From: an uncultured Gammaproteobacteria bacterium
Lineage (GTDB): Bacteria; Patescibacteriota; Microgenomatia; JAMCZE01
Length of the DNA stretch: 58,566 nucleotides
NCBI GenBank assembly: GCA_964431075.1
Contig: CAYSID010000001.1
Span: forward strand, 1 to 58,566
Direction of reading: 5' to 3'
Each line of letters begins with the position of its first letter. Within the stretch, counting starts at the first letter, position 1. The notes beneath the pieces were generated by a model. It made no database searches, was not told the origin of the DNA, and saw only the letters and a list, made by a program, of their open reading frames with translations. This document shows positions 1 to 58,566 of this stretch, one piece after another. The position numbers and the translations under genes are program-made.

Positions 1-137
1 ATATAAGCGCCAAGCCGGCCCCAAGATTAAAATTCCTTATCAGATCCCCCGCAGACCACGGGGTACATAGGCCACAAGTGTAAGAGCCGCAAGGTTTTGA
101 GCTTAGTGGTACTAATCGATCGAAGTCGCAATTTAAC
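1..137 (+). rRNA. rrl: 23S rRNA, 3'-terminal fragment (gene starts upstream of the window)
   Basis: ATAGGCCACAAGTGTAAGAGCCGCAAGG..GAGCTTAGTGGTACTAATCGATCGAAG parallels the conserved 23S 3' end (E. coli ATAGGCCGGGTGTGTAAGCGC...GAGCTAACCGGTACTAATGAACCGTGAGG). The 3' boundary is approximate. Confidence 0.8.
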
Positions 138-200
138 TGGTTATAAATAAACGACCTTTCTATTCACTTTTCTTTGAACAAGAAAAATAATAATTAAGTC

Positions 201-335
201 CGGAGATCTCTCGGTAACTCGTGCGGGGTGGAACCACTCTTTTCCATTTCGAACAGGACCGTGAAACGCTCCAGCGGGGACAATACTTGAGGGGCAACTC
301 TCCGGGAAAATACCTCGTTGCCGGGAGATCCCCGG
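201..335 (+). rRNA. rrf: 5S rRNA
   Basis: CCATTTCGAACAGGACCGTGAAACGCTCCAGCG matches the universal 5S core (CCGAACUCAGAAGUGAAACGCCGUAGCG). A terminal helix GATCTCTCGG / CCGGGAGATC is present. It lies ~60 nt downstream of the 23S end; ends are approximate. Confidence 0.8.
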
Positions 336-341
336 GCTTGA

Positions 342-1241
342 TTATTTCCCATGAAACTTCTCGTGGACCTCGCGAAGTTGTTTGTTAGTGACGTGGGTAT
401 AAATTTGGGTGGTGGCGACGTTTTTGTGTCCCAGCATTTCCTGCACCGAACGCAAATCCGCCCCGTTAATTAATAAATCAGTAGCAAAAGAATGTCTTAA
501 GGTATGCGGCGTGGCCGGAATAGGGAGACGGGCGAGACGGACATACTTGTCCACCAGCCGCTCGACACTGCGCCGGCTCAATCTTCTGTCAGCGGTTTGC
601 TTCCCTTTATAACTTATAAATAACGGTTTGAAGGGATCCTTCCCCCGGCGGGACAAGTATTTAGCGACGTAATCACAAGCTGACTGGGACAAAAACACCA
701 CCCTGGCATGGCCGCCTTTACCAATGACCCCAAACTCCCGTTTTTCCAAATTTATTTTATCCACGTCAAGTTTGCAAAGTTCTGAAACCCGCAAACCGGT
801 GGAAAACAACATTTCCAAAATTGCCCGGTCTCTTAAACCAATTTCGGTGGCTAAATCCGGAGCTTTTAATAATCGATCCAACTGGTCTTTATCCAAAAAT
901 TTTATCGCCCGGTCAGACATTTTCCCAAGCTCGATTTGATCCGCCGGCATGGTTTTATAATTAACCTTGGCCAGATACTTTAAAAACGCCCGAATGGCAA
1001 TAAAAAAATAGTTCTGGGTTGACCGCGCCAGATGGCCTGTACGACCATTTTCTTTGCGAGAGATATATAGTCTATACTCTCGAATCAGTTCCGGGGTTAT
1101 CTTATCCCGTTTCCCCATAAATCCCTGAAATTCTCTGAGGTAATAACCATAGTTGGTGATCGTCCCGGGAGCCAGATTTTTATCGATCTCACAGTACTCT
1201 AAAAAATCCAAAATAAGCTCATTTAAGGTCTTCTCCGCCAT
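342..1241 (-). CDS. Tyrosine recombinase, XerC/XerD family
   Basis: 299 aa. C-terminal catalytic signature HTLRHSFATDLL...LGHKNVATTQIYTHV, and an N-terminal core-binding domain (LILDFLEYCEIDKNLAPGTITNY). Confidence 0.85.
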   Translation of the reverse strand: MAEKTLNELILDFLEYCEIDKNLAPGTITNYGYYLREFQGFMGKRDKITPELIREYRLYISRKENGRTGHLARSTQNYFFIAIRAFLKYLAKVNYKTMPADQIELGKMSDRAIKFLDKDQLDRLLKAPDLATEIGLRDRAILEMLFSTGLRVSELCKLDVDKINLEKREFGVIGKGGHARVVFLSQSACDYVAKYLSRRGKDPFKPLFISYKGKQTADRRLSRRSVERLVDKYVRLARLPIPATPHTLRHSFATDLLINGADLRSVQEMLGHKNVATTQIYTHVTNKQLREVHEKFHGK

Positions 1242-1902
1242 AATTTATAGGATAGGGTAGCATTTTATGTATCTAAGATCAAATGATAGTCCTATAGTAG
1301 GGGATTAAGACCGGATAATAGCCGGAGAATAATAAGAAAAATAATTTCTCCTAAAAGTCGAAAGGGGTGAAACATAAAGTTTTTAAAGTTTCAACTTTTA
1401 AACTTCAAAGTGACAAGGTCTCTACCCCGATCGTGCTTACTTGCGTCGCAAAAGATACATTTTGTGACGTAGGATATGGTTTGTTCTCTGGGTAAAGACC
1501 CCCCTTATTTTTTCACCCGGAGCCTTTTAAAAAGAGAACAATTCTTTATCTCTTGGAGAGTTTAACGTTTATAAAGTTTAAAGTTTAAAAAAATCGTCTA
1601 CTTATACTTTAAACTTTACGCTTTAAACCAGCTGGAAAAACCCCTTCTCCTTCCCAAAATGTTATCCACAGCCTGTATTAGGTGCTATTTAGCGCTTTAA
1701 ATCAATCTAAACTATTAATTTTGTGCTCAATCCATAGCCGATTGATCACTTAACTCCCTTTGAATAAAGAGCATATTAACGCCCCATACTCCAAAATTCA
1801 TGCCTAGCTTTCGGGTTTTTTTTGTTTATGGGATAAAGCAATTCGCAGTCTGTGATACAGAGTGATATATTACAACTATAGGTCTTTGTGAAAACTACTT
1901 CT

Positions 1903-2727
1903 CTACCCTTTCCACGCGGCAGTAAAAATTATTAAAATTAAAATAACAACCGTAACAACAATAAATTCGCGGATTGTCGCCAAGAAAAGCCGTTCGGAAA
2001 GATAGTATTGGGCTAATCCGGCAAGAACGTAGATCGCCGCCGTCAGAAACAGCGACCAGACAACAACGGTCAGAGGCCAAAACGAAGTCACCCAGGCAAT
2101 TTGAGCGACAATAAGGGCAAAAACCGCTGAAAAAATTATGACCCTCTTCCCTATTGTTTCCTCAAGATTTATGGCCCACAGGTTAACAAAAAATATCGGA
2201 AGCGAAATAATAAAGACCAAAATGAAGTTATAAAAACTTGAAAGATGAAAACTGGCAACCACCTGGAACAAAAAGGCCGCGCTTAGAAGGGCGACAATAA
2301 AACCGACGGTATGAGCAGCCCGAAGAAGCTGGATAGTACGCAGAGAAGCAACGTTGTATATGTTGCCGCACAACATGGCGGCATAATAAGCTACGGCAAA
2401 GATGGCCAAAAAAATCAGCCGAAGCCCAAGACTAAAAATAAGTCCGGTATCATGGGATACTTCCCAGATCAGAAAACTGTCAAAATTGGCCGGCAAGAGC
2501 GGAAAGGTTAACGCCGCGGAAATTGCGAATAAGGCCGGTAAGGCCGGGATCATCAGCCGCTTAACCCCTTTTAAGTCTGGGTCCATGAGGCCCCACAACG
2601 AAAGTCCCCCTGCGGCCAAAGCGTAAAACAAAACCCTATACCGCCACTGCAAAAATGGATACCGTATGGCCACAATTCCTAATGCTAGAATTATTGTTGC
2701 AATGATAAACTTTTGCCGCTTGCTCAT
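1903..2727 (-). CDS. Multi-pass integral membrane protein, unknown function
   Basis: 274-aa ORF made almost entirely of hydrophobic helices. Its start overlaps the ruvC stop by 4 bp. No recognisable motif. Confidence 0.6.
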   Translation of the reverse strand: MSKRQKFIIATIILALGIVAIRYPFLQWRYRVLFYALAAGGLSLWGLMDPDLKGVKRLMIPALPALFAISAALTFPLLPANFDSFLIWEVSHDTGLIFSLGLRLIFLAIFAVAYYAAMLCGNIYNVASLRTIQLLRAAHTVGFIVALLSAAFLFQVVASFHLSSFYNFILVFIISLPIFFVNLWAINLEETIGKRVIIFSAVFALIVAQIAWVTSFWPLTVVVWSLFLTAAIYVLAGLAQYYLSERLFLATIREFIVVTVVILILIIFTAAWKG

Positions 2728-3200
2728 TTTGAGGTTTTTATATAATGGGTTATCGCAATCGCCAACCCATCTGCCGCATCATCCGGCTTAATAATTTTCT
2801 TCATTTTCAGATGCCGGCGCACCGCTTCCTGGATCTGTTTCTTATCCGACCGACCAAAACCGGTCACCGCAAATTTGACAGACAACCCCTGATATTCTAC
2901 GACCGTTTTGACTTGATTATAAGCCGCGGCAAGTAGGATCACTCCCCTCGCCTGCCCGACCGCGATCGCCGTTTTGGCATTTATACCAAAAAATAGACTT
3001 TCAACCGCTAAAACATCAGGCTTATGTTTCGCAAATAATTTGTTCATTTCTTCGTATAAAAACAGAAGCCGCTCGTGCATCGGAGTTTCTATCTCCGTCT
3101 CAAGACATCCTGAAGTAATGTATTTTAACGACTGCGGGCTTGCCTCGACCAGGCCGAAGCCCAGGCGGGCCGTCCCCGGATCAATCCCTAAAATCAACAT
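2724..3200 (-). CDS. ruvC: Holliday junction resolvase RuvC
   Basis: 158 aa. N-terminus MLILGIDPGTARLGFG and overall length and layout are typical of RuvC. Confidence 0.85.
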   Translation of the reverse strand: MLILGIDPGTARLGFGLVEASPQSLKYITSGCLETEIETPMHERLLFLYEEMNKLFAKHKPDVLAVESLFFGINAKTAIAVGQARGVILLAAAYNQVKTVVEYQGLSVKFAVTGFGRSDKKQIQEAVRRHLKMKKIIKPDDAADGLAIAITHYIKTSK

Positions 3201-3218
3201 GAGGTTATGATAGCAGAT

Positions 3219-3476
3219 TTAGACCGTGTAATCCACAATCGATCCCCCAAGATTTTCGATGCAAAAATTTGCTCCAGCAAAACATGATGTGCACTTTGTA
3301 ATTCGTGCTCTGCCTTTTTTTAAAGCTTCAATTTTAATTTTCTCAACTATAGGAATTTCCAAATCCACATTAATCCAGGTGCCACATGTTGCACATTGCC
3401 TTAGATTGCCCTGTCCCGCTTCAGCTTTTCTAACTCTTTCTTGCTCAACCATTTGCCGAAGATTCATAACAAACAC
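3219..3476 (-). CDS. Small Cys-rich (putative zinc-ribbon) protein, unknown function
   Basis: 85 aa with two CxxC pairs (CATC, CTSC). No family recognised. Confidence 0.4.
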   Translation of the reverse strand: MFVMNLRQMVEQERVRKAEAGQGNLRQCATCGTWINVDLEIPIVEKIKIEALKKGRARITKCTSCFAGANFCIENLGGSIVDYTV

Positions 3477-3521
3477 AATGTAAATAATTTATATGGCGTT
3501 TGTAAACTATGTCTTTTTGTA

Positions 3522-4175
3522 TCAGAAACGATCGGTTACCGCATTGCAATAGACATTTTGGACATCGGCGAGATCGCTTAATTTTTCCAAAAACTCACCC
3601 GCCGGAGCTTTGACCATCGTCTCTTTATTAGGCCGGAAAATAAGTTCCGCCGAGATTATCTTCAGGGACTTCGCCAATTCTTCTTTAACGCGATGCAGAT
3701 CTTCCGGTCTGGTGTAAACCGAGCTTCCTTCCACATCCTCGGCGCCAGCTTCCAGCGCTTTCTCAAAAACATTATCCCCCTCAACCTCAATCTCGCCAAG
3801 ACGGGTAAAGAGATAGTCGGTTTTTCCCATCACCCCGCCGTTTTTGGCAAAAAAAGCCTTAATCTCCTGCGAGGTTCTGGTGGTATTGTCGGTTATGGTT
3901 TCGATTATTACCGCGACATTGTTCGGTCCAAACCCTTCAAAAACAGCCCCTACGAGACTCCCCTCCGCTGGCGAGGTGGCGCGATCAATCGCCCGCTGAA
4001 TTTTATCCTTGGGCATGTTCGCTTCACGTGCTTTTTCAATTAAGGCCGCGGGGTTTTGTTGATTTTTGACAGCAATAGTTATGGCGTTAGCCAGTTTAGT
4101 AAAAATTGCCCCTCGTTTGGCATCTGCCGCCCCCTTGGCGTGTTTTATCGTTGACCACTTCGAATGCCCGGACAT
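3522..4175 (-). CDS. yebC: YebC/PmpR family DNA-binding transcriptional regulator
   Basis: 217 aa. Canonical N-terminus MSGHSKWSTIKHAKGAADAKRG..FTKL. Confidence 0.9.
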   Translation of the reverse strand: MSGHSKWSTIKHAKGAADAKRGAIFTKLANAITIAVKNQQNPAALIEKAREANMPKDKIQRAIDRATSPAEGSLVGAVFEGFGPNNVAVIIETITDNTTRTSQEIKAFFAKNGGVMGKTDYLFTRLGEIEVEGDNVFEKALEAGAEDVEGSSVYTRPEDLHRVKEELAKSLKIISAELIFRPNKETMVKAPAGEFLEKLSDLADVQNVYCNAVTDRF

Positions 4176-4217
4176 ACGGCTATTGTAGTTTTAAAGACGA
4201 TCCATTACAATACCGCG

Positions 4218-4976
4218 ATGCAAAGCGACGCCAACAGTGCCATTCGAGCAGCGCTTGACGGCGACTGGGACGAGGCCATTAAACTAAATAAGGAAATATT
4301 AAAAACCACTCCCAACGACCTTGAGGCTCTGAACCGCCTGACCCGATCTTACATCGAAAAAAATCTCAAAAATCAAGCCCTGAAAAGCGTTCGCCAGGCC
4401 CTCAAGATCGATCCGTACAACCAAATCGCCCTTAAATTGAAAGCTAAAATCTCTTCCGGACGATCGGCAAAAATTTCCCGGTTGGAAAACTATGCCACCA
4501 TTTCCGCCTTCATCGAGGAACCGGGCAAAACCCGGTCAGTTGTCCTTATAAACTGCGCCTCGCCCAAAAAAATCGGTTGCGCCGAGTGCGCCCAAGGGCT
4601 GCAGCTTATTCCCAAACGTCACACCGTCCACGTTTGTGACTGTGACGGCAATTATTTAGGAATGCTTCCTGATGATCTGGGAAAACGACTCAATCTTCTT
4701 ATCAAAGGCGGTAACAGTTACCAGTGTTTTGTTAAAACCGTCGGGAGCAAAGACCTGACCGTCTTCATCAGAGAAACCACCCAGGCAAAAAAATACCGGG
4801 ATATCCCGTCGTTTCCGTCAAAGATCTCCATGGATCATATTTCCGACCACGCTGATGAAATTTTGGCGGAAGAAGAAAAGAAGGGGCAAAAAACCAAAAA
4901 AACTGAAGATGAAGAAGACGATGAAGGTCCGCCCTCTTCCAAAACTATTCATCAGGATGAGGAACCCGAAGAATAA
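4218..4976 (+). CDS. TPR-like repeat protein with acidic C-terminal tail
   Basis: The ATG at 4218 is preferred over the ORF-track start, which overlaps yebC. Helical repeat N-terminus (AIRAALDGDWDEAIKLNKEILK..LEALNRL) and an E/D/K-rich tail. Confidence 0.6.
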   Translation: MQSDANSAIRAALDGDWDEAIKLNKEILKTTPNDLEALNRLTRSYIEKNLKNQALKSVRQALKIDPYNQIALKLKAKISSGRSAKISRLENYATISAFIEEPGKTRSVVLINCASPKKIGCAECAQGLQLIPKRHTVHVCDCDGNYLGMLPDDLGKRLNLLIKGGNSYQCFVKTVGSKDLTVFIRETTQAKKYRDIPSFPSKISMDHISDHADEILAEEEKKGQKTKKTEDEEDDEGPPSSKTIHQDEEPEE

Positions 4977-5952
4977 GGGAGAGATCAGCCCGGCCCGCCT
5001 CTTTACCCATTAACTTGCAGCCAAAAATTTGGGCGATCCGGCTGGCTGTCAGCGAAGCCTTAACAGCTTTGACCTCGCATTCCCCGACCGGATATTCGGT
5101 GTTGGCCACGCTAACCACCGCCAGACCCATATTCGCCAAAATCCGGGCGGCCTTATTTCCCAATCCGAGCACTGTCCCGGCGTTTAAAACCTCAATTTTT
5201 AAATTTTCAGCCTGTAACCTATTCTCCCCGAACAAACCTGCGGAAAGAAAGTCAAATTTCTGCTGGTCTACCATCTTCACCGATTCACCGCTTTCCAAAA
5301 CTAATTCGGTAAGGTAGTGATTTAAGTCCAACGATTTTATCTTGTCCGGCCGCAGCTCGTAAAAATTTTTGATGACAGTAAATAAATCGTAGTAATTAAA
5401 GCTGGTCTCTTTACCGGTATTTATCTCTAAATTATTTATGAATCCGTCAACGGGAACACCAAGCAGGTCAGTAATGGTGGCCATAAGAACTTTCCCCCCC
5501 CGTTTGTCAAGCTCCCCAAGACTGTAAACCGCCTTCAATTTGTACAGCCCATAACCGTAAGCTGTTTGAACGGAAATATCATCGGGCAGACTGATTTTAA
5601 CTGCGGTTTTATCATCGGTGTTTATGGAGTAAAAAATCAGGGGATTTAAGATTAAAAAATTCAACCGCGACGAATTTAAAAACACGGAGGCTTTATATTG
5701 GGAATAAACGCCAAAACCCAAAAAACCGGCAACGATTGCTGTCGCCAACAAAAAAATCGCCCTGAACGGAAACCGCCTAGAAGCTGTCTTTTTTCTTCCC
5801 ACGGCTAATAACAACAGGCTGCGTGAAGGTGTAGCCGGTGAAGCCGCCACTATTCTGCCGGGCGGCCTTTTTAGCTTGTTCTTCTTTAGACATTTTTTTG
5901 TTTTTTTTGTTATTGAAATCTCCAAACATTCCCATACAGCTAATTTAACCAC
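4945..5952 (-). CDS. LytR/CpsA/Psr (LCP)-like membrane-anchored protein with LytR_C-like C-terminus
   Basis: 335 aa. Basic N-terminus plus one TM helix. The central region resembles an LCP fold (ISLPDD..YKLKAVYSLGE..LMATITDLLGVPVDGFI). The C-terminal block KIEVLNAGTVLGLGNKAARIL is LytR_C-like. Start is uncertain. Confidence 0.55.
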   Translation of the reverse strand: MVKLAVWECLEISITKKTKKCLKKNKLKRPPGRIVAASPATPSRSLLLLAVGRKKTASRRFPFRAIFLLATAIVAGFLGFGVYSQYKASVFLNSSRLNFLILNPLIFYSINTDDKTAVKISLPDDISVQTAYGYGLYKLKAVYSLGELDKRGGKVLMATITDLLGVPVDGFINNLEINTGKETSFNYYDLFTVIKNFYELRPDKIKSLDLNHYLTELVLESGESVKMVDQQKFDFLSAGLFGENRLQAENLKIEVLNAGTVLGLGNKAARILANMGLAVVSVANTEYPVGECEVKAVKASLTASRIAQIFGCKLMGKEAGRADLSLILRVPHPDE

Positions 5953-7118
5953 GATTCTTTTAATTTTGCAAACGTTCTGTTTTGAATCGCTTCACGAATT
6001 GATTTCATCAGCCGCGTCATAAAATAAACATTGTGGATTGTGGCTAATCTATACGCCAATAATTCATGACTTCGAAATAAATGGTGTAAATAGGCCCTAG
6101 TAAAATTTTGGCAAGTGTAACATAAGCAGTTTTTATCAATCGGTTTAGAATCTACTTTAAACTCGGCTTTATTAATATCTAAATTATTATTTTTAATAAG
6201 AACCCTGCCGTGACGGGCGATTCTTGTGGGCTCGACGCAATCAAAAAGGTCCACTCCCCGACTGACAGCTTCCAAAATATCTCCAACAGCGCCGATGCCC
6301 AACAAATGTCGCGGTTTTTCCGGGGCTAAATACGGGTAAATCCAGTTCAAAATTTCACACATTTTTTCTTTGGAAACCAACGCTCCGCCTATGCCCACTC
6401 CAAAAAAGTCATTATTTGAAACAAATTTTGCCGATTCAATTCTCAAATCCTCAAATGGGCCACCCTGTATTACTCCGAACATGTTCTTACTCTTAGATAC
6501 CTTAAGCGACCTAAGTTCCCATCGATGCGACCTTTCCATGCTCGTTTTGGTGTAATCATAATTATGAAGAGGAGACGTACATTCGTCCAAGGCCACGATA
6601 AGATCAGCCCCGAGCTTTATTTGCACCTCGACACTCTTTTCCGGCGGGAAGAAATGGGCCGATCCGTCAAGGTGGGATTGAAACGTCGGCCCTTCTTCTT
6701 CAACTTTGCAAAGCTTAGTTCTAATGGCAACCTCCCTAACATCCCTGACCTCCCCAATCGTCAACTTTTCTCCATAAAGATTGACAATTTTCCCCACCTC
6801 ATGCTCTATTCCAAACCCCAAACTAAAAACCTGAAACCCGCCGGAGTCGGTTAAAATCGGCCCGTCCCAACCCATAAATTTATGCAGCCCCCCAAACTTG
6901 GCAATCGTCTCCGCCCCGGGCCGTAAATAAAGGTGATAGGTATTGGCCAAAATCATCCCAACCTCCCCGACTTCCCTTAAATCCCTGACGTCTAACGCTT
7001 TTACCGAAGCTTGCGTCGCCACCGGCAAAAACGCCGGCGTTTCCACATCGCCTTGCGGAGTTTTTAACACTCCCGTCCGGGCTTTTTTGTCAGTTGTAGT
7101 AATCCTAAAGGAGGCCAT
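5940..7118 (-). CDS. tgt: tRNA-guanine transglycosylase (queuine tRNA-ribosyltransferase)
   Basis: 392 aa. RTGVL.TP.G.VETPAF.PV, LTDSGGFQVFSL, and zinc site CLCYTCQNFTRAYLHHL. Confidence 0.92.
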   Translation of the reverse strand: MASFRITTTDKKARTGVLKTPQGDVETPAFLPVATQASVKALDVRDLREVGEVGMILANTYHLYLRPGAETIAKFGGLHKFMGWDGPILTDSGGFQVFSLGFGIEHEVGKIVNLYGEKLTIGEVRDVREVAIRTKLCKVEEEGPTFQSHLDGSAHFFPPEKSVEVQIKLGADLIVALDECTSPLHNYDYTKTSMERSHRWELRSLKVSKSKNMFGVIQGGPFEDLRIESAKFVSNNDFFGVGIGGALVSKEKMCEILNWIYPYLAPEKPRHLLGIGAVGDILEAVSRGVDLFDCVEPTRIARHGRVLIKNNNLDINKAEFKVDSKPIDKNCLCYTCQNFTRAYLHHLFRSHELLAYRLATIHNVYFMTRLMKSIREAIQNRTFAKLKESWLN

Positions 7119-7277
7119 TTGGGTAATTATATTTAATTTCTTTGGTTTTTATTTATAAATTTCTCAGCAAAATCCAAAAAATCACCGAATTTTATAACCA
7201 AAATAGCCACCAATGTTGATAAGGGCCAATACCCAGCCTTTTCAGGTTTTTTTGTCGATTCATGTCTTGACATAGGC

Positions 7278-7598
7278 CTATTTTATCACTTTTCCCGCCA
7301 ATTTTGTCAATAACTCACTATCATCATCCCCCGCCACGCGGTTTAATCTTTCGAACCCGCATTTTTCACAGCGATGCAAAATAGTAAATTCCCCGCGACT
7401 TTTCGTCATAACCCCCACCGCCCTCATTACCACCCGGCAATTGTTAGCTCGATCCCCCGGTACCGGCCCATCAACGTGTTTACTAACTAAACAAAACGGG
7501 CAATGGTTGCGGTAGGAACCACCCCATTTAATCGGCTCAACTCTTTTTCGACAGTTATCACAAATAAATCCGTCATTTCTGGCGATAAATTTAGGCAT
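7278..7598 (-). CDS. RNHCP domain-containing protein
   Basis: 106 aa. SYRNHCPFCLVSKHVD matches the RNHCP signature, flanked by further CxxC pairs (CDNC, CEKC). Confidence 0.7.
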   Translation of the reverse strand: MPKFIARNDGFICDNCRKRVEPIKWGGSYRNHCPFCLVSKHVDGPVPGDRANNCRVVMRAVGVMTKSRGEFTILHRCEKCGFERLNRVAGDDDSELLTKLAGKVIK

Positions 7599-9231
7599 AT
7601 AGGCGGGATTTTACTTCCCCAAGTTTTTTCTCCCGTTCCAGCAGAAACCACTTGCGGTCGGCCGCGTGTTCGTGGATAATCCGGGTAATACTTGCCCCCT
7701 CAAGATCGGTAGGTAAGGATACGTAATGAGCCCCCCGCTCGTAAAGTTTGGCCGCTTGAGCCAAATCCTCGGCAGTTAAAATAATAACTGCCCTGGACTG
7801 TATTTTTTCCAAATAATCCAAAACCGCCAAATTATCCTTCAAATCCCGGACCGTTGAGACGACCAAATCAGCCTTGATTAGATTAAGGCTTTCTAAAACC
7901 TCAAGATCGGCCGCGTCGCCGTAGACGCAATTTATAGCCTTACTATTCAACTCTTCGACCACATCGGGGTTAAAGTCCAAAACCACGACATCCTCGCCGA
8001 AAATCGGCTTCAAACCATGCAGAATAATCCCTCCCGCCCGATGGCAGCCAATAAGGACGGCATGGTTCTCCAATGGTTTGGTTTGAGCGGTTTCCGCAAC
8101 TTTTACCTGCCGCTCCAGTTTCTTTAACGGCCGGCGTAGAAACTGGTAAAGCCTGCGGGAATGAGTCATTAGAAACGAGGAGATAATAAATGAGGAAACG
8201 GCGGCAAAAATAACCGGCGACATTAAACCGGAATCCACCAGACCATTTTTAGAAGCTGCGGCAAGGACGATGAGAGAAAACTCGGAAATAGAGGAAATCA
8301 AAACCGCAGTTTGGAATGAAGCATGGCTGCGAAAGCGCATGAAATTTAACAGCAAATAAAAAATTAAGGGCTTTACCACCACCGCAAAAATTAACAATGT
8401 CAGCGCCAAACTTATCTGATCGCGCACACCGGAAATGGACAAACCGGTTCCCAAATCAAGAAAAAAGATCATGATAAAAAAGTCCCGCAGAGGTTTTATT
8501 TTTCCGGAAATCTGAATCCGATACAATGACTGGGCCAAGGAAACGCCCGCCAGAAAAGCCCCAATCGCCAAAGAAAATCCGGCGAAAATGGAGAGAGAAA
8601 CAAATAATAAACACCAACCGATGGCGGTCAGAAACAAAAGTTCTCCTGATTGGGCGCAGGCATTAAATACTCGGGGCAAAAATTTCTTGCCGGCAATCAA
8701 GGATAACCAGATAAGAAAAACCCCCTTAATAATTAAGGCGGGCAAAGAACCTCCAAGTGACAGCCCCATGAGAAAAATCACCGCCAGCAAATCTTCAATC
8801 AAAAGCGACCCCACGGCAATTTTCCCGTGAAGCGAGGATAGTTCCTTTTCTTCCAGGAGAATTTTAACAACCAAGATCGTGCTGGAAAAAGCGGTTACAA
8901 AAGCAATAATCCCGTGACCGGTCAGAAAAAATAGAGTTATAGTGGTAATTGCCACCTGCCCCAAAGTCACCAAAATTATGTTTTTGCCGAGTTTGCGAAA
9001 TTCCCTCAAATCAAGCTCCATGCCGACCAGAAACAGCAAAAAGGCCAAGCCGACTTCGGGTAAAATCGCCAAAAACTCAAGCTGTTCCGGCTTGACAAGG
9101 TGAAAAGCGGATAATAACGCTCCGGCCAGAATATAGGCGATAAGAATCGGCTGCTTAAATTTGGAGACAACAAGGGCTAAAATGCTGGCAATTGCGATAA
9201 CCAGAGTCAGAAGATATATCTCACTCGCCAT
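7591..9231 (-). CDS. Cation:proton antiporter (Kef-type) with C-terminal RCK/TrkA-N domain
   Basis: 546 aa. Multi-pass Na+/H+-exchanger-like N-terminal domain, then a Rossmann-like VLIGCHRAGG...VVVLDFNPD domain. Confidence 0.8.
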   Translation of the reverse strand: MASEIYLLTLVIAIASILALVVSKFKQPILIAYILAGALLSAFHLVKPEQLEFLAILPEVGLAFLLFLVGMELDLREFRKLGKNIILVTLGQVAITTITLFFLTGHGIIAFVTAFSSTILVVKILLEEKELSSLHGKIAVGSLLIEDLLAVIFLMGLSLGGSLPALIIKGVFLIWLSLIAGKKFLPRVFNACAQSGELLFLTAIGWCLLFVSLSIFAGFSLAIGAFLAGVSLAQSLYRIQISGKIKPLRDFFIMIFFLDLGTGLSISGVRDQISLALTLLIFAVVVKPLIFYLLLNFMRFRSHASFQTAVLISSISEFSLIVLAAASKNGLVDSGLMSPVIFAAVSSFIISSFLMTHSRRLYQFLRRPLKKLERQVKVAETAQTKPLENHAVLIGCHRAGGIILHGLKPIFGEDVVVLDFNPDVVEELNSKAINCVYGDAADLEVLESLNLIKADLVVSTVRDLKDNLAVLDYLEKIQSRAVIILTAEDLAQAAKLYERGAHYVSLPTDLEGASITRIIHEHAADRKWFLLEREKKLGEVKSRLYA

Positions 9232-9913
9232 GGAATAAGTTTAGCACGTTTTGTAAATCAGCGGGCAACGGACTCTCATAGGTTTTGCCTAAAATGGTTA
9301 ATGATGCCGCGTGCAGGAATAACCGCGGGCAGAATTTGAGGTCTTCACGAATTTGCTTTCTCCCCCCATAAATCGGATCGCTAACTATTGGGTGATTAAT
9401 ATATTTCATATGAACCCTTATTTGATGGGTTCGACCGGTTTTTGGTTGTACCTCTAATAAAGTAAACTGCATTCCTGTATGCCTGCATATCTGTATAGCT
9501 TTATAGATGGTTTCGGCCTCCCGTCCTCCCGGAAACACCCCAAAACGTGTCCGGTTAAAGGGATTCCGTCCAATTGGGACATTAACCGTTCCGGATGGCG
9601 GTTCTACCGCCCCGTGAACTAAAGCATAATATTTTTTTATTGTTTCCCTGTTTTGAAACGGCAACTTTAATTTACTGTAACTTTCGGGGGTTTTGGCAAT
9701 CACTAAAACCCCAGACGTGTCTTTGTCTAAACGATGGACAATCCCCGATTTTTCATAAAATTCGGTTTGGGAATTTGGAATTTGGAATTTGGAATTTAAC
9801 CAGTCCTGTATTGTCTCTTGATTTTTTGTCGTCTCGGCATTATTAACGGTAATCCCCCACGGCTTATCAACAACTAAAAGACTTTCGTCCTCAAAAATTA
9901 TTTTTACATCCAT
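9221..9913 (-). CDS. RluA-family pseudouridine synthase (no S4 domain)
   Basis: 230 aa. Catalytic HRLDKDTSGVLV and GRTHQIRVH motifs. Contains the 7-bp tandem repeat at 9770..9797. Confidence 0.88.
   Translation of the reverse strand: MDVKIIFEDESLLVVDKPWGITVNNAETTKNQETIQDWLNSKFQIPNSQTEFYEKSGIVHRLDKDTSGVLVIAKTPESYSKLKLPFQNRETIKKYYALVHGAVEPPSGTVNVPIGRNPFNRTRFGVFPGGREAETIYKAIQICRHTGMQFTLLEVQPKTGRTHQIRVHMKYINHPIVSDPIYGGRKQIREDLKFCPRLFLHAASLTILGKTYESPLPADLQNVLNLFHGE
9770..9797. repeat. Tandem repeat (GGAATTT)x4 inside the rluA-family coding sequence
   Basis: Four perfect 7-bp units read directly. They are translated as KFQIPNSQ. Confidence 0.9.
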
Positions 9914-9994
9914 AACGCTATTATATTGCTATTTTAGAAATTATATATTGACAATTGGACAATGGAGATTCGTCTATTAGACTTATTTATTGAT

Positions 9995-10771
9995 TCACTT
10001 CTTCTTTGCGCAGGAAACACAAATTGTGGCCATGGGAATCGCCGCCAAACGGTCGGTATCAATCATCTTGCCGCATTTTTCACAAATGCCATATTTTCCG
10101 ATCCTAATTTTGGTCAGAGCCTTTTTGATTTCAATAAGCAGTCCGTTCATCTGTCGCATCAGGATCTGGGTCCGTTCATGGCCCGATTTTTGATTGGCTT
10201 CGTTGTCATTGGCGGCCTGATCTAAAAGACGGCTTTTATCCTCAAACGGATCCTCTTTTTTGAGTTCGGCCAATTGGTGCTCCGTCGATCGCTTGCGGTC
10301 TTCTAGATATTTTTTTATACCCGTCAAAACGTTTTGGGGAAATTTAATCATAACTTTTACTATTCTAGTATATTTGACCAAAAATAAAAGGAGGGAAAAC
10401 ACTATACCCTCTCTTGTCGCCAAATTACCGGAAACCCCGGTCATGATAATCCCGGGCCAACTGTAAAGCCGGACTGTTTTTATCAAATTTTTCCGTTCGC
10501 GAATAAATATGACGGCCGCGACCCCAAAAACCGCTCCGAGGTAAGAAAACCCCGGATATTTGACAAATAATAAAATCCTTCCCAAATCAGAAAACGTTTC
10601 CTGGTTAAAAAGGCAAAACAAAAGTCGTCCAAAAACAATGCCAAAAAAAACCGCCGCCAACATGGTATCAATCACCCGCTCTTCGTTTAAAGCCTCCTTC
10701 CGCGCTTGCCGCCATAAAACAAAAGCGGCAGTTAAAAATCCAAAACCAATTATTAGTCCGTATGGATTCAT
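9995..10771 (-). CDS. Single ORF joining an Lgt-like N-terminal membrane fragment to a TraR/DksA C4 zinc-finger domain
   Basis: aa 1-140 are hydrophobic and Lgt-like (FGRLLFCLFN...VKYPGFSYLGAVFG). aa 141-258 (MIKFPQNVL...) are TraR/DksA-type with CEKCGKMIDTDRLAAIPMATICVSC. The internal ATG at 10351 would give a stand-alone 119-aa DksA-like protein. Confidence 0.6.
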   Translation of the reverse strand: MNPYGLIIGFGFLTAAFVLWRQARKEALNEERVIDTMLAAVFFGIVFGRLLFCLFNQETFSDLGRILLFVKYPGFSYLGAVFGVAAVIFIRERKNLIKTVRLYSWPGIIMTGVSGNLATREGIVFSLLLFLVKYTRIVKVMIKFPQNVLTGIKKYLEDRKRSTEHQLAELKKEDPFEDKSRLLDQAANDNEANQKSGHERTQILMRQMNGLLIEIKKALTKIRIGKYGICEKCGKMIDTDRLAAIPMATICVSCAKKK

Positions 10772-12003
10772 AATCTCCCAAGCTCCTTATTTATCTTAAG
10801 TAGCGCAATAATGATTATAACTCCAAACCCGGCAAAAACACGGTCCACTCCAAAGAGATCCGACATTGTTCCCGAGAGAATCACAGGCAGCGCAAACACC
10901 AAGCCGCCAAGGGCTGTCAGGACGCCGTAAACCCGGCTTCTAATTTGTTCTGCCGTTTCCGCCTGTAAAATAGTGTTACAGGAAACGTCAACCAAAGCAT
11001 TAAAAAAACCCAAGCCAAATAAAAATAACTGGGCAAATAAAATATTGGGAGCAAAACCAAGAAGGATCATAAACAATCCCGCGCCGAAAATCCCCGTTGG
11101 AATCGCCCGCGACGGAATTATTTTCCTTCCGAATTGCGAGACAACCACCGCTCCGAGAACAATCCCGAAAATCGCCGGACCCAAAAGCTTGACCGAAGCG
11201 TCATTGACATTAAGATGCAAATTGGCGTCGGCAAACCCCGGCAATAAAGTGGTTATTGAGGCAATTACTGTCTGGGATCCCACTAATAAACTCATCGCCA
11301 AAAGAATTTTGTTATTTTTTAAGACATAGTTTTTACCTTCGATCAATTCACTTTTTATCCTTTTGACAACCTCAAAACCCCAACAGTTTTTAAACAAACC
11401 GAGATTTCTTTTTAGCGCCGGCAGAATCGACTGGCCGGGAATCTGAATTACGTTTAAAGAAGCGATAAGATAGACGACAAAAACGATAAAAATTGTCTTA
11501 TCAAGCCCTAAAAGACCAAGGAGCGGTCCGGCAAACAGGCCGCCGGCGAGCATGGTTATAAAAATTGTCAGGGTAAAAACTCCGTTGGCCGTCAGAAGAT
11601 TCTTTTGGGGGACCAAATTAGGAATAATCGGAGCTTCGGCAGGGACAAAAAACTGGGTAATCAAGGAAACGACTGCGGCAAGAAAATAGATAAAAATAAT
11701 CGTCTCTTGGGAAAAAAGAAACAGCAAAACCACCAGAGCCCGGGAAAAATTGGTTAAAAACAAGACGACTCTTTTATCGTACCGGTCCACAATAACTCCG
11801 GCCAGGGAGCCAAAAAGGGCCTGGGGAACAATAAAAGACAGGGTTAAGAGGGATACGGCGGTGTTGCGACCGGTTAGATTATAAGTCTGAATAGCCAAGA
11901 CGAAGGTCAGTAGATTTATCCCGATCTGGGAAAAAAGTTGGGCCAGCCACAAGGCCCGAAATGACCTAATTTTTAAAATTTCCCAAACGGCAATCTTCCC
12001 CAT
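10768..12003 (-). CDS. MFS transporter
   Basis: 411 aa, about 12 hydrophobic segments, MFS loop motif GVIVDRYDKR. Confidence 0.8.
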   Translation of the reverse strand: MGKIAVWEILKIRSFRALWLAQLFSQIGINLLTFVLAIQTYNLTGRNTAVSLLTLSFIVPQALFGSLAGVIVDRYDKRVVLFLTNFSRALVVLLFLFSQETIIFIYFLAAVVSLITQFFVPAEAPIIPNLVPQKNLLTANGVFTLTIFITMLAGGLFAGPLLGLLGLDKTIFIVFVVYLIASLNVIQIPGQSILPALKRNLGLFKNCWGFEVVKRIKSELIEGKNYVLKNNKILLAMSLLVGSQTVIASITTLLPGFADANLHLNVNDASVKLLGPAIFGIVLGAVVVSQFGRKIIPSRAIPTGIFGAGLFMILLGFAPNILFAQLFLFGLGFFNALVDVSCNTILQAETAEQIRSRVYGVLTALGGLVFALPVILSGTMSDLFGVDRVFAGFGVIIIIALLKINKELGRL

Positions 12004-12054
12004 CCGTCTATATTAGCAAATGTTGACAAAATGTGTTATTCTTAAAAACGCCCT

Positions 12055-12495
12055 ATGACCGCGACCGCTCATGCTTTAGTCGGCGCTGCTATCACTGCTA
12101 AAATTCCTGATCCGGCGCTGGCTTTGTCGGTGGCTTTTGTTTCCCACTTTATTTTTGACAAGCTCCCCCACTGGGACGTGATGACCGAAACCGATCACGG
12201 CAACCACAAAACGATTTTTATTAAATCAACAGCTGATGTTTTAACCGGCTTCGGGCTGGTTTTTTTATTTTTTGGAGCCTCCCCCATAATCTTTTTAGGC
12301 GCTTTTGCTGCCCAATTACCCGATTGGTTAGAGATCCCCTCGCTTCTGGGTTTTAAAAATAAGTACTTTCACTGGAACTACCGGCTTCAACACTGGGTCC
12401 ACGATATTTGGTTTAACTCCCGCCTCAAAGCCCCGTGGGGAATAATCACCCAATTAATTGTTATTCTGATCTTTTTATTCTGGGCGCTGAAGTAG
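12055..12495 (+). CDS. Small membrane protein, possibly a DUF457/YdjM-like metal-dependent hydrolase
   Basis: 146 aa. H-rich N-terminus (AHALVGAA...SHFIFDKLPHWD) and hydrophobic segments. The family assignment is tentative. Confidence 0.5.
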   Translation: MTATAHALVGAAITAKIPDPALALSVAFVSHFIFDKLPHWDVMTETDHGNHKTIFIKSTADVLTGFGLVFLFFGASPIIFLGAFAAQLPDWLEIPSLLGFKNKYFHWNYRLQHWVHDIWFNSRLKAPWGIITQLIVILIFLFWALK

Positions 12496-12511
12496 TATAA
12501 TTACTAATATC

Positions 12512-12597
12512 GGCGCGGTGCTGGAATTGGTATACGGGCTGGTCTCAAAAACCAGTGAGGTTAACCCCTCATGAGGGTTCGAGTCCCTCCCGCGCCA
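12512..12597 (+). tRNA. tRNA-Leu (anticodon CAA)
   Basis: Folded by hand. Acceptor GGCGCGG/CCGCGCC plus discriminator A. 3-bp D stem with GAATTGGTATA loop. Anticodon stem CTGGT/ACCAG with loop CTCAAAA. Long variable arm TGAGG-TTAACC-CCTCA. T arm GAGGG-TTCGAGT-CCCTC. CCA is not encoded. Confidence 0.93.
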
Positions 12598-12622
12598 CTT
12601 TTTGTCGACTGTCAATTAGTTG

Positions 12623-12745
12623 TTACGACGCTCTCTTCCCCTCCACCAGATTAAATCTTAATTTATTCCCGGTGAACAGGAAGTTGAACTCGCCGAGGGC
12701 GCCGTTGCGGTGTTTTGCCACCTGTAGGTTAATAGGAATTTTTAT
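12623..12745 (-). pseudogene. Orphan copy of the dnaB 3' end (last ~40 codons plus stop)
   Basis: Minus strand reads KFPINLQVAKHRNGALGEFNFLFTGNKLRFNLVEGKRAS*, against the DnaB tail KIPVNLQVAKHRNGALGEFNFLFTGNKLRFNLVEGKRGS*. 12636..12715 is 80/80 identical to 13504..13583. An upstream in-frame TAA truncates it. Confidence 0.85.
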
Positions 12746-12829
12746 ATGACAATTTTTATATGACAGGGTCAGACCCTGTCACTTATAGTACACGCACAAA
12801 ATTACCCTTGACAGGGTCAGACCCTGACA
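12737..12829 (+). repeat. REP-like hairpins and short direct repeats upstream of the Y1 transposase gene
   Basis: ATTTTTATATGACA occurs twice in tandem. Palindromes TGACAGGGTCAGACCCTGTCA (12761..12781) and TGACAGGGTCAGACCCTGACA (12809..12829) are in the same orientation. Confidence 0.8.
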
Positions 12830-13495
12830 TGTTAAACTAAATTGTGCCGAGAAAAAACTCCAGAAAAATTTATTTTGAGAATGGATTTTACCATGTATAC
12901 AATCGTGGGGTCGAAAAGCGGGAAATTTTTATGGAACCGGCTGACTATGCGTTTTTTCTTCATCTAATTAAAGGGGCTCTGTCCCCACCTGAAAAGCAAA
13001 AACTTTTTGATGAAGGCATTTTTCGTCCACGACGTAAAAATTTCTACGGGAAAATTGATCTTTTATGCTATGTTTTAATGCCAAACCATTTTCATTTCAT
13101 CTTACGTCAAAACGATAAATCAACTATCACTGAATTTATTCGCTCAATTTTGACTTCTTATTCAATGTATTTTAATAAAAAATACGGTCGTGTTGGGGCT
13201 TTATTTCAAGGGGTTTTTAAAGCCATCGATATCCATGAGGAAAATCATCTTTTATGGTTGAGTCGTTATATTCACTTAAATCCAATAAATTTTACAAACT
13301 ACCCTTACTCTTCTTATGATGACTATTTACAAAAGAAAAATACCTCATGGATTAATAAATCGTTAATTTTAGATTATTTTAGCTCTAATCCACTCAAAAA
13401 AAGTAAAAATTATCAGGAGTTTGTCGAGAATAAGAAAAATAATGAAGGCATGGATTTGGAAAATCTCACTCTAGAATCCGATGATCTTGATTAAC
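12746..13495 (+). mobile_element. IS200/IS605-like or REPtron-like cassette (Y1/HUH transposase plus subterminal hairpins) inserted at the dnaB 3' end
   Basis: Bracketed by the two dnaB-tail copies. Contains the hairpins and the transposase ORF. Boundaries are inferred from where the duplicated homology ends. Confidence 0.55.
12844..13494 (+). CDS. Y1 (HUH) transposase, IS200-like / REP-associated tyrosine transposase (RayT-like) family
   Basis: 216 aa, GTG start. FYHVYNRGVEKREIF, HUH motif LMPNHFHFIL, and catalytic-Tyr region WLSRYIHLNP. Its stop overlaps the convergent dnaB stop. Confidence 0.8.
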   Translation: MPRKNSRKIYFENGFYHVYNRGVEKREIFMEPADYAFFLHLIKGALSPPEKQKLFDEGIFRPRRKNFYGKIDLLCYVLMPNHFHFILRQNDKSTITEFIRSILTSYSMYFNKKYGRVGALFQGVFKAIDIHEENHLLWLSRYIHLNPINFTNYPYSSYDDYLQKKNTSWINKSLILDYFSSNPLKKSKNYQEFVENKKNNEGMDLENLTLESDDLD

Positions 13496-14828
13496 TCCCT
13501 CTTTTCCCCTCCACCAGATTAAATCTTAATTTATTCCCGGTGAACAGGAAGTTGAACTCGCCGAGGGCGCCGTTGCGGTGTTTGGCTACTTGCAGATTAA
13601 CGGGGATCTTCCCCGACTGGACTACTGCCGGATCCTCTTCCGCCCGGTACAAAAACATCACTACGTCTGCATCTTGCTCTATACTACCACTCTCGCGAAG
13701 GTCGGCCAATTGGGGAACCTTTTTCTCCCGCGCTTCCACGGCCCTTGAGAGCTGGGAGAGGGCTAAAACCGGAATTTTTAATTCCCGGGCGATGTTCTTA
13801 AGCGATTGAGAAATAATGGATACTTCTTGTACTCGATTATCGAACTTTCGTCCACAATCAACAAGTTGTAAATAATCAACAATCAAAAATTTAAGGTCAT
13901 GTTCTGCTTGCAGACGGCGCGCCTTGGTTCGCATCTCCATAATATTGATCCCGGGGGTATCGTCAATAAATATCGGGGCTTCACTCAGAACTCCCATCGC
14001 CTCCTGCAACTTATCAAAATCCTCATCATCAAGTTTCATGGTTTTAAGTTTCCAGGCATCAATATCCGCCTGCGTTACCAGCAAGCGGTCTCCTAATTCT
14101 TCCTGCGACATTTCCAATGAAAAAATCCCCACCGGCAGTTTTTCTTTGGTGGCAATATGCAGGGCAATGTTTAGAGAAATGGCAGTCTTCCCAACTCCAG
14201 GACGTGATGCTAAAACCAATAGATTGGAATCCTGCATCCCGGCCAGTAAATTATCAAGGTCGCGAAAACCGGTTGCGAGTCCCCGGTAACCTGTCGCTCC
14301 ACGCTTCTGCAGCTCATCAAGCCGGTCAAAACTCTGGGCAAGTATGTCCTTCATGGGGATAAAATTTTTTGCCAAACTTTCCTGGGAAATAGCGAATAAT
14401 TTTTGTTCGGCGCTGTCCAGTACATCTCGCAACTGTCGGGCTTCATCGAACGCCGAATCAGTTATCTCCGCAGCCGTCTTGATGAGAGACCGTTTGGAGG
14501 CGTGGTCTCTGACAATCCGGCCGTACTGCTCGACATGAGCCGCCGTGGGAACTTTATTCACCAAATCAGACAGGTATTCTATTCCGCCAGCTTCCTTAAG
14601 CTTTTTTTGTTCTTTCAACTTTTCCTTGATCGTCACAAGATCAATCGGTTGGCGCTGTTCAAACAGCGCCAACATGGCGGAGTAAATAAGACCATTGGCG
14701 GGATTATAAAAATGTTCCGGGCGCAAGAAGCCGGCCACTTCGACAATGGCATCACGATCCAGCATAACCGCGCCAAGAACCGATGTTTCGGCGTCGGCAG
14801 AATGAGGGGGAATTTTAGTTACAGCCAT
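13491..14828 (-). CDS. dnaB: Replicative DNA helicase DnaB
   Basis: 445 aa. N-terminus PPHSADAETSVLGA, Walker A SRPGVGKTA, Walker B LIVDYLQL, and SQLSR. Confidence 0.93.
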   Translation of the reverse strand: MAVTKIPPHSADAETSVLGAVMLDRDAIVEVAGFLRPEHFYNPANGLIYSAMLALFEQRQPIDLVTIKEKLKEQKKLKEAGGIEYLSDLVNKVPTAAHVEQYGRIVRDHASKRSLIKTAAEITDSAFDEARQLRDVLDSAEQKLFAISQESLAKNFIPMKDILAQSFDRLDELQKRGATGYRGLATGFRDLDNLLAGMQDSNLLVLASRPGVGKTAISLNIALHIATKEKLPVGIFSLEMSQEELGDRLLVTQADIDAWKLKTMKLDDEDFDKLQEAMGVLSEAPIFIDDTPGINIMEMRTKARRLQAEHDLKFLIVDYLQLVDCGRKFDNRVQEVSIISQSLKNIARELKIPVLALSQLSRAVEAREKKVPQLADLRESGSIEQDADVVMFLYRAEEDPAVVQSGKIPVNLQVAKHRNGALGEFNFLFTGNKLRFNLVEGKRGS

Positions 14829-15265
14829 ACGACTTCCATTAAATCAGACAATTTGTCCGCAGAAGTCACCAGTTTCGGCAATTTTACTAAACCTTCTTTT
14901 CCCAAGTCCCTGATGACTTTTTTGACATTCTCCTCTTCACCCATGGGAACAACTAGTTTTGGCTCAATTTTAGCCACCGCCGCAGAATCATCGGTGAATA
15001 AAACGTCGACGCCGTCAATTTCCTCTTTTTGACTCGCCGGGTAAAGAAAAACAACCTCGTCAATTTTGGCTCTAAAAATCAATTTATCACCGTCAATAAC
15101 CGCCAAGACCGCCACTCCCTTCACTTCATACTCTCCCGGTCCGGCAATCCTAAAATCCTCAATCAGTAATTCTCCGGGGGCAAAAATTACCGTGCAGTTC
15201 TTACTCTTAACTTTGAAACTTAAACCGCCAACATGAACAATCTCCATAGACAGTTTATAACCCAA
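14819..15265 (-). CDS. Hypothetical protein
   Basis: 148-aa ORF (alternative ATG at 15247) overlapping the dnaB start by 10 bp. No motif recognised. It occupies the position often taken by rplI but does not look like L9. Confidence 0.5.
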   Translation of the reverse strand: MGYKLSMEIVHVGGLSFKVKSKNCTVIFAPGELLIEDFRIAGPGEYEVKGVAVLAVIDGDKLIFRAKIDEVVFLYPASQKEEIDGVDVLFTDDSAAVAKIEPKLVVPMGEEENVKKVIRDLGKEGLVKLPKLVTSADKLSDLMEVVWL

Positions 15266-15315
15266 TAATGAATTCTTGACAATATATCAATTGACGGTTA
15301 TTATCCGAAAAGCTT

Positions 15316-15744
15316 ATGAAGGAGAAGTTTCTAACCGCTGTGATCGGTCTTGGGATCGGATTAGTTATCGCCGCCGGCATCTTTTTCGGCCCCAATTTTC
15401 TGTCCCGCCTTACTTCCCAAAAAGTCCTGACCTCCCCCGTCTCCCAAATTTCTCCAACTCCTAGCCCCCAAAGCACCCCAAACCCCCTTGTGTCCCTTAC
15501 CTCACCAACCGATCAAATCGTCGCCGCAAAAACCATCGAGGTTGCCGGCCAATCATTTCCCGGAGCAACCATAATCATTACCTCCCCGGCTGACGAACAA
15601 ACGGTCAAGACCGATGACCAAGGTAATTTTAAAGTTAATTTAAAAATTGATGAAGGCGAAAATACAATTCTTGCCGCCACAACTGATCAACGTGGCGCTT
15701 TACAAACCGCTAAAAAACAAATTATTTTAGAAATAAATGAATAG
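15316..15744 (+). CDS. Membrane-anchored or secreted hypothetical protein
   Basis: 142 aa. N-terminal TM helix, S/P/T-rich linker, beta-rich domain. Confidence 0.55.
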   Translation: MKEKFLTAVIGLGIGLVIAAGIFFGPNFLSRLTSQKVLTSPVSQISPTPSPQSTPNPLVSLTSPTDQIVAAKTIEVAGQSFPGATIIITSPADEQTVKTDDQGNFKVNLKIDEGENTILAATTDQRGALQTAKKQIILEINE

Positions 15745-16345
15745 TATAATTTTTATAATTTTTATATTTTTTATAAACGTTAGCTTCCACCCAGTCTTTG
15801 CCGCAACCGCGACCGAATCTGCCGCCCAAAATCTTCTGGACCGGGTGGCAACAAAAGTTGCCACTCTCGCGGAAAAATTAAAACGCGGCGCCGCCGGAGA
15901 AATAACCGCCATTTCTTCAAAATCAATAAGCCTTGGTGACCAGAAAATAATAACCTCCGAAGCGACAGTTTATTACCGGATCAAAGCCGGCAATCGGTCG
16001 GTCATAGATTTTAAAAATTTGGTCAAGGGTGACGATATTGCCGCTGTCGGCATATCCGACACTTCAACCGGAGATCTAACCGCCCGACAAATAATTGCCA
16101 AAATTCAGAGACTGGTTTTAGCCGGAAAGGTGACAAGCATTGACAAGAAAAATAATCTTTACACTCTTAACGGAAAGGAGGCGGAGATTGACGCCGCCAC
16201 CACAGTCAAAAAGGCCACCGCTTCCGGCTTTCTTAAAGCTAAGTATTCGGACATCGCCGTTGGGGATAATTTAATAATTTACGGTTATTATAATAAACCG
16301 ACCGACCCTCTCACCGCTCTCAAAGCTTTGATTATTTCGCAATAA
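15737..16345 (+). CDS. Secreted hypothetical protein
   Basis: 202 aa. Signal-peptide-like N-terminus (IIFIIFIFFINVSFHPVFA). Overlaps the upstream ORF by 8 bp. Confidence 0.55.
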   Translation: MNSIIFIIFIFFINVSFHPVFAATATESAAQNLLDRVATKVATLAEKLKRGAAGEITAISSKSISLGDQKIITSEATVYYRIKAGNRSVIDFKNLVKGDDIAAVGISDTSTGDLTARQIIAKIQRLVLAGKVTSIDKKNNLYTLNGKEAEIDAATTVKKATASGFLKAKYSDIAVGDNLIIYGYYNKPTDPLTALKALIISQ

Positions 16346-16506
16346 AACAACCCACCTTTTTTATGTTTTTAGTCATTTTTAATGATCGATCCATATAGTG
16401 CACGTGCAATACCTTAATCAATTACCCCCCCTTTTTTTTTGCAAACCTGGATTTTTTTTGATTCCGGCTTCCAAAAGTTATAAATTTTCTGCTAAAATAA
16501 CAATAT

Positions 16507-17727
16507 ATGGGCAACATAGATAAAAAACTAACTGAACCACGAACTCTCCCCGGCTTTCGGGACTTTTTACCTGCAGACGCAATAAAGAGACAATATGCCA
16601 TTGATATTATTCGCCAAACCTGTGAATCCTACGGTTTTCAACCGTTGGAAACGCCAGCGGTTGAATATTTAGAAACTTTTGCCGGCCAAATTGGCGAAGA
16701 TGAAAAATTATTTTTCAAATTTGAGGATCAGGGCGGCCGCCAAGTGGCCCTGCGCTATGATCAGACCGTTCCTACCTGCCGCGTGGTGGCTCAATATCCT
16801 AACGAAATAAAATTGCCGTTTAAGCGGTATCAAATTCAAACCGTCTGGCGATCGGAAAAACCGCAAAAGGGCCGTTACCGCGAATTTTTGCAATGCGACG
16901 CGGATATTTTTGGGGTTGACGCCCGAACGGCCGACGGCGAAACCGTGGCTCTGACCATTGATATTTTTAAAAACCTAGGCTTTAAAAAGCCCATAGCGAT
17001 TATTAATGACCGGGCTTTATACGCCGGCATCCCCTATGAGGCCATTGTTACCATTGACAAACTGGATAAAATTGGCGAGAGCGGGGTTGTTGCTGAACTT
17101 GAAAAGAAAGGCTTTTCCAAAGAAATTTTAGAGAAAGTTAAGAACAATAAACCCAACAAAGAACTGGAAACAGTTTTTGAATTTTTAAATAATTACGGAC
17201 TTAAAGAAAATCATATTTTCAAACCAACGCTGGCACGATCTTTTTCTTACTCCACCGGCACGATTTGGGAAGTTATTGATGAAAATTTTAAATCCGGATC
17301 GCTGGCCGGCGGTGAACGATTTGACAGTTTAGTGTCAAAATTTTCCAACCAGAGTGTCCCCGGAGTTGGCTTTGCCATCGGTTTTGATCGGACAATATTG
17401 GCTATGGAGGAATTGGGGTTATTCCCCGATTTAACAACTAAAACTAAAGCATTAGTTACAATTTTTAATCCCGGATTATTAGAAAATGCGCAGGTAATGA
17501 CTCGAGGCTTGCGCGAACAAAAAATAAACACGGATTTATATCCCGACCCGGGGGTAAAACTTGACAAGCAACTTAAATATGCGGATCAGAAAGGGATACC
17601 TTATGCCATAATTATTGGTCCGGATGAAGCGGCCAAAGGCCTCTTAACTTTAAAGAATTTAAAAACAAAAACCCAGACTACCCTTTCGTTCTTTGATGCG
17701 GTAAAGTTAATTGGTGAACAAAATTAA
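16507..17727 (+). CDS. hisS: Histidyl-tRNA synthetase
   Basis: 406 aa. LPGFRDFLP, ALRYDQTVP, and class II motif 2 RYQIQTVWRSEKPQKGRYREFLQCDADIFG. Confidence 0.92.
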   Translation: MGNIDKKLTEPRTLPGFRDFLPADAIKRQYAIDIIRQTCESYGFQPLETPAVEYLETFAGQIGEDEKLFFKFEDQGGRQVALRYDQTVPTCRVVAQYPNEIKLPFKRYQIQTVWRSEKPQKGRYREFLQCDADIFGVDARTADGETVALTIDIFKNLGFKKPIAIINDRALYAGIPYEAIVTIDKLDKIGESGVVAELEKKGFSKEILEKVKNNKPNKELETVFEFLNNYGLKENHIFKPTLARSFSYSTGTIWEVIDENFKSGSLAGGERFDSLVSKFSNQSVPGVGFAIGFDRTILAMEELGLFPDLTTKTKALVTIFNPGLLENAQVMTRGLREQKINTDLYPDPGVKLDKQLKYADQKGIPYAIIIGPDEAAKGLLTLKNLKTKTQTTLSFFDAVKLIGEQN

Positions 17728-18622
17728 CCTTCCCATTCTCGCCATTATTATTTCCAACCTGATTTGGGGGGCAACGCCGCCGATTATGAAATTAACTTTG
17801 GAAACGGTCCCGGTTTTTTTTCTCGCCTTCGGCCGCTTTTTAATCGCCTGTCTAATCCTCTACCCCCTCCTTCACACCAAGTTAAAATACTCCGATCTTA
17901 AAAATAAATTTCTTTGGATCTACGCCCTGTGCGGGGTAACCTTAAATATTTCCCTTTTTTTTCTGGCCCTAAAATTCACTTCTTCCATCAACGCTTCAAT
18001 TATCGGCGCCGCCGCCCCGCTGATTATCTTTATTTTCAGCATTCTTATTCTTAAAGAGACCGTTAAAAAACGGGAAATAATCGGCATGGGGGTCGCTTTT
18101 GCCGGAATTATGTTGGTTGTGTTGGAGCCCGTTTTAATTTACGGATTAAACGGCCATGTTTTTGGCAATATCCTGATGATTCTGGCCACCTTGGGAGCGG
18201 TCGCCGCCACCCTTGCCGGCCGAAAGTTTTTAACGGCTAAAAATGCTTACCCCCTGACCTTTTGGATTTTCTTTATCGGGATGTTTTCTTTTTTGCCCCT
18301 TGCTCTTTTAGAATATTTTACTAATCCGACGGCAATCTCTAACATTGATTTAAAAGGGGTTTTGGGCTTCGCCTTCGGGGGTATTTTTGCTTCGACCATC
18401 GCCTATGGAGCCCATAATTTTGCCCTCTCCCGTTTACCAGCCCACGAAGTGAGCGTTTTTACTTACATGGATCCGGTCATTGCTGTTTTAATCGCCATTC
18501 CCCTTTTGGGTGAAAAAATCACTTTTCCGTTTATTTTTGGCTCAATCTTAATTTTTACCGGCATCTTCATCGCCGAAAAACGCCTCCACTGGCACCCACT
18601 ACACAAACTCTTAAAAAAATAA
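17711..18622 (+). CDS. EamA/DMT-family transporter
   Basis: 303 aa, about 10 TM helices arranged as two EamA-like halves. Confidence 0.75.
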   Translation: MVNKINLPILAIIISNLIWGATPPIMKLTLETVPVFFLAFGRFLIACLILYPLLHTKLKYSDLKNKFLWIYALCGVTLNISLFFLALKFTSSINASIIGAAAPLIIFIFSILILKETVKKREIIGMGVAFAGIMLVVLEPVLIYGLNGHVFGNILMILATLGAVAATLAGRKFLTAKNAYPLTFWIFFIGMFSFLPLALLEYFTNPTAISNIDLKGVLGFAFGGIFASTIAYGAHNFALSRLPAHEVSVFTYMDPVIAVLIAIPLLGEKITFPFIFGSILIFTGIFIAEKRLHWHPLHKLLKK

Positions 18623-18634
18623 TATAATAAAGGG

Positions 18635-18934
18635 GTGAAAGCAAATATTCACCCGCAATATTATTCCGATGCGAAGGTTACTTGCGCTTGCGGGAACACT
18701 TTTACCGTTGGCTCAACAAAACCGACGATTCACGTTGACTTGTGTCATAAATGCCACCCATTCTACACCGGGGTCCAAAAATTTGCCGACACTGAAGGAA
18801 ATATCCAAAAATTTGAGAAAAAACAAAAAGTCGCCGCCGCCAAACAAGCCGTAATAAAAGTTAGAAAAGAGGAAAAAGCCAAGGAGGAATTTCGTCCCAA
18901 AACACTTCGGGAAATGTTATTGGCACAACAGTAG
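18635..18934 (+). CDS. rpmE: 50S ribosomal protein L31
   Basis: 99 aa, GTG start. MKANIHPQYY...C.CG..F...ST....VD.C..CHPFYTG, with a K/E-rich C-terminal extension. Confidence 0.9.
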   Translation: MKANIHPQYYSDAKVTCACGNTFTVGSTKPTIHVDLCHKCHPFYTGVQKFADTEGNIQKFEKKQKVAAAKQAVIKVRKEEKAKEEFRPKTLREMLLAQQ

Positions 18935-18970
18935 TTCATGGTTCATTGTAGAGATCGTTCATAGTAGAAT
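18933..18970 (+). repeat. GTTCATTGTAGAA-family repeat, copy 1
   Basis: AGTTCATGGTTCATTGTAGAGATCGTTCATAGTAGAAT lies immediately after the rpmE stop. It is related to the copies at 19491..19527 (inverted) and 41681..41755. Confidence 0.8.
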
Positions 18971-18976
18971 ATATTT

Positions 18977-19327
18977 ATGTTTAGTTTTGAAAAACTAATT
19001 GTCTATCAAGAATCAATTAATTTCTCGGATAAAATTTATAAAATTACCAAAACTTGGCCAAAAGAGGAGTTATTTGGATTGACAAACCAGATAAGACGCG
19101 CGTCAGTATCTATTGCTTTAAACATTGCTGAGAGTTCAAGCCGGACCAAAAAAGATTTCTGTCACTTTCTTGATCTTTCTCGCGGATCATGTTATGAAGT
19201 CGCTGCTACCCTGCTTATTGCCAGAAAAAATGATTATATTAATGAGTTACAATACAAAAATCTCTATGATAATTGTTCTTATTTAGCAAGCATGATAAGT
19301 GCTCTAAAAAAATCTATACATGAGTAA
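18977..19327 (+). CDS. Four-helix-bundle protein (23S rRNA intervening-sequence protein / Avd-like family)
   Basis: 116 aa. FEKLIVYQESINFSDKIYKITKTWPKEELFGLTNQIRRASVSIALNIAE...SRGSCYEV is the characteristic signature of this family. Confidence 0.8.
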   Translation: MFSFEKLIVYQESINFSDKIYKITKTWPKEELFGLTNQIRRASVSIALNIAESSSRTKKDFCHFLDLSRGSCYEVAATLLIARKNDYINELQYKNLYDNCSYLASMISALKKSIHE

Positions 19328-20246
19328 TAATATTCCCGATTATTTAAAAACCCAAATCGACGAAATTGATAAGAAAATTGTTGAGGCTAAATCTTTGCTC
19401 TCTGACCCTGCTTTTGTGGAAATGGCCAACGAAGATGTTAAACGGCTTGAAAACGAGAAAGAACTATTGCTGTTATCTATTAATTCTGCTTCTACTATGA
19501 ACAATGAACGAAATTCTACAATGAACTCTTACGACAATCGCGATTTATTTATAGAAATTCGCGGAGCGGCGGGAGGCGATGAAGCTAAAATCTGGGGAGA
19601 AGATTTACTCAATATGTACTCAAAATATGCTACAACCCAAGGATGGCAAGTCACTCGAGAAGAACCATTAATGATTAAAATTCATGGCCGCGGAGCCTAT
19701 GGAAAATTAAAATACGAATCGGGTGTTCATCGCGTTCAAAGAGTCCCGGTGACGGAATCCTCGGGGCGAATTCACACTTCGACGGCAACGGTCGCTATTA
19801 TCCCCGAACTTGATGATATTGATGTTCAAATCAACCCTGCCGATATTGAAGAACAGTTTTTCCGCTCCGGCGGGAAGGGGGGCCAAAATGTCAATAAAGT
19901 CTCCTCGGCAGTTCGATTGACCCATATCCCAACCGGAACCGTGGTGACTTGTCAGGATGAACGGGATCAGGGAAAAAACCGGACGAAAGCAATGAACCGC
20001 TTGCGGCAAGTATTGTGGGAAAAAGAGCAGGAACGGCAGACGGCGGAGCTGTCAGCCGAACGCCGTGCCCAAATCGGCACCGGGATGCGCAATGAAAAAA
20101 TCCGCACTTATAATTTCCTGCAGGATCGGGTCACCGATCACCGCCTCGACCAAAATTTTCACAATATCCAAAAAATCATGGAGGGTAATATTTCGGAAAT
20201 AATTACCGCCCTCCAAACAAAATTTACTCAAATCGCTCAAAACTAG
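19320..20246 (+). CDS. prfA: Peptide chain release factor 1 (shortened N-terminal domain)
   Basis: 308 aa. RF1-type PVT tripeptide (RVQRVPVTES), GGQ motif (SGGKGGQNVNKV) and IEIRGAAGGDEA. Carries an in-frame repeat insertion at 19491..19527. Confidence 0.9.
   Translation: MSNNIPDYLKTQIDEIDKKIVEAKSLLSDPAFVEMANEDVKRLENEKELLLLSINSASTMNNERNSTMNSYDNRDLFIEIRGAAGGDEAKIWGEDLLNMYSKYATTQGWQVTREEPLMIKIHGRGAYGKLKYESGVHRVQRVPVTESSGRIHTSTATVAIIPELDDIDVQINPADIEEQFFRSGGKGGQNVNKVSSAVRLTHIPTGTVVTCQDERDQGKNRTKAMNRLRQVLWEKEQERQTAELSAERRAQIGTGMRNEKIRTYNFLQDRVTDHRLDQNFHNIQKIMEGNISEIITALQTKFTQIAQN
19491..19527 (-). repeat. GTTCATTGTAGAA-family repeat, copy 2 (inverted, inside the prfA coding sequence)
   Basis: The reverse complement AGTTCATTGTAGAATTTCGTTCATTGTTCATAGTAGA matches copy 3 at 30 of its first 31 positions. 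It is translated in frame as STMNNERNSTMNS. Confidence 0.85.
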
Positions 20247-20268
20247 TACTCTAGTAATATAATATTTT

Positions 20269-20511
20269 ATGTGTTGCAAGGATACGGTTAAGTCGTTAGA
20301 AGCCTTAATAGAATCATTACCCAGAACTGACACAAGATATTTCGATGTGTTTAGTGTAATTAGTGGACTCACTCAAACTTGTCCTGATTCACATCCAAAT
20401 TATGTCCATGGGGCTAATTTAGGAAACGTTGGAACAATGACTATACAAATAAAGGGGGGAGCGACTTTCCGAGATACACTTTTGAAACAGGCGGCTAAAT
20501 TTCTTCAATAG
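20269..20511 (+). CDS. Hypothetical small protein (doubtful)
   Basis: 80-aa ORF in an otherwise non-coding gap. No motif recognised. Confidence 0.3.
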   Translation: MCCKDTVKSLEALIESLPRTDTRYFDVFSVISGLTQTCPDSHPNYVHGANLGNVGTMTIQIKGGATFRDTLLKQAAKFLQ

Positions 20512-20570
20512 TTCTTGCACACACCGTTGCATACACCGGGTGTGGAGTGAAGCTAAAATTAACAAAGTAA

Positions 20571-20618
20571 GTAATACCCCCTTGACATAAGTAATACTTA
20601 ATAGTATAGTAGTATTAC
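20571..20618 (+). promoter_or_regulatory. Sigma-70-type promoter with GTAATAC operator repeats for the AbrB-PIN operon
   Basis: TTGACA (20582..20587), 17-nt spacer, TATAGT (20605..20610). GTAATAC occurs at 20571 and 20591, and inverted (GTATTAC) at 20612, about 20-21 bp apart. The ATG at 20620 implies a near-leaderless mRNA. Confidence 0.65.
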
Positions 20619-20619
20619 T

Positions 20620-20883
20620 ATGACTATGGTAACTTCAATCACTTCCAAAGGGCAGGTCACAATCCCCGCTTATATTCGCGAGGAATTGGCCCTAATGCCT
20701 TATGATAAGGTTTATTTTTCAATTGACGAAGATAAGGCGATTATCAAAAAAGCCGTTGATTTTTTTTCCATGGGCGGATCAGTTAAAACCAATAAAAAAT
20801 TTAATATCAAAGCCATGACCAAAACTGCTCAAAAATATGTCGGAGCCCGTTATTTAAAAAGATCGCATGGCAAGGATAATTGA
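20620..20883 (+). CDS. AbrB/MazE/SpoVT-family antitoxin (VapB-like)
   Basis: 87 aa. ITSKGQVTIPAYIREEL swapped-hairpin motif. Overlaps the downstream PIN gene. Confidence 0.8.
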   Translation: MTMVTSITSKGQVTIPAYIREELALMPYDKVYFSIDEDKAIIKKAVDFFSMGGSVKTNKKFNIKAMTKTAQKYVGARYLKRSHGKDN

Positions 20884-21259
20884 CACAAATATTATTATCA
20901 GGTTTTTAACTTCTAATGACCGGTTATTGGTAGAAAAAATCGCTAACTATTTAAAAAATCCTGGTACTAAGTTTGTGTTGACAGATGTTGCTATTGCCGA
21001 ACTTGTTTGGGTGTTATTATCAGTTTACACATTACCAAAGGAGACAATTATTGAAAAAATCGAAGGGTTAATTGAACTTTCAAATTTTATTTTAAGTAAA
21101 TCGCTAATTTCAAGAACGCTGGCCCTTTATTCTCAAAACAATATTGATTATATTGACGCTTACCTCGCTGCCTACGCCATTGAAAACGAGATCACGGAAA
21201 TTGTCTCCTACGATAAAGATCTTAACAAAATAAAATCCCTCAAGCGCGTCGAGCCGTAA
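20867..21259 (+). CDS. PIN-domain toxin (VapC-like)
   Basis: 130 aa. N-terminus IIDTNIIIRFL, later acidic residues (TDV..AE, DAYLAA..., SYD). Confidence 0.8.
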   Translation: MARIIDTNIIIRFLTSNDRLLVEKIANYLKNPGTKFVLTDVAIAELVWVLLSVYTLPKETIIEKIEGLIELSNFILSKSLISRTLALYSQNNIDYIDAYLAAYAIENEITEIVSYDKDLNKIKSLKRVEP

Positions 21260-21305
21260 ATTCCCCCAAAACTTGCAAAATAAATACTCCGGGGTATAAT
21301 TTAAC

Positions 21306-22442
21306 CTACTCCCCCATCTCACTCAACGTAGTCTTTAAAATTTTTGTCTCGCTCCCCCTATAAATTGTTAACTCGATTGTCTGGCCGGGTTTGTAAGAAG
21401 AAATTAATTTTGCGAGGCCGCCGTCGGCGTCGCGGACAAGTTTACCGTCGATCTTAGTTATTATGTCGTCAGCTAAAATCCCGGCTTTTTCTGCCGGCGA
21501 ATCGGCCACCACATTGGAAATATACGCCCCTTCCGGAACCTCGTTTAAAATCGCCAGTTCACGGGAAATCATCCGGTATTCCACTCCAAGATAAGCCTTT
21601 GGAGCAAATGAGCCGTTATTTTCAAAATTTTTTAATGATTCTTTTAATAAATTGACTGGCAAGGCGAAACCGATATTTTGGGCATTTTGGGCAACGGCAA
21701 CATTGACACCGATGACCTGCCCCGCGGAGTTTAACAGCGGCCCTCCGGAATTGCCGGGGTTAATCGCCGCCGAGGTTTGGATAATATTGGAAAGTTCTTC
21801 ACTGCCGGAAAACGGACTGCCGGCGGTTATATCCCGGCCCATTCCGGAGACGACCCCTGTCGTCACGGTTGATCTAAACTCGCCCAGGGCTGTTCCTATC
21901 GCCAGGGCAAATTGCCCAACTTGCAATTTAGAGCTGTCGCCCAACTCCACAACCGGCAATCCGGAAGCGTCAATTTTTACTATCGCCAAGTCGTTATTGG
22001 GATCACGGTAAATTTTAACCACCTCAAAAGTTTTATTGTCCGCGGTAATCACCCGATACTTTGCCTGAGTGTCCCCCACTACATGTTTATTGGTCACAAT
22101 CAACCCTTCACTTTTGACGATAAACCCTGACCCAATGTCCTGTTTGACTTGTTTAGTCCCCCGCTGCTGAGGAATCCCGAACCCAAAGCCAAACGGGTCA
22201 ATACCCCAATCAATCACCGGCTGGTTTTTAGTAATCCCGATAGTCACCACCGCCGGAGTCACTTTTTTGACAATCTCGATAGTCACCGATTCTTCCGTTA
22301 CTATCTTTGTCTCCCCAATTGGACTAATTTGTCTAATCTGTCCAATTTCTAACTTAGGCAATTCAAAATTAATTTTTTTAGAACCAACAAGAAGTAGAAG
22401 AATAATAATTATTAGTGATAATAAGGTTAAAATCTTTTTCAT
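21306..22442 (-). CDS. HtrA/DegP-family serine protease with PDZ domain
   Basis: 378 aa. N-terminal TM helix, catalytic triad context (TNKHVV; DLAIVKI; GNSGGPLLN), C-terminal PDZ. Confidence 0.9.
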   Translation of the reverse strand: MKKILTLLSLIIIILLLLVGSKKINFELPKLEIGQIRQISPIGETKIVTEESVTIEIVKKVTPAVVTIGITKNQPVIDWGIDPFGFGFGIPQQRGTKQVKQDIGSGFIVKSEGLIVTNKHVVGDTQAKYRVITADNKTFEVVKIYRDPNNDLAIVKIDASGLPVVELGDSSKLQVGQFALAIGTALGEFRSTVTTGVVSGMGRDITAGSPFSGSEELSNIIQTSAAINPGNSGGPLLNSAGQVIGVNVAVAQNAQNIGFALPVNLLKESLKNFENNGSFAPKAYLGVEYRMISRELAILNEVPEGAYISNVVADSPAEKAGILADDIITKIDGKLVRDADGGLAKLISSYKPGQTIELTIYRGSETKILKTTLSEMGE

Positions 22443-22453
22443 CTACAACGATG

Positions 22454-22530
22454 TCATTGCGAGCGAAGCGAAGCAACCTTCCTTTAAGTTTTAAGAGGAT
22501 TGCTTCGTCACCACGTTCCTCGCAATGACA
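22454..22530. repeat. Long imperfect inverted repeat (GTCATTGCGAG...CTCGCAATGAC hairpin) between htrA and ctpA
   Basis: Left arm GTCATTGCGAGCGAAGCGAAGCAA (22454..22477). Right arm TTGCTTCGTCACCACGTTCCTCGCAATGAC (22501..22530). The outer 11 bp and inner 7-8 bp are complementary. Confidence 0.8.
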
Positions 22531-22533
22531 ACC

Positions 22534-23781
22534 CTACAAAAGTTTAATCGCCTCGATCAATTGAGTATCAATATCAGGCGTTTTCTCATCGTTTTCTATT
22601 TTAACATCCGGCGTCAAGCCCGTGCTATTGATCCAAACACCTGATGGTAAGAGCCACTTGGAAACGGTAACGTGCAACCCGGCCCCGCCGGGCAAGTCCT
22701 GCGCTTCCTGTACCGATCCTTTACCGAACGACTTGATTCCAACCAGCTTGACCCGTTTGTGATCGCGCAGCGCCCCGGCCAAAATCTCCGACGCCGAGGC
22801 CGAACCTTCATTTATCAGCACCACCAAAGGAATCTCCAGCAATTTTCCGGTTCTTGCCACTTTATATTCCTCGCTCGTCCCATTGTTATTGTCCTGTTTA
22901 ACCACTAACAAGCCTTGTTTTAAAAACTCGCTGGCAACATAAACCGCGCCCTGCAGGTAGCCACCAGGATTATTTCTCAGATCTAAAATTATTCCTTTAA
23001 TTTTGAATTTTGAATTTTGAATTTTAATTTCGTCGATAATCCTGTCCCAATCATTATTGGTATCTTCGCCAAATCTTGAGAGCCTTAAATAAACGAGATT
23101 GCTGTTAAGTGCAGCCGATCCGGTGGCATCAATTGTTTTCCACTCGACCGACTTGATCGTTATGACGTCACGAATTATATCGAATTCGAGCGGTTTCTCC
23201 GTTCCCTCGCGAACTATGGACAAATGAACATTAGTGTTTTTTGGCCCGCGAATTTTAGAGACCGTTTCCGGCAGGCTCCAATTATAAGTCTCGTTGCCGT
23301 CCACTTTTATTATCCAATCCGCGGACTTAAGGCCAACCACCTCCGCCGGGGAACCGGAAAGCGGCGCGACGACAATAATCCTTTTTTCCCTAACCCCCAA
23401 CTGGGCCCCGATTCCCTCAAAACTGCCGTTCAAACTCTCCTTGCTCTCCTTGTTTTCCTTCGGGGGAAGAAAAACCGTGTACGGGTCACCAATGCCGGCA
23501 ACCATTCCGGAAATTGCTCCCCACACCATTTTCTGGGGTTCTATTTTGGTTTTATCCACATACTGCGAGCTTACCCGGTTCCAGACTTCCCAAAACAGGG
23601 AAAAATCCGCCGGCGCGGGGTTTTGAGGCAGCCGATTTTCAATCTTAAATTCCGGGCGGAAATTTTTAATCTGCACCGCCACTCCTTCAAGCCCCGCTCG
23701 GTAACCAACACCACCACACAAAATCCCAAAAGTAAGAATAATTATTAAATTTCTAAACAAATTTAATTTAATTTTCATCAA
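22534..23781 (-). CDS. ctpA: S41-family carboxyl-terminal processing peptidase
   Basis: 415 aa. N-terminal TM helix, PDZ domain, LDLRNNPGGYL and GSASASEILAGAL motifs. Contains a 7-bp tandem repeat. Confidence 0.9.
   Translation of the reverse strand: MMKIKLNLFRNLIIILTFGILCGGVGYRAGLEGVAVQIKNFRPEFKIENRLPQNPAPADFSLFWEVWNRVSSQYVDKTKIEPQKMVWGAISGMVAGIGDPYTVFLPPKENKESKESLNGSFEGIGAQLGVREKRIIVVAPLSGSPAEVVGLKSADWIIKVDGNETYNWSLPETVSKIRGPKNTNVHLSIVREGTEKPLEFDIIRDVITIKSVEWKTIDATGSAALNSNLVYLRLSRFGEDTNNDWDRIIDEIKIQNSKFKIKGIILDLRNNPGGYLQGAVYVASEFLKQGLLVVKQDNNNGTSEEYKVARTGKLLEIPLVVLINEGSASASEILAGALRDHKRVKLVGIKSFGKGSVQEAQDLPGGAGLHVTVSKWLLPSGVWINSTGLTPDVKIENDEKTPDIDTQLIEAIKLL
23004..23024. repeat. Tandem repeat (TGAATTT)x3 inside the ctpA coding sequence
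   Basis: Read directly, flanked by TAATTT variants. Translated as IQNSKFKIK. Confidence 0.85.
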
Positions 23782-23974
23782 ATTTTTCTATCTCTAGATA
23801 AAACACTTCCCCTTTATTTTTAAATTTTAAAAAATCCCGGTAATTAATTGAGCCGGCCACCAAACCGAGGTACCCCTCGACTTGAGCTTTCTCGATATCC
23901 TCAAGATAAATGTGCCCTTTAATTTTTTTGACTTTTTCGTCTGGTTTTTCTCCCAGAATTATTTTATCTGCCAT
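23768..23974 (-). CDS. Hypothetical protein (translationally coupled to the upstream ORF)
   Basis: The ATG at 23974 overlaps the stop of 23964..24404 (ATGGCAGATAA). No family recognised. Confidence 0.45.
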   Translation of the reverse strand: MADKIILGEKPDEKVKKIKGHIYLEDIEKAQVEGYLGLVAGSINYRDFLKFKNKGEVFYLEIEKFDEN

Positions 23975-24404
23975 GAGTGTCAATTATAATACCTATATCC
24001 CCACCGGTCGCGTCAACAAGGAAATTATTTTTATTGTCAATTTTGAATTGACCGTGAAGTTTTACCCTTATTTTTTTAGTTTCCCCTTTTGCCAAAGGAA
24101 TAATAAAGTATTTCCCGTACGGGATCTTTGTCTTATCAACTTCTACTCCAATTTCCCCAATTTCCCCCATTCTCCCAACCGGACAAATCGCTGTTCCCCA
24201 CTCCCCGATTTTTGCAACTCCCACCGGTGGCTTTTCTTTAAATAATTTAGCAATCCCTAGGGCTCTTTCAAAATCAGTATTCTGTTCAATCTCAATTCCA
24301 TAGAGTTTATTCCCCACCCAGTTTTCAAAGGCAATAATGTCCGCTACCGGCTCGGTAAGCCACGGGGAAAGATCATTATAAGTCAAATCCATCATCGGTG
24401 ACAT
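23964..24404 (-). CDS. Hypothetical protein
   Basis: 146-aa ORF directly downstream of rpsR. No family recognised. Confidence 0.5.
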   Translation of the reverse strand: MSPMMDLTYNDLSPWLTEPVADIIAFENWVGNKLYGIEIEQNTDFERALGIAKLFKEKPPVGVAKIGEWGTAICPVGRMGEIGEIGVEVDKTKIPYGKYFIIPLAKGETKKIRVKLHGQFKIDNKNNFLVDATGGDIGIIIDTHGR

Positions 24405-24410
24405 TGTAAC

Positions 24411-24644
24411 TTAAGAAGCTATAAAAGGTAAATAAGCAAGATGGCGGGCACGTTTAATAGCCACTGATAACTTTTTCATATGCTTGGCGCAAACGCCGGT
24501 ATAAGCCCGCGGTAAAATCCGACCGCGTTCGGAAATAAAACGGCGCAACTTTTCCGCGTCTTTATAATCGGGAACCGTCTTATTTTGGCAAAATCCGCAA
24601 TCTTTTTTTGTGAACTTTTTCTTAGTAATTTTTTTTCTTTTCAT
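24411..24644 (-). CDS. rpsR: 30S ribosomal protein S18
   Basis: 77 aa. C.FC.......DYKD...L..FISERG.ILPR..TG.C.KH.......IKRAR.LA.LPF. Confidence 0.92.
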
Positions 24645-24669
24645 ATTTCAATTTTTCCGTCATAATCCC

Positions 24670-25128
24670 TCAAAAGGGAATATCGCTGGCATCGACGTTT
24701 TCCATTTTGGGCTCTTCCTTCTGTTCCTCGATTGCCGCTGGCGGGGATTCAACTGCGGTGGCTGAAGGCGCCGCCGTCTCAATCACGGTCTGTTTCGGCG
24801 TTAAAATCATCATATCCTCAATCACGATCTCCGTCTTAGTTCGCTGAACGTTATCCTGACCAGTATAACTTCTCGTCTGAATCCGTCCCTCGACGTAAAC
24901 CTTCATTCCTTTGCGCAGCATCTGAGAACAAATTTCGGCAAGTTTATTCCAGACGACGATATTATGAAAATCAACCTCCTCCTTGAGTTCTCCGGTATCT
25001 GACTTCCAGCTGCGGTTTGTCGCCAAGCCAAAAGTCGTCACCGCGGTTCCCTGCGGCGTATACCTCATTTCCGGGTCTCTGGTGAGATTCCCGATCAACA
25101 TCGCTTTGTTTAACGATCTTCCCGCCAT
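24670..25128 (-). CDS. ssb: Single-stranded DNA-binding protein
   Basis: 152 aa. OB-fold N-terminus LNKAMLIGNLTRDPEMRYTPQGTAV..F.LA and acidic tail ending DIPF. Confidence 0.92.
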   Translation of the reverse strand: MAGRSLNKAMLIGNLTRDPEMRYTPQGTAVTTFGLATNRSWKSDTGELKEEVDFHNIVVWNKLAEICSQMLRKGMKVYVEGRIQTRSYTGQDNVQRTKTEIVIEDMMILTPKQTVIETAAPSATAVESPPAAIEEQKEEPKMENVDASDIPF

Positions 25129-25370
25129 ACTAATAAATGTCTCAACACTTTATCTTCCAATTTCAACTTATTTTCAAGATCCGAAACGTCAGAGGGAGTC
25201 ATTTCCAGTTCGCAGTAAGAGAAAATGGCTTTGTTTTGTCTCTTAATATCGTAGGCCAACGGCCTTTCCACCGGCTTGCCGACTTTCAGAATTTTTATTT
25301 TTAATTTTTTCAAAAACGCTTCAAGATCAAACTCCCCCCTAAAAATAACTGTCAATTCATAACCTCTCAT
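25110..25370 (-). CDS. rpsF: 30S ribosomal protein S6 (short)
   Basis: 86 aa. MRGYELTVIF start. rpsF-ssb-rpsR gene order. Confidence 0.8.
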   Translation of the reverse strand: MRGYELTVIFRGEFDLEAFLKKLKIKILKVGKPVERPLAYDIKRQNKAIFSYCELEMTPSDVSDLENKLKLEDKVLRHLLVWREDR

Positions 25371-25382
25371 AGCCTTATTCTA

Positions 25383-26312
25383 CTAAACCCCAACCTTAAA
25401 TTCAATAACGTCCCCGTCTTTGACTTCATACTCCTTACCTTCAAGCCGGACTTTACCAGCTTCTCTTGCCCTCTTATATCCCCCAAACCCCACATAATCC
25501 TCATATGCTACGACTTCGGCTTTAATAAAGTTTTTTTCAAAATCCGTGTGAATAACCCCCGCGGCCTGTGGGGCTTTGGTTCCCATTTTAACAGTCCAAG
25601 CACGGACTTCTTTATCTCCAGCGGTTAAAAAAGAAATAAGCCCCAGCATCTCATAAGCCTTCCTGATCAACCGGTTCAACCCCGGCTCTTCCAAACCATA
25701 TTCCTTTAGTAAAGCCGTTTGATCTTCTTGTGAAAGTTCGGCAAGTTCCGCTTCCAATTTCGCGTCTATCCTCAGTCCCTGACTACCCAAAACCCCCTGA
25801 TCATCCTGATAACTGACATTATAAACATACAAAATTGGTTTTTGGGCAAGTTTTGGCGCCCCCTCTTTGGCTTCCAAATCCGCAAGTTCCAATTCGGTTT
25901 TAATAAGCTCTATATCATCTTGCGGGCTAACGCTGCCCTCTCTAATAATATTTTCGTCTTTAAAATCCCGGACCACTTCGCAAATTAAATCCACCTCGCG
26001 GATATGCGCTAAAAATTTATTGCCAAGCCCGGCCCCGGTAGAGGCCCCTTTAACTAGCCCAGCAATGTCCACAAATTTGACAGTTGCAGGAATAATCGGA
26101 GGGTTATAGTCTAATTTTTTTTCAAATTTAACCAATTTTACCAATTCATCCAATCGTCTATCAGGCACCGGGACAATTCCCACATTCGGCTCAATGGTCG
26201 CAAAGGGATAGTTGGCCACCAGCGCCTGTTGCTTTTTTAACAGCGCGTTAAACAACGTCGACTTCCCCACATTGGCCAGTCCTACGATTCCGACTGATAG
26301 ACCGCAACTCAT
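25383..26312 (-). CDS. ychF: Ribosome-binding ATPase YchF (short form)
   Basis: 309 aa. GIVGLANVGKSTLFNAL, YPFATIEPNVG, and a C-terminal TGS-like domain (RAWTV..G..AP.AAGVIHTDFE..FI.AEV). AGGAGG RBS upstream. Confidence 0.9.
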   Translation of the reverse strand: MSCGLSVGIVGLANVGKSTLFNALLKKQQALVANYPFATIEPNVGIVPVPDRRLDELVKLVKFEKKLDYNPPIIPATVKFVDIAGLVKGASTGAGLGNKFLAHIREVDLICEVVRDFKDENIIREGSVSPQDDIELIKTELELADLEAKEGAPKLAQKPILYVYNVSYQDDQGVLGSQGLRIDAKLEAELAELSQEDQTALLKEYGLEEPGLNRLIRKAYEMLGLISFLTAGDKEVRAWTVKMGTKAPQAAGVIHTDFEKNFIKAEVVAYEDYVGFGGYKRAREAGKVRLEGKEYEVKDGDVIEFKVGV

Positions 26313-27894
26313 ACTTTTGGTTTTCCTCCTTTCTTAAATAAAGAGGTATATATCCTCGTATTTTAACATGAGTTCTTGCCTGGTTGACGATGATTTCTTT
26401 AATCATGCTTAATAAGACCTTTCTTTTATCTTCAAATTCAAATTTGCCAACAGCTACGGGGACCGCTTGTACTACTTGGTCAACCGAAAGATTCGGTATT
26501 ACCTGTTGCCGTTGTTGCTTCGCTACTAATTCTAATAACTGCTTATTCAAAGATTCCCGTCTCTGTTTAATATCATCCATCAACTCCTTAAAAGATTGAA
26601 ACGTAATAAGCTCTTGTCCGTAGGCTTTGGCTTGGCGTTTTTCTTCTTCATCCAGTCGTGACAAAAGAATTTTTATATTATCAATATCCTCCTGAACACT
26701 GTTCCGCTTCTCCTTGCCATCTAGCCATCGTTCCGCTTGCTTCTGAATCAAATCTTGGGATATTAATAAGCCAATTACTTTATTCCAGACCACACCGTCA
26801 ACCCTATCTGTATTAACTCCTGCTGCCTTGCATGGAGTTTCCAAGGGATAGTGTTTCAGCCTGGCTTCACCCCGATGATACCTATTCGGATTATTCCCGC
26901 CCTCGCACCCCATCCGTTCCCCGCACTCACAAAACATCAGTCCAGACAGAAGATAATCGTGTTTTTTATTTCTTTCTGAAAACTTTGAATTCGCTTTCAG
27001 TTGTTCCTGGACCTTATAAAACGAATCGGCTTTAATAACTGGCGGAATCGGGATTGCTATCCAATCCTCTTTTGGTTTGTTCTTTCTACTGCTCTTTTTA
27101 ATCTTCTTGTATTTGTCGTGACTGAGAGGGTTCTCAGGCTCAACTGCTACACTTTTGTTGTAATATTCGTTACCAATATAAGCCTCACACCTGAATAATC
27201 TTGATAAAGTACTATTTGACCAATATCCTCTTTTGCTTTTAGGAGGCCTTATTCCTTTATCTGCAAGGCGTTTTATTACTTTTCTAATTGTCAGTTTTTC
27301 GTTTCCTACCCAATCAAACATCTGTTTAACATACCTCGCATCTTCTTTGACAATCTCGAAGTAACCTTCAGTAGTATTACCTAGTTTATCTTTTGTTTTA
27401 GGAATATAACGATAACCAAAAGGGGCGGGACCATGGACTATTTTCCCCTTTCTTGCTTTGTACAACTTTCCCCGCCTCATCTGCTCCGCAATTTTCCTTC
27501 GTTCATAATCATGGAATAGACCCATCACTCTTTGTACAAATACCTCTTCTTCACTTTCAGGGTTTATGTCATGAAGAGAGATAACTTGTTTATTCAGCCT
27601 CCCCAGTTCATCAAGTAGTATCAATTGGTTAAGAAAATCGCGAGACAACCGTCCTAAGTCATAGACATACAAAACTTCAAACTCCCCATCTATTGCTGCA
27701 TCCCGCATCCTGTCTAAATCTGGACGTTGCAATAAACCACCTGACCATCCATCATCAATAAATATCAGATTGTCAGGCAATACGCACCCATCCTGTCTTA
27801 TCCTCTCTTTTATTTCAGCTATCTGACTTTCAATTGTCTCTTCTCGTTCCTGCCTTCCTGTACTGACTCTGGCATATAAAGCTGCAATTTTCAT
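26248..27894 (-). CDS. Large serine recombinase (integrase type)
   Basis: 548 aa. Resolvase-type N-terminus KIAALYARVSTGRQ, recombinase domain, Cys cluster (CECGERMGC...C) and C-terminal coiled-coil. The last ~20 codons overlap the ychF start. Confidence 0.88.
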   Translation of the reverse strand: MKIAALYARVSTGRQEREETIESQIAEIKERIRQDGCVLPDNLIFIDDGWSGGLLQRPDLDRMRDAAIDGEFEVLYVYDLGRLSRDFLNQLILLDELGRLNKQVISLHDINPESEEEVFVQRVMGLFHDYERRKIAEQMRRGKLYKARKGKIVHGPAPFGYRYIPKTKDKLGNTTEGYFEIVKEDARYVKQMFDWVGNEKLTIRKVIKRLADKGIRPPKSKRGYWSNSTLSRLFRCEAYIGNEYYNKSVAVEPENPLSHDKYKKIKKSSRKNKPKEDWIAIPIPPVIKADSFYKVQEQLKANSKFSERNKKHDYLLSGLMFCECGERMGCEGGNNPNRYHRGEARLKHYPLETPCKAAGVNTDRVDGVVWNKVIGLLISQDLIQKQAERWLDGKEKRNSVQEDIDNIKILLSRLDEEEKRQAKAYGQELITFQSFKELMDDIKQRRESLNKQLLELVAKQQRQQVIPNLSVDQVVQAVPVAVGKFEFEDKRKVLLSMIKEIIVNQARTHVKIRGYIPLYLRKEENQKYELRSISRNRRTGQCGEVDVV

Positions 27895-27895
27895 C

Positions 27896-28078
27896 TTATT
27901 TCTTCTCCTTCTTTACTCTTATGGTTTCAATAAATTCTTTCAAGTCAGATTCTCCGATACGATACCCGCGCCCGACTCTGATTGCTTTAAGTTTCCCCAA
28001 TTTGATGTAACTAAGTGTTGTTTGCCAGTGAATTTGTAGAGCTTGTGATACTTGAGATACTGTTAAATATTTTTCCAT
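27896..28078 (-). CDS. Excisionase-family helix-turn-helix DNA-binding protein
   Basis: 60 aa. LTVSQVSQALQIHWQTTLSYIKLGKLKAIRVGRGYRI is an HTH_17/MerR-like Xis signature. Its stop lies 1 nt from the recombinase start. Confidence 0.8.
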   Translation of the reverse strand: MEKYLTVSQVSQALQIHWQTTLSYIKLGKLKAIRVGRGYRIGESDLKEFIETIRVKKEKK

Positions 28079-28136
28079 AATTTATAAACTATACTAAGCT
28101 ATACTAAATAGACTGTAACATATTCCATCTAACAAC

Positions 28137-28325
28137 TCAATACGGATAATACCCTGAAACTGTTGTTTCTACACCCGATGTGGTAGTAATTATTCCCGTT
28201 ACTGTCGTGACGAATTGCTGTGCCTTGTTGAATAACCAGCCAAATAAGTCATCAACCTTTTGACTGCTGCCGTCATCCATCGCACACTCATAAGATACTG
28301 ATAGTTCTCTCCCGATTATTTTCAT
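28137..28325 (-). CDS. Hypothetical small protein (island)
   Basis: 62-aa ORF overlapping the upstream ORF by 4 bp. T/G/V-rich C-terminus. No family recognised. Confidence 0.45.
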   Translation of the reverse strand: MKIIGRELSVSYECAMDDGSSQKVDDLFGWLFNKAQQFVTTVTGIITTTSGVETTVSGYYPY

Positions 28326-28600
28326 ATCTCCTCCCTAAAAGCTCTTAACGCATACATAAAATCAGTTTTGGTGTCATACTCCCCGTCGTTGTAAAAAATT
28401 GACCGTCTTCCTAAGCTGTCCCGCTTCCGTCCATATGTCACCCGCAAGTAGTATTTTTGACCCCTAAGCTGCCAATTCACTAAGGCTAAACTTTTCAAAA
28501 AACTGCCGTAAAAGTGGGTGGCGCACCTCTTTACCACCCGTCCGTTTATGTAAACTTTCAGAGAATAATTTACCTTGTGATTTTCTTTATGCTTTGCCAT
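28322..28600 (-). CDS. Hypothetical basic protein (island)
   Basis: The ORF track gives 28322..28624. The ATG at 28600 (MAKHKENHK...) overlaps the stop of the RHH ORF. No family recognised. Confidence 0.5.
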   Translation of the reverse strand: MAKHKENHKVNYSLKVYINGRVVKRCATHFYGSFLKSLALVNWQLRGQKYYLRVTYGRKRDSLGRRSIFYNDGEYDTKTDFMYALRAFREEI

Positions 28601-28766
28601 ACTTTTTAGTGAAATACTCGGCAAAGGACAATTCCTCGCCAGAGTTCAACCACTCATCAATAATTTTTTCAGCTAAGGCCCTAATCGTCAGGCGTTCTTC
28701 CCGCGCCATCTGTTTGAGCTGTTTATGTAACTCTTGGTTTAACCTGATTAGTTTTGAATCCCGCAT
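28587..28766 (-). CDS. Ribbon-helix-helix (CopG/Arc-like) DNA-binding protein; not in the ORF track (59 aa)
   Basis: Hand translation: MRDSKLIRLNQELHKQLKQMAREERLTIRALAEKIIDEWLNSGEELSFAEYFTKKYGKA*. It shows the beta-strand plus two-helix RHH pattern. No obvious SD sequence. Confidence 0.5.
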   Translation of the reverse strand: MRDSKLIRLNQELHKQLKQMAREERLTIRALAEKIIDEWLNSGEELSFAEYFTKKYGKA

Positions 28767-29080
28767 ATTGATTGGGTTTGATACATGGGGTTTACCCTAT
28801 ATATCTTTCCCCTCCCTCCCAAACCATTCCTGCCAATCTTCTAGCCAGTCCTGCCGAATCAGTTTTATCTTTCTATTTAGTGTTTCCTTTTTTCTTACCT
28901 AGGTCCCCAGTCAGAATCTTGTCTGACTCAAAGGGTTTATCTCTTATTAACCTCCTGGCTCGTACCCGATTCGTATAGGCTGGTAGTGAGTTGGCTGACT
29001 GTAAAAACTTTTTGTTCGGAAACCTGAAATTGCTTTCAGGAAAAGCTGGCCCGTCAGCGGTCTCCTATCCTTTAAGCCAC

Positions 29081-29113
29081 AAAAAAATCCGACGCAAAAA
29101 ATTGCAGTCGGAT
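29081..29113 (-). terminator. Rho-independent terminator (minus strand)
   Basis: Minus strand reads ATCCGAC-T-GCA ATTTTT TGC GTCGGAT followed by TTTTTTT: a 10-bp stem with one bulge, then a U7 tail. Confidence 0.7.
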
Positions 29114-29246
29114 TAACAAGAAGGTTCAAAAACCTATGTTTCCCTTGTGACTAATTCCAGATTAACACCAACTATTTACCTGTCAACTCAAAAGATAGAC
29201 ATCAAAATAGGTCAGAAGTAGTCAATTTTGTTATTATTTGTTTATT

Positions 29247-29768
29247 ATGCTGAAATACGACTGGTTTAAATTAAAAAATTCCTATATCACAGGCGACTGG
29301 TTAAGTGTTAGTAATTTTCTGAAAACTCAAGGAATTAAAAACAACTCACGGACTAGGACCTCGACAAAAGGATGGAACAAGGCCAGGGTTGAATATCTCA
29401 AAAAAGTAATTTCTCAAACTCAACAAAAAGCTATTGAATCAGAAACGGACATACGGCTAAGACAACAACAGGAAGCCAAACTCCTTCAAAGAAAAGGAAT
29501 AGAAAAACTCGATAAACTCGAAATTAGAACAGTTGAAGAAGCTAGAAGATTAATTACATCTGGATTAGAGGAAGAAAAACTCGCACTCGGCATGGACCAA
29601 AAGACTGCTACCCAAGTTAATATCCAACCAACCGCAAAAACCGAACTGGATAAACTAATTGAGAGGGCTAGTTTTGAAGAGTTACTGTTGATGATTGCCG
29701 AACTAAAACGCTTCAATCAAAACCTCCTCTCTACGTCGAGAGATAACAGCGATGACGTGACATCATAG
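29247..29768 (+). CDS. Hypothetical protein, possibly phage small-terminase/HTH-like
   Basis: 173 aa from the ATG at 29247. N-terminus W.KLKNSYITGDWLSVSNFLKTQGI...KGWNKAR followed by a long coiled-coil. The resemblance is recalled from memory, not tested. Confidence 0.5.
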   Translation: MLKYDWFKLKNSYITGDWLSVSNFLKTQGIKNNSRTRTSTKGWNKARVEYLKKVISQTQQKAIESETDIRLRQQQEAKLLQRKGIEKLDKLEIRTVEEARRLITSGLEEEKLALGMDQKTATQVNIQPTAKTELDKLIERASFEELLLMIAELKRFNQNLLSTSRDNSDDVTS

Positions 29769-29972
29769 TGACACGACAAAGGCTTATTTTGAATAATTAT
29801 TAAGACGTTCAAGCCAAGAAGTGGTAGATTGCTCTCGTTCAAAGCGCGCTTCCCGTAAGACGCTCCCCCCTGTTTCAAAAATCTATTTTACAAGCTCACA
29901 AAGAGGCATCGTAGACACTTCGTTTGTGGGAATAATTTTATAAAGAGAGATACTTATCTATCCTTAAATCAA

Positions 29973-31190
29973 CTAAGGCCTGGAGACATAATAGCCATAA
30001 AGATGAGATTTACAAATTTCCCCCCCACTTGTTTCGACACCACCACTGATACTTACTATTACTGCGATGCTGGGAATTGAAGATGGAGTATCAGCTTTAA
30101 TTTTATCTACATCTGCCTTTTTAACCTTGATAACAAAGGCATCTTGATAACTTCCTTTCTTTGAAGAATCAATATTTACATCGAAATTGGTAATTGAAAA
30201 ATAAGTGCTGGGTATTTTTTGCGGATTGCCAGAAACTTCAATCTTGGATTTATCTATCGTTTGTTGCTTCAAGGTTTTGTCAGTTCTTTGGGTAATAACC
30301 ATGTTACCTTCCTCATCTATGGTTGAATCCCAATAAGTACCGCGGTTGTTACTATCTGGGCGCGGGTAACAATAAGTTGTAGGTAAATTCTGTCCACCCG
30401 ATGTACCGCCAGTGATTGTAATCGTGGCAATAACTGTCAATATATTTTTATAATCGTTTGACCGACTTTCAACTGAATAGGGATAGGTAAAATAATACAT
30501 CTTATCTCCTTGAGGAAGAAGGAAAAATACTCGTTTTTCAACATAATCAGAACCTCTCCATGCCCCAAAATTAGTAACAATCTTTAAGAAAGTCTTATTA
30601 TTGAGAACTACATCACTTACTGAAATAGTATGTTTTGAAATTTCCTGGACCGTATAATCCCAATCAATAGTCTTGTAAAAAGCGTCGCGCCTTGACCCAC
30701 CTTCATAAGCAAAATAGTAAAAATCAAGTATTTTTTGTCCTGCGCTATCGAGCAAATAAGAACCCGCTGCAAAATTACCCGTCCCAAAACCACGGTTTGA
30801 ATTATACTTTGCAGTATATAGGGGAGGGTAATTTATTGTTATACCCGCTTCAGAGTCTGAATATTTTTGCCACCCTTGAGGAACCGTATAAGTAGTCGAC
30901 TTTTTTTGTGTAGGTTCTATATCTGGATTTGAAGGTTCGGGACTTACTCGAACAGGTGCTGGGGTATTTTCGGCGATTGAATTAGGAGGAGTAGGAGAAG
31001 GTAACAAAGAACTAACTCCCCGTTTCTTACCAATTTGAATACCTGCAACAACAGCACCAGATATTATCACTATAACTGTAAGGGCAACTACTGAAATTAT
31101 TAACCATCTCGGACGATTATTTATCGTCTCGTTGATGGGTGAAGAGCTTGTTGCTTCTTGCTTTGGTTCTATTTTTATCTCTTCTTGCAT
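29973..31190 (-). CDS. Membrane-anchored hypothetical protein with Pro-rich linker
   Basis: 405 aa. N-terminal TM helix (WLIISVVALTVIVIISGAVVAGI), P/S-rich spacer, large extracytoplasmic domain. No family recognised. Confidence 0.6.
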   Translation of the reverse strand: MQEEIKIEPKQEATSSSPINETINNRPRWLIISVVALTVIVIISGAVVAGIQIGKKRGVSSLLPSPTPPNSIAENTPAPVRVSPEPSNPDIEPTQKKSTTYTVPQGWQKYSDSEAGITINYPPLYTAKYNSNRGFGTGNFAAGSYLLDSAGQKILDFYYFAYEGGSRRDAFYKTIDWDYTVQEISKHTISVSDVVLNNKTFLKIVTNFGAWRGSDYVEKRVFFLLPQGDKMYYFTYPYSVESRSNDYKNILTVIATITITGGTSGGQNLPTTYCYPRPDSNNRGTYWDSTIDEEGNMVITQRTDKTLKQQTIDKSKIEVSGNPQKIPSTYFSITNFDVNIDSSKKGSYQDAFVIKVKKADVDKIKADTPSSIPSIAVIVSISGGVETSGGEICKSHLYGYYVSRP

Positions 31191-31400
31191 ATTTATGTAA
31201 ATCTAGTAAATCACTTTTGTTTTTAATTGCAAATAATTAAAAGTAGTTTGGGACCTGAGACTGCTTTATCCTACCCCAGCCATCCCGCATGGCAATTATC
31301 CGCGCCTTCTTAGCCTTGGGAATACGGGCGATAATCTCAAAAGGTAGCTTTGCGTTCCCACTATCCCTACTTGCAACATAATTTGTATTATACTTAATTT

Positions 31401-31942
31401 ATGAAAATTTTTATCCCCATTATTTTGATTGCCATCCTTTCCCTTACCTCCCTAAACACCCTGAATTCCCTGATCGTCTCTGAAGTCGTTGACGGCGACA
31501 CGTTTTCCTTGTTAATCTTAAACAAACCGGTGATTTTAAGAGAAGAAAAACTGGAAAAATACGGCCGAAAAATGGCTCTCGTTTATTTACTTGACGGGGT
31601 TTTAATAAATAAAGTTATGATGGAAGAAGGTTTTGGCCGCCCGGATTACAGAGAAAATTCCCAAAGGGGAAATTTAACCGCCGCCTTTCACGAAGCAAAA
31701 AATAATAATCGCGGTCTATGGTCGCTTGTATAATCTCCCCGGAAGACCCTAAACCCCCTAAAATCCCTGACTGCAATATCAAAGGCAACATTGATTTTCA
31801 AACTTACGAAAAATTTTATCACTTGCCTGGTTGCAAACATTACGGTCAGACGAGTTTAAACCTGGCATACGGTGACAAGTGGTTTTGTTTGGAAAAAGAA
31901 GCCCGCGCCGCCGGTTTCCAAAAAGCCTCTGCCTGCCCCTGA
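31401..31942 (+). pseudogene. Thermonuclease (SNase-like) gene, frameshifted and internally deleted
   Basis: ORF 31401..31733 (VVDGDTF...YGRKMALVYLLDG..INKVMMEEGF...NRGLWS) lacks the central catalytic segment. The Cys-rich C-terminal module (CNIKGNI...YHLPGC...WFC.EKEARAAGF) continues in another frame from 31718. Confidence 0.65.
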
Positions 31943-32015
31943 TCCCCAAATCCCCCCAACTTCCCTAAACTTCCCAATCATGTTATTCTATTTTTCGGAA
32001 ATGGGGTGATAAATA

Positions 32016-32390
32016 ATGACAGGATTTTGTCAAAATATTGAAGAAGCAACTTCAGCTAATGAAAACTTTCGGCAGGTATTGTTTACCGGCCGACACGCGC
32101 AGTTGGTTGTTATGTGTTTGCAACCCGGCGAGGAAATTGGTATGGAAACCCATGACACCGTTGATCAATTTTTTCGGGTTGAAGCCGGAACGGCAAAGTT
32201 TGTATTGAACGGGGAAGAAAAAACGGCGACTGACGGCTTTGCGGTCATTGTTCCCGCGGGCGTCCAACATAATGTCGTAAATCTTGGGGCGGACAAATTA
32301 AAATTATATACCGTTTATTCACCGCCAAATCACCCGCCGGGGACGGTCCATCAGACCAAGGCCGAGGCTGACGCCGCGGAGCGCAACTAA
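32016..32390 (+). CDS. Cupin-domain protein
   Basis: 124 aa. G.E...ETH....Q.F.V..G......NGEE......G..V.VPAG..HNV.N pattern. Confidence 0.75.
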   Translation: MTGFCQNIEEATSANENFRQVLFTGRHAQLVVMCLQPGEEIGMETHDTVDQFFRVEAGTAKFVLNGEEKTATDGFAVIVPAGVQHNVVNLGADKLKLYTVYSPPNHPPGTVHQTKAEADAAERN

Positions 32391-33295
32391 TTAACCGTTT
32401 GAAAATAATCATAAACGGCACGAGAGACCTGGGCGATTCTTTCTTCGGCCCCAAAAGGAGAGTTAGACTCGGACATAACCACAATTAAATAATCCCCATT
32501 GGGAGTGTAAACAATGCCGGCGTCGTGTTTGAAGCCATAAATTTCTCCGGTTTTATGTGCCACCTTGATCCCCGCCGGCAAATATTTCGGCAGGCCATCA
32601 TTAAGTTTATTGCGGGACATGACTTCGATCAATTTTTCGGAAATTAATTCGTCGCCAATTTTGTGGTTATACAACTGCTCTAAAAATATTTCCATATCAG
32701 CGGCGGTAGTTTGCGGTTTTATTTTAAATGTTGAGTTTTTAAGGCCAAATTCGTCCAGGATTTTTTCTATCCGATCGTATCCCCCGATGTTTTTGAGAAG
32801 CGTCAGAGCGGTATAATTATGAGAAATAGTGATTGTTTGCTCGACCAGTTGTCTTACCGTCATATTTATCGTCCCATGACTCAATTCCTGATCCGCCGGA
32901 GCGATAGAAAAATAAGAATTAATGCCGGGAATTGATTCGGTTAGAACCTGATTTTCATCCAGTTTACCATCACGAATATCCTCGTAGACGGCGGTCACTA
33001 ACCAAGACTTGTATAATGAGGCCGCGTGCATAAGCTCATTTTCGTTTTGAGCGAAATAGGTTTTGGTTTTTAAATTTTTAACCACCACCGCATACTTGCC
33101 CGTCGTTTCCTCCAGAGCTTTCTCCACCACTTTTTTTAATTGTTCATTTTTATTGGGAAATAATTTTGGAGGAGGAGGGACGACATAGTTGGCCGGAACC
33201 GGGGAAATAAATTCGTGAGGGACAGGAGTAATCAATTGATTGATAACTACAAGTATCGAAGCCAAAGTTGCGGTCACCTGATTCATGCCCCTCAT
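32387..33295 (-). CDS. Serine hydrolase, class A beta-lactamase-like fold
   Basis: 302 aa. SxxK (ASLYKS) and KTG (AHKTGE) motifs, N-terminal hydrophobic anchor. Confidence 0.7.
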   Translation of the reverse strand: MRGMNQVTATLASILVVINQLITPVPHEFISPVPANYVVPPPPKLFPNKNEQLKKVVEKALEETTGKYAVVVKNLKTKTYFAQNENELMHAASLYKSWLVTAVYEDIRDGKLDENQVLTESIPGINSYFSIAPADQELSHGTINMTVRQLVEQTITISHNYTALTLLKNIGGYDRIEKILDEFGLKNSTFKIKPQTTAADMEIFLEQLYNHKIGDELISEKLIEVMSRNKLNDGLPKYLPAGIKVAHKTGEIYGFKHDAGIVYTPNGDYLIVVMSESNSPFGAEERIAQVSRAVYDYFQTVN

Positions 33296-33306
33296 TATAA
33301 CTCAGA

Positions 33307-33675
33307 CTATTCCCCCAAATACTCCTTGATTTTGGAGGCGACGGCGGAAATGGAGATGTTGGTCTTTACCCAGTAATCATTGGCGCCGAGTTCCAGGGCT
33401 TTTTTCCGGTCCTCCTCCTGCGACAGGCTGGAAAGAATTATAATCGGGATATGACGAAACTCATTTATTGCCCGCAAGGCCTTAATCGTGGCAAATCCGT
33501 CCTTACCGGGCATGACCATATCCAAAAGAAAAATATCCGGCTTTCGGATTTTAGCTTCCTCAATGGCCTTATCCCCATCCATTACAACGGTAACATCGTA
33601 GCCGAGATTGCCAAGCTTTACCTTATAAACATTGGCGTAGAATTTGTCGTCTTCGGCAACAATTATGTATTTCAT
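33307..33675 (-). CDS. Response regulator, receiver domain only
   Basis: The ATG at 33675 (MKYIIVAEDD...) lies 5 nt after the kinase stop. Phospho-acceptor context IFLLDMVMPG and a conserved K later. Confidence 0.85.
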   Translation of the reverse strand: MKYIIVAEDDKFYANVYKVKLGNLGYDVTVVMDGDKAIEEAKIRKPDIFLLDMVMPGKDGFATIKALRAINEFRHIPIIILSSLSQEEDRKKALELGANDYWVKTNISISAVASKIKEYLGE

Positions 33676-33679
33676 GTCA

Positions 33680-34789
33680 TCATTGTACCACAACCGGCAA
33701 CTTGAAATAAAAGGTAGAACCCTGCCCTTCCTGACTGTTAAACCAAAGCCTGCCGCCCCATGATTCAACGTAGGCCTTGACAACGTATAGTCCCAATCCC
33801 GACCCTTCCGTCTGACTCCTTATGGCATTGCCCGCCCGAAAAAACCGGTCAAACAGCCGGCCTTGTTCGGATTCGGGAATACCAATTCCGGTATCGCTGA
33901 CTGAAAACTGGACTTCTCTATTATCGCCGTCAACCTCAATTTTTATCTCCCCGCCGTCCGGTGTGTATTTTATGGCGTTACTTATTAGATTTTCGATAAC
34001 TTCCCGCAACCTTTTGGGGTCAATATAAATTTTGGGGGCCACGCTGTGATTATTAATCTCCAATTTCTGCGACTTTTTATTTGCCAAAACTTCAAGTTCA
34101 GTCCCTATTTTGACTACCAGGGCGGCAAAGTCTGTCAGTTCCGGATTATTCGGGATCCGTCCCTGCTCGATCCGGGACACATCCAAAAGATTGTTAACAA
34201 GCTCAATCATTCTCCCGTTGCTTTCATAAATTTCTTTTATCCCCATAAGAGCTTTGTCTGGAATCACGCCGTATTCCCCATCGATTATCATTTCCAAATT
34301 CCAGCGCATGCTCCCAAGCGGGGTCCGCAACTGATGGGAAGAGATGGCAATAAAATCGGATTTGGCTTTTTCCGATTCAATCTGCCGGGTAACATCCACA
34401 AAAGCGATTGTGGCCCCGATAACCGCTCCGTTATAAATTATTGAGGAGGTCGTTAATTCCGCCGGAAATTTTGTCCCGTTTTTTCTCACTATGTAGTAGT
34501 TCGTGGTTTTCTTGCCGGTCGCCAAAACATTTAAAACCGACCCCTCATCAAATATCTCCGAAATTCCCGGGGTCTCCATTACCTCCATCTGCAATACCTC
34601 GGTAAATATCCGTCCCACCATTTCCTCCTGGCCCCACCCCAACATTTCACAGGCAGCGTTATTAACCAAACTTATTTTACCCATCTGTCCGGTCACGATA
34701 AGCCCGTTGCCGACGCTTTGCAGAATTGCTTCAAGTCGGGCGGTTTCTCCTAAAAACTTGAGCGGCGACAAAGCTATTTTTTTTGCCAT
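33680..34789 (-). CDS. Cytoplasmic PAS-domain sensor histidine kinase
   Basis: 369 aa. PAS region, H-box SHQLRTPLGSM, N-box NLISNAIKYT, G-boxes DTGIGI and GSGLGL. No TM segment. Confidence 0.88.
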   Translation of the reverse strand: MAKKIALSPLKFLGETARLEAILQSVGNGLIVTGQMGKISLVNNAACEMLGWGQEEMVGRIFTEVLQMEVMETPGISEIFDEGSVLNVLATGKKTTNYYIVRKNGTKFPAELTTSSIIYNGAVIGATIAFVDVTRQIESEKAKSDFIAISSHQLRTPLGSMRWNLEMIIDGEYGVIPDKALMGIKEIYESNGRMIELVNNLLDVSRIEQGRIPNNPELTDFAALVVKIGTELEVLANKKSQKLEINNHSVAPKIYIDPKRLREVIENLISNAIKYTPDGGEIKIEVDGDNREVQFSVSDTGIGIPESEQGRLFDRFFRAGNAIRSQTEGSGLGLYVVKAYVESWGGRLWFNSQEGQGSTFYFKLPVVVQ

Positions 34790-34797
34790 ATCTTTAT

Positions 34798-35418
34798 TTA
34801 CTCCGTCACAATCCTTATTCTGGCAGAGTCAAGAACGGCGGTTCCTATTTGGTTATAGAGCTGAACCCGGTAGTTGCGGTTTCCGGGTTGAAGAAACATT
34901 GGGGTAGACAGGGTAACATCTGTTCCCGATTGCGTTTTTAGTATTTCACCATAATAAAATGGTAAGGTCGTTTCGACAAGTTTAGCTCGCACCTCCCCTT
35001 GAGCGTTGGGAATGTGCATGACAACTTCAAAATAGACGGCTTTTAACCCTGGATAGTTTTCTGAATTTATCGACGCCTGCGCGCTCGGAATATCAACCCA
35101 CTTGTCGGTTTCGGTGATTGCCCCCCCTCCAAGGGTGACAATAAATTCCTTCGGCTGCGGTTTTGGAGACGACAATGGAGCGGCCACTTTCTGAATTATT
35201 GTTGTAGCGGTATGGCTGGCTGCCGGAAACTCAATTTGGGCAATTTTTTTATCAACCAACCTTTCAACATCAGCCATCACCACGAGGTTCTCATTCTTGT
35301 TTTGGAGCGCCGTTATCTTCTTATCCTGTTGATATACTAAATAGCCTAAAATGGCGGTTGAGGACAAAACAAAACAAACAAAAACAACCTTAAGAAATCT
35401 TTGGATCGCTGACATCAT
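34798..35418 (-). CDS. Membrane-anchored hypothetical protein
   Basis: 206 aa, single N-terminal TM helix. No family recognised. Confidence 0.55.
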   Translation of the reverse strand: MMSAIQRFLKVVFVCFVLSSTAILGYLVYQQDKKITALQNKNENLVVMADVERLVDKKIAQIEFPAASHTATTIIQKVAAPLSSPKPQPKEFIVTLGGGAITETDKWVDIPSAQASINSENYPGLKAVYFEVVMHIPNAQGEVRAKLVETTLPFYYGEILKTQSGTDVTLSTPMFLQPGNRNYRVQLYNQIGTAVLDSARIRIVTE

Positions 35419-36703
35419 AGCCCTTGTCTTTAATCATATCACGAATCCCGTCAGCTGTTTTGAAATCTTTATTTTTTCGAGCCGATTCTCTTTCATCCAA
35501 CAGCTTTTTTATTTCCTCGGGAATTTCTTTTTCAAAAATAAAAAAATCAAAAAGGGAATTCAGTTCCAAAAACAATTTAAGGGTGTTTTCTCCGCCCCTA
35601 AATCCCCGGATAAAACTAAAAATCAAAGCAATCGCCTTCGGCGTATCAAAATCATTGTCTAAATTTTCAATGATTTCACCGCGTAATTTGTTTACCGTTT
35701 CAAAATCGTCTTTTAAACCCTTGTTAATCTTCAGAGTAAAATCGTCAAGCCTCTGCAAGGCATTTTTTGATTGTTCCAAACTGTTTTCACTCCATTCCAG
35801 AGTTGTGCGATAGTGGTTCGAAATAAAGAAAAATCTTAATAACCGGTAGCCGTATTTTTCCAGCGCGTCGCGCATGGAAGTAAAATTTCCCCGGCTTTTA
35901 GACATTTTGCTGGCATTCATATTTAAAAAGGCTCCATGAAGCCAATAACGGACAAGGGGCGATTTTCCCGAAGCTGATTCCATTTGGGCAATTTCGGCCT
36001 CATGATGCGGAAAAATCAGATCAATCGCTCCTCCATGGATATCATACTGCTGCCCTAAAAGCGTCTCGGTAATGGCGGTATCTTCAATGTGCCAGCCCGG
36101 CCGGCCCCTTCCCAACTCTGTTTCCCAAAAGGGTTCACCCGGTTCGGATAGTTTCCAAAGACAAAAATCGTTTTTATTTTTTTTGTCATGACTTTCATCG
36201 ATCCTGGATACGCCAGCATCATGATCCGCTTTTGTCCGTCCGGAAAGTCTGCCGTAGTTGGGGAACTTTTTATTATCAAAATAAATTCCGTCCGATGTCT
36301 GATAACCAAAGCCCTTTTTCACAAGTATTTTTACCTGCTTTACAATCTGATCCATGTATTTTGTCGCTTGAGCGTATTGGCTTACCGCCGTGTTATGCAT
36401 CGCCTGCATATCCTCTAAAAAAGCTTTTTCGAATTCATTTGCCAGTTTTTCCCAATCCATTTTCCGCTCCCGCGATCTTTTAATAATCTTGTCATCAATA
36501 TTCGTGATATTCATAACATATCGGACATCGAAGCCGCGAAACCGCAGGTATCTGACCATAAAATCGAACTGGGTATAAGTTTTCGCGTTGCCAATATGGG
36601 CAAAATCATAAACTGTCGGCCCGCAAACAAACATTTTTACCCGCGGCGGATTGATCGGCACAAACTCTTCAATCTTCCTGGTCAATGTGTTGTAAAGTTT
36701 CAT
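35390..36703 (-). CDS. cysS: Cysteinyl-tRNA synthetase
   Basis: Start taken at MKLYNTLTRK (36703). HIGH motif (AHIGNA), KMSKS (SKMSKSRGN) and WH.ED. Confidence 0.92.
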   Translation of the reverse strand: MKLYNTLTRKIEEFVPINPPRVKMFVCGPTVYDFAHIGNAKTYTQFDFMVRYLRFRGFDVRYVMNITNIDDKIIKRSRERKMDWEKLANEFEKAFLEDMQAMHNTAVSQYAQATKYMDQIVKQVKILVKKGFGYQTSDGIYFDNKKFPNYGRLSGRTKADHDAGVSRIDESHDKKNKNDFCLWKLSEPGEPFWETELGRGRPGWHIEDTAITETLLGQQYDIHGGAIDLIFPHHEAEIAQMESASGKSPLVRYWLHGAFLNMNASKMSKSRGNFTSMRDALEKYGYRLLRFFFISNHYRTTLEWSENSLEQSKNALQRLDDFTLKINKGLKDDFETVNKLRGEIIENLDNDFDTPKAIALIFSFIRGFRGGENTLKLFLELNSLFDFFIFEKEIPEEIKKLLDERESARKNKDFKTADGIRDMIKDKGYDVSDPKIS

Positions 36704-36707
36704 GATC

Positions 36708-37325
36708 TTAGTATACCCTAAATTTTTCAAATTTAAATAAACCTTGGTTCAGTTTCAATTTCTGCGACTTAAATTTCTCTAAAACTGCCCTCTTTTGAGC
36801 CGCCGTTTGTTCGATATTATTTTTCAGATTGGCTTTCTCGGGATTGTAAAGATAAATCTTCGGCTGGCGGAGAGGGTGACGGGTTTTGGCCGGCAGAGTT
36901 GCGTCAATCAAAGCAATATCCAAGACGGCGTGGGCCAGCGTCCGGTGATCGGGATGGTAGTCGTCATGAACCACATGCTGACGGAGGGGGTCAAAGCTGA
37001 AAACCACCTCCGGCCTGATTCGAGAAAAGATTTTGCGCAGTTTATGTTTTAACTTTTTGGCATTATTCTCAAGCTCCCCATCGGCAAAATCCAAAAAAAA
37101 GACCTTTTTTACCTTCATCAGGGCCGCCGTCGCCCGCTGTTCGGCCTTTCTGATTCTGACAAGATTGCGTTTCCAAAAACGGTCGTGGTAACCGTTCCGG
37201 CCGTCGGTGGCCACCAGAAAATAAATCTCGTGTCCCGCCGCCAGCTGCAGCAATGTGCCGGCCGTGTAAAACTCAATATCGTCCGGATGTGCACCGATAG
37301 CCAGAATTTTTAATTTTTTGACCAT
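36708..37325 (-). CDS. PIG-L/LmbE-family deacetylase
   Basis: Start taken at MVKKLKILAIGAHPDDIEF (37325). HPDH motif later. Confidence 0.8.
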   Translation of the reverse strand: MVKKLKILAIGAHPDDIEFYTAGTLLQLAAGHEIYFLVATDGRNGYHDRFWKRNLVRIRKAEQRATAALMKVKKVFFLDFADGELENNAKKLKHKLRKIFSRIRPEVVFSFDPLRQHVVHDDYHPDHRTLAHAVLDIALIDATLPAKTRHPLRQPKIYLYNPEKANLKNNIEQTAAQKRAVLEKFKSQKLKLNQGLFKFEKFRVY

Positions 37326-37403
37326 AAAAAATCCTCCCTTTCGGGAGGCTGTAAACACAAAAACCACACCTCCCATCAGGAAGGACAACAACAGGAAACA
37401 AAA

Positions 37404-37808
37404 TTATTTTTCTTCACTTATTTTATTGTAATGTTTTATCAAAGCTTTGTCAAAGGTCAAAATCTTGCAATTATCAGAAATAGCTTTCTCAATTAAATAA
37501 CAATCAGCAAAGTGAATTTTATTTTCAAAGTAGGTTAGTAATGCTTGTTTTATATATTGTCTTTCTCCCAAATCGATATATGGAGTATTTATAATAACCC
37601 CCATTTTTTCAACAATTTCTGACCGGCTGAACTTGTATTTATTTTCAAGAACATAAATAACTTCGGCGACAATGATAGCCGGGAGCAACAGCTTAACCTT
37701 ATTATTTTTTCCAAAACTTATATATTTAACGGTCTGAGTAAACTGATACTCATCATCACGTAAAAGAAAACGCAAGAGAAAATTAGCGTCAATAAGATAT
37801 GTCTCCAT
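37404..37808 (-). CDS. PIN-domain toxin (VapC-like)
   Basis: 134 aa. YLIDANFLLRFLL N-terminus. Its start abuts and overlaps the antitoxin stop. Confidence 0.8.
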   Translation of the reverse strand: METYLIDANFLLRFLLRDDEYQFTQTVKYISFGKNNKVKLLLPAIIVAEVIYVLENKYKFSRSEIVEKMGVIINTPYIDLGERQYIKQALLTYFENKIHFADCYLIEKAISDNCKILTFDKALIKHYNKISEEK

Positions 37809-38044
37809 TATTTATTCGCCCCAAACGACTTAGCAAAAGCGTCCTTTTCCTCTTTTGCGGTAAATCTATTCTTAGTTTTTAATGTTCCCCCAATGGAAAG
37901 TAAGTCAGGTACCGGAGTTACAATAATATCCTGTCCGGAAACAGTAACTTCCGCATAATCATAAATACCGGTCGGGAATCTGCGCCTGACTTCCACTGGA
38001 AGATAAATCTGATTCTGGCTGGTAATTGCAACTGTATAACTCAT
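37808..38044 (-). CDS. AbrB/SpoVT-family antitoxin (VapB-like)
   Basis: 78 aa. ITSQNQIYLPVEVRRRF motif, upstream of the PIN gene. Confidence 0.75.
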   Translation of the reverse strand: MSYTVAITSQNQIYLPVEVRRRFPTGIYDYAEVTVSGQDIIVTPVPDLLSIGGTLKTKNRFTAKEEKDAFAKSFGANK

Positions 38045-38099
38045 GTTACATTAATTAACCCACTTTACATTACTTTTGTCAAGATGCATTAAATTTGCC

Positions 38100-38411
38100 C
38101 TATTCTCCAAGTTTTCTTTCACCGGTTTGACTCGACTTATTGTACATATTTCTGATCGCAAGCGGGGGAAACTTAGGTTTTTGTTTTAATTCTGGCAAAG
38201 GTTTTCGCAACTGTTGTTGGATTTGAGAAATTCTGGCGGCAGCTTGTTTTTGATCTTTGGCAATAAGACCTGGCAACTTCTTCTTTGCCGCCGCGGCGGC
38301 CTGTTGTTGATTTTTTTCTTCCGGCAAAACCTTAGGCCCAATTATTTGCCGCTTCGCCACCCGCAAAAACTCACCCGGAATTTCAAAAATATTTTGAACA
38401 ATTTTTTGCAT
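38100..38411 (-). CDS. Hypothetical basic Q/K/A-rich protein
   Basis: Start taken at MQKIVQNIF (38411), adjacent to the DUF59 stop. Low-complexity QQAAAAAKKK stretch. Confidence 0.45.
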   Translation of the reverse strand: MQKIVQNIFEIPGEFLRVAKRQIIGPKVLPEEKNQQQAAAAAKKKLPGLIAKDQKQAAARISQIQQQLRKPLPELKQKPKFPPLAIRNMYNKSSQTGERKLGE

Positions 38412-38412
38412 A

Positions 38413-38691
38413 TTAAAAACCCAGCGCCTTTCTCGTTTCTTCGTCAACTTTTGATGGATTCCACGGCGGGTCAAAAGTAATTTCTACCGCGACGTCTTTT
38501 CCCAGCTCGTTTTTGATCATCGCCTCAAACATCGGCCCGAACGGGCAACCCGGCGTGGTTAGAGTCATAACGATTTTTGTCTTGTTCTTTTCTGTTTCGA
38601 TTTTATAGACCAACCCCAGCGAGACAATGTCCACCCCCAACTCCGGATCAATAACATTTTTCAGTTTTTCTAATATATTCTTTTTAGTCAT
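38413..38691 (-). CDS. DUF59 / MIP18-family Fe-S cluster assembly protein (SufT-like)
   Basis: 92 aa. L..V.DPELGVDIVSLGLVY......TLTTPGCP. Confidence 0.85.
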   Translation of the reverse strand: MTKKNILEKLKNVIDPELGVDIVSLGLVYKIETEKNKTKIVMTLTTPGCPFGPMFEAMIKNELGKDVAVEITFDPPWNPSKVDEETRKALGF

Positions 38692-39292
38692 ATAACCTTC
38701 TCCCCTCCATCGCCCGATTCAGAGTAGTCTCGTCGGCGTATTGTAAATCCCCGCCAATGGGCAACCCCACCCCAAGTCTCGTCACTTTTAACTTTTCACT
38801 TTTACCTTTTAACTTTTTGTTGAGGTACATCGCCGTTGCTTCCCCTTCCATAGTAGGGTTTAGGGCCAAAATAACCTCCAGTCCCTCTCCCCCAGCCCCT
38901 AACCGCTTTATTAAATCATCAATGTACAGCTCTTCCGGACCAATATTGTGTAACGGGTCAATCACCCCGTGCAAAACATGATAAAGCCCTTCGTACCGGC
39001 CGCTTTTTTCCAGACTGAAAACATCCAACGGCGTCTCTACAACACAAATTATATTTTTATTTCTCTGATTATCGGAACAAATATCACAGACATTTTTATC
39101 CGAAATATTTTTACATATTTGACATAAAAAAATGTCTTTTTTCAAACTTGCCAATGAATTGGAAAACAGTTCCAGCTCCGAATCGGGAACGTGAAGCAAA
39201 TAAAAAGCCAGCCGTTCGGCGGTCCTGGGTCCAACCCCCGGCAACCGCTCGAAAGCATCAATGAGATTCTGTATCTGACGCGGAAATGACAT
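38684..39292 (-). CDS. recR: Recombination protein RecR
   Basis: Start at MSFPRQIQNLIDAFERLPGVGPRTAERLAF. C4 zinc finger (CQIC...CDIC) and Toprim region. Confidence 0.92.
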   Translation of the reverse strand: MSFPRQIQNLIDAFERLPGVGPRTAERLAFYLLHVPDSELELFSNSLASLKKDIFLCQICKNISDKNVCDICSDNQRNKNIICVVETPLDVFSLEKSGRYEGLYHVLHGVIDPLHNIGPEELYIDDLIKRLGAGGEGLEVILALNPTMEGEATAMYLNKKLKGKSEKLKVTRLGVGLPIGGDLQYADETTLNRAMEGRRLYD

Positions 39293-39296
39293 AATC

Positions 39297-39593
39297 CTAC
39301 ATCTGCCCACCTGCTCCGGCAAGATTTTGCAATTGGCTCGCAGCTACCTTTTGCGACTTGTAAATGACATCAGACAGAGCCGCTTCCAATTCAAAGTCCC
39401 TAACCCCATCAAAGCTGACTTCCAGCACTTTCTGGTCACCCGTCAAAACAATTTTTAAAAGGCCGCGCGCTGTCTGCTTAGTCGTTTCGACCTGTTGGCT
39501 TGCCAACTTTTGCTGGATTGCCATGGCCTGTTGGCGCATTTGATTTAAGTCCCCGAGCTGCTTTAAACCGTCAAACATTCCCATAAAATTCAC
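39297..39593 (-). CDS. ybaB: YbaB/EbfC-family nucleoid-associated protein
   Basis: 98 aa. QMRQQAMAIQQKL...V......G.....V.G, in the dnaX-ybaB-recR gene order. Confidence 0.85.
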   Translation of the reverse strand: MNFMGMFDGLKQLGDLNQMRQQAMAIQQKLASQQVETTKQTARGLLKIVLTGDQKVLEVSFDGVRDFELEAALSDVIYKSQKVAASQLQNLAGAGGQM

Positions 39594-39596
39594 CCC

Positions 39597-40883
39597 CTAT
39601 TGCTTTATATATTTTACTCTCAACTTGTCTCCCATAATCTCCTCCAATATTTTTTCCACGGTTTCAATATTTTTCTGCTCCGAAAGTTTATCCAAATGGA
39701 ATTTATAGTTTACTCCAATCAACAAGGTTTTACCAGAGAGCCCGATTGGTTTTGCGCCACGCAAAACCGCAGACAAACTGTGATTGTACGGTCTAGTTTT
39801 TTCTAAAAGATCCTTCCATTTCGCCCCCCCGAAATCTGCCGTAGCTGGCACCCTGTCTTCGACTTTTTTAACTTCCTGGACTTTTTCAACCTTAATATCG
39901 AGCCATTCAATAAACGCTAATTCCAAAGGAATTTTTTGCTCGACAGCCCCCCTTAAATCTTTGTATGCTTGGTCAAGCTTCTCCAAAAGGTTTTTGAGTT
40001 CGGTAATGGATAAATTTGTCCGCGGTTTATTATCGAAAATATTTAATTTTATCAACAAATCCTCGTGCAGAATTTTGACCAGCTGTTCGATAAACTCTTT
40101 CACCGGCAACTGCGCCGATTCCAACCATTCGACAATTTTTTTTCTGTCGCGAAAACCCAATAACTCGATAAATTCCGGGAGGTTCTTTATTTTTGCCATA
40201 GTAATATCCTGACCGGCGGCCACCTGTTCAAGAAGTTTATGGGCGTCGCGAAACGAACCATCCGCTGCCTTGGCAATTTCTAAAATTTTTTCTTCGCTAA
40301 CCGCCAGCCCTTCTCCCCTAACCGCTCGCTCAATCGCTCTGGTTATTTCCGAAATAGTCCCACGGCCGAAATCAAAAATCTGACACCGCGACCTGACTGT
40401 GTCAGGCAGTTTTTGCGGGTCCGTTGTTGCCAAAACAAAGACCACGTGACCGGGCGGTTCCTCCAAGGTCTTTAACAGCGCGTTAAAAGCCGAGTTTGAC
40501 AACATGTGAACCTCGTCAATTATGTAAATTTTAAATTTCGAGTTTGAGGGGGCAAGCTTTATCTTTTCTCTAAGATCGCGAATGTCCTCCACCCCGGTGT
40601 TAGACGCGGCGTCAATTTCAATGACATCTAAATTGGAATTATTGGCGATTGTTTGACAAACATTGCACCGATTGCACGGTTCTTCCCCGGATTTTCTTTT
40701 TTCACAGTTTAGACATTTGGCAATCAGCCGGGCCATCGAAGTTTTGCCTACCCCTTTGCCCCCAATTAATAAATAGGCCGAAGCAAACTTATTGGAAAGA
40801 ATTGATTTTCCAAGACTTTCGCGTATTATTTCTCTATCAATATCCTCAACTTTCTGCGGCCGGTATTTGTTATAAAACATCAT
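39597..40883 (-). CDS. dnaX: DNA polymerase III subunit gamma/tau
   Basis: Start near MMFYNKYRPQK. Walker A GGKGVGKTS, zinc module CNRCNVC, IIDEVHMLS, SRC motif (VRSRCQ). Confidence 0.9.
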   Translation of the reverse strand: MMFYNKYRPQKVEDIDREIIRESLGKSILSNKFASAYLLIGGKGVGKTSMARLIAKCLNCEKRKSGEEPCNRCNVCQTIANNSNLDVIEIDAASNTGVEDIRDLREKIKLAPSNSKFKIYIIDEVHMLSNSAFNALLKTLEEPPGHVVFVLATTDPQKLPDTVRSRCQIFDFGRGTISEITRAIERAVRGEGLAVSEEKILEIAKAADGSFRDAHKLLEQVAAGQDITMAKIKNLPEFIELLGFRDRKKIVEWLESAQLPVKEFIEQLVKILHEDLLIKLNIFDNKPRTNLSITELKNLLEKLDQAYKDLRGAVEQKIPLELAFIEWLDIKVEKVQEVKKVEDRVPATADFGGAKWKDLLEKTRPYNHSLSAVLRGAKPIGLSGKTLLIGVNYKFHLDKLSEQKNIETVEKILEEIMGDKLRVKYIKQ

Positions 40884-41262
40884 GGTGTTCTCCCAATAAG
40901 TGTAACACGCCATGACAGGCAAGTTCAGCTAGCACTTGGTCGATCAATTTATTTTCCTCCATAGCCAATTCGCGGGCCAAAGGAAAACAAATAATGACGT
41001 CGCCGAGGTGAAAAAGTCCGTCGGGATAATCCACAAAGCCCTTTTTTGCCTCGGCATAAGGAAAAGATAGAACCTCGTGATCCTCAAGCGCTTTCAAATA
41101 CCGCCGGGAAAGTTCGCGAACTTTCCGCCGGCCGCAAACATAGATGGAAACCGCGGCGTTTTCTTTTAAGCCCTTGGCGCCAAGAAGTTTCTCCACTTCA
41201 GAAATAATAAATTTCCTCCCCACCGGATATCTTGATTGACAATTAACCGTTATCTCGAACAT
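40870..41262 (-). CDS. ybeY: rRNA maturation RNase YbeY
   Basis: 130 aa. HGVLHLLGEHH zinc-binding motif. Confidence 0.85.
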   Translation of the reverse strand: MFEITVNCQSRYPVGRKFIISEVEKLLGAKGLKENAAVSIYVCGRRKVRELSRRYLKALEDHEVLSFPYAEAKKGFVDYPDGLFHLGDVIICFPLARELAMEENKLIDQVLAELACHGVLHLLGEHHDVL

Positions 41263-41677
41263 ATTTTGAAACTATAGCCCCATCGGCTTTGCCTTTAAGT
41301 TCAGCCATGGCCAGTTTCATCAGAGTCCCAAAATCCGCCCCCGGGTTGCTTTGACTAATCACTTTTATCTTATTTCTTATTTCCTCGTCTGTTAATTGTT
41401 TTGGCAAATATGACGACAAAATCTCGAGTTCTGCCTGTTCTTTATTGACCAAGTCTTGACGTCCTCCCTTGCCGAACATCTCGATGGATTCTTTATGGGT
41501 TTTAACCTGCCGGTTTAAGACTAAAATCAAATCATCATCAGTTAAAACATAATCTCGGCCTTTTTCAATCTGCAAATTAAAGGCCGCCCCCAACAAAAAC
41601 CGAAGGCAATTAACCTTAATTTGGTCGCGATCACGCACCGCCTGATTTAAATCCGCCTGAATTTTATCTAGCAACAC
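41243..41677 (-). CDS. GatB/YqeY domain-containing protein
   Basis: 144 aa, GTG start. LRFLLGA....E......L.DD....VL...VK...ES......GGR.DL...E..E...L..YLP. Confidence 0.8.
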   Translation of the reverse strand: MLLDKIQADLNQAVRDRDQIKVNCLRFLLGAAFNLQIEKGRDYVLTDDDLILVLNRQVKTHKESIEMFGKGGRQDLVNKEQAELEILSSYLPKQLTDEEIRNKIKVISQSNPGADFGTLMKLAMAELKGKADGAIVSKYVRDNG

Positions 41678-41680
41678 AGC

Positions 41681-41755
41681 AGTTCATTGTAGAATTACGT
41701 TCATTGTTCATCGTCTCGCGTTCTACCATAAACTATGAACTTCGTCTACTATCAA
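41681..41755 (+). repeat. GTTCATTGTAGAA-family repeat, copy 3 (composite forward plus inverted units)
   Basis: AGTTCATTGTAGAATTACGTTCATTGTTCAT...TTCTACCATAAACTATGAAC TTCGTCTACTATCAAC fills the whole rpsU-yqeY intergenic gap. Confidence 0.8.
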
Positions 41756-41756
41756 C

Positions 41757-41945
41757 TTAGTATATCCTCTTTTGCTTTTTTGCCTTCTTAATGGCAGATG
41801 TCTTGGCTTTTTTGATAAGAGCAGGCTTTTGATAGTATTCGTGCTTTTTAAGTTCTTCCAAGATATCTTCATTAAAAACCTTCTTCTGGAAAGCTCGGAT
41901 CACCGCGTCAGACGACTGGCCCGGCTGGGCTTTAACCATTACCAT
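41757..41945 (-). CDS. rpsU: 30S ribosomal protein S21
   Basis: 62 aa. ...AIRAFQKKV..E.IL.ELKKHEYY.KP, with a basic tail. Confidence 0.88.
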   Translation of the reverse strand: MVMVKAQPGQSSDAVIRAFQKKVFNEDILEELKKHEYYQKPALIKKAKTSAIKKAKKQKRIY

Positions 41946-41948
41946 AAT

Positions 41949-42275
41949 TTATACACCCCTTTCGACACCTACCTCTCCCAAAAGGTGAAAGTGTAAATGG
42001 GGTACGGCCTTCGCCGTTCCCCCATTTATAGATATTCTGTATCCCACTGTTTCCATCTTCATTTCTTTAATTAAATCCAAAATTTTATTTTTTATTTTTA
42101 TTATTAATTCATCGGTAATTTCTAAAAAATCCCCGATATGTTTTTTGGGGATAATGAGCAAATGGATTTTTGCCTTCGGGTCGATTGACGGAAAAACAGC
42201 AATCTCCCCGTCCTGATAAACAAACTCTGCCGGTAATTCTCCTTTAATAATCTTGCAAAATATGCAGCTACCCAT
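41949..42275 (-). CDS. HIT-family protein
   Basis: 108 aa. CIFCKII.GE.P, and histidine triad HLHFHLLG. Confidence 0.88.
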   Translation of the reverse strand: MGSCIFCKIIKGELPAEFVYQDGEIAVFPSIDPKAKIHLLIIPKKHIGDFLEITDELIIKIKNKILDLIKEMKMETVGYRISINGGTAKAVPHLHFHLLGEVGVERGV

Positions 42276-42286
42276 ACCTTTGCATT

Positions 42287-43543
42287 CTATCCTTTTTCGT
42301 CAACCAGGGCAAGGTGAGGAAAATCAACTAATTTAGTTTCTTTTTCTCCCCGTTTTTTTACTTCAATTTTATCCCCTGTCCTATCAGAAACAACAAGGCG
42401 GTAGGGACAGCCGATTAAATCGGCGTCAGCGAATTTTTCCCCAACAGAGATGTCTCTGTCATCAATTAAAACTTCGACTCCTAAGTCTAATAATTGATTA
42501 TAAATTTTTTCTGTTTTCTCACTAATCCCTAACCCCTGCCTGCCGGCAGGCATGGCCTTCCCGCAAACCCCTATTAGGTGGTATTTAAAGGGAGCAACGC
42601 TTTCCGGCCAAATGATTCCTTTATCGTCATGGAAAACCTCCACCACCGCCCCCATAACCCGTGTGGGACCGATACCGTAAGATCCGAACCAAACCGGTTT
42701 CCTCGTCCCATCGGAGTCGGTAAATACCACCCCCATTTTTTCACTGTAATAAGTCCCGAAACCAAAAATATTACCCACTTCAATTGATGAGACTTTCTTA
42801 TATTTATTTTCATCCCCCTCAAAAATTTCTCTATTAATTCCTAACCCTGTTTGAGGATCGATATAAATAGTGTCTTCCCCCGACGGGGCTTCGACTTGAA
42901 ATTCGTGGGTGTGATTAGTAGTAAACACTCCCCCGCTGGCTTCAGTCACAATGGCCTTTAAACCGATTCTCTCAAAAATTTTTATATAGGCCTGCTTTAC
43001 AGCATTGTAATAATCTGTAAAATCTTCTTCTGTCGCATGCAAACTGTAGAGATCTTTCATCATAAACTCCCGGCCCCGCAAAATCCCCCCGGTTGCCCGA
43101 GGTTCGTTTCTGAATTTTGTGGAAAAATGGTAGATTTTTACCGGCAAATCAAGATGTGATTCCAAGTGTTTGCGCGCCAAGTCTAAAACGATTTCTTCAT
43201 GAGTAAAAGCCAGTCCCAAATCTTTTTCGCGGGAGTCTTTAAGCTGGTACATTATTTCTTTAGCGCTTTCCCATCTACCGGTTTCCTTCCAGATTTCATC
43301 GGGATGCATCAGGGGCATTAAAACCTCTTGCGCGCCGGTGGCATTCATTTCCTCACGGATTATTTGGTTAATTTTATTAACCACCCGCCAACCGAGCGGC
43401 AAAAGGGTCCACGACCCGGCCATGAGCTGATCAATAAAACCAGCACGGACCAGAAGTTGATGGTTCACGGCGACTGCCTCCCTTGGCGTCTCCTTTTTGG
43501 TTTTGGGAAATAACTGGCTTTGCTTCATTTCCTTATTACTCAA
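42287..43543 (-). CDS. proS: Prolyl-tRNA synthetase (short form without INS editing domain)
   Basis: 418 aa. Class II motif 2 FRNEPRATGGILRGREFMMKD, motif 3 GIGPTR, C-terminal anticodon-binding domain. Contains the 16-bp palindrome at 42537..42552. Confidence 0.9.
   Translation of the reverse strand: MSNKEMKQSQLFPKTKKETPREAVAVNHQLLVRAGFIDQLMAGSWTLLPLGWRVVNKINQIIREEMNATGAQEVLMPLMHPDEIWKETGRWESAKEIMYQLKDSREKDLGLAFTHEEIVLDLARKHLESHLDLPVKIYHFSTKFRNEPRATGGILRGREFMMKDLYSLHATEEDFTDYYNAVKQAYIKIFERIGLKAIVTEASGGVFTTNHTHEFQVEAPSGEDTIYIDPQTGLGINREIFEGDENKYKKVSSIEVGNIFGFGTYYSEKMGVVFTDSDGTRKPVWFGSYGIGPTRVMGAVVEVFHDDKGIIWPESVAPFKYHLIGVCGKAMPAGRQGLGISEKTEKIYNQLLDLGVEVLIDDRDISVGEKFADADLIGCPYRLVVSDRTGDKIEVKKRGEKETKLVDFPHLALVDEKG
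42537..42552. repeat. Perfect 16-bp palindrome TGCCTGCCGGCAGGCA inside the proS coding sequence
   Basis: Read directly. Translated on the minus strand as MPAGRQG. A second copy lies at 53088..53103. Confidence 0.9.
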
Positions 43544-43548
43544 TTATA

Positions 43549-44718
43549 TTATTTTTTCGGCCATAATGGGGTGAGAAATTTCATGACGTCAAAGTAGGAA
43601 ACTAAAACCATCACCCCAAGAAGAATTACCATTCCCGCTTGATGAACCCGGGTTTCCCATTTCAGGGGAATTTTTTTGCCGGTTGCGGCTTCCAGTAATA
43701 AAAACGCCAGCCGGCCGCCGTCCAGCGCCGGAAAAGGAAAAATGTTCATAAATGCCAAGGACAGTCCAAGCAGTCCGATTAAATTTAACAAATTTAAAAT
43801 TGCCTGTTTGCCTCCAGCTTGCAAAATAATTCCAATAGCATTGCCGATCCCGATTGGTCCGGCCACCCCTTCAGTTACAATACCGGCATCTTTAGTTTTA
43901 ATAGCGGTATCAACAAAACTGCGCAAAACCACAAAATTATAAGCAAACATATCTGCGCCATACTTTAATCCCGAAGCCAATTTATCCTCTCCATAGTCAA
44001 GAATCGCCGCCTCGGCAATGGCAATTCCCAGAGGACCTTGGTTTTGGGGAGGATCAACCCGCGGCACAACCGTCAATTGGCGGCTGTCAGACAGAGTGGT
44101 GTCAGAAATGTCAACCCGCATCGGCTGACCCGCTTTTGATTTAGTATAAAGCTGAAACTGGGTGAACTTCTCAAATTTTTTTCCATCGGCGGAAACAATT
44201 ACATCCCCCGCCTTTAAACCCGCTGTTTCCGCGGGGGTATCCTTATCCACAAAACTGACAACCACCGCCCGATTGGAATCCACCGGACTTATAAATTTGT
44301 ATTCCGCCAAAATTGGCACGAGAACTTTAAATCCGGAAAATAATAAAAATAAGTAAAAAACGGCAAAAGCCAGAAGGGCATTCATCGTCGCCCCGGCCAC
44401 CACCACCCCAATCCGCTTCCCCACGCCAACCTCATAAAAATAATGTCCCTTTACCTTTTGCCCTTTACCCTTTTCCCTCTGTTCTTCTTCACCTAATAAT
44501 TTAACAAACCCCCCAAATAATACCGGGTACAAAGAAACCAACAATCCATCTTTTAATTTTTTTTGCCAAACAGGCTTGGTAAAAGGCAAACCGAGGGCAA
44601 ATTCTTCAACCCCAACCCCGGCAAATCGAGCCATGATAAAATGCCCAAATTCATGCACCAAAACTAAAACCGACAAGACTAAAAGGAAGGTAATCAGGGT
44701 TAAAATCGGCATTCGCAA
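43549..44718 (-). CDS. rseP: RIP metalloprotease RseP (site-2 protease, M50 family) with PDZ
   Basis: 389 aa. HEFGHFIMA zinc motif, PDZ (PAETAGLKAGDVIVSADG), C-terminal NLIGLLGLSLAFMNIFPFPALDGG. Confidence 0.9.
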   Translation of the reverse strand: MRMPILTLITFLLVLSVLVLVHEFGHFIMARFAGVGVEEFALGLPFTKPVWQKKLKDGLLVSLYPVLFGGFVKLLGEEEQREKGKGQKVKGHYFYEVGVGKRIGVVVAGATMNALLAFAVFYLFLLFSGFKVLVPILAEYKFISPVDSNRAVVVSFVDKDTPAETAGLKAGDVIVSADGKKFEKFTQFQLYTKSKAGQPMRVDISDTTLSDSRQLTVVPRVDPPQNQGPLGIAIAEAAILDYGEDKLASGLKYGADMFAYNFVVLRSFVDTAIKTKDAGIVTEGVAGPIGIGNAIGIILQAGGKQAILNLLNLIGLLGLSLAFMNIFPFPALDGGRLAFLLLEAATGKKIPLKWETRVHQAGMVILLGVMVLVSYFDVMKFLTPLWPKK

Positions 44719-44763
44719 AGCAGTTTACCGGAAAGGTCAAACTCCTGTCAATAACGACTTCAG

Positions 44764-45378
44764 CTAAAATCTAAACCAGCCTTGAAAAAATTTAATTACC
44801 TGATCCCAAACCGGCACCGGACCGGGCGGCGGTTCAGGAAGAGGAACGGGCGTATGAAAGGCTGTCGGTAATGGGGTTGGCCTCCCGGGCCTCCCAAACC
44901 GGTTACCTGGGGGAAGTTTCACCCCGGGTGTCGGTCTCGGAAGAGGGGTTACTGTTATCGGCGACGGCACCGGACTGGCCGGCGGCAAAATCGTCGGACA
45001 TCGCTTCAGAAGTTCCTCCCTGGTTTCCAAACACCAGTTAGCATCGGCCGGTTCGGCCATCATACATCGGGGGTTGGACATCAAACAGCAAGGTTTATAT
45101 GTACAAGCAACAGGAGAAGGCGCGGGAGTAACCGGCACCGGAACCAGCGTCGGCAACGGGCAAACTTCTACGCCATTAAAAAATCCGTCCGGACAATTTA
45201 GCCCCGGCGGACAAGGCTGGCACCCGTTGCCGTCATCAACCGGAGGCACTACCGAGACCGTCCTCGCCTTGTTGGTGAAAGAGGTTCCATTTTGGGTCAA
45301 AACCACCGCCGAACCAAGCCCTAGGATCATCAAGGAGAGAACGGCAACTCTCAACATATCACCAGTGTATTCCTCCAA
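44764..45378 (-). CDS. Secreted Pro/Cys-rich hypothetical protein
   Basis: 204 aa. N-terminal hydrophobic segment, 12 Cys in the first half, P-rich tracts (PVPVTPAPSP, PPASPVPSPITVTPLPRPTPG). Locally GC-rich. Confidence 0.55.
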   Translation of the reverse strand: MEEYTGDMLRVAVLSLMILGLGSAVVLTQNGTSFTNKARTVSVVPPVDDGNGCQPCPPGLNCPDGFFNGVEVCPLPTLVPVPVTPAPSPVACTYKPCCLMSNPRCMMAEPADANWCLETREELLKRCPTILPPASPVPSPITVTPLPRPTPGVKLPPGNRFGRPGRPTPLPTAFHTPVPLPEPPPGPVPVWDQVIKFFQGWFRF

Positions 45379-45397
45379 ATATTAACCTGTCAAGTGG

Positions 45398-45940
45398 CTA
45401 AACAGTCAAAAGTTCCTTTTCTTTTTGTTCGCCAAGGAGATCAATTTCGGCAATTATTTTATCGGTAACTTCCTGCAGTTCTTTTTCCAGCCGTTTTTTA
45501 GTGTCCTCGTCGTTGTCCGCATCTTTAATATTATCCATATACTTATGCCTTATTTGTCTTACCATCACTTTTCCGCCTTCCAATTTGGTGTGAACCAGTT
45601 TGACAAACTCCTCCCGCCGCTCCCGGGACAGCGGGGGGATTGTTACTCGAACAATATTTTCACTAATCGCGGGGGAAAATCCCATTCTCAACTCTTCAAT
45701 TGCCTTTAAAATCGGCACTGTGTTTGTCAAGTCAAACGGAGCAACAATTAAGGTTTGGGTGTCTGGGGCAGTTATGGAGGCCAGCTCCACTAACCGCATT
45801 TTGGTGCCATAAGCTTCAACTAGAAGACTTTCTAAAAGCTGGGGACTTGCTCTTCCGGTTCTTATTGTCGAGAGATCTTGCCGTACCTCCTCAACGGCTC
45901 TTTGCATTTCTCCCTTGGCAGTATTTATAATTTCATCCAT
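45398..45940 (-). CDS. frr: Ribosome recycling factor
   Basis: 180 aa. L..IRTGRASP.LL..L.VEAYG, IPPLSRERREE.VK. Confidence 0.92.
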   Translation of the reverse strand: MDEIINTAKGEMQRAVEEVRQDLSTIRTGRASPQLLESLLVEAYGTKMRLVELASITAPDTQTLIVAPFDLTNTVPILKAIEELRMGFSPAISENIVRVTIPPLSRERREEFVKLVHTKLEGGKVMVRQIRHKYMDNIKDADNDEDTKKRLEKELQEVTDKIIAEIDLLGEQKEKELLTV

Positions 45941-46374
45941 TGAAATTCGTTTATTCTAATATTTTCTCCAAGTTTCCCAACTGCGCTTTTAACCACGTTT
46001 TCGATCGTCTGGGAACCATCTCTAATGTACTCTTGTTTCAGTAAATCGTCAACCGTTTCCGGCTTCATTGAGACGATTTGCAGACAAATCTCTTTACCCA
46101 AATTATTAAAATCATCCGTTTTAGCCACAAAATCTGTTTCACAAAGCAACGATACTAAAACCCCGATTTTCCCGGTAGCGTGGACATAGGAAAAGACCTT
46201 CCCCTGATGGGTTTCCCTGCCGGCTTTTTTCTCCGCTTTTTCCAAACCCTTTCTCTTTAATAATTCCACGGCCTTATCTAGATCTTCTTTCGTTTCTTCC
46301 AAAACCGCACGACAGTCAGCGATTCCAGCCCCCGTTAACTCCCGAAGTTTTTTAATATTATCAATCGTTGCCAT
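45925..46374 (-). CDS. tsf: Elongation factor Ts (short form)
   Basis: Start at MATIDNIKKLRELTGAGIADCRAVLEE (46374), 4 nt after the rpsB stop. Confidence 0.88.
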   Translation of the reverse strand: MATIDNIKKLRELTGAGIADCRAVLEETKEDLDKAVELLKRKGLEKAEKKAGRETHQGKVFSYVHATGKIGVLVSLLCETDFVAKTDDFNNLGKEICLQIVSMKPETVDDLLKQEYIRDGSQTIENVVKSAVGKLGENIRINEFQWMKL

Positions 46375-46378
46375 AGCG

Positions 46379-47077
46379 TTATTCCGGCTTGTCCGGAATC
46401 GTCTGTAATTTTTTCCCTTCAATCCAACATTCTGCCAGATAATCCACAATTATTTTGACCGACCCGACGGCATCATCGTTAGCCGGAACAGGGAAATCAA
46501 CTTTATCCGGGTCAATATTAGTATCGCAAATAGCAATTATTTTAACTCCATTGGAAACAGCCTCCCGCACCGCTCCGGCAAACTTCTTGACATCGACCAG
46601 AAAGATAGCGTCAGGAATTTTTTCTAATCCTTGCAGTCCGCCATAAAGGACCAGCATCTTGTCCATTTTCCGTTTGGCCAACAGTTTCTCTTTTTTGGTA
46701 AAAGTGCTGTCTGAAATTTTTGATTCCAAATCCTTAATTCTGTCAAGATTCCTCTTCATTACCAAAAAGTTGGTCAAAAGACCGCCGGGCCACCGCAAAG
46801 CGAGGTAATAAACGCCGGCTTTTTTAGCCGCTTCAACAACGACTTCTGTTGTTTGTTTCTTGGCCCCAACAAAAATAATCGAGCCACCGGTTTTAGCAAG
46901 TTCAAACAAATATTTGCCTGCCGCTTCCAAACCGGCCTTAGTTTGGGCAAGGTCAATAACGTGGCTTCCCTCACGCTCGGTAAAGATATATTTTGCGGCT
47001 TTCGGGTACCACCGCGCCGTCTTGTGCCCAAAATGACACCCCGCTTCCAGTAAATCTTTAAGGGAAATGTCTTTCAT
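46379..47077 (-). CDS. rpsB: 30S ribosomal protein S2
   Basis: 232 aa. LLEAGCHFGHKTARWYPK...IF..R.G.HVIDL. Confidence 0.92.
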   Translation of the reverse strand: MKDISLKDLLEAGCHFGHKTARWYPKAAKYIFTEREGSHVIDLAQTKAGLEAAGKYLFELAKTGGSIIFVGAKKQTTEVVVEAAKKAGVYYLALRWPGGLLTNFLVMKRNLDRIKDLESKISDSTFTKKEKLLAKRKMDKMLVLYGGLQGLEKIPDAIFLVDVKKFAGAVREAVSNGVKIIAICDTNIDPDKVDFPVPANDDAVGSVKIIVDYLAECWIEGKKLQTIPDKPE

Positions 47078-47781
47078 TGGAGCGTATTGTACGCGGCTTG
47101 GACTAAATTCTCAAGTAGGCAAACGACGGTAACGGGACCGACGCCCCCGGGAACGGGGGTATAAGCGCCGGCAATTTCATATGCCTCGCTATTTATCTCC
47201 GGCTTCGGTGATCCGCAATCAATTAGAACGGCGCCTTTTTTAACCATGTCCTTTTGAATTAAATTCGGTACTCCCGTCGCCGTTACTAAAACATCAGCTT
47301 GTAAAGTTTGCTCTTTTAAATTTTTAGTAAATTCATCACACTTTATAACTTTATAACCTTTAGACTTTAAAAACTCATATAATGGTTTTCCAACCAACCG
47401 TCCTTGGCCAACTACTACCCATACTCCCTTCACACCCCCTACAACCCTCAAGACCGCCTTTACTGTTGCCGGCAAAAACGGCGAATTTTCCCTCAACCCA
47501 TCAACATCTTTGTCCAAGGGAATTTTTTCTATCAAATCTTCACCGCCCGGTAATTGCACGATAATTCCATCATATTTATCAACATTTTCGACTTTTTCAA
47601 CTATTTCAACTTTAATTCCCAATTCTTTTGCTTTTTTGACTTTTAAACTAACATAAATTTTGCTTGCCGGGTCATCTCCCACTAAAACAACCGCTAAGTT
47701 TGGCCTTTTTTTTAAACTTTGAACTTTTAACTTTAAACCGTCAACAATTTCGTTTGCAATTTTTTTGCCGTCAATGATCAT
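47074..47781 (-). CDS. folD: Bifunctional methylenetetrahydrofolate dehydrogenase/cyclohydrolase FolD (short)
   Basis: 235 aa. IIDGKKIA, LAVVLVGDDPAS.IYV..K.K.A.E.GI, PGGVGP.T. Confidence 0.85.
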   Translation of the reverse strand: MIIDGKKIANEIVDGLKLKVQSLKKRPNLAVVLVGDDPASKIYVSLKVKKAKELGIKVEIVEKVENVDKYDGIIVQLPGGEDLIEKIPLDKDVDGLRENSPFLPATVKAVLRVVGGVKGVWVVVGQGRLVGKPLYEFLKSKGYKVIKCDEFTKNLKEQTLQADVLVTATGVPNLIQKDMVKKGAVLIDCGSPKPEINSEAYEIAGAYTPVPGGVGPVTVVCLLENLVQAAYNTLQ

Positions 47782-48983
47782 ATTGGAAACTTTTTACACA
47801 ACCCCAAAACATCCTTTTTAATTTTTGAAATCGGTAGGCGATCAAAAATCACCTCGGCAATTGCTTTGCCAATTATTTTCATCTCCGGCTCCTTCATTCC
47901 GCGGGTGGTCACGGCGGGAGTTCCCAACCGAATACCCGAAGTTATGGCCGGCGGTTGGGGATCGTTCGGCACGGCATTTTTATTTGTGACAATCCCCGCT
48001 TCTTCTAATTTTTCTGCAATTTCCTTGCCGGATAAATTTAATTTTCGCAAGTCAATAACCATCAAATGATTATCTGTGCCGCCGGAGACCAGATCTAAAT
48101 TATTTTTTAATAAAACTTCGGACAAAACTTTTGCATTCTTAACAATTTGTTTCCCATATTTTTGAAATTTGGAATTTTGAGCTGCCTGCAATGCGATAGC
48201 TATTCCAGCGATCGTGTTCATATGCGGCCCGCCCTGAAGCCCCGGAAACACCGCCCTATCAATTTTTTTAGCAATTTCTTCATTATTGGTCATAAGAATT
48301 GCCCCCCGCGGCCCGCGTAAAGTTTTGTGAGTGGTAGTCATGATTACATCGGCATACCCGACCGGCGAAGGATGAACTCCGGCAACCACCAATCCGGCAA
48401 TGTGAGAAATATCGGCCAACAAATAAGCCCCAACGCTGTCGGCAATTTCTTTAAACTTTTTAAAATCCAAAACTCGCGGATAGGAAGTTGTCCCCGCCAC
48501 TAAAATCTGCGGCTTTTCCAACTTAACCAATTTTTCTAATTTCTCAAAATCTATCTTTCCGTCTTCTTCAACCGTATATTGAACGGAATTATAAAATTTT
48601 CCGGAAAAAGTAATTTTGGGATGGCCGTGGGTTAAATGACCGCCGGATGATAAAGCCATTCCCATAATCTTATCTCCCGGATTTAACAGGGCAAAATAAA
48701 CGGCGGTGTTAGCCGGGGAACCAGAATAAGGTTGGACATTGGCAAACTTAACCCCGAACAATTTTTTCGCCCTGTCGATTGCGAGTTGTTCAACTTGATC
48801 AACGAATTTATTTCCTTGGTAATATCTTTTTTGAGGGTACCCCTCCGCATATTTATTTCCTAAACACGACCCCGCTGCCTTTGCCACTGCCGGGGAAACA
48901 TAATTTTCCGAAGGGATTAAAGTTATTGTCTCACTCTGTCGCCGGGACTCGTCCTGGATTAATTTGAACAGCGGATCCTGCAT
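47778..48983 (-). CDS. glyA: Serine hydroxymethyltransferase
   Basis: 401 aa. LIPSENYVS, PLP-lysine context TTTHKTLRGPRG. Confidence 0.93.
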   Translation of the reverse strand: MQDPLFKLIQDESRRQSETITLIPSENYVSPAVAKAAGSCLGNKYAEGYPQKRYYQGNKFVDQVEQLAIDRAKKLFGVKFANVQPYSGSPANTAVYFALLNPGDKIMGMALSSGGHLTHGHPKITFSGKFYNSVQYTVEEDGKIDFEKLEKLVKLEKPQILVAGTTSYPRVLDFKKFKEIADSVGAYLLADISHIAGLVVAGVHPSPVGYADVIMTTTHKTLRGPRGAILMTNNEEIAKKIDRAVFPGLQGGPHMNTIAGIAIALQAAQNSKFQKYGKQIVKNAKVLSEVLLKNNLDLVSGGTDNHLMVIDLRKLNLSGKEIAEKLEEAGIVTNKNAVPNDPQPPAITSGIRLGTPAVTTRGMKEPEMKIIGKAIAEVIFDRLPISKIKKDVLGLCKKFPI

Positions 48984-50286
48984 CCATCGATTTTACCATA
49001 GGAACAGGATAATTGTTCTGACTATTGCCAAAAGCCAAAATAAAAATGGTAAAAAAGAGAGATAAAAACACAATGGTGCTAATAAAAGCCGTTAGCCCGA
49101 CAGCCCAACCACGTTTTACTCCCAAAACGATACCGGGCAAAAACAGCAGTAATCCATATATGGCGAAAGAAATAATGGCCAAAAAAATTCCTGTTATTAA
49201 ATTAAATCTTGAAAATGCCATTTCCCTATAACCTAAAGAATACGAGGAATTTTGTGTTAAAAACCATAATAAAAATGTGTACCCTGAAATTACCGCCGCA
49301 GCGGAAAAACCGATCATTCCTGCCAAAACAAAATTGTTTTTGGCAAATAATTTTCCAATCAATCCAATAATTCCAATAAGACCAATTAATCCAATTAGTC
49401 CAATTACCAATTCTTTCCAATAATTCTTCCAATTGGCATCGGCGTAAGAACCGGTGGTGGAATAAGATTCTAAAGGCATTAAATTGGAAGCGGTTTTATT
49501 AATCTGCCCCCAACCAATTTGCTGATAAAAACTATCAAATTGAGCATTGGGAACCGCCATCCCCTTATCCGCCATCATCGGCGCCATTTCAAATCTGTAA
49601 TTAACATTGCTTCGTTGCCCGCGCAATATCAGGTCTGAATCCGTGCTAATCCCAACGGTCAAATTTCTTATTTTGTCATTGACTTTTAAAGTTTCAAAAG
49701 TGTAGTCAAATCCGCCGATTAAATTCTTTCTGGCAAAACCAAATCCGCGAAAATAAAGTAAATAACTACCCGATCCTCCTGGCTTAATAGGTTGGGGCAA
49801 CATAACACTTAGGGTGTCTCCTTCATAAACCGAGGTGGCTTTTTGGTATTTCGCCTGCCCCCACATTTGATAATAATCCGGCTCCTGAAATTGTATGCAG
49901 TTTTTTATTTCCCCCACATCCCCTAATACCCCGATTTCCCTTACTCCCCCAATACAATACTTTTCTTTTACAACTTGATACGCAAAAATATCGGTGGGAT
50001 TTATTTTTGGAACCCGTAAATCAATCTTGGAAATTGGGGTCTCAGAGTTATTGGTCAAAATTGCTTTAAGGGAAACAACCGCTTCCCCGTTGCCGCGAAA
50101 CGAAACGGAATAATAGTGATCCTGCCCGAAAATATTCGGAATTTGTTGTGGCGCAATATAATCCGGCGGCATTGGAGCAATGGCCGATTGACCGGTCACC
50201 ATCGTTGGCGTTGTGTCAATCATAACCGCTTTAACCGTCGCCGGCATCATGAGGACAATTAAAATAATTACAACAAAGTTCTTCAC
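48931..50286 (-). CDS. Hypothetical membrane protein (signal peptide, large extracytoplasmic domain, C-terminal multi-pass region)
   Basis: 451 aa. No family recognised. Contains a 9-bp tandem repeat encoding LIGLIGLIGIIGLIG. Confidence 0.6.
   Translation of the reverse strand: MKNFVVIILIVLMMPATVKAVMIDTTPTMVTGQSAIAPMPPDYIAPQQIPNIFGQDHYYSVSFRGNGEAVVSLKAILTNNSETPISKIDLRVPKINPTDIFAYQVVKEKYCIGGVREIGVLGDVGEIKNCIQFQEPDYYQMWGQAKYQKATSVYEGDTLSVMLPQPIKPGGSGSYLLYFRGFGFARKNLIGGFDYTFETLKVNDKIRNLTVGISTDSDLILRGQRSNVNYRFEMAPMMADKGMAVPNAQFDSFYQQIGWGQINKTASNLMPLESYSTTGSYADANWKNYWKELVIGLIGLIGLIGIIGLIGKLFAKNNFVLAGMIGFSAAAVISGYTFLLWFLTQNSSYSLGYREMAFSRFNLITGIFLAIISFAIYGLLLFLPGIVLGVKRGWAVGLTAFISTIVFLSLFFTIFILAFGNSQNNYPVPMVKSMDAGSAVQINPGRVPATE
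49355..49408. repeat. Six imperfect tandem 9-bp units (CCAATNANT) in coding sequence
   Basis: CCAATCAAT CCAATAATT CCAATAAGA CCAATTAAT CCAATTAGT CCAATTACC, read directly. Encodes a (L/I)IG-repeat TM helix. Confidence 0.85.
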
Positions 50287-50899
50287 TTATAATTTTATAC
50301 ACCCTTTCAGACACCTCGTCAACCGAACCATCACCGTCTACAACTCTAACAATTTTTTTATATTTTTCAGCCACTTCTAAGTACCCGTTTCTTACCTTAA
50401 TAAAAAATGGTTTTTTAAAACTCTCGAACTTGTCTCCTGCTTGGTCTTTGGCTCTTCTTAACGCAGTATCAATTTTTGTATCGATAAAAAGAACCATGTC
50501 AGGCCAAAGATTATCGATTGCTGATTCATTTATTTTTAACACTAAATCAAGGCCTAGACCTCGACCGAACCCTTGGTAGGCCATACTTGTGAAAAACGAT
50601 CTGTCCGAAATCATAATTCCCCCGCGTTTTAAAACCGGAGCAACTATTTTTCTTAAGGTCTGTGCTCTTGACGCCGCGTAAAGATACTGTTCGCAAATCG
50701 GTTCCATTTCTTCATCGAAGGGGGTCACTTGGACAACTTTTCTTATTTCCTGGGCAATCTCTGTTCCCCCCGGTTCTTTTGTCCAGACAATTTCCTTTTT
50801 GGGAAATTCTTGTTTGAGTTTTTCAAAAAGTATTTTGCTCTGTGTAGTCTTTCCGCAACCGACGATCCCTTCAAAAACAAGATAAAATCCTTTTCTCAT
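50231..50899 (-). CDS. tmk: Thymidylate kinase
   Basis: 222 aa. FEGIVGCGKTTQ P-loop and DRSFFTS.AYQG. Confidence 0.88.
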   Translation of the reverse strand: MRKGFYLVFEGIVGCGKTTQSKILFEKLKQEFPKKEIVWTKEPGGTEIAQEIRKVVQVTPFDEEMEPICEQYLYAASRAQTLRKIVAPVLKRGGIMISDRSFFTSMAYQGFGRGLGLDLVLKINESAIDNLWPDMVLFIDTKIDTALRRAKDQAGDKFESFKKPFFIKVRNGYLEVAEKYKKIVRVVDGDGSVDEVSERVYKIISEELCCNYFNCPHDAGDG

Positions 50900-50944
50900 G
50901 CTTATTATCTTTCTAAATTACCAGTTTTAATTTATAATTTAAAG

Positions 50945-52666
50945 ATGCAAACGAAGTGGGATTTGACACAGTTTTATAAATCAATTAATGATCCGAAGAT
51001 CGAAGAGGATAAAAAGGTGGTTTTGGAAAAGGCCAGAGAGTTTGCGGCGAAGTGGCGGGGCCGAATGGACTATCTTTCTGACCCAGTCATTTTAAAAGAA
51101 GCCCTTGACGATTATTGCGAGTTTTGCAAACTTTATGCCAACGGCGGCAACCCCTATTATTACTTAAAATTAGCAAACACTCTCGATCAAATTAACCCCT
51201 TTTTAAAAGCCAAGGTAAATAAAGTTTCGGAACTGGCCATAGAGGTTCAAAACATTACGCAATTTTTTGAATTATCTTTAGCAAATATCAAATTTGACAA
51301 ATATGACCAATTCGATAAATATTCCCATTTTCTGGGAAAAATCGTTCGGCAAAAACCTCATTTGCTATCGGATAAAGAAGAAAAAATCATGAATTTAAAA
51401 TCCCTTCCCGCTTACGATTTCTGGGTCGAAATGACTGAAAAATTTTTATCCCGGGAAAATATTTCCGTTTTGCAATCGCAGATGACAGACAAAAACAAAA
51501 AAATTCGTGTCGCCGCGGCAAAGAAATTTACTAAAATTATGGAAAAATATTCCGATGTCGCCGAGCATGAATTAAATGCGATTCTACAAGATAAAAAGAC
51601 TAACGATGATCTTAGGCGCTATGATCGGCCGGATAAATCAAGACATTTGACTGATGATATTGAATCCGAAATCGTCGATACCTTAGTTAAAACCGTTTCC
51701 GCAAATTTTAATATTTCTCATAATTATTACAAACTAAAAACCAAAATTTTAGGCATTAAAAAACTGAATTATTATGAACGCAACATGCCGGTTGGCAAAT
51801 TTAATAAAAAATTTACTCTTGAAGAAACAACGAATTTAATAACTAAAACTTTTGGCAAAATTGATCCAGAATTTCAAGAAATATTTTTAAAATTATTAAA
51901 ATGTGGGCAAATAGATTTTTTGCCGAAGAAAGGCAAAGTTTCCGGCGCCGCCTGCTGGCATAATTTGGTTTCCCAACCGACATTTTTATTTCAAAATTTT
52001 ACCGGTAAGCTTCGCGATATTACTACTCTTGCTCACGAAATGGGGCATGCCATAAATAATGAATTAATTCGCGAAAAGCAAAACGCTTTAAACTTTGGGA
52101 CCCCAATATCAACAGCGGAAGTGGCGTCAACCTTCTTCGAGGACTTTATTATTCAGGAGATTTTAAAAACAGCATCGTCAAAAGCAAAACTTTCTATTCT
52201 TATGGAAAAACTCGATGATGATATCTCCACCATTTTTAGACAAGTAGCTCTTTATAATTTTGAGACTGAACTGCATAAGACTTTTAGAGAAAAAGGTTAT
52301 TTATCAAAAGATGAAATTAACAAACTATTTGTTAAACACATGAAATCCTATTGCGGCGCGGCGGTAGAAGTTGACAAGGGGGCTTTAAATTGGTGGGTCT
52401 ACTGGTCTCACATCCGCTACTATTTTTATGTCTACTCCTACGCCGGCGGCCTTTTAATTTCCAAAAATTTACAAGACAAAATAAGAAATGATCCAAAATT
52501 TATTTCCAATGTCAAAGAATTTTTAGGGGCCGGTCTTTCAGAATCTCCCAAAAACATTTTCGCCAAACTGGGAATTGATATCGGTGATCCGAACTTTTGG
52601 CAAACAGGAATTGATGAAGTAAAAGCCCTGTTACAACAAGCTAAAAACCTCTATTCTAACCAATAA
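50945..52666 (+). CDS. pepF: M3-family oligoendopeptidase F
   Basis: Start at MQTKWDLTQFYKS (50945). HEMGHAI zinc motif. About 574 aa. Confidence 0.85.
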   Translation: MQTKWDLTQFYKSINDPKIEEDKKVVLEKAREFAAKWRGRMDYLSDPVILKEALDDYCEFCKLYANGGNPYYYLKLANTLDQINPFLKAKVNKVSELAIEVQNITQFFELSLANIKFDKYDQFDKYSHFLGKIVRQKPHLLSDKEEKIMNLKSLPAYDFWVEMTEKFLSRENISVLQSQMTDKNKKIRVAAAKKFTKIMEKYSDVAEHELNAILQDKKTNDDLRRYDRPDKSRHLTDDIESEIVDTLVKTVSANFNISHNYYKLKTKILGIKKLNYYERNMPVGKFNKKFTLEETTNLITKTFGKIDPEFQEIFLKLLKCGQIDFLPKKGKVSGAACWHNLVSQPTFLFQNFTGKLRDITTLAHEMGHAINNELIREKQNALNFGTPISTAEVASTFFEDFIIQEILKTASSKAKLSILMEKLDDDISTIFRQVALYNFETELHKTFREKGYLSKDEINKLFVKHMKSYCGAAVEVDKGALNWWVYWSHIRYYFYVYSYAGGLLISKNLQDKIRNDPKFISNVKEFLGAGLSESPKNIFAKLGIDIGDPNFWQTGIDEVKALLQQAKNLYSNQ

Positions 52667-52744
52667 TCCGCACGTGCGTAATTTTGGTTAATTATTACTA
52701 ATAATAAGCACGTGCTAAAGATTTGTTATGCTATATTTAAAAGC

Positions 52745-53209
52745 ATGAAAGTCTCGGCGGGGCTGCTTATGTATCAAAAAGTTCCAGCGGCGGGCAAGGT
52801 GACGGCCCAGGTTTTTCTTGTGCATTTTGGCGGACCGTTTTGGAAAAATAAAGACAACGGTGCTTGGCATATTCCGAAAGGGCTTATTGAACCTGACGAA
52901 AATATATTGGTATGTGCAATACGGGAGTTTTGTGAAGAAACCAGCTTCGAAAGAGGACCTCTTGCGAATTCAATTTTTAGAGATCTTGGATTTGTTGAGT
53001 ATAACAACAAAAAGGTCTATTGTTTCGCTTTCGAAAGCGATCTACCCAAAGACTTTGTTTTTAAAAGTAATAAAATCTCCACAAGGCTGCCTGCCGGCAG
53101 GCAGGGCTGGCCGGAAAATGATCGCGGGCAATTTTTTCCAATTGACGAAGCGATGTTAAAAATCCTCCCCGCGCAAAAAGTGTTTTTGGAGAGATTAGTA
53201 AATTTATAG
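52745..53209 (+). CDS. NUDIX hydrolase (COG4112-like)
   Basis: Start at MKVSAGLLMY. FGGPFW..KD.GAW.IPKG and AIREFCEETSF. Contains the GC palindrome at 53087..53104. Confidence 0.75.
   Translation: MKVSAGLLMYQKVPAAGKVTAQVFLVHFGGPFWKNKDNGAWHIPKGLIEPDENILVCAIREFCEETSFERGPLANSIFRDLGFVEYNNKKVYCFAFESDLPKDFVFKSNKISTRLPAGRQGWPENDRGQFFPIDEAMLKILPAQKVFLERLVNL
53087..53104. repeat. 18-bp palindrome CTGCCTGCCGGCAGGCAG inside the NUDIX coding sequence
   Basis: Read directly. Translated as LPAGRQG. The 16-bp core is identical to the copy in proS. Confidence 0.9.
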
Positions 53210-53575
53210 TTTCTTTGCCAACCTTAATTGTTCTACTATAAACCTCGTCCCATCGGACAATTTTAAATCTTCTGGGCTTTCACTCCACATGATTTTTTCA
53301 ATTTCATGGCCTGGTATTGGTCGATCTAACAGTTCGGCTTCATAGCAACAACACAACATTCTCTTTCCGCTCGTTGGTGTTTTTATTTCAAATTTTATAA
53401 ATAGTTCTCAGAAACTAATTCGAGAATTCATTTCTTCTAACGCCTCTCTCTGTACATTCTTGATGCGTTTCCCCATCTTCCAATTTTCCCCCAACGGAGT
53501 CCAAACACCATTATTGCTAAGGGTTAACAGCATTTGACCATTTTTAATTATAATTAATCCAATTACTTTTTTCAT
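53204..53575 (-). pseudogene. Decayed NUDIX hydrolase gene (in-frame TGA plus two compensating frameshifts across the Nudix box)
   Basis: Hand translation: MKKVIGLIIIKNGQMLLTLSNNGVWTP, then the Nudix box GGKLEDGETHQECTER is readable only in another frame, and the frame returns at EALEE. In-frame TGA at 53408..53410. 372 nt in total, convergent with the intact NUDIX gene. Confidence 0.7.
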
Positions 53576-53581
53576 TTTGTG

Positions 53582-54007
53582 CTATTGTCCTGTTGTCCCG
53601 AAGCCGCCTCTGGAAATTATTTCCATTTTTTCTACCTCTAAAAATTTTGCTTGAGAAATTTTAACTAAAATTCCTTGCGCGATGCGCCATCCCCGCTCGA
53701 GATGGACTGTTTTGGTTCCAATATTAACAACCTGAACCCGAAGTTCGTCCTCTTCCCCGCAATAATCCTGATCAACAACTCCGGCGGAAATAATTAAATT
53801 ATATTTTGATGTCGTGGAACTTCGGGGGGCGATCCATAAAAAGTGGCCTTTGGGGATTTTAATCCCGATTCCTGTGGGAACTAATTTAACCTCTTTTGGT
53901 TTAATTACTTCGGCATTTCTGACGTACAGATCAAAGGCAACCGATCCGGCGGTTTTGTATTCCGGTATCGGCAAACCTTGGTCAAACCTTTTTATTTTGA
54001 TTTTCAT
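53582..54007 (-). CDS. dut: dUTP diphosphatase
   Basis: 141 aa. AGSVAFDLY, GVVDQDY and C-terminal RGGFGTTG. Confidence 0.88.
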   Translation of the reverse strand: MKIKIKRFDQGLPIPEYKTAGSVAFDLYVRNAEVIKPKEVKLVPTGIGIKIPKGHFLWIAPRSSTTSKYNLIISAGVVDQDYCGEEDELRVQVVNIGTKTVHLERGWRIAQGILVKISQAKFLEVEKMEIISRGGFGTTGQ

Positions 54008-55604
54008 ATTTTAAACACGCCTCTAAAAAGCCAATAAACAACGGGTGCGGGGTTAAAGGACGGGATTGAAGTTCAGGATGATATTGGGTGGCGATAAAAA
54101 AGGGATGATCAAAAATTTCGATGGCTTCAACTAATTTTCCATCAGGAGATGTGGCGGCAATTTTTAACCCATTTTTTTCTAATAATTTTTTATATTTATT
54201 ATTTAACTCATAGCGATGCCGATGGCGTTCTAAAACTTTTTCTTGTTTATAAATGTCAAATAATTTTGACTTTTTATTAAGGACGGCGGGCCATTGGCCA
54301 AGGCGTATTGTTCCCCCATATTGACGTTTTTCCAGATATTTTTTCTGGTTTTTCATAACATGAATCACGGGATATTTTGTCTTCGGATCAACTTCTTCGG
54401 AATTGGCGTTCTTTAAATGACAAACATTACGGGCAAATTCGATGACCGCCATCTGCATACCAAAACACAAGCCCAAATAAGGAATTTTATTTTCCCGGGC
54501 AAACTGCACCGCTTTTATTTTTCCCTCCACCCCCCGGCTCCCCCATCCTTGAGGAACGATAAGTCCATCAATATTTTTTAAATTAATTTCATTTTCGCTA
54601 TCAATCCATTCAACATCAACTTTTAAATTTAAATAAGCTCCGGCGTGTTTTAACGCCTCCAAAACCGAAACGTATGAGTCGGCAAGGTTATAATCGCCGG
54701 ATTTAAAATATTTTGCCGCCACGCCCACAGTCACCGTCTTACCCTGCCGGGAATAATTTTTGACCATCCGGCGCCATTTCGGCATCACCTGATTTTTAGT
54801 TTTTGGGACCAATCTCAGTTTATGGCAAACTTTTTCCGCCATGCCCTGATCGTCCAAAACAATCGGGACTTCGTAAACACTCGCAGAATCGGGGTCCAAA
54901 ATCAAATCGTCAATGGAGACGTTGCAAAATAAGGCGATTTTATCCGCCCGTTTTTTGTCCACCGGGCGATCTGATCGGGCCACAATCAGGTCCGGCTGGA
55001 TACCCATCGAGTTGAGAATGTGGACTGAAGTTTGTGCCGGTTTACTTTTTAACTCCCCTACCGTCTTGATAAAGGGCAAATAAGTGACATGAACGTTTAA
55101 AACGTCGGCAAAGTTTTTCAGCTTTAAAATCCTGGCCGCTTCAAAAAAAATTCCGTTTTGATATTCGCCGACGGTTCCGCCGAGTTCGATAACCACAACA
55201 TCCGCACCGATATTTTCTCCGGCTTTTTGTAAACGGGTGATTATTTCATTCGTTACATGGGGAATGGCTTCAACCGTATCACCACCGTACTCAAAAGCCC
55301 GCTCTTTACGCAGCACCTCGCCGTAAATTTGCCCGGTGGTTATATAATTTTGCCGCGGCAAATCCTCCCCCAAAAACCGTTCATAGTTGCCCATATCCTG
55401 ATCGGTTTCCATGCCATCAGCCAAAACAAAAGTTTCGCCGTGTTCCTGCGGCCGCAAGGTTCCGGCGTCCATATTTAAATACATGTCAATTTTTACCGGC
55501 GCGACTTTTAACCCAAGATTTTTAAGAAGTAAAGACAACGAGGCAGTGACAATCCCTTTCCCTAAACCGGATATAACCCCACCTGATACAAAAATATACT
55601 TCAT
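53982..55604 (-). CDS. pyrG: CTP synthase
   Basis: Start at MKYIFVSGGVISGLGKG (55604), directly after the topA stop. GATase Cys context LGLCFGMQ. Confidence 0.93.
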   Translation of the reverse strand: MKYIFVSGGVISGLGKGIVTASLSLLLKNLGLKVAPVKIDMYLNMDAGTLRPQEHGETFVLADGMETDQDMGNYERFLGEDLPRQNYITTGQIYGEVLRKERAFEYGGDTVEAIPHVTNEIITRLQKAGENIGADVVVIELGGTVGEYQNGIFFEAARILKLKNFADVLNVHVTYLPFIKTVGELKSKPAQTSVHILNSMGIQPDLIVARSDRPVDKKRADKIALFCNVSIDDLILDPDSASVYEVPIVLDDQGMAEKVCHKLRLVPKTKNQVMPKWRRMVKNYSRQGKTVTVGVAAKYFKSGDYNLADSYVSVLEALKHAGAYLNLKVDVEWIDSENEINLKNIDGLIVPQGWGSRGVEGKIKAVQFARENKIPYLGLCFGMQMAVIEFARNVCHLKNANSEEVDPKTKYPVIHVMKNQKKYLEKRQYGGTIRLGQWPAVLNKKSKLFDIYKQEKVLERHRHRYELNNKYKKLLEKNGLKIAATSPDGKLVEAIEIFDHPFFIATQYHPELQSRPLTPHPLFIGFLEACLKYENQNKKV

Positions 55605-57478
55605 TTTGGCTTTGTCCACGACGCAAAATCGCAATTGGGATAATTACTACACCCGTAAAAGGTTTTGTGGGATTTGGTTTTTTTAATAATTACTTCGCCG
55701 GTTTGGCATTTGGGACATTGCATATTAATTTTATTAACAAGTGTTTTTGTGGTTTTGCAATCCGGAAATTTGGAGCAGGCAAGAAATTTACCGAATTTTC
55801 CGATGCGAATAACCATGTCTGCGCCACATTTGGGACATTTTTCCCCGGAAACTTCGGCCGCGATTTTTACCCGTTCCGCCGTGTCCCCGACGGTTTTCAA
55901 CTGGTTTTCAAAGGGGCCGTAAAATTCGCGAATCACCGGCACCCACTCCTTTTCCCCATTGGCAATTTCGTCTAAAGAATTCTCCATTTTAGCCGTGAAT
56001 TGATAATCCAAAATGTTGGCAAAATTAGTCATCAAAAATTCATTGGCGGCCAGGCCGAGAGCCGTCGGTACAAGTTTTTTTTCTTCCTTCTCGACATACT
56101 GGCGTTCCTGAATAGTTGAGATAATCGGGGCGTAAGTTGACGGCCGGCCGATGCCGAATTCTTCCAACGCTTTTATTAAAGATGCCTCCGTGTATCTTGG
56201 CGGCGGCTCGGTAAAATGCTGTGACGGCAATAATTCTAATAATTTTAAAACCTGGTCTTTTGTCAATTCCGGCAATTCCTCGGCTTTATCCCGATCAAAC
56301 AATTTCTGCCAACCATCAAAAATCACTCGCGAGCCATTTGCTCTAAATAAATAATCATTAGATTTTATGTCAACACTCGTCTGTTCGTAAACAGCGTCGG
56401 ACATTTGGCAGGCAATAAAGCGGTTCCGGACTAATTCAAATAGTCTTTTTTGGTCCCGATCCAAATCAATTTTGGTTAAAATGGTTGGTCGGATTGCTTC
56501 GTGGGCCTCTTGGGCAACTTTAGATTTAGTTTTATAAAAATTAGCCTTTTCAGGAATGTAATTTTGTCCGTATTGTCCGGCAATAAACTGTCTTACAGCG
56601 TCTACGGCGTCTGTTGCAAGATTCGTCGAGTCCGTCCGGTGATAAGTTATTAACCCCTCCTCATATAAATTTTGGGCGATCTGCATCGTTCGTTTGGCGG
56701 TCCACCCAAACAGATTACTTGCAGCCTGCTGTAACGTGGACGTGGTAAACGGCGGATATGGATTTCGTCTAACCTCTTTTTTTGTGACTTCTTCAATCTT
56801 AAACTCTGAAACTTTTAAACTTTCAATCAGTTTGTCTGCTTCTTCTTTATCTTTAATTTCTTGTTTAATTAATTTTGCTGTGAACTGCCAACCATTAACC
56901 ATGAATTTCGCCTCAAGTTCCCAATATTCTTGCGGTTTAAAGGCTTTTACTTCCATTTCTCGTTCGACAATTAAACGCACGGCGACGCTCTGAACCCGGC
57001 CGGCCGACAATCCCCGGCGGACTTTGCGCCATAAAATTGGTGATAATTTATATCCTACCAACCGGTCTAAGATTCTTCTGGCTTGTTGAGCATCAACCAG
57101 CGCCATATTAATTTCCCCAGGGTGTTGTAACGCCTCTTTGATAGCATTTTCTGTAATTTCATGAAAAGTTATTCTTTGAAATTTAGCCTTAAATAAAGAA
57201 GAAATATGCCAGGAAATCGCCTCGCCCTCTCTATCAGGATCCGTTGCTAAAATCACCAGTTTTGCCTTCTTGGCTTCGTTTTGTAAACTTTCAACTAAGG
57301 ATAGCTTTTTATCATCAACGACATAATCAGGCGTAAAATCATGCTCGGTGTCGATCCCTATTTTGCTTTTCGGCAAATCGCGGATATGCCCCATCGAGGC
57401 CATAATTTTATAATCGCTGCCCAGAAATCTTGTCAGCGTTTTGGCTTTCGTCGGCGATTCAACAATTATTAAATTCAT
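55601..57478 (-). CDS. topA: DNA topoisomerase I
   Basis: 625 aa. Toprim LIIVESPTKAKT, catalytic Tyr region ITYHRTDS, two C-terminal C4 zinc fingers. Confidence 0.93.
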   Translation of the reverse strand: MNLIIVESPTKAKTLTRFLGSDYKIMASMGHIRDLPKSKIGIDTEHDFTPDYVVDDKKLSLVESLQNEAKKAKLVILATDPDREGEAISWHISSLFKAKFQRITFHEITENAIKEALQHPGEINMALVDAQQARRILDRLVGYKLSPILWRKVRRGLSAGRVQSVAVRLIVEREMEVKAFKPQEYWELEAKFMVNGWQFTAKLIKQEIKDKEEADKLIESLKVSEFKIEEVTKKEVRRNPYPPFTTSTLQQAASNLFGWTAKRTMQIAQNLYEEGLITYHRTDSTNLATDAVDAVRQFIAGQYGQNYIPEKANFYKTKSKVAQEAHEAIRPTILTKIDLDRDQKRLFELVRNRFIACQMSDAVYEQTSVDIKSNDYLFRANGSRVIFDGWQKLFDRDKAEELPELTKDQVLKLLELLPSQHFTEPPPRYTEASLIKALEEFGIGRPSTYAPIISTIQERQYVEKEEKKLVPTALGLAANEFLMTNFANILDYQFTAKMENSLDEIANGEKEWVPVIREFYGPFENQLKTVGDTAERVKIAAEVSGEKCPKCGADMVIRIGKFGKFLACSKFPDCKTTKTLVNKINMQCPKCQTGEVIIKKTKSHKTFYGCSNYPNCDFASWTKPK

Positions 57479-58080
57479 AAATTTATTCCCGATAGTATAC
57501 CAGCCCCGTTGTCAAGTAAATAGTCACAACCCGGCGAGCCGGGGACGGCGAAGACATCTTTGCCCTGATCCAATGCCATGCGGGCGGTAACTAAAGCCCC
57601 GGATTTAAGTTGGGCCTCAACAACAATTATTGATTCTGACAGGCCGGAAATTATTCTGTTTCTAGCAGGGAAAGCTTGTCTCGACACGAAGCGGCCGGGG
57701 GGAATTTCCGAAACAATGGCCCCGCCGGATTCGATTATTTTAAAATAAAGCTCGCGATTTTGCGGGGGATAAATAATGTCAACGCCAGCTCCCAAAACGG
57801 CAATGGTTCGCCCGCCATTATTTATTGCCGTCCAATGAGCGACGGCATCAACCCCTAAAGCCATCCCCGAAACAATCGTGTAATTTTCCTTAATCAATTC
57901 CCTGACAATTTTTTCCGTGTTACTCCTCCCCCGCTCGGTCATATTTCTAGTCCCAACCACCCCAATCGCACTAAACACCCTAAAATCCCCAAGATAATAA
58001 AGTTTTTCCGGCGGATCAAAAATATTTTTTAAACTCTCGGGATAATTTTTTTCAGTAATTTTTACAATTTTAATTTCCAC
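57475..58080 (-). CDS. dprA: DNA-processing protein DprA (Rossmann core only)
   Basis: 201 aa. VGTRNMT..G, SGMALGVDA.AH, FP.RNRIISGLS. Confidence 0.85.
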   Translation of the reverse strand: MEIKIVKITEKNYPESLKNIFDPPEKLYYLGDFRVFSAIGVVGTRNMTERGRSNTEKIVRELIKENYTIVSGMALGVDAVAHWTAINNGGRTIAVLGAGVDIIYPPQNRELYFKIIESGGAIVSEIPPGRFVSRQAFPARNRIISGLSESIIVVEAQLKSGALVTARMALDQGKDVFAVPGSPGCDYLLDNGAGILSGINL

Positions 58081-58108
58081 TCAATAAGAGTATTTCTTTT
58101 AGGAAGTA

Positions 58109-58137
58109 TTGACAAGAAGAAGAAGAAGAAGTAATAT
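58109..58137 (+). promoter_or_regulatory. Sigma-70-type promoter whose 17-nt spacer is an (AAG)n microsatellite
   Basis: TTGACA (58109..58114), spacer AGAAGAAGAAGAAGAAG, TAATAT (58132..58137). About 17 nt upstream of the ATG at 58154. Confidence 0.5.
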
Positions 58138-58153
58138 GAAGGTATAAACTCGA

Positions 58154-58447
58154 ATGGAAAAAGGATACGAAAAACGGAAAGTGCGGGATGATGTGGAACA
58201 TTACACTTCGGTCGGAAAAGAAGTTCTCGGGTGGGCTTTGAAAAACGTGGGTAGTGAACATATTGTAGTAACGAGCGGAATCCCGGAACAGGCAGTCGAT
58301 GAAGGAAATGATGCAACCCGAGAAATGGTCGAAGCTGAACAAAGAAAGTGGCTAAGAGGAGGAAAACCACGGAGTCGATGGGGAATAATAAAACCTAACT
58401 TACGACGTCCAAAAACAATTGGGGAATCTGCGGAACGTGGAAATTAA
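58154..58447 (+). CDS. Hypothetical protein (purine-rich coding sequence)
   Basis: 97-aa ORF. The long antisense ORFs over the same stretch look like compositional shadows. No family recognised. Confidence 0.45.
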   Translation: MEKGYEKRKVRDDVEHYTSVGKEVLGWALKNVGSEHIVVTSGIPEQAVDEGNDATREMVEAEQRKWLRGGKPRSRWGIIKPNLRRPKTIGESAERGN

Positions 58448-58566
58448 CTTTATATTTTTATCCATTCTTCAATAATCTCTTTCTCAATTGGGTCTGCAAC
58501 ACCTGATCCCCCGCCGGCGGCTTCACAACTTTTTAAGCAAATCTCTCACTTTCTCTGCCGCCCAAT

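Follow-up and report, generated by a model that had tools for sequence, protein, structure and literature searches.

The dnaB/tRNA-Leu locus and its duplicated dnaB end

The locus lies in a 58,566-nt stretch of DNA (the window), in which a small conserved gene and a tRNA-Leu gene stand opposite an intact dnaB gene, separated from it by a cassette with a Y1 transposase-like gene (Table 1). The end of dnaB is present twice, as a direct duplication of 120 bp with the cassette in between: positions 12623-12742 and 13491-13610 are homologous over 40 codons, stop included. An earlier note, made from the letters of this DNA, had described an identical core within this homology; re-measured, it is exact (80 of 80 positions, 12636-12715 vs 13504-13583, at an offset of 868). 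Each copy, as that note had also stated, keeps a complete C-terminal frame with its own stop, reading to TAA as ...KIPINLQVAKHRNGALGEFNFLFTGNKLRFNLVEGKRAS in the orphan and as ...KIPVNLQ...GKRGS in functional dnaB. The copy fused stop-to-stop with the Y1 gene now completes dnaB, and the overlap of the two stops is found where it had been placed, within TTAA at 13491-13494. The other copy is the former dnaB end, stranded beside tRNA-Leu, with its stop 24 nt from that gene and not 25 nt as given before. On the orphan's interior side the dnaB homology ends at 12742/12743. The window amounts to a site of the empty type with 868 bp inserted, and the insertion supplies a replacement dnaB end.

Table 1. 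Features of the dnaB/tRNA-Leu locus, with positions in the window.
Feature	Position	Strand	Remarks
146-aa gene upstream of tRNA-Leu	12055..12495	+	left synteny anchor; conserved ORF
tRNA-Leu (anticodon CAA)	12512..12598	+	ARAGORN; convergent with dnaB
24-nt spacer	12599..12622	.	CTGTCA at 12609-12614, then 8 nt, then the orphan stop
Orphan dnaB 3' end	12623..12742	-	39 codons + TAA; no start codon, no gene body
80-bp identical core, orphan copy	12636..12715		exact run, measured
Orphan/cassette join	12738..12765	.	14-nt tandem duplication, ATTTTTATATGACA twice
Hairpin 1	12761..12781	.	TGACAGGGT-CAG-ACCCTGTCA; perfect 9-bp stem
Hairpin 2	12809..12829	.	TGACAGGGT-CAG-ACCCTGACA; one A·A mismatch; about 15 nt before the Y1 start
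RayT-like HUH-Y1 gene	12844..13494	+	216 aa, GTG start; HUH (H82-F-H84) and Tyr142 intact
Functional dnaB 3' end (duplicated 40 codons)	13491..13610	-	stop overlaps the Y1 stop in TTAA; right-hand hairpin absent
80-bp identical core, functional copy	13504..13583		exact run, measured
dnaB, replicative helicase	13491..14828	-	445 aa, intact; Pfam DnaB and DnaB_C

A second contig, from an independent JGI assembly (L001, 4316 bp), is 100% identical over the entire structure, which goes against the assembly artefact that the earlier note had allowed for. In such an artefact an uninterrupted chromosome and a separate 868-nt circle (or a second strain) would have been threaded together via the 80-bp sequence. 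An exact repeat of 80 bp exceeds the smaller k-mers of metagenome assemblers, and only two contigs of the strain exist. However, the two assemblies, of 4.3 kb and 58.6 kb, have the same structure, both a 150-nt read and k=127 (the top k-mer size of the JGI pipeline) are longer than the repeat, and the differences between the flanks start 1 nt outside the core, so that spanning reads discriminate the two forms. We consider an artefact very unlikely; even then, a molecule joining dnaB codons -40 to -32 to hairpin 1 must exist, and an element that has a dnaB end of its own would be real in that case as well.

The 868-bp unit is a REPtron-like cassette, made up of two upstream palindromes and an intact, selected RayT-like HUH-Y1 gene, which is the sole ORF of at least 60 aa in the 868 bp. 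Both of the REP-like hairpins described before are present, the second of them being imperfect (TGACAGGGTCAGACCCTGACA). The stem of hairpin 1 recurs in four related loci (L002-L005, see below) with lineage-specific loops, and hairpin 2 is the standard upstream palindrome of the family. Outside the cassette no copy of the palindrome was found in the 58.6-kb window or in the 12-kb L002 sequence, and within the window the Y1 gene is single-copy; its GC content is 32%, vs 45-48% for dnaB.

The Y1 protein scores 30.5 bits (cut-off 23, E 4.4e-7) against the Pfam model PF01797 (Y1_Tnp), and 40.8 bits against the NCBIfam RayT equivalog NF047646, below the cut-off of 80. It has a single catalytic tyrosine in its 216 aa and no helicase domain, and H82 and H84 (NHFH) and Y142 (RYIHLNP) are invariant in an alignment of 27 sequences. 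Sequence and profile searches of the PDB gave no match, and a fold search was needed to place the protein: for its AlphaFold model (pLDDT 84.4), the best PDB match by Foldseek was E. coli RayT, 4ER8 (E 9e-7, TM to target 0.66), followed by ISDra2 TnpA and IS608 TnpA. The dN/dS of the gene is far below 1. Judged by its sequence and modelled fold, the product is a predicted RayT-like HUH-Y1 enzyme under purifying selection, and the original call of a 216-aa IS200/RayT-like HUH-Y1 gene is borne out by the Pfam score, the intact HUH and tyrosine residues and the 4ER8 fold match. At the junction between orphan and cassette, the first ATTTTTATATGACA copy overlaps the dnaB codons AAA ATT and the second runs into hairpin 1; with a 5-nt microhomology and this 14-nt tandem duplication, the junction looks like an illegitimate joint, not a defined transposon end.

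The two dnaB ends differ at 14 nucleotides. The 80-nt core is free of differences, and all 14 fall within the 40 positions of the flanks (P about 2e-7 under uniformity; Fisher 3.5e-8). They affect twelve codons, ten of them synonymously, including a three-nucleotide switch between serine codons (AGT/TCG); the two amino acid changes are V/I and G/A. When 14 random flank substitutions were simulated 100,000 times, no run had two or fewer non-synonymous codons. The copies carry the signature of two different functional dnaB alleles, and with these counts the same reading in the earlier note stands. Its account of the flank changes as silent or conservative is right for I/V and A/G, whereas the F/I replacement that it listed is absent (the codons are ATC/ATT, Ile/Ile). 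In the databases searched we found no donor dnaB allele, circle or excised form, and the DnaB cluster of the strain has a single member, so that no KRAS variant is on record.

The sharp contrast between centre and edges (0/80 vs 14/40) could be the product of edge-limited conversion acting on an old duplication made in place, in which conversion keeps the centre identical while the edges drift. An untranslated orphan, however, would drift randomly, yet 10 of the 12 changed codons are synonymous, an outcome matched in 0 of 100,000 simulations; moreover, the duplication is common to no relative. Such concerted evolution seems to us improbable in the extreme.

Relatives and the Y1 family

The bacterium is an uncultured one of the groundwater (CPR) type. 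Its clade is a small group of Gottesmanbacteria-like CPR bacteria, and the home of the cassette in this clade is the gap between the convergent dnaB and tRNA-Leu(CAA) genes. In L002-L005 a cassette of palindromes, Y1 gene and right palindrome lies between tRNA-Leu and dnaB; in these four relatives Y1 is 69-90% identical, and the third, right-hand hairpin stands 2-8 nt from the dnaB stop. The position of Y1 is syntenic in five genomes, and close homologues are always at this locus. The same tRNA-Leu is present in L002, L004, L005, and L167 and readable in L166, and it is adjoined in L002, L005, and L166 by the same 146-aa gene, for which a Pfam search gave no match.

The closest relative by DnaB (L166, 91%) has an uninterrupted dnaB/tRNA-Leu junction; to one side of it the sequence is collinear with the orphan, the tRNA and the 146-aa gene, and to the other with the body of dnaB. 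The earlier note had proposed to look for such a relative, and had considered that all relatives might share one arrangement, with no empty site and no other cassettes; instead, L166 is empty and L002-L005 carry the cassette. Over the nine interior sites that differ between the copies, L166 sides with the orphan (6:3), and L002 sides with the functional copy (5:2); neither ratio is significant, and we rejected the use of these two relatives to polarise the native flank, the counts being too small.

The duplication of the dnaB end is absent from L002-L005 and from the other relatives compared, and short-query tblastn searches gave no decayed remnants of a dnaB tail in relatives; a weak match in L035 is a chance match in an unrelated protein. 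In L116, what looks like a split dnaB with overlapping parts proves to be a DnaB intein of the ordinary kind.

What the gap contains varies: in L166 it is empty, in L167 it has an ORF of another kind but lacks the cassette, and in L002-L005 it has the cassette plus unrelated ORFs. As candidates for one conserved partner gene, the small ORFs that separate tRNA-Leu from hairpin 1 were rejected, being mutually unrelated. L002 and L005 share 96% identity in DnaB but only 69% in Y1, and the identity of their dnaB genes falls to 0.67 (third positions 0.33) over 25 codons from codon 401. In the last 25 dnaB codons of the window the third-position identity to L002 and L005 is 0.68 and 0.72, respectively, vs 0.33-0.54 just upstream. 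The Y1 and DnaB phylogenies are discordant, and dnaB is visibly mosaic in the clade. The dnaB/tRNA-Leu gap is a recombination hot spot, with its content replaced as a block and cassettes turning over; crossovers reach the last ~60 dnaB codons, so that dnaB ends travel with cassettes.

The window itself holds a trace of such turnover. The layout of its spacer matches the 3' arm of the third hairpin, the 8-nt spacer and the dnaB stop of L002 and L003, and 40 of 5000 shuffles scored at least as high as it did in local alignment with the L003 junction. The orphan keeps CTGTCA and 8 nt of an older right hairpin, which argues that the lineage had an earlier cassette.

For 80 more distant Y1 loci in GTDB genomes we also set the upstream against the downstream flank; these loci come from a family with upwards of 5000 homologues at E <= 0.001 (out of about 5,080 candidates that were scored). 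None of these 80 loci has a gene-end duplication or a dnaB neighbour, and gene-end duplication as a habit of the family was rejected, since the flanks share only terminal palindrome repeats of 36-59 bp. The Y1 gene is bracketed on both sides by the same palindrome in L002-L005 and in at least 27 of the 80 family loci, and the palindrome sequence co-varies with lineage. Distant palindrome copies within 4 kb occur at six of 27 family loci. In the window the right palindrome is absent and the two upstream palindromes remain. Among the matches listed for metagenome dnaB loci, all of them no more than 63% identical, there is no case of a Y1 gene immediately following dnaB. A phage vehicle was rejected: IMG/VR holds no Y1 relative, and gave one stray hairpin match only.

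Origin of the arrangement

These observations point to a one-off recombination accident at a known hot spot and not to a new kind of mobile element. The reading that we prefer, to which we give about an even chance, is that DNA came in from a diverged lineage, with the cassette and that lineage's dnaB end joined at their stops, and underwent recombination inside the dnaB tail. An earlier cassette would have been deleted in the lineage, leaving the half-palindrome scar; DNA from a diverged relative would then have entered, with a donor cassette that lacked the right palindrome and abutted dnaB. The incoming DNA may have been a circle or a looped fragment, closed by the illegitimate microhomology joint now at 12742/12743, and Campbell-style recombination within the dnaB tail would have integrated it. 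The 80-bp identical core would be the tract of exchange or conversion, and the synonymously saturated flanks the remains of the two parental alleles. Throughout, dnaB would have stayed intact, so that the event could survive.

The earlier note had proposed an element that carries its own dnaB tail and integrates by a single crossover. The replacement dnaB end, the two alleles and the empty site in L166 agree with this proposal, but the cassette is no newcomer to the locus (witness L002-L005 and the older hairpin remnant), and the joint is untidy. As for the option of site-specific integration, nothing was found that points to Y1 or to a site-specific recombinase.

The recombination model has its own difficulties. 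Divergence like that of the flanks (about 66% identity) would make homologous recombination very inefficient, so the model needs cores that were already nearly identical, or unusual conversion. The model also calls for several events: the earlier deletion, a donor that had lost its right hairpin, the closing joint and the integration. The assignment of flanks to parents is ambiguous, given the 6:3 agreement with L166 and the 5:2 agreement with L002.

The breakpoints can also be read as products of a rearrangement within one genome, since each falls within or next to a palindrome: half of a right hairpin remains near the tRNA, the joint is at the flank of hairpin 1, and the right hairpin is gone. 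The cassette would have been copied together with the dnaB end by tandem duplication at the palindromes or by template switching during replication; hairpin deletions would later have removed the first cassette copy and the right hairpin, and imports of diverged dnaB would have changed the functional flanks, leaving an 80-bp recipient patch. The orphan's half-hairpin, spacer and tail are the exact right end of the first repeat unit in this scheme, the mosaic dnaB of the clade fits such imports, and REP sequences are said to be join points of tandem duplications, reportedly by Shyamala and colleagues in 1990. The scheme requires at least three to four events and, in addition, an import with its edges falling by chance on either side of the same 80 bp, and it leaves the empty site in the closest relative, L166, unused; we think it unlikely.

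A role for the Y1 enzyme itself gives the boldest reading. A minimal HUH-Y1 cassette (<0.9 kb, no integrase) might behave as an integrative island, leaving as a circle that carries a surrogate dnaB 3' end and re-entering by exchange there; the host gene would never be broken, the 80-bp repeats would allow clean excision, and Y1, its right hairpin lost, would make the circle by cutting a surrogate site in dnaB. We are decidedly doubtful of such a life cycle, and equally so of its more specific form, Y1-catalysed read-through (one-ended) transposition after loss of the right hairpin. In that form the surrogate cut would fall in dnaB at codon -40, and a single-stranded circle with the 120-nt dnaB end would re-insert where a genome without the cassette has the same dnaB sequence; the functional tail would be wholly element-borne and the orphan wholly native, with the core homogenised later. 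The window's cassette alone lacks the right hairpin and alone has a transduced-looking flank, its Y1 gene is intact and selected, and the orphan is closer to the empty site of L166 (6:3 at the nine informative interior sites). HUH elements are known to read through when the 3' hairpin is deleted (Helraiser, PMC4778049; IS91, PMC13181058), but these are Y2/Rep-helicase elements, and the literature found documents no case for Y1 (IS200/RayT-type) enzymes; REPtrons, moreover, are said not to move as units (PMC6006769). Other points against read-through are that the left boundaries of L002-L005 and the window have no conserved target motif in common, that the 14-nt tandem duplication at the joint is typical of illegitimate joining and gives no clean end, that the identical 80-bp core needs a second event, and that the arrangement occurs once in about 90 loci.

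The arrangement is a curiosity at a recombination hot spot, and not a demonstrated new mode of transposition. If it is a one-off accident, it documents how a RayT-like cassette is shuffled between lineages of genome-reduced CPR bacteria along with the ends of neighbouring essential genes, and shows cleanly, in nature, that a 3' end from outside can rescue an essential gene. If Y1 made the intermediate, hairpin-bypass "transduction", so far documented for Y2/Rep-helicase elements, would extend to Y1, and a sub-kilobase element would have a new way to sit in an essential gene. The large CPR family of Y1 genes with lineage-specific bracketing palindromes is tractable for the study of RayT-like function in tiny genomes.

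Comparison with known systems

REPtrons consist of a single-copy Y1 HUH gene (RayT) flanked by cognate REP palindromes. The cassette resembles them, and the enzyme TnpA_REP (E. coli YafM, 4ER8), in its Y1 HUH fold with conserved HUH motif and catalytic tyrosine, in the palindrome-bracketed gene of its relatives, in purifying selection and, if with discordant Y1 and DnaB phylogenies, in a position that is syntenic across five genomes. It differs in that its protein scores below the NCBIfam cut-off for RayT (40.8 vs 80) and has a C-terminal extension, at 216 aa, in that the 58 kb hold no dispersed palindromes but only the two beside the gene, and in that it lacks the right palindrome and lies within a duplicated gene end. 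Unlike canonical REPs, the cassette palindrome, TGACAGGGT-NNN-ACCCTGTCA, has no GTAG/GTGG foot; atypical REP classes without the GT[AG]G foot have been described, as has the inability of REPtrons to transpose as a unit (PMC6006769). The RayT literature found makes no mention of a cassette embedded in a duplicated gene end.

Elements of the IS200/IS605 group (IS608, ISDra2) have a Y1 TnpA and subterminal hairpins and transpose as single strands by "peel and paste". They share with the cassette the enzyme superfamily and, in its relatives, hairpins at both ends, and a circular intermediate of their kind would give the observed permutation. Unlike them, the cassette has no second copy in the window and no tnpB, its protein is ~70 aa longer, the observed joint is untidy, and no shared target motif is evident at the boundaries. 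To our knowledge, IS200/IS605 insertion neither duplicates the target nor carries host gene ends.

Islands and prophages with an integrase target the 3' terminus of a tRNA or other gene and bring along a substitute for it, forming attL/attR direct repeats. Here, too, the insert lies between direct repeats of the end of its target gene, which is completed by the copy on the element side; the essential gene stays intact, and a relative (L166) has the empty site. In contrast to such islands, the insert is below 1 kb and was seen once, homology extends beyond the core on both sides with synonymous divergence, and no tyrosine or serine integrase is found in or near the 868 bp, where the neighbours are dnaB and two conserved ORFs without a Pfam match.

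Finally, 3' transduction is seen in HUH elements that use Y2 or Rep-helicase enzymes (Helitrons; IS91/ISCR) and occur in many copies with varied 3' ends, whereas the window has a Y1 protein and one copy. For IS91, one-ended transposition has been described (PMC13181058), and for Helraiser, read-through transduction rose to at least 36% of events when the hairpin was removed (PMC4778049). As in these elements, a terminal hairpin appears to have been lost and adjacent host sequence carried along, and the structure at the dnaB end would be compatible with such a transduction.

Structure of the duplicated dnaB end

We found two copies of the dnaB 3′-end, which align without gaps over 40 codons (including the TAA) and keep the reading frame: one closes the intact gene (the functional copy), and the other lies beside tRNA-Leu without a gene body (the orphan copy). 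Between them is a cassette of hairpins and a gene for a RayT-like HUH-Y1 protein. The two copies differ at 14 positions; every one of these falls among the 40 flank positions, leaving the core free of differences (P about 2e-7). Twelve codons are changed, 10 of them synonymously, including a three-nucleotide switch between serine codons (AGT/TCG); the other two changes are V/I and G/A. In the interior flank, towards the dnaB body, third positions differ in eight out of nine codons; 100,000 simulations with random mutations never gave a result as synonymous as the observed flanks. Decay in place or concerted evolution of the two copies is ruled out by this synonymous pattern, since random drift would be expected of an orphan that is not translated.

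Features of the window and of related loci (positions are those of the window unless a locus is named)
Feature	Position	Strand	Description
tRNA-Leu(CAA)	12512-12598	plus	
Orphan dnaB end	12623-12742	minus	homologous to 13491-13610
Identical core	12636-12715 and 13504-13583		80 nt, no mismatch
Tandem duplication	12738-12765		14 nt, ATTTTTATATGACA x2
Hairpin 1	12761-12781		TGACAGGGT-CAG-ACCCTGTCA
Hairpin 2	12809-12829		one mismatch
Y1 ORF	12844-13494		216 aa, GTG start; its TAA and the dnaB stop share the tetranucleotide TTAA
dnaB	13491-14828	minus	445 aa; Pfam DnaB and DnaB_C; convergent with tRNA-Leu
ATGAAC-rich motif	18934-18967	minus	34 nt, ACTATGAACAATGAACGnAATTCTACAATGAACT
ATGAAC-rich motif	19494-19527	plus	
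ATGAAC-rich motif	41681-41714	minus	
Repeat family D1	24144-51319		six copies
Second palindromic repeat	42536-42567 and 53087-53118; L167, 4110-4135		CTGCCTGCCGGCAGGCAG
dnaB of L003	1102-2439		two ORFs
ORF of L005	3856-4290		144 aa
dnaB of L116	3974-6571		865 aa
Y1 locus of L047	4001-4680		Blackburnbacteria

The 80-nt identity within an in-frame duplication, reported in the earlier note, was confirmed, and L001, an independent JGI contig of 4.3 kb from the same strain, is identical throughout the whole structure. Some details of that note need correction: the codon pair read as F/I is ATC/ATT (Ile/Ile), the second hairpin is imperfect, and the orphan stop lies 24 nt from tRNA-Leu, not 25. Threading of a free circle into the contig by the assembler is unlikely, as two assemblies agree and the repeat is shorter than a read; even in that case, the element carrying its own dnaB end would still be real.

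tRNA-Leu and the orphan stop are separated by a 24-nt spacer (TTTTTGTCGACTGTCAATTAGTTG), in which CTGTCA is followed by 8 nt and then the stop; this is exactly the 3′ arm of hairpin 3 (the right hairpin, between Y1 and dnaB), the 8-nt spacer, and the stop of two cassette-bearing relatives, L002 and L003; 40 out of 5000 shuffled sequences matched the L003 junction as well as the spacer did. Thus, the orphan formerly served as a functional dnaB end, with a cassette between it and the tRNA. Towards the cassette, the dnaB homology of the orphan stops at 12742/12743, within a 14-nt tandem duplication whose first copy overlaps the dnaB codons AAA ATT; the dnaB sequence around codon -40 is GGAATTTT/CCCCGA. 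The sequence here resembles an illegitimate joint of the microhomology type, with templated duplication, rather than the defined end of a transposon. At the far side of the window cassette there is no right hairpin, and Y1 and dnaB are fused stop-to-stop.

Read-through transposition catalyzed by the Y1 protein, with transduction of the dnaB end, would be a mechanistically attractive source of such junctions by analogy: loss of the terminal hairpin has exactly this effect (read-through with transduction) in Helraiser (PMC4778049), and IS91 can transpose in a one-ended fashion (PMC13181058). Positive support from the sequence is absent here: no target motif common to the boundaries was found, the joint is untidy, the event occurs only once, and REPtrons reportedly do not transpose as whole units (PMC6006769).

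The dnaB/tRNA-Leu gap in relatives

The gap between dnaB and tRNA-Leu was seen in three states across relatives. In L002, L003, L004, and L005 (Y1 90, 87, 71, and 69% identical, respectively) it holds the cassette, in the order tRNA-Leu, small ORF, hairpin 1, hairpin 2, Y1, hairpin 3 (within which the Y1 stop sits), 2-8 nt, and dnaB stop; the L003 contig begins within the gap, with tRNA-Leu outside its coverage. None of these four loci has a dnaB duplication, and their small ORFs are unrelated to one another; L005 has another unrelated ORF between hairpin 3 and the dnaB stop. In L166, the closest relative by DnaB (91%), the gap is empty (dnaB stop, 9 nt, tRNA-Leu, 146-aa gene), and in L167 (DnaB 83%) we found an unrelated 118-aa ORF without the cassette. 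Synteny differs in DnaB relatives of 76-77% identity, and Y1 relatives of at most 62% identity are located elsewhere.

The earlier note had anticipated a relative with an empty site, and L166 is such a case: it is collinear with the window on both sides of the insertion, matching the orphan, the tRNA, and the 146-aa gene to the left and the dnaB body to the right. Therefore, the window corresponds to an empty-type junction into which 868 bp have been inserted, and the inserted DNA consists of a cassette that otherwise regularly resides in this same gap.

Comparison of these loci indicates that the gap is a recombination hot spot at which dnaB ends move together with cassettes. For example, L002 and L005 share 96% identity in DnaB but just 69% in Y1, and their dnaB identity, 0.83-0.91 over most of the gene, is 0.67 (0.33 at third positions) in the 25 codons from codon 401, beside the gap. 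This pattern is expected if homologous recombination replaced the gap as a block, with the crossover falling in the 3′ part of dnaB; one of the two lineages appears to have exchanged its cassette and its dnaB end jointly. The last 25 dnaB codons of the window have third-position identities of 0.68 and 0.72 to L002 and L005, versus 0.33-0.54 just upstream, and its dnaB body is nearest to L166.

We also observed that dnaB of L003 is called as two ORFs (358 and 86 aa) on a low-coverage contig, which may reflect a frameshift/stop or a sequencing error, and that dnaB of a more distant relative (L116) contains a classical intein, with a homing-endonuclease-like insert.

The Y1 cassette, its protein, and other repeats

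The NCBI annotation (P0004) gives a Y1 protein of 187 aa; the longer ORF from the GTG start is collinear with all relatives. Its product is a Y1 HUH enzyme: the Pfam Y1_Tnp match is above cut-off, the HUH histidines and Tyr142 are invariant across 27 homologues, and the top solved match of the confident AlphaFold model (pLDDT 84) is 4ER8, the E. coli RayT with a REP hairpin bound, followed by ISDra2 and IS608 TnpA. The protein scores under the NCBIfam RayT cut-off and matched no sequence in a PDB profile search; therefore it belongs to a distant RayT-like family. This family is large: of about 5,080 candidates scored, more than 5000 were homologues at E <= 0.001, and Patescibacteria/CPR make up most of its named top matches and fetched genome loci. 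The gene is under strong purifying selection (dN 0.048 between the window and L002, with synonymous sites saturated). With a GC content of 32% (GC3 0.25-0.35) versus 45-48% in the adjoining dnaB in all five genomes examined (the window and L002-L005), it forms an island of distinct composition that persists even though its position is syntenic.

The palindromes of the cassette follow the pattern TGACAGGGTNNNACCCTG[TA]CA. Across 80 other Y1-family loci, the gene usually has the same palindrome on either side (with perfect stems at no fewer than 27 of the 80); additional distant palindrome copies were seen at six of the 27 perfect-stem loci, and a gene-end duplication at none of the 80. The closest Y1 locus in GTDB (L047, 54% identity) has the stem TGACAGGGT in common with the window and one distant extra hairpin copy; its Y1 gene matches as two overlapping pieces and may be frameshifted.

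Other repeats are found in the window. Two of the three copies of the ATGAAC-rich motif, 22 kb from each other, are inverted repeats with 94% identity, and the motif may be an operator or promoter element. The second palindromic repeat lies in L167 within 31 nt that partially duplicate the 5′ portion of tRNA-Leu, adjoining the real tRNA, which suggests another small palindromic insertion element of the clade. The D1 copies are loose, sharing 69-80% identity with the reference copy of a 35-nt CCAAT-periodic repeat.

Origin of the arrangement and likeness to known systems

Flanks that diverged like those of different species and a core without any difference have to be explained jointly. Since decay in place and concerted evolution are excluded, the event was recent and joined two functional alleles. 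Most likely, an earlier cassette was deleted, leaving a half-hairpin behind, and DNA entered from a diverged relative whose cassette, minus its right hairpin, abutted dnaB; this DNA would have closed as a circle or loop through the illegitimate joint and integrated via an exchange inside the dnaB tail, with the 80-bp core as the exchange or conversion tract. The main weakness of this explanation is that recombination between tails diverged like the flanks should be very inefficient, unless the cores were already nearly identical, which is conceivable because each of the two tails had been attached to a cassette from one and the same lineage. Template switching within the genome, at the palindromes, with later imports of alleles would account for all breakpoints being at hairpins, but requires more events. 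Under the favored sequence of deletion, import, and exchange, the imported part may be the whole functional tail or just its last 13 nt, both compatible with the interior-site counts (among nine interior differences, the count for L166 is 6:3 in favor of the orphan, and that for L002 is 5:2 in favor of the functional copy).

The proposal in the earlier note that an incoming unit brought its own dnaB end, and so preserved an essential gene, is supported. The new behavior of Y1 elements that it implied is unsupported. One aberrant recombination event at a hot spot fits the evidence better than a dedicated mechanism, and we consider it improbable that the Y1 element acts as a gene-end-replacing integrative unit.

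The duplicated dnaB end is reminiscent of the attL/attR sites that border integrase-borne islands, but no integrase lies in or near the 868 bp. The Y1 protein fails the curated RayT model, the palindromes lack the GT[AG]G foot, and no dispersed palindromes were seen in the DNA examined. The cassette has the fold and the motifs of RayT/REPtron systems; in L002-L005 its gene lies between cognate palindromes, and its locus is syntenic in five genomes, with Y1 and DnaB phylogenies that disagree. It would work like these systems and is probably a distant member of their kind.

Follow-up and report, generated by a model that had tools for sequence, protein, structure and literature searches.

Two copies of a short heptameric repeat, inverted with respect to each other, stand on either side of a small four-helix-bundle gene between rpmE and prfA, and one of them lies within the coding sequence of prfA. 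Are these copies of a dispersed repeat that came to lie near the gene by chance, or do they belong to the gene as its two flanking arms? We addressed this question in a 58,566-nt stretch of DNA (the whole stretch analysed, called the window here) from a small CPR/Patescibacteria genome of 871 kb (60 contigs, 44% G+C). Judged by the protein that the small gene encodes, the closest named relatives of the host are MAGs of Levy-, Davies- and Roizmanbacteria, and the sequences compared throughout are MAG contigs. An earlier sequence-only reading had proposed that the copy in prfA was an in-frame insertion, and that the pair resembled Rickettsia palindromic elements (RPEs) or a MITE. Our analysis led to a different answer, namely that the two copies are probably the left and right arms of a hairpin cassette, of the type known from intervening sequences (IVS), built around a PF05635 gene between rpmE and prfA.

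Layout of the rpmE-prfA locus

The first gene of the locus is rpmE (ribosomal protein L31; 18635..18934, + strand; PF01197, 9e-28). A consensus scan alone placed a promoter-like site (TACACA-17-TATAAT; 18600..18628, + strand) upstream of rpmE, and the same kind of scan found no terminator-like site on the + strand from the promoter-like site and rpmE until the end of prfA. The TAG stop codon of rpmE adjoins the left arm directly. The arm (AGTTCATGGTTCATTGTAGAGATCGTTCATAGTAGAAT; 18933..18970, + strand) begins on the final bases of this stop codon, the sequence running straight into AGTTCATgGTTCATtGTAGAgatcGTTCATaGTAGAat, and consists of the units GTTCATg GTTCATt GTAGAga tc GTTCATa GTAGAat. Six nucleotides separate the end of the arm from the start codon of the four-helix-bundle gene (18977..19327, + strand), which encodes a 116-aa protein of the PF05635 family (23S rRNA intervening-sequence protein, or Avd-like four-helix bundle) with a profile match of 4e-35 and 120.7 bits, against a cut-off of 33.8. 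The stop codon of this gene overlaps the start codon of prfA (ATGAGTAA), and rpmE, the PF05635 gene and prfA probably form one operon.

RF1, the 308-aa product of prfA (19320..20246, + strand), is encoded in part within the loop between the arms, which takes in codons 1-57. The right arm is an inverted heptamer array (19491..19527, - strand) that reads TCTACtATGAACaATGAACgaaatTCTACaATGAACt in prfA and encodes, in the prfA frame, STMNNERNSTMN(S), also given as STMNNERNSTMNS. It lies 5' of IEIRGAAGGDEA, and the peptide site is the RF1 linker that joins the N-terminal helical domain to IEIRGAAGG. This position is the unusual feature of the locus: the right arm is found inside essential prfA, 165 nt beyond the stop codon of the PF05635 gene, and not after that stop codon. 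Arm boundaries are approximate owing to the heptamer register.

Several elements of the sequence-only reading were thus confirmed, these being the relatedness and inverted orientation of the two copies, the reading of the second copy in the prfA frame upstream of IEIRGAAGGDEA, and the enclosure of the PF05635 gene together with the first 57 prfA codons. The resemblance to a third copy also held, as 30 of the first 31 positions in the reverse complement of the right arm agree with the sequence that begins at 41681. This third copy (41681..41756, no strand assigned) is a gene-less member of the family, with a forward array followed by a degenerate inverted array, and occupies the spacer that separates rpsU from a 144-aa ORF downstream, both of which are on the minus strand.

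The repeat family and the RF1 linker

The building blocks of the family are the heptamers GTTCATN and GTAGANN. They occur as 1 to 4 units per copy, frequently in the composite form GTAGA-N4-5-GTTCAT-N-GTTCAT-N-GTAGA, with one copy reaching four GTTCATN units. That the motif represents a genome-wide family above chance, as had been claimed, was borne out by counts: the 12-mer core GTTCATWGTAGA has 14 exact matches in the 871-kb genome where ~0.2 are expected (reversed control, 0), and 7 matches with no more than one mismatch in the window compared to 0.27 in shuffles. Further, GTTCATNGTTCAT occurs 20 times in the genome and the looser pattern GTTCATNGTWSA 40 times, the reversed control pattern being absent. 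The arrays are 20-40 nt long and are spread over ~20 loci. Period-7 arrays of at least 3 units are more frequent genome-wide (43, belonging to several unit families) than arrays of period 6 (18), period 8 (1) or period 9 (1). Across genomes, the GTTCAT family has 40, 10 and 9 copies in those that bear the cassette and 0-9 in others.

At least 10 other genes carry gene-less copies that are read in frame; judged by Pfam boundaries, these copies fall in loops or in linkers between domains. These genes encode UvrB (between the UvrB and UVR domains), a UvrD-like helicase-nuclease (both arms between UvrD_C and PDDEXK), TrxB, MiaA, Pth, an Fe/Mn-SOD (between its two domains), a YfhO-like protein, a GT2 glycosyltransferase, a glucan phosphorylase and a ComF-like protein. 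Approximately 12 of 15 copies within coding sequences are oriented such that the gene reads TCTAC/ATGAAC (S-T-M-N...). For six such genes, orthologues in five relatives have a variable stretch at the corresponding position that is as long or longer, and the host shows no net gain. The YfhO-like protein is identical in length in all six genomes.

A similar result was obtained for RF1. We measured the linker from the conserved LExEK to EIRG, and found it to be 31 residues long in the host and 26-35 residues long in 16 relatives, most of which carry no DNA repeat there. There is therefore no net insertion. The sequence-only reading had itself named an equivalent linker in relatives lacking the repeat as the observation that would speak against an insertion; its description of the copy as in frame stands, and the insertion does not. 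PDB alignment coordinates roughly agree with its remark that E. coli RF1 has a shorter segment, with the qualification that the extra length is a family-wide trait and is not specific to the repeat. The right arm thus lies in a permissive, low-complexity linker of RF1 and is translated without a net gain in length.

In the sister genome of the host, arrays of a different heptamer, (TANCCCC)4, are seen in the RF1 linker and in the TrxB loop; this family is found at ~7 loci in that genome and at 6 in the host. A test of genome-specific k-mer sharing across seven loops and five relatives gave no significant result, with sharing in 7 of 99 pairs from within a genome and in 23 of 396 pairs between genomes; only the TrxB and RF1 pair of the sister genome stood out. 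We therefore rejected the generalisation that these loops carry, in each genome, a repeat family peculiar to that genome.

Arm matching across lineages and possible readings of the arms

The sister genome (G001) shares 89.5% identity with the host in rpmE and 85-86% in the RF1 C-domain, and the two are sisters on the RF1 tree with support of 100/99. In G001, the TAG of rpmE is followed immediately by the ATG of prfA, and there is no four-helix-bundle gene, no arms and no GTTCAT array in prfA. Among 14 readable relatives of the family, a PF05635 gene at the rpmE-prfA site was found only in G004 and G010, and the gene and both arms are either jointly present or jointly absent in all 14. Metagenome contigs added three lineages with the order rpmE, PF05635 gene, prfA, namely L144/L145 (protein 84% identical; probably one population), L147 (64%) and L149 (58%). 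Cassette-bearing lineages are scattered on the weakly resolved RF1 tree, whose well-supported branches force at least 2 changes; a single origin of the cassette was dropped as a conclusion, the tree being too poorly resolved. We also considered an exchange of the whole module from arm to arm, given that the RF1 N-domains of the host and G001 are 55% identical and the C-domains 85%. N- and C-domain identities are uncorrelated across all 78 family pairs (slope -0.04), and the low N-domain identity is thus no evidence for such an exchange.

We compared the six loci with this gene order (the host, L145, L147, G004, L149 and G010). At each of the five loci outside the host, a left arm precedes the gene and the prfA linker contains a stretch of repeats; in G004 the linker repeats are of the TCTAC type and match the left arm of the same locus. 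Within a locus, the longest perfect inverted match spans 13 nt in the host, 13 nt in L145, 14 nt in L147, 11 nt in G004 and 12 nt in L149. When the left spacer of one locus was compared with the prfA linkers of the others, matches were 5-9 nt, except for the host and L145 (13 nt), which have one arm type in common. Cognate matching in five of the six loci thus represents four distinct arm types, GTTCATAGTAGAA, CGGTTCACAGTAGA, GTTCATCGTAG and CGTGGCTCGTAG, each changed on both sides. The copy in prfA is therefore the partner arm of the cassette and not an unrelated insertion. In G010, which counts against the interpretation of the copies as cassette arms, the linker repeats are related but degenerate and the arms match over 6 nt.

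Many PF05635 genes elsewhere have arms of this kind. Others in the host have inverted heptamer arms of their own, with GATGATA on contig C2, GTTTAAN on C8 and AATTGCC on C27, so the suggestion that other four-helix-bundle genes would be flanked by the same repeats did not hold. Similar ATGAAC units are seen upstream of a cut PF05635 gene on C21. Of 128 homologue loci drawn from collections of genomes and metagenomes, 91 scored at least 12 for flanking inverted repeats, compared to 2 of 219 controls shifted by 700 nt. The PF05635 family is thus generally associated with inverted arms. In close homologues, the right arm can also supply the N-terminus of the next gene, as in L043 (GatB) and L031 (a heavy-metal ATPase).

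We then examined the pairing of the arms in the host. They pair through perfect blocks of 12-13 nt, and the best partner of the left arm on the whole 58-kb + strand is the prfA arm, at -34.2 kcal/mol (mean -11.1, sd 3.1). Both folds computed for the 621-nt segment 18920-19540, MFE and centroid, contain the long-range stem. As a whole, this segment is no more stable than shuffles (z = -0.07), and single arrays fold no better than shuffles (z >= -0.1). Adjacent inverted pairs do fold, as in the rplV-rpsC spacer (z = -5.4) and the UvrD-like gene (z = -3.2). The sense-strand duplex was not favoured over the antisense duplex in any of the six loci, and was weaker in four (-28.5 vs -43.8, -42.3 vs -55.0, -24.1 vs -38.2 and -41.3 vs -48.2). 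G.U asymmetry is therefore no sign of selection on the sense RNA, and was rejected as a mark of it.

Taken as arms of an IVS-type cassette, the two copies would owe their arrangement to a PF05635 gene placed between rpmE and prfA and closed by complementary arrays of GTTCATN/GTAGANN. By analogy with rRNA, the most likely role of the arms would be to pair as an RNA stem in the transcript running from rpmE through the gene to prfA, a tentative proposal to which we give a little less than an even chance. Such a stem would be ~30 bp long, with interruptions, and would close a loop of ~520 nt, burying 6-10 nt just upstream of the four-helix-bundle gene's start codon. It could be a substrate for RNase III, a gene for which is encoded in the host genome, as in the intervening sequences of 23S rRNA, and ribosomes reading the prfA linker would melt it. 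Counting against an RNA stem, a cut by RNase III at this place would cleave the prfA mRNA, which looks costly, and the long perfect Watson-Crick blocks fit copying at the DNA level equally well.

In a reading at the DNA level, concerted evolution that has no role for RNA would keep the two arrays similar, through gene conversion over short patches or through template switching from one to the other. Ectopic conversion and slippage would give rise to the dispersed copies, and the arms around PF05635 genes would be selfish or neutral by-products of the dynamics of heptamer arrays. We regard concerted evolution of this kind as a possibility to be taken seriously, and as rather doubtful. It would account for the form of the cognate arms, in which long perfect blocks are followed by abrupt decay, and is consistent with the absence of a sense-strand preference in G.U pairing, the genome-wide excess of period 7 over periods 8 and 9, the variable number of units per copy, and the copies that overwrite variable loops and leave length unchanged, as in the YfhO-like protein. 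However, with a length of ~35 nt and a distance of 540 nt between them, the arms are ill suited to homologous conversion, and neutral arrays in an essential gene should decay. Both arms nevertheless persist at the same two positions, though the four-helix-bundle proteins are only 58-84% identical, and the rRNA relatives of the cassette are known substrates of RNase III.

It is less likely that PF05635 genes and their heptamer arms constitute a self-propagating unit, in which the protein recognises its own 7-base repeat and copies of the arm are seeded or overwritten at new sites. Such sites may then include permissive in-frame linkers of essential genes (RF1, UvrB, TrxB and MiaA), and each lineage may have its own repeat dialect at recurrent sites. 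The (TANCCCC)n arrays of G001, in the same RF1 linker and in the TrxB loop, fit this proposal.

A related and still more doubtful idea is that the arrays are putative binding sites, in DNA or RNA, for the PF05635 protein, such that arm and protein would co-diverge and gene-less copies would be a regulon or targets of propagation. The arms are the same at 84% protein identity, are one-base variants at 60-64% and are a different heptamer at 55-58%, and each PF05635 gene of the host has its own heptamer. In addition, distant homologues in other phyla (L033, L038 and L051) have heptamers of the GTTCAT/GTTCGT type, and the GTTCAT family is commonest in genomes that carry the cassette. On the other hand, the closest homologues (L031, L043 and L032; 59-63%) have different heptamers, and the genome G002 has 9 copies of the family but no cassette at rpmE-prfA.

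Finally, an autonomous mobile repeat of RPE, REP or MITE type, inserted in frame in prfA and only coincidentally near the four-helix-bundle gene, might be suggested by the dispersal over ~20 loci, by the in-frame copies at inter-domain linkers of housekeeping genes and by array ends (GTAGA) that recall the GTAG tag of REPs, which are known inside repair genes (PMC3733652), but is very improbable given the absence of a net insertion in RF1 or the six other genes, of a fold in single units, of a target duplication and of any motif copy within 700 nt of a Y1 transposase gene (four in the genome), together with the joint presence or absence of gene and arms in the 14 relatives and the cognate matching of arms.

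Should the two copies indeed be arms of an IVS-type cassette, hairpin packaging of the rRNA type would also work inside a protein-coding operon at this locus, and one arm can live as translated sequence in an essential gene while the arms co-vary across lineages. The locus is a compact system that can be tested, with one stem, one RNase III, one small protein and the expression of prfA as a read-out. Low-complexity linkers of CPR housekeeping proteins are in part written by the dynamics of DNA repeats and not by selection on the protein, which matters for the annotation and alignment of CPR genomes.

Comparison with known systems

An RPE is a self-palindromic unit, 100-150 bp in length, that extends the protein in which it lies by a peptide segment. 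The arrays described here are similar to RPEs in being repeated DNA elements that are read in frame in housekeeping genes at structurally permissive sites. However, they are runs of heptamers of 20-40 nt, their units do not fold and they add no residues relative to orthologues. An RPE identity, which the sequence-only reading had suggested, is therefore rejected on size, on the lack of self-palindromic structure and on the lack of added residues. The MITE-like structure that it offered as the other option is rejected as well, because no direct repeat abuts the arms and the interior consists of the gene and 57 homologous prfA codons.

REP/REPIN elements are GTAG-tagged palindromes that go with a RAYT (PMC3733652). 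Like them, the arrays are short and dispersed, often form inverted pairs between co-directional genes, occur in some repair genes and have a GTAG-like end (GTAGA). Unlike them, the unit is not a palindrome and does not fold. As to a cognate RAYT, the four Y1_Tnp genes in the genome proved free of motif dimers out to 700 nt, and the one in the window has a different hairpin (GACAGGGTCAGACCCTGTC). A RAYT/REP link was rejected on these grounds.

PF05635 proteins also resemble Avd of diversity-generating retroelements (DGRs; PMC10053308). Reverse transcriptase matches in the genome are confined to contigs C45 and C28, the latter a fragment beside another PF05635 gene. In contrast to a DGR, the arms at the present locus are inverted and only 35 nt long, and no direct (template/variable) repeat pair was found there. 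We rejected the DGR interpretation, there being neither a reverse transcriptase nor such a repeat pair at the locus.

Heptameric simple-sequence repeats between co-directional genes have been described in the form of GGGNATC of Xanthomonas and Nostoc (PMC4692102). The enrichment of period 7, the variable number of units and the location of arrays between aligned ORFs are features in common. The unit differs, however, and is not G-rich, and the arrays of the present family form inverted pairs around one gene family, with many in coding regions.

The closest parallel is provided by intervening sequences of rRNA. PF05635 proteins are widespread, being found in rRNA intervening sequences, as relatives of DGR Avd and in many copies in CPR genomes. 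To our knowledge, they have no known function outside DGRs. In the IVS of Coxiella burnetii, a 28-bp stem has a PF05635-family ORF in its loop, tandem GACAGAT heptamers precede the start codon of the ORF, and RNase III cuts in the stem (PMC4990558). PF05635 ORFs also occur in rRNA insertions of CPR bacteria, where they have been called functionally uncharacterised (PMC11270868). The cassette described here differs in that it is not in rRNA and is flanked by two protein genes that probably share an operon, its right arm is displaced past the ORF into the next gene and is translated, its loop includes 57 prfA codons, and its excision by RNase III is only putative. Apart from this location outside rRNA, its structure is that of an IVS-type PF05635 cassette. 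As in the ORF-bearing 23S rRNA IVS of Coxiella burnetii (helix 45) and Leptospira (S23p; PMC4990558), the PF05635 ORF is located in a stem loop, terminal inverted repeats form the stem, tandem heptamers adjoin the start of the ORF, the distribution among relatives is patchy, and the host has a gene for RNase III.

In-frame arrays in protein linkers

An inverted array pair, read in frame, separates the helicase and nuclease domains in the linker of the UvrD-like helicase-nuclease, both in the source genome (G000, contig C17:15459-15556) and in its family relative G004 (locus L114). The arrays occupied identical positions in the two genomes but were built from different heptamers, (GTTCATN)4 ... 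(NATGAAC)2 in G000 and (GTCACTN)3 ... (NAGTGAC)-type in G004, and self-complementarity was kept within each pair. In the pth gene (peptidyl-tRNA hydrolase) of G000, a (GTTCATN)3 array (C8:18489-18517), translated as VHSSLFIV, lies at the place where ~30 positions of the Pfam profile are lost, indicating that the array substitutes for a protein segment and adds none.

Domain identities of RF1 were compared across 13 family members. Identity was ~57 ± 7% in the 40-residue N-terminal helical domain and 69-90% in the C-terminal 180 residues, and the two values were uncorrelated, even for the closest pairs.

Other repeat families

A second heptamer family, (TANCCCC)n, occupies the RF1 linker of the sister genome G001 (locus L011), where it is translated as SNPSPLSPNPS, and likewise the TrxB loop of that genome (locus L131), translated as SSPYPLAPNPL. 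This family was present at ~7 loci in G001 and at 6 in G000 (C3:41892, C4:13905, C4:23802, C8:10954, C8:23532 and C10:1348), against a chance expectation of ~0.05. The MiaA loop of G001 (locus L121) carries a translated palindrome, AAGGGTCGGACCCTT, which resembles the hairpin GACAGGGTCAGACCCTGTC at 12740-12830 of the window, where it flanks the Y1 transposase-like gene.

The commonest period-7 families in G000 were (GGAATTT)4, (TGAATTT)4 and related GAAATTT/GAATTTT arrays, found at 9767-9798 and 22996-23027 of the window and on many further contigs. A cognate PF05635 gene was not identified for these arrays of G000.

PF05635 genes and arms at other sites

In the closest homologues, from a Daviesbacteria MAG (L043, 1444-1900) and a Levyibacteriota MAG (L031, 1426-1900), the cassette was located between gatA and gatB or ahead of a heavy-metal ATPase gene. 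At these loci the right arm is translated as the N-terminal ~15 residues of the protein encoded next to it downstream (MNKQRTNELTNNEP..., MKNNQELITNNQ...). On the minus strand of the G002 locus (L002), the rpmE-prfA spacer holds a palindromic element of ~170 nt (2420-2590), and a PF05635 gene lies upstream of rpmE (2900-3400), bracketed by the arms ATGAGCAATCATCAAT / ATTGATGATTG...ATTGCTCAT.

Another PF05635 (Avd-like) gene of G000 (C28:900-1202) adjoins a reverse-transcriptase fragment at the contig edge (C28:5-178), and a full RVT_1 gene is present at C45:996-1658. Together these probably represent a diversity-generating retroelement that was broken up by assembly.

Follow-up and report, generated by a model that had tools for sequence, protein, structure and literature searches.

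The SSV1-type integrases of archaeal fuselloviruses have attP inside int: integration partitions the gene, and the full-length enzyme comes from the circle only. The integrase gene of the element described here is likewise partitioned by integration, only the circular form encoding the full-length enzyme. The SSV1-type enzymes are, however, tyrosine recombinases of archaeal viruses whose gene is cut into two large parts, whereas here a bacterial large serine recombinase (LSR) loses only its last 39 residues, the remainder being an open, probably expressed ORF. In the mycobacteriophages BPs and Brujita, known for integration-dependent immunity, attP lies in the repressor gene and the integrase is a tyrosine enzyme (PMC3694055, PMC4557955). 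There too attP is inside a phage gene and integration alters a C-terminus, giving free and integrated isoforms; the altered protein is the repressor, whereas in our case it would be the LSR itself. LSR gene-intervening elements (skin/SpoIVCA, SPbeta/SprA, gin in gerE; PMC5595907) also reside within a host coding sequence, and gin is similarly tiny, but they disrupt the host gene until excision, while here a surrogate, dual-coding 5' end would keep ychF functional. As summarized in PMC8637289 (citing Chen et al. 2019), a pneumococcal defective prophage has int immediately upstream of ychF, controls ychF expression and uses an intergenic attB, between DUF951 and ychF; it belongs to a different phylum, and that summary describes neither dual coding nor a split int.

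Phage satellites provide the second comparison. PICIs (e.g. SaPIs) average about 9.5 kb (quoted in PMC10803314). They share with our element site-specific integration, an integrase, a small excisionase-type HTH protein, divergent regulators, their own terS and the lack of virion genes; the element differs by its size (5.08 kb), the lack of primase/replicase and a serine instead of a tyrosine integrase. Among the PICMIs (minimalist chromosomal islands inducible by phage) of Vibrionaceae, PICMI115 measures 6,110 bp and has six genes; the PICMI core consists of int, alpA and primase, is integrated beside fis and has no terS (PMC10803314). The element is comparably minimalist, has no capsid-remodelling genes and would also depend fully on a helper phage, but it possesses terS and an LSR, has no primase and inserts inside ychF.

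An LSR element within the start of ychF

In the window (the whole stretch of DNA analysed, 58,566 nt) an LSR-mobilised integrative element is present, with 5,076 bp between crossovers (Table 1). Its seven ORFs are all intact and tightly packed: beyond the conserved 480-nt regulatory region, non-coding DNA amounts to 58, 204 and 46 nt only. The AT-richness relative to the flanks pointed out in the earlier note is in the right direction but modest (GC 0.390 in the element against 0.428 in the rest, 8% of equal-sized windows elsewhere being equally low).

Table 1. Features of the element and of its junctions (window coordinates).
Feature	Position	Strand	Remarks
Integrative element	26281-31358		crossover to crossover
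Chimeric, intact ychF	25383..26312	-	309 aa; P-loop GLANVGKST begins at junction
LSR (Int), integrated form	26248..27894	-	548 aa
attL	26262..26297	-	crossover within GGA at 26280-26282, most likely GG at 26281-26282; element side ..TCAGTCGGAATCGTAGGA, host ychF side CTGGCCAATGTGGGGAAG
Surrogate ychF 5' end, element-encoded	26283..26331	-	RBS AAGGAGG 26325-26331; ATG 26312-26310
HTH_17/excisionase-family DNA-binding protein	27896..28078	-	60 aa; stop 1 nt before int ATG
62-aa ORF	28137..28325	-	weak relative upstream of int in L020 (E = 7e-4)
100-aa ORF	28322..28624	-	homologue in L021 int module (E = 7e-11)
Putative ribbon-helix-helix (RHH, Arc/CopG-like) regulator	28587..28766	-	59 aa; first gene of int operon
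Conserved regulatory non-coding region	28767..29246	.	aligns with L020 region upstream of its RHH gene
Direct repeats	28828-28838, 28849-28860		TCCTGCCAATC / TCCTGCCGAATC
Inverted-repeat hairpin	28909-28928		folds; loop CAAGAT conserved
Second hairpin	about 29015-29040		CCTGAA..TTCAGGTTTCCGAA
Box	29046-29066		AGGAGACCG..CGGGCCAG
Intrinsic terminator	29081-29113	-	hairpin and T-run; folds
Small-terminase (TerS)-like protein	29247..29768	+	173 aa; ATG at 29247, divergent to int operon
Membrane-anchored, Pro-rich-linker protein	29973..31190	-	405 aa; N-terminal TM segment
Detached exon-like int 3' tail	31237..31356	-	NAKLPFEIIARIPKAKKARIIAMRDGWGRIKQSQVPNYF then stop; in frame across reconstituted attP
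attR and displaced native ychF 5' end	31338..31392	-	crossover GGA at 31356-31358; ATG at 31379-31377; TATAAT box at 31387-31392

The insertion point is ychF codon 8-9; attB is the start of the gene, where VGIVG|L of the P-loop is encoded. The attL sequence is ..ATC GTA GGA|CTG GCC AAT GTG GGG AAG and that of attR TATAAT-N7-ATG TTG CAA GTA GGG ATA GTG GGA|ACGCAA.., the latter including the displaced native ychF start, which encodes MLQVGIVG. A 36-nt degenerate att pattern has two matches in the window, attL and attR. In the JGI metagenome collection, which does not contain the window's own sample, the same pattern gave one locus, L019. There ychF (YchF 62% identical to that of the window) is uninterrupted, begins MLQVGIVGLANVGKST and is preceded by a TATAAT box, as predicted for attB; this is the empty site that had to be looked for in relatives. 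Collinearity of L019 with the window extends from 22452 to 26295 and ends there. The junction GGA|ACGCAA is found again in L020, L004 and L021, and the other elements that share it, three in number, measure 2.8, ~6.9 and ~10.8 kb. No dyad symmetry above chance was detected in the reconstructed att sites.

The split int and the duplicated ychF start confirm an integrated mobile element with a junction at the 3' end of int, as proposed in the earlier note. That note placed the element next to ychF; it is indeed located at ychF, but inside the coding sequence, to which it donates a replacement 5' end. Its right end is not at 31240 but at the coordinate given in Table 1, the detached 39-codon int tail being included.

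The left end of the element supplies 11 ychF codons, MSCGLSVGIV(G), which lie within the int 3' end but in another frame; int itself reads ..KYELRSISRNRR there. This short segment thus codes for two proteins, and ychF stays intact because the element arm brings RBS, ATG and surrogate codons in a second int frame. The 65-bp overlap between the int stop (26248) and the ychF ATG (26312) had been noticed correctly. The chimeric product matches the Pfam families YchF-GTPase_C (4.6e-37) and MMR_HSR1 (1e-21). L020 shares the dual-coding design, with MGCGLAVGIVG over ..YGLRSSSRDSG.

The recombinase, already recognized as a large serine enzyme, matches Resolvase (6.8e-26), Recombinase (6.6e-17), Zn_ribbon_recom (26.1 bits, cut-off 25.3) and the integrase family phrog_95 (3e-85). 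The last 10 residues of its integrated form, TGQCGEVDVV, are ychF read in the +1 frame. Integration severs the conserved last 39 residues, which are left at the far end, by the displaced native ychF start and promoter. As the right end continues in the int frame as this conserved tail, attP is predicted to lie within the integrase's own 3' coding region, and insertion would swap the Int C-terminus. Since the tail is cut off by integration, only the excised circle can encode full-length Int (577 aa); the integrated copy, whose ORF remains open, probably makes a 548-aa isoform.

In the Int homologues P0270, P0293, P0330 and P0348 (571-579 aa) the tail motif ..PKPRKxRIIxxRDxxGRI.. is contiguous. 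Detached tails are present in the window, L004, L020 and L021; they are conserved and share their stop, and the values between the window and L004 (pN 0.20, pS 0.85) indicate purifying selection. Most of the 120 closest Int homologues are cut at the same ychF junction: 68 run into a sequence fitting the ychF P-loop region in the +1 frame and 45 end at most 6 residues from the junction, while the tail is present in 4.

The int operon and its regulatory region

All five co-directional minus-strand ORFs previously listed are present (548, 60, 62, 100 and 59 aa). The module is ordered RHH, 100-aa ORF, 62-aa ORF, HTH_17 and int, and is preceded by a conserved structured leader/operator region. The excisionase-type HTH assignment of the 60-aa protein holds, with scores above cut-off for HTH_17 (40.6 bits against 27) and TIGR01764 'excise' (44.8 against 28.8). 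This protein may be a recombination directionality factor (RDF) or a regulator; in L022 and L021, homologues are encoded directly upstream of int. The 62-aa and 100-aa ORFs, said to have no recognizable family, indeed gave no match in the family searches. The 59-aa ORF exists as described and shares 53% identity with the gene that opens the L020 int module, but its RHH assignment is weak (RHH_4, 7e-4, below cut-off; Arc-like PHROG, 1e-4).

The tandem direct repeats reported upstream of this ORF have no further match in 58.6 kb (two matches against 0.06 expected) and are conserved next to the RHH homologue of L020. As the earlier note proposed, the putative RHH protein may bind them. The inverted repeat is also present, but its 7 nt alone are within chance and become meaningful only via conservation in L020. 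The minus-strand terminator was found as described. Relative to L020, 5 of the 19 predicted pairs in the regulatory region are altered on both sides yet still paired. An Rfam search of the region gave no match.

The TerS-like protein and the exchangeable cargo

The resemblance of the 173-aa ORF to phage small terminases, first suggested as a weak guess, is supported by profile and structure comparisons. A profile search collected 278 relatives. Two of them align over the full length, P0156 with 42% and P0159 with 38% identity, and their genes lie in phage contigs between ParB_N and, directly downstream, TerL (GpA ATPase and nuclease), portal and MuF. Close family members individually reached no PHROG TerS family, but remote members match the TerS families phrog_1206, 51, 2606 and 6299, and the profile-profile match to these members has a probability of 99.5% (E = 1.2e-22). 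In the AlphaFold model (pLDDT 84.6) three helices form a bundle at the N-terminus and long helices come after it; its Foldseek matches are weak, and the top BFVD match, with a probability of 0.96 (E = 0.1), is a terminase small subunit. These comparisons indicate a genuine small-terminase relative, and the dN/dS of 0.09-0.18 among element-borne copies points to strong purifying selection on a full-length TerS homologue.

Close relatives, at least 45% identical, were found in six contexts, none of which has an adjacent TerL. Five are integrase-linked (the window, L006/L012, L008, L016 and L014, the last with a primase/helicase in addition), and the remaining one, L004, is a derivative that occupies the same ychF site, lacks an integrase and has a truncated terS. 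TerS is cargo rather than core, because in sister elements the same int module is accompanied instead by a type III-like restriction-modification system (L020) or an HNH nuclease (L021). The 405-aa ORF is membrane-anchored and Pro-rich as announced. It and TerS are 75-76% identical between the window and L004 (76% for the 405-aa protein) while YchF is 49% identical; this cargo, far more alike between hosts than the core gene, thus appears mobile.

Satellite, island or prophage remnant

Taken as a whole, the locus is best explained as a ychF-inserted, split-int LSR element acting as a minimal phage satellite, or hitcher, with a probability of about one half. It is a candidate because it has a phage small-terminase gene but no virion genes, and on both points the earlier note was right: Pfam/PHROGs-type family searches matched no structural, lysis or replication gene in the element or its sisters. 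This lifestyle is plausible rather than firm, since the element has no primase/replication gene and no helper phage was identified, the window having no phage genes elsewhere. To our knowledge a primase/replication gene is needed in all defined satellite families, apart from the least known.

A possible, less probable reading is an LSR-mobilised mini genomic island in which the TerS-like protein would have become an accessory factor that binds DNA, whether to regulate, to set the direction of recombination or to serve as a decoy misdirecting the large terminase of an invading phage; the island would spread via routes such as transformation, vesicles or generalised transduction. The unrelated cargo of the same int module, the missing replication gene and the missing helper all agree with it, as does the defence cargo, which is frequent in both satellites and islands. 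But the TerS-like protein retains the whole family architecture, C-terminal region included, is 42% identical over residues 3-155 to a TerS encoded upstream of TerL, and is strongly conserved by selection. Its gene is moreover found repeatedly in small elements that bear different integrases, and one of these elements has the PICI-like set integrase, HTH_17, primase/helicase and terS, and we know of no LSR directionality factor (Bxb1 gp47, phiC31 gp3, SprB, others) that is TerS-like.

A heavily deleted prophage, i.e. the int-proximal end and a stray terS left of a once-complete temperate phage, would account for the phage-type integrase, excisionase-like HTH, RHH repressor and terS, and L004 attests that decay occurs. 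It is unlikely, because neither the element nor its same-junction sisters have structural, lysis or replication genes; the seven ORFs are intact and packed, terS and the detached Int tail are under selection, and in a prophage terS is normally not beside the int-regulatory module. Ordinary chromosomal synteny with no mobile element, an arrangement shared by L001 and L002 (two other samples, though their contigs are 100% identical to the window), is refuted by the empty site in L019, the split int and duplicated ychF start that mark the junctions, and cargo identities between hosts far above that of the core gene.

For a minimal satellite, the trigger would come when a helper phage whose terminase is related infects the cell. 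The RHH/HTH switch would let Int and a directionality factor excise the circle, and the TerS-like protein would recruit the helper's TerL to element DNA for packaging, with replication, capsid and lysis all borrowed from the helper. While the element is integrated, its 405-aa gene is probably transcribed from the displaced ychF promoter, and the terminator probably shields the int operon from transcription out of this promoter. The earlier note considered such an element unusual in a reduced-genome lineage, but it is not: homologues of the integrase number at least 580, and those few that bear an organism name are from Patescibacteria (Microgenomates-type groups). In the present Patescibacteria (CPR) genome, the conserved ychF gene carries within its start an element that may plausibly live as a phage satellite.

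Ends of the element and its empty site

On the minus strand, the gene of the element's large serine recombinase (LSR; gene int, protein Int) runs to 26248, so that its last 65 bp overlap ychF, which begins at 26312. There the minus strand reads AAGGAGG-N12-ATG AGT TGC GGT CTA TCA GTC GGA ATC GTA GGA CTG GCC AAT GTG GGG AAG, which gives MSCGLSVGIVGLANVGKS in the ychF frame and ..KYELRSISRNRR TGQCGEVDVV, then a stop, in the int frame. Thus the ribosome-binding site, the start codon and the first codons of ychF sit within the int ORF. Another ychF start, of different sequence (MLQVGIVG) and preceded by a -10 box, lies 5 kb from attL (minus strand 31392-31353, TATAAT-N7-ATG TTG CAA GTA GGG ATA GTG GGA ACG CAA) and is interrupted at the same GGA as attL. 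Past the GGA of attR the int frame resumes as NAKLPFEIIARIPKAKKARIIAMRDGWGRIKQSQVPNYF, up to a stop at 31239-31237. In a fusion of attL (left half) with attR (right half) int stays in frame; the reciprocal combination (attR left half, attL right half) gives an intact ychF beginning MLQVGIVGLANVGKST.

A 36-nt degenerate pattern built to fit all four att combinations matches only attL and attR within the window and, among JGI metagenome contigs, a single locus, L019. In this relative ychF is uninterrupted (TATAAT-N9-ATG CTA CAA GTA GGA ATA GTG GGA CTG GCA AAT GTC GGG AAG), and its start is the predicted empty attB, in agreement with the reconstituted one. The window and L019 are collinear across S41 peptidase, S18, SSB, S6 and ychF (71-76% nucleotide identity), up to 26295. 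The empty site and the end of collinearity place the crossover in the GGA at 26280-26282 and 31356-31358, for an element of 5,076 bp. The comparison with relatives proposed in the earlier note thus yielded the empty site, at the ychF start, and defined attL and attR. At the junction only GGA is common to attL and attR; in L004, a sister element at ychF, they differ in the base after GG, which places the crossover within GG. The attP and attB of serine integrases are short, have only the central dinucleotide in common and yield hybrid attL and attR. Imperfect dyad symmetry is another of their features; in the reconstructed sites symmetry is no higher than chance (best 9-10 of 24 positions, off-centre from the crossover; random mean 6.1, 95th percentile 10). 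The region had also been described as AT-rich: its GC content is indeed lower (0.390 vs 0.428), but the signal is weak, 8% of equal-sized windows elsewhere being as low.

Features of the element (window coordinates unless another locus is named)
Feature	Position	Strand	Description or sequence
attL junction			TCAGTCGGAATCGTAGGACTGGCCAATGTGGGGAAG
attR junction			CAAGTAGGGATAGTGGGAACGCAAAGCTACCTTTTG
predicted attP			TCAGTCGGAATCGTAGGAACGCAAAGCTACCTTTTG
predicted attB			CAAGTAGGGATAGTGGGACTGGCCAATGTGGGGAAG
int	26248-27894	minus	548 aa, LSR domains
60-aa ORF	27896-28078	minus	HTH_17 and TIGR01764 'excisionase family', above thresholds
62-aa ORF	28137-28325	minus	no direct family match
100-aa ORF	28322-28624	minus	no direct family match
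59-aa ORF	28587-28766	minus	putative RHH, sub-threshold
conserved non-coding region	28895-29125; L020 8535-8785	minus	terminator, AGGAGACCG..CGGGCCAG box, CCTGAA/TTCAGG hairpin, CAAGAT-loop hairpin
terminator hairpin	29081-29113	minus
173-aa ORF	29247 (ATG)-29768	plus	small-terminase relative
405-aa ORF	29973-31190	minus	N-terminal transmembrane segment, Pro-rich linker
displaced ychF promoter	31387-31392		faces into element

The exact junction, GGA followed by ACGCAA, recurs in three further elements, L020, L021 and L004. In L020 (Beckwithbacteria) int also overlaps ychF by 65 bp, with a surrogate start MGCGLAVGIVG, and the native start MSLSVGIVG is found with the Int tail ~10.8 kb upstream. 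L021 measures ~6.9 kb and L004 2.8 kb. The latter is an integrase-less derivative at ychF, made of a 162-aa ORF, a truncated terS, a 70-aa ORF, a 389-aa homologue of the 405-aa protein and the Int tail; it lies between 113-nt direct repeats (1218-1330 and 4022-4134, 96% identical) that correspond to the ychF start plus 87 nt upstream, and resembles a cis-mobilisable, CIME-like remnant.

The surrogate ychF start of the element has a strong AAGGAGG, unlike the native start (window 31377-31392; L019 3645-3665), where TATAAT lies 7-9 nt upstream of the ATG with no Shine-Dalgarno sequence. Such proximity, with no Shine-Dalgarno sequence, suggests that these bacteria make ychF mRNA without a leader. 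Beyond attR on the host side (31401-31942), a 110-aa staphylococcal-nuclease-like ORF, part of whose catalytic core is apparently missing, is overlapped in another frame by a 74-aa 'sunset domain' ORF; the pair probably represents a secreted nuclease that has decayed or been frameshifted.

The integrase and its detached tail

Int is a member of the LSR family, as the earlier note had it, and displays its testable defining features: a catalytic domain with the serine nucleophile (Resolvase PF00239, 6.8e-26, residues 4-151; motif YARVSTGRQ) followed by Recombinase (PF07508, 6.6e-17) and Zn_ribbon_recom (PF13408, 26.1 bits for a cut-off of 25.3), together with a match to the integrase family phrog_95 (3e-85). 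With the reconstituted 577-aa protein as query (E <= 1e-20), at least 580 homologues were recovered; the few with a source name come from Microgenomates-type Patescibacteria (Beckwithbacteria, Daviesbacteria, Microgenomates group).

The 120 best homologues were sorted by their C-terminus with regular expressions, a heuristic procedure. Four (P0270, P0293, P0330 and P0348, 571-579 aa) have a contiguous tail, whose motif ..(F/L)xFxF..PxPRKxRIIxxRDxxGRI.. lines up with the tails found detached in the window, L004, L020 and L021. For 68 of the other 116 the sequence after the junction fits the ychF P-loop region in the +1 frame (e.g. RTPKCRQINPVQCP, which matches GLPNVGKSTLFNAL), and a further 45 end at most 6 residues from the junction. 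Comparison of the window and L004 gives the tail a pN of 0.20 for a pS of 0.85; it thus evolves as coding sequence. These C-termini and the conserved tails indicate that integration in the ychF P-loop, with attP within int, is a property of the whole family. An attP so placed implies two Int isoforms, the integrated copy giving 548 aa and full-length Int being made only from the excised circle. We infer that the tail influences activity, stability or directionality.

Two relatives with full-length Int, L022 and L023, were tested for circularity and had no terminal overlap, so they are not callable as circles. L002, a separate Logan contig from the window's strain (window 23831-29123), ends at 29123, just outside the terminator hairpin. 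The 3' end of L023 is Illumina adapter sequence, which could reflect a physical DNA end or merely untrimmed reads.

In archaeal viruses, tyrosine integrases of the SSV1 type have their int split by integration. Mycobacteriophage repressors undergo a C-terminal isoform switch through an intragenic attP (PMC3694055, PMC4557955), and in pneumococcus a defective prophage controls ychF (PMC8637289). Our literature search, of incomplete coverage, returned no LSR whose own 3' end contains attP, no dual-coding arm repairing ychF and no phage satellites in CPR bacteria.

Regulatory region, TerS-like protein and cargo

All the ORFs listed in the earlier note are present. The 60-aa product passes the HTH_17 and TIGR01764 thresholds, in line with its description as an excisionase-type HTH protein. 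The proposed ribbon-helix-helix (RHH) gene, the 59-aa ORF, is present but its family assignment is sub-threshold (RHH_4 20.0 bits, cut-off 25; an Arc-like PHROG at 1e-4); the analogous gene of L006 matches Omega_Repress (5e-8). The 62-, 100-, 173- and 405-aa ORFs have no direct match in Pfam, PHROGs, NCBIfam, PADLOC or PDB, nor has the 405-aa ORF any phage match. PADLOC gave only a generic HTH_17 match and one to Cas8b, which is spurious.

This int-proximal module is common to the sister elements: L020 has a counterpart of the 59-aa protein at 53% identity, L021 a homologue of the 100-aa ORF, and both L021 and L022 encode HTH_17 proteins. Upstream of the RHH gene lie two direct repeats with no further copy in the window (chance expectation 0.06 matches), as well as the inverted repeat AGTCAGA-N6-TCTGACT and the minus-strand terminator hairpin, all listed in the earlier note. 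This 480-nt region can be aligned with L020, and the alignment takes in the terminator, two hairpins and the pair of direct repeats. Four stem pairs of the AGTCAGA-N6-TCTGACT hairpin differ from L020 in both partners, around an identical CAAGAT loop. Such compensatory changes around an invariant loop point to a structured leader, a small RNA or a co-evolving operator set. Rfam gave no match over window 25000-32500 (E up to 1), and the motif is absent from the viral contigs scanned.

For the 173-aa ORF, likened earlier to phage small terminases (TerS), a word-indexed protein search returned only four other close homologues, and a profile search, run over 1.84 billion cluster representatives, 278 relatives. 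Two relatives, P0156 (42% identical, query residues 3-155) and P0159 (38%), belong to separate phage contigs with the order ParB_N, TerS-like, TerL (GpA ATPase + nuclease), portal, MuF; they lie immediately upstream of TerL, and the window itself has no TerL. Remote family members match the PHROG terminase-small-subunit families 1206, 51, 2606, 6299 and 2414 via their N-terminal 55-100 residues, and hhalign joins them to the close family (probability 99.5%, E = 1.2e-22, 134 columns). Taken one by one, the query and its close relatives match no PHROG TerS family, so the link to these families is transitive. The AlphaFold (AF2) model (78 sequences, pLDDT 84.6) has an N-terminal bundle of three short helices, then helices of 48 and 19 residues. 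A TerS typically has a DNA-binding HTH domain at its N-terminus, then a helical core for oligomerisation, and it brings TerL to a pac or cos site. The best Foldseek match in BFVD is a 'Terminase small subunit', at a weak score (E = 0.1, probability 0.96, TM-score 0.45-0.51). Nothing significant came from Foldseek against PDB with both models, from PDB sequence searches (single sequence and profile) or from a Pfam scan of 100 family members. The scan of viral contigs returned no relative of this ORF and a single distant one of Int; tblastn against GenBank phages gave one weak N-terminal match (E = 0.01). The phage-contig neighbours, the transitive PHROG link and the profile-profile match bear out the TerS guess: judged by sequence, the 173-aa ORF is a small-terminase relative, indirectly linked to established TerS families.

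Close TerS relatives (>= 45% identity) occur in six contexts (window, L004, L006/L012, L008, L016 and L014). TerL is adjacent in none of them, and five are linked to an integrase, an LSR in four of them (a different one in L006); L004 has none. A profile scan of genome contigs from a narrow alignment of the family returned L012 and the already-known L004 contig only. L014 carries a PICI-like set: tyrosine integrase, HTH_17, HTH_3 and primase/helicase. This locus (1-11578), from an uncultured genome, has a terS relative of 46% identity; its primase/helicase matches phrog_239 (3.6e-16). A second compact type (L006 4245-7488, L012 8945-10164) consists of terS, a 101-aa ORF, an omega-type RHH gene, a 59-aa ORF and a 507-aa LSR beside greA; nucleotide similarity between the two loci starts ~6 nt within the terS ORF; upstream, the flanks of the two are different.

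Cargo varies between the ychF elements: terS and the 405-aa gene in the window, a type III-like restriction-modification system in L020, an HNH nuclease and others in L021. The HNH endonuclease (L021 4848-5528) lies directly beside attR; HNH nucleases often help cos-type terminases. Window and L004 share 75-76% identity in the TerS/405-aa pair, for only 49% in YchF, so this pair moves horizontally. Element-borne terS copies are under purifying selection (dN/dS 0.09-0.18).

Nature of the element and its possible way of life

Two of the features that define PICIs are present: an integrase with an AlpA/Xis-type regulator (the LSR and the HTH_17/TIGR01764 protein), and a packaging-redirection gene (terS, ppi or rpp in PICIs; here the TerS-like ORF) without virion genes. 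PICIs are also induced, excised and packaged by a helper phage. As claimed earlier, no ORF of the element matches a structural or a replication family in Pfam, PHROGs or NCBIfam; it thus lacks the primase/replicase (pri-rep) that PICIs carry along with an origin. PICIs normally have a tyrosine integrase, whereas that of the element is a serine integrase. A pri-rep gene is part of the definitions of both PICIs and PICMIs, the PICMI core being int, alpA and primase, integrated beside fis, with no terS (PMC10803314). The element has no primase and its site is ychF. Its working would be similar to that of PICI/PICMI-type satellites, but it lacks their pri-rep gene. The gene content fits a small hitch-hiking island that acquired a terS. 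As there is no pri-rep gene, no helper phage was identified and the rest of the window is ordinary chromosome, we only infer a satellite lifestyle. Elsewhere in the window, a XerC/D-type tyrosine recombinase gene lies near the start (342-1241), and an IS200-like Y1 transposase ORF adjoins the only tRNA gene, tRNA-Leu CAA (12512-12598, 12844-13494).

In the integrated state the displaced ychF promoter would probably transcribe the Int-tail fragment and the 405-aa gene, and the strong minus-strand terminator would halt this transcription before the RHH-int operon. Transcription of ychF must start within the int operon or pass through it, and its translation would use the element's Shine-Dalgarno sequence. 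Upon induction, recombination between attL and attR by Int and a directionality factor, most likely the translationally coupled HTH_17 protein or else one of the two small ORFs, would restore the native ychF and release a 5,076-bp circle. On the circle full-length int would be followed, after 46 nt, by the 405-aa gene, and TerS would direct the TerL of a helper phage to the element DNA.

Our joint reading is tentative, with a probability of roughly 0.3: a large family of LSR elements, apparently widespread in Patescibacteria, with an integration-dependent Int isoform switch and a dual-coding arm that repairs ychF, of which the window member would be a 5-kb replication-gene-free satellite, below any characterised size, hijacking a Patescibacteria phage by its own TerS alone. 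Alternatively, the TerS-like protein may act as a regulator, a directionality factor or an anti-phage decoy. A decaying prophage fits poorly: the ORFs are intact, tightly packed and under selection, hardly any DNA is unassigned, there are no structural, lysis or replication remnants or pseudogenes, and the sister elements likewise have no such genes. More widely, the elements examined have no capsid, portal, TerL, tail or lysis genes.

The main interest lies in the att/Int design of a large Patescibacteria integrase family and in a possible satellite of sub-PICMI size. This design is unusual among bacterial serine integrases in that one arm codes for two proteins and rebuilds a host gene while Int loses a conserved tail, from which a difference in activity or directionality is predicted between the 548-aa and 577-aa forms. 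For this very large family it provides a precise and self-consistent att model (attB, attP, crossover and both Int isoforms). If TerS-mediated hitch-hiking is true, the element would be smaller than the smallest characterised satellite, PICMI115 (6.1 kb). Patescibacteria are very hard to manipulate genetically; since its target is the near-universal ychF P-loop sequence, the integrase is a concrete candidate tool for site-specific insertion in these bacteria.
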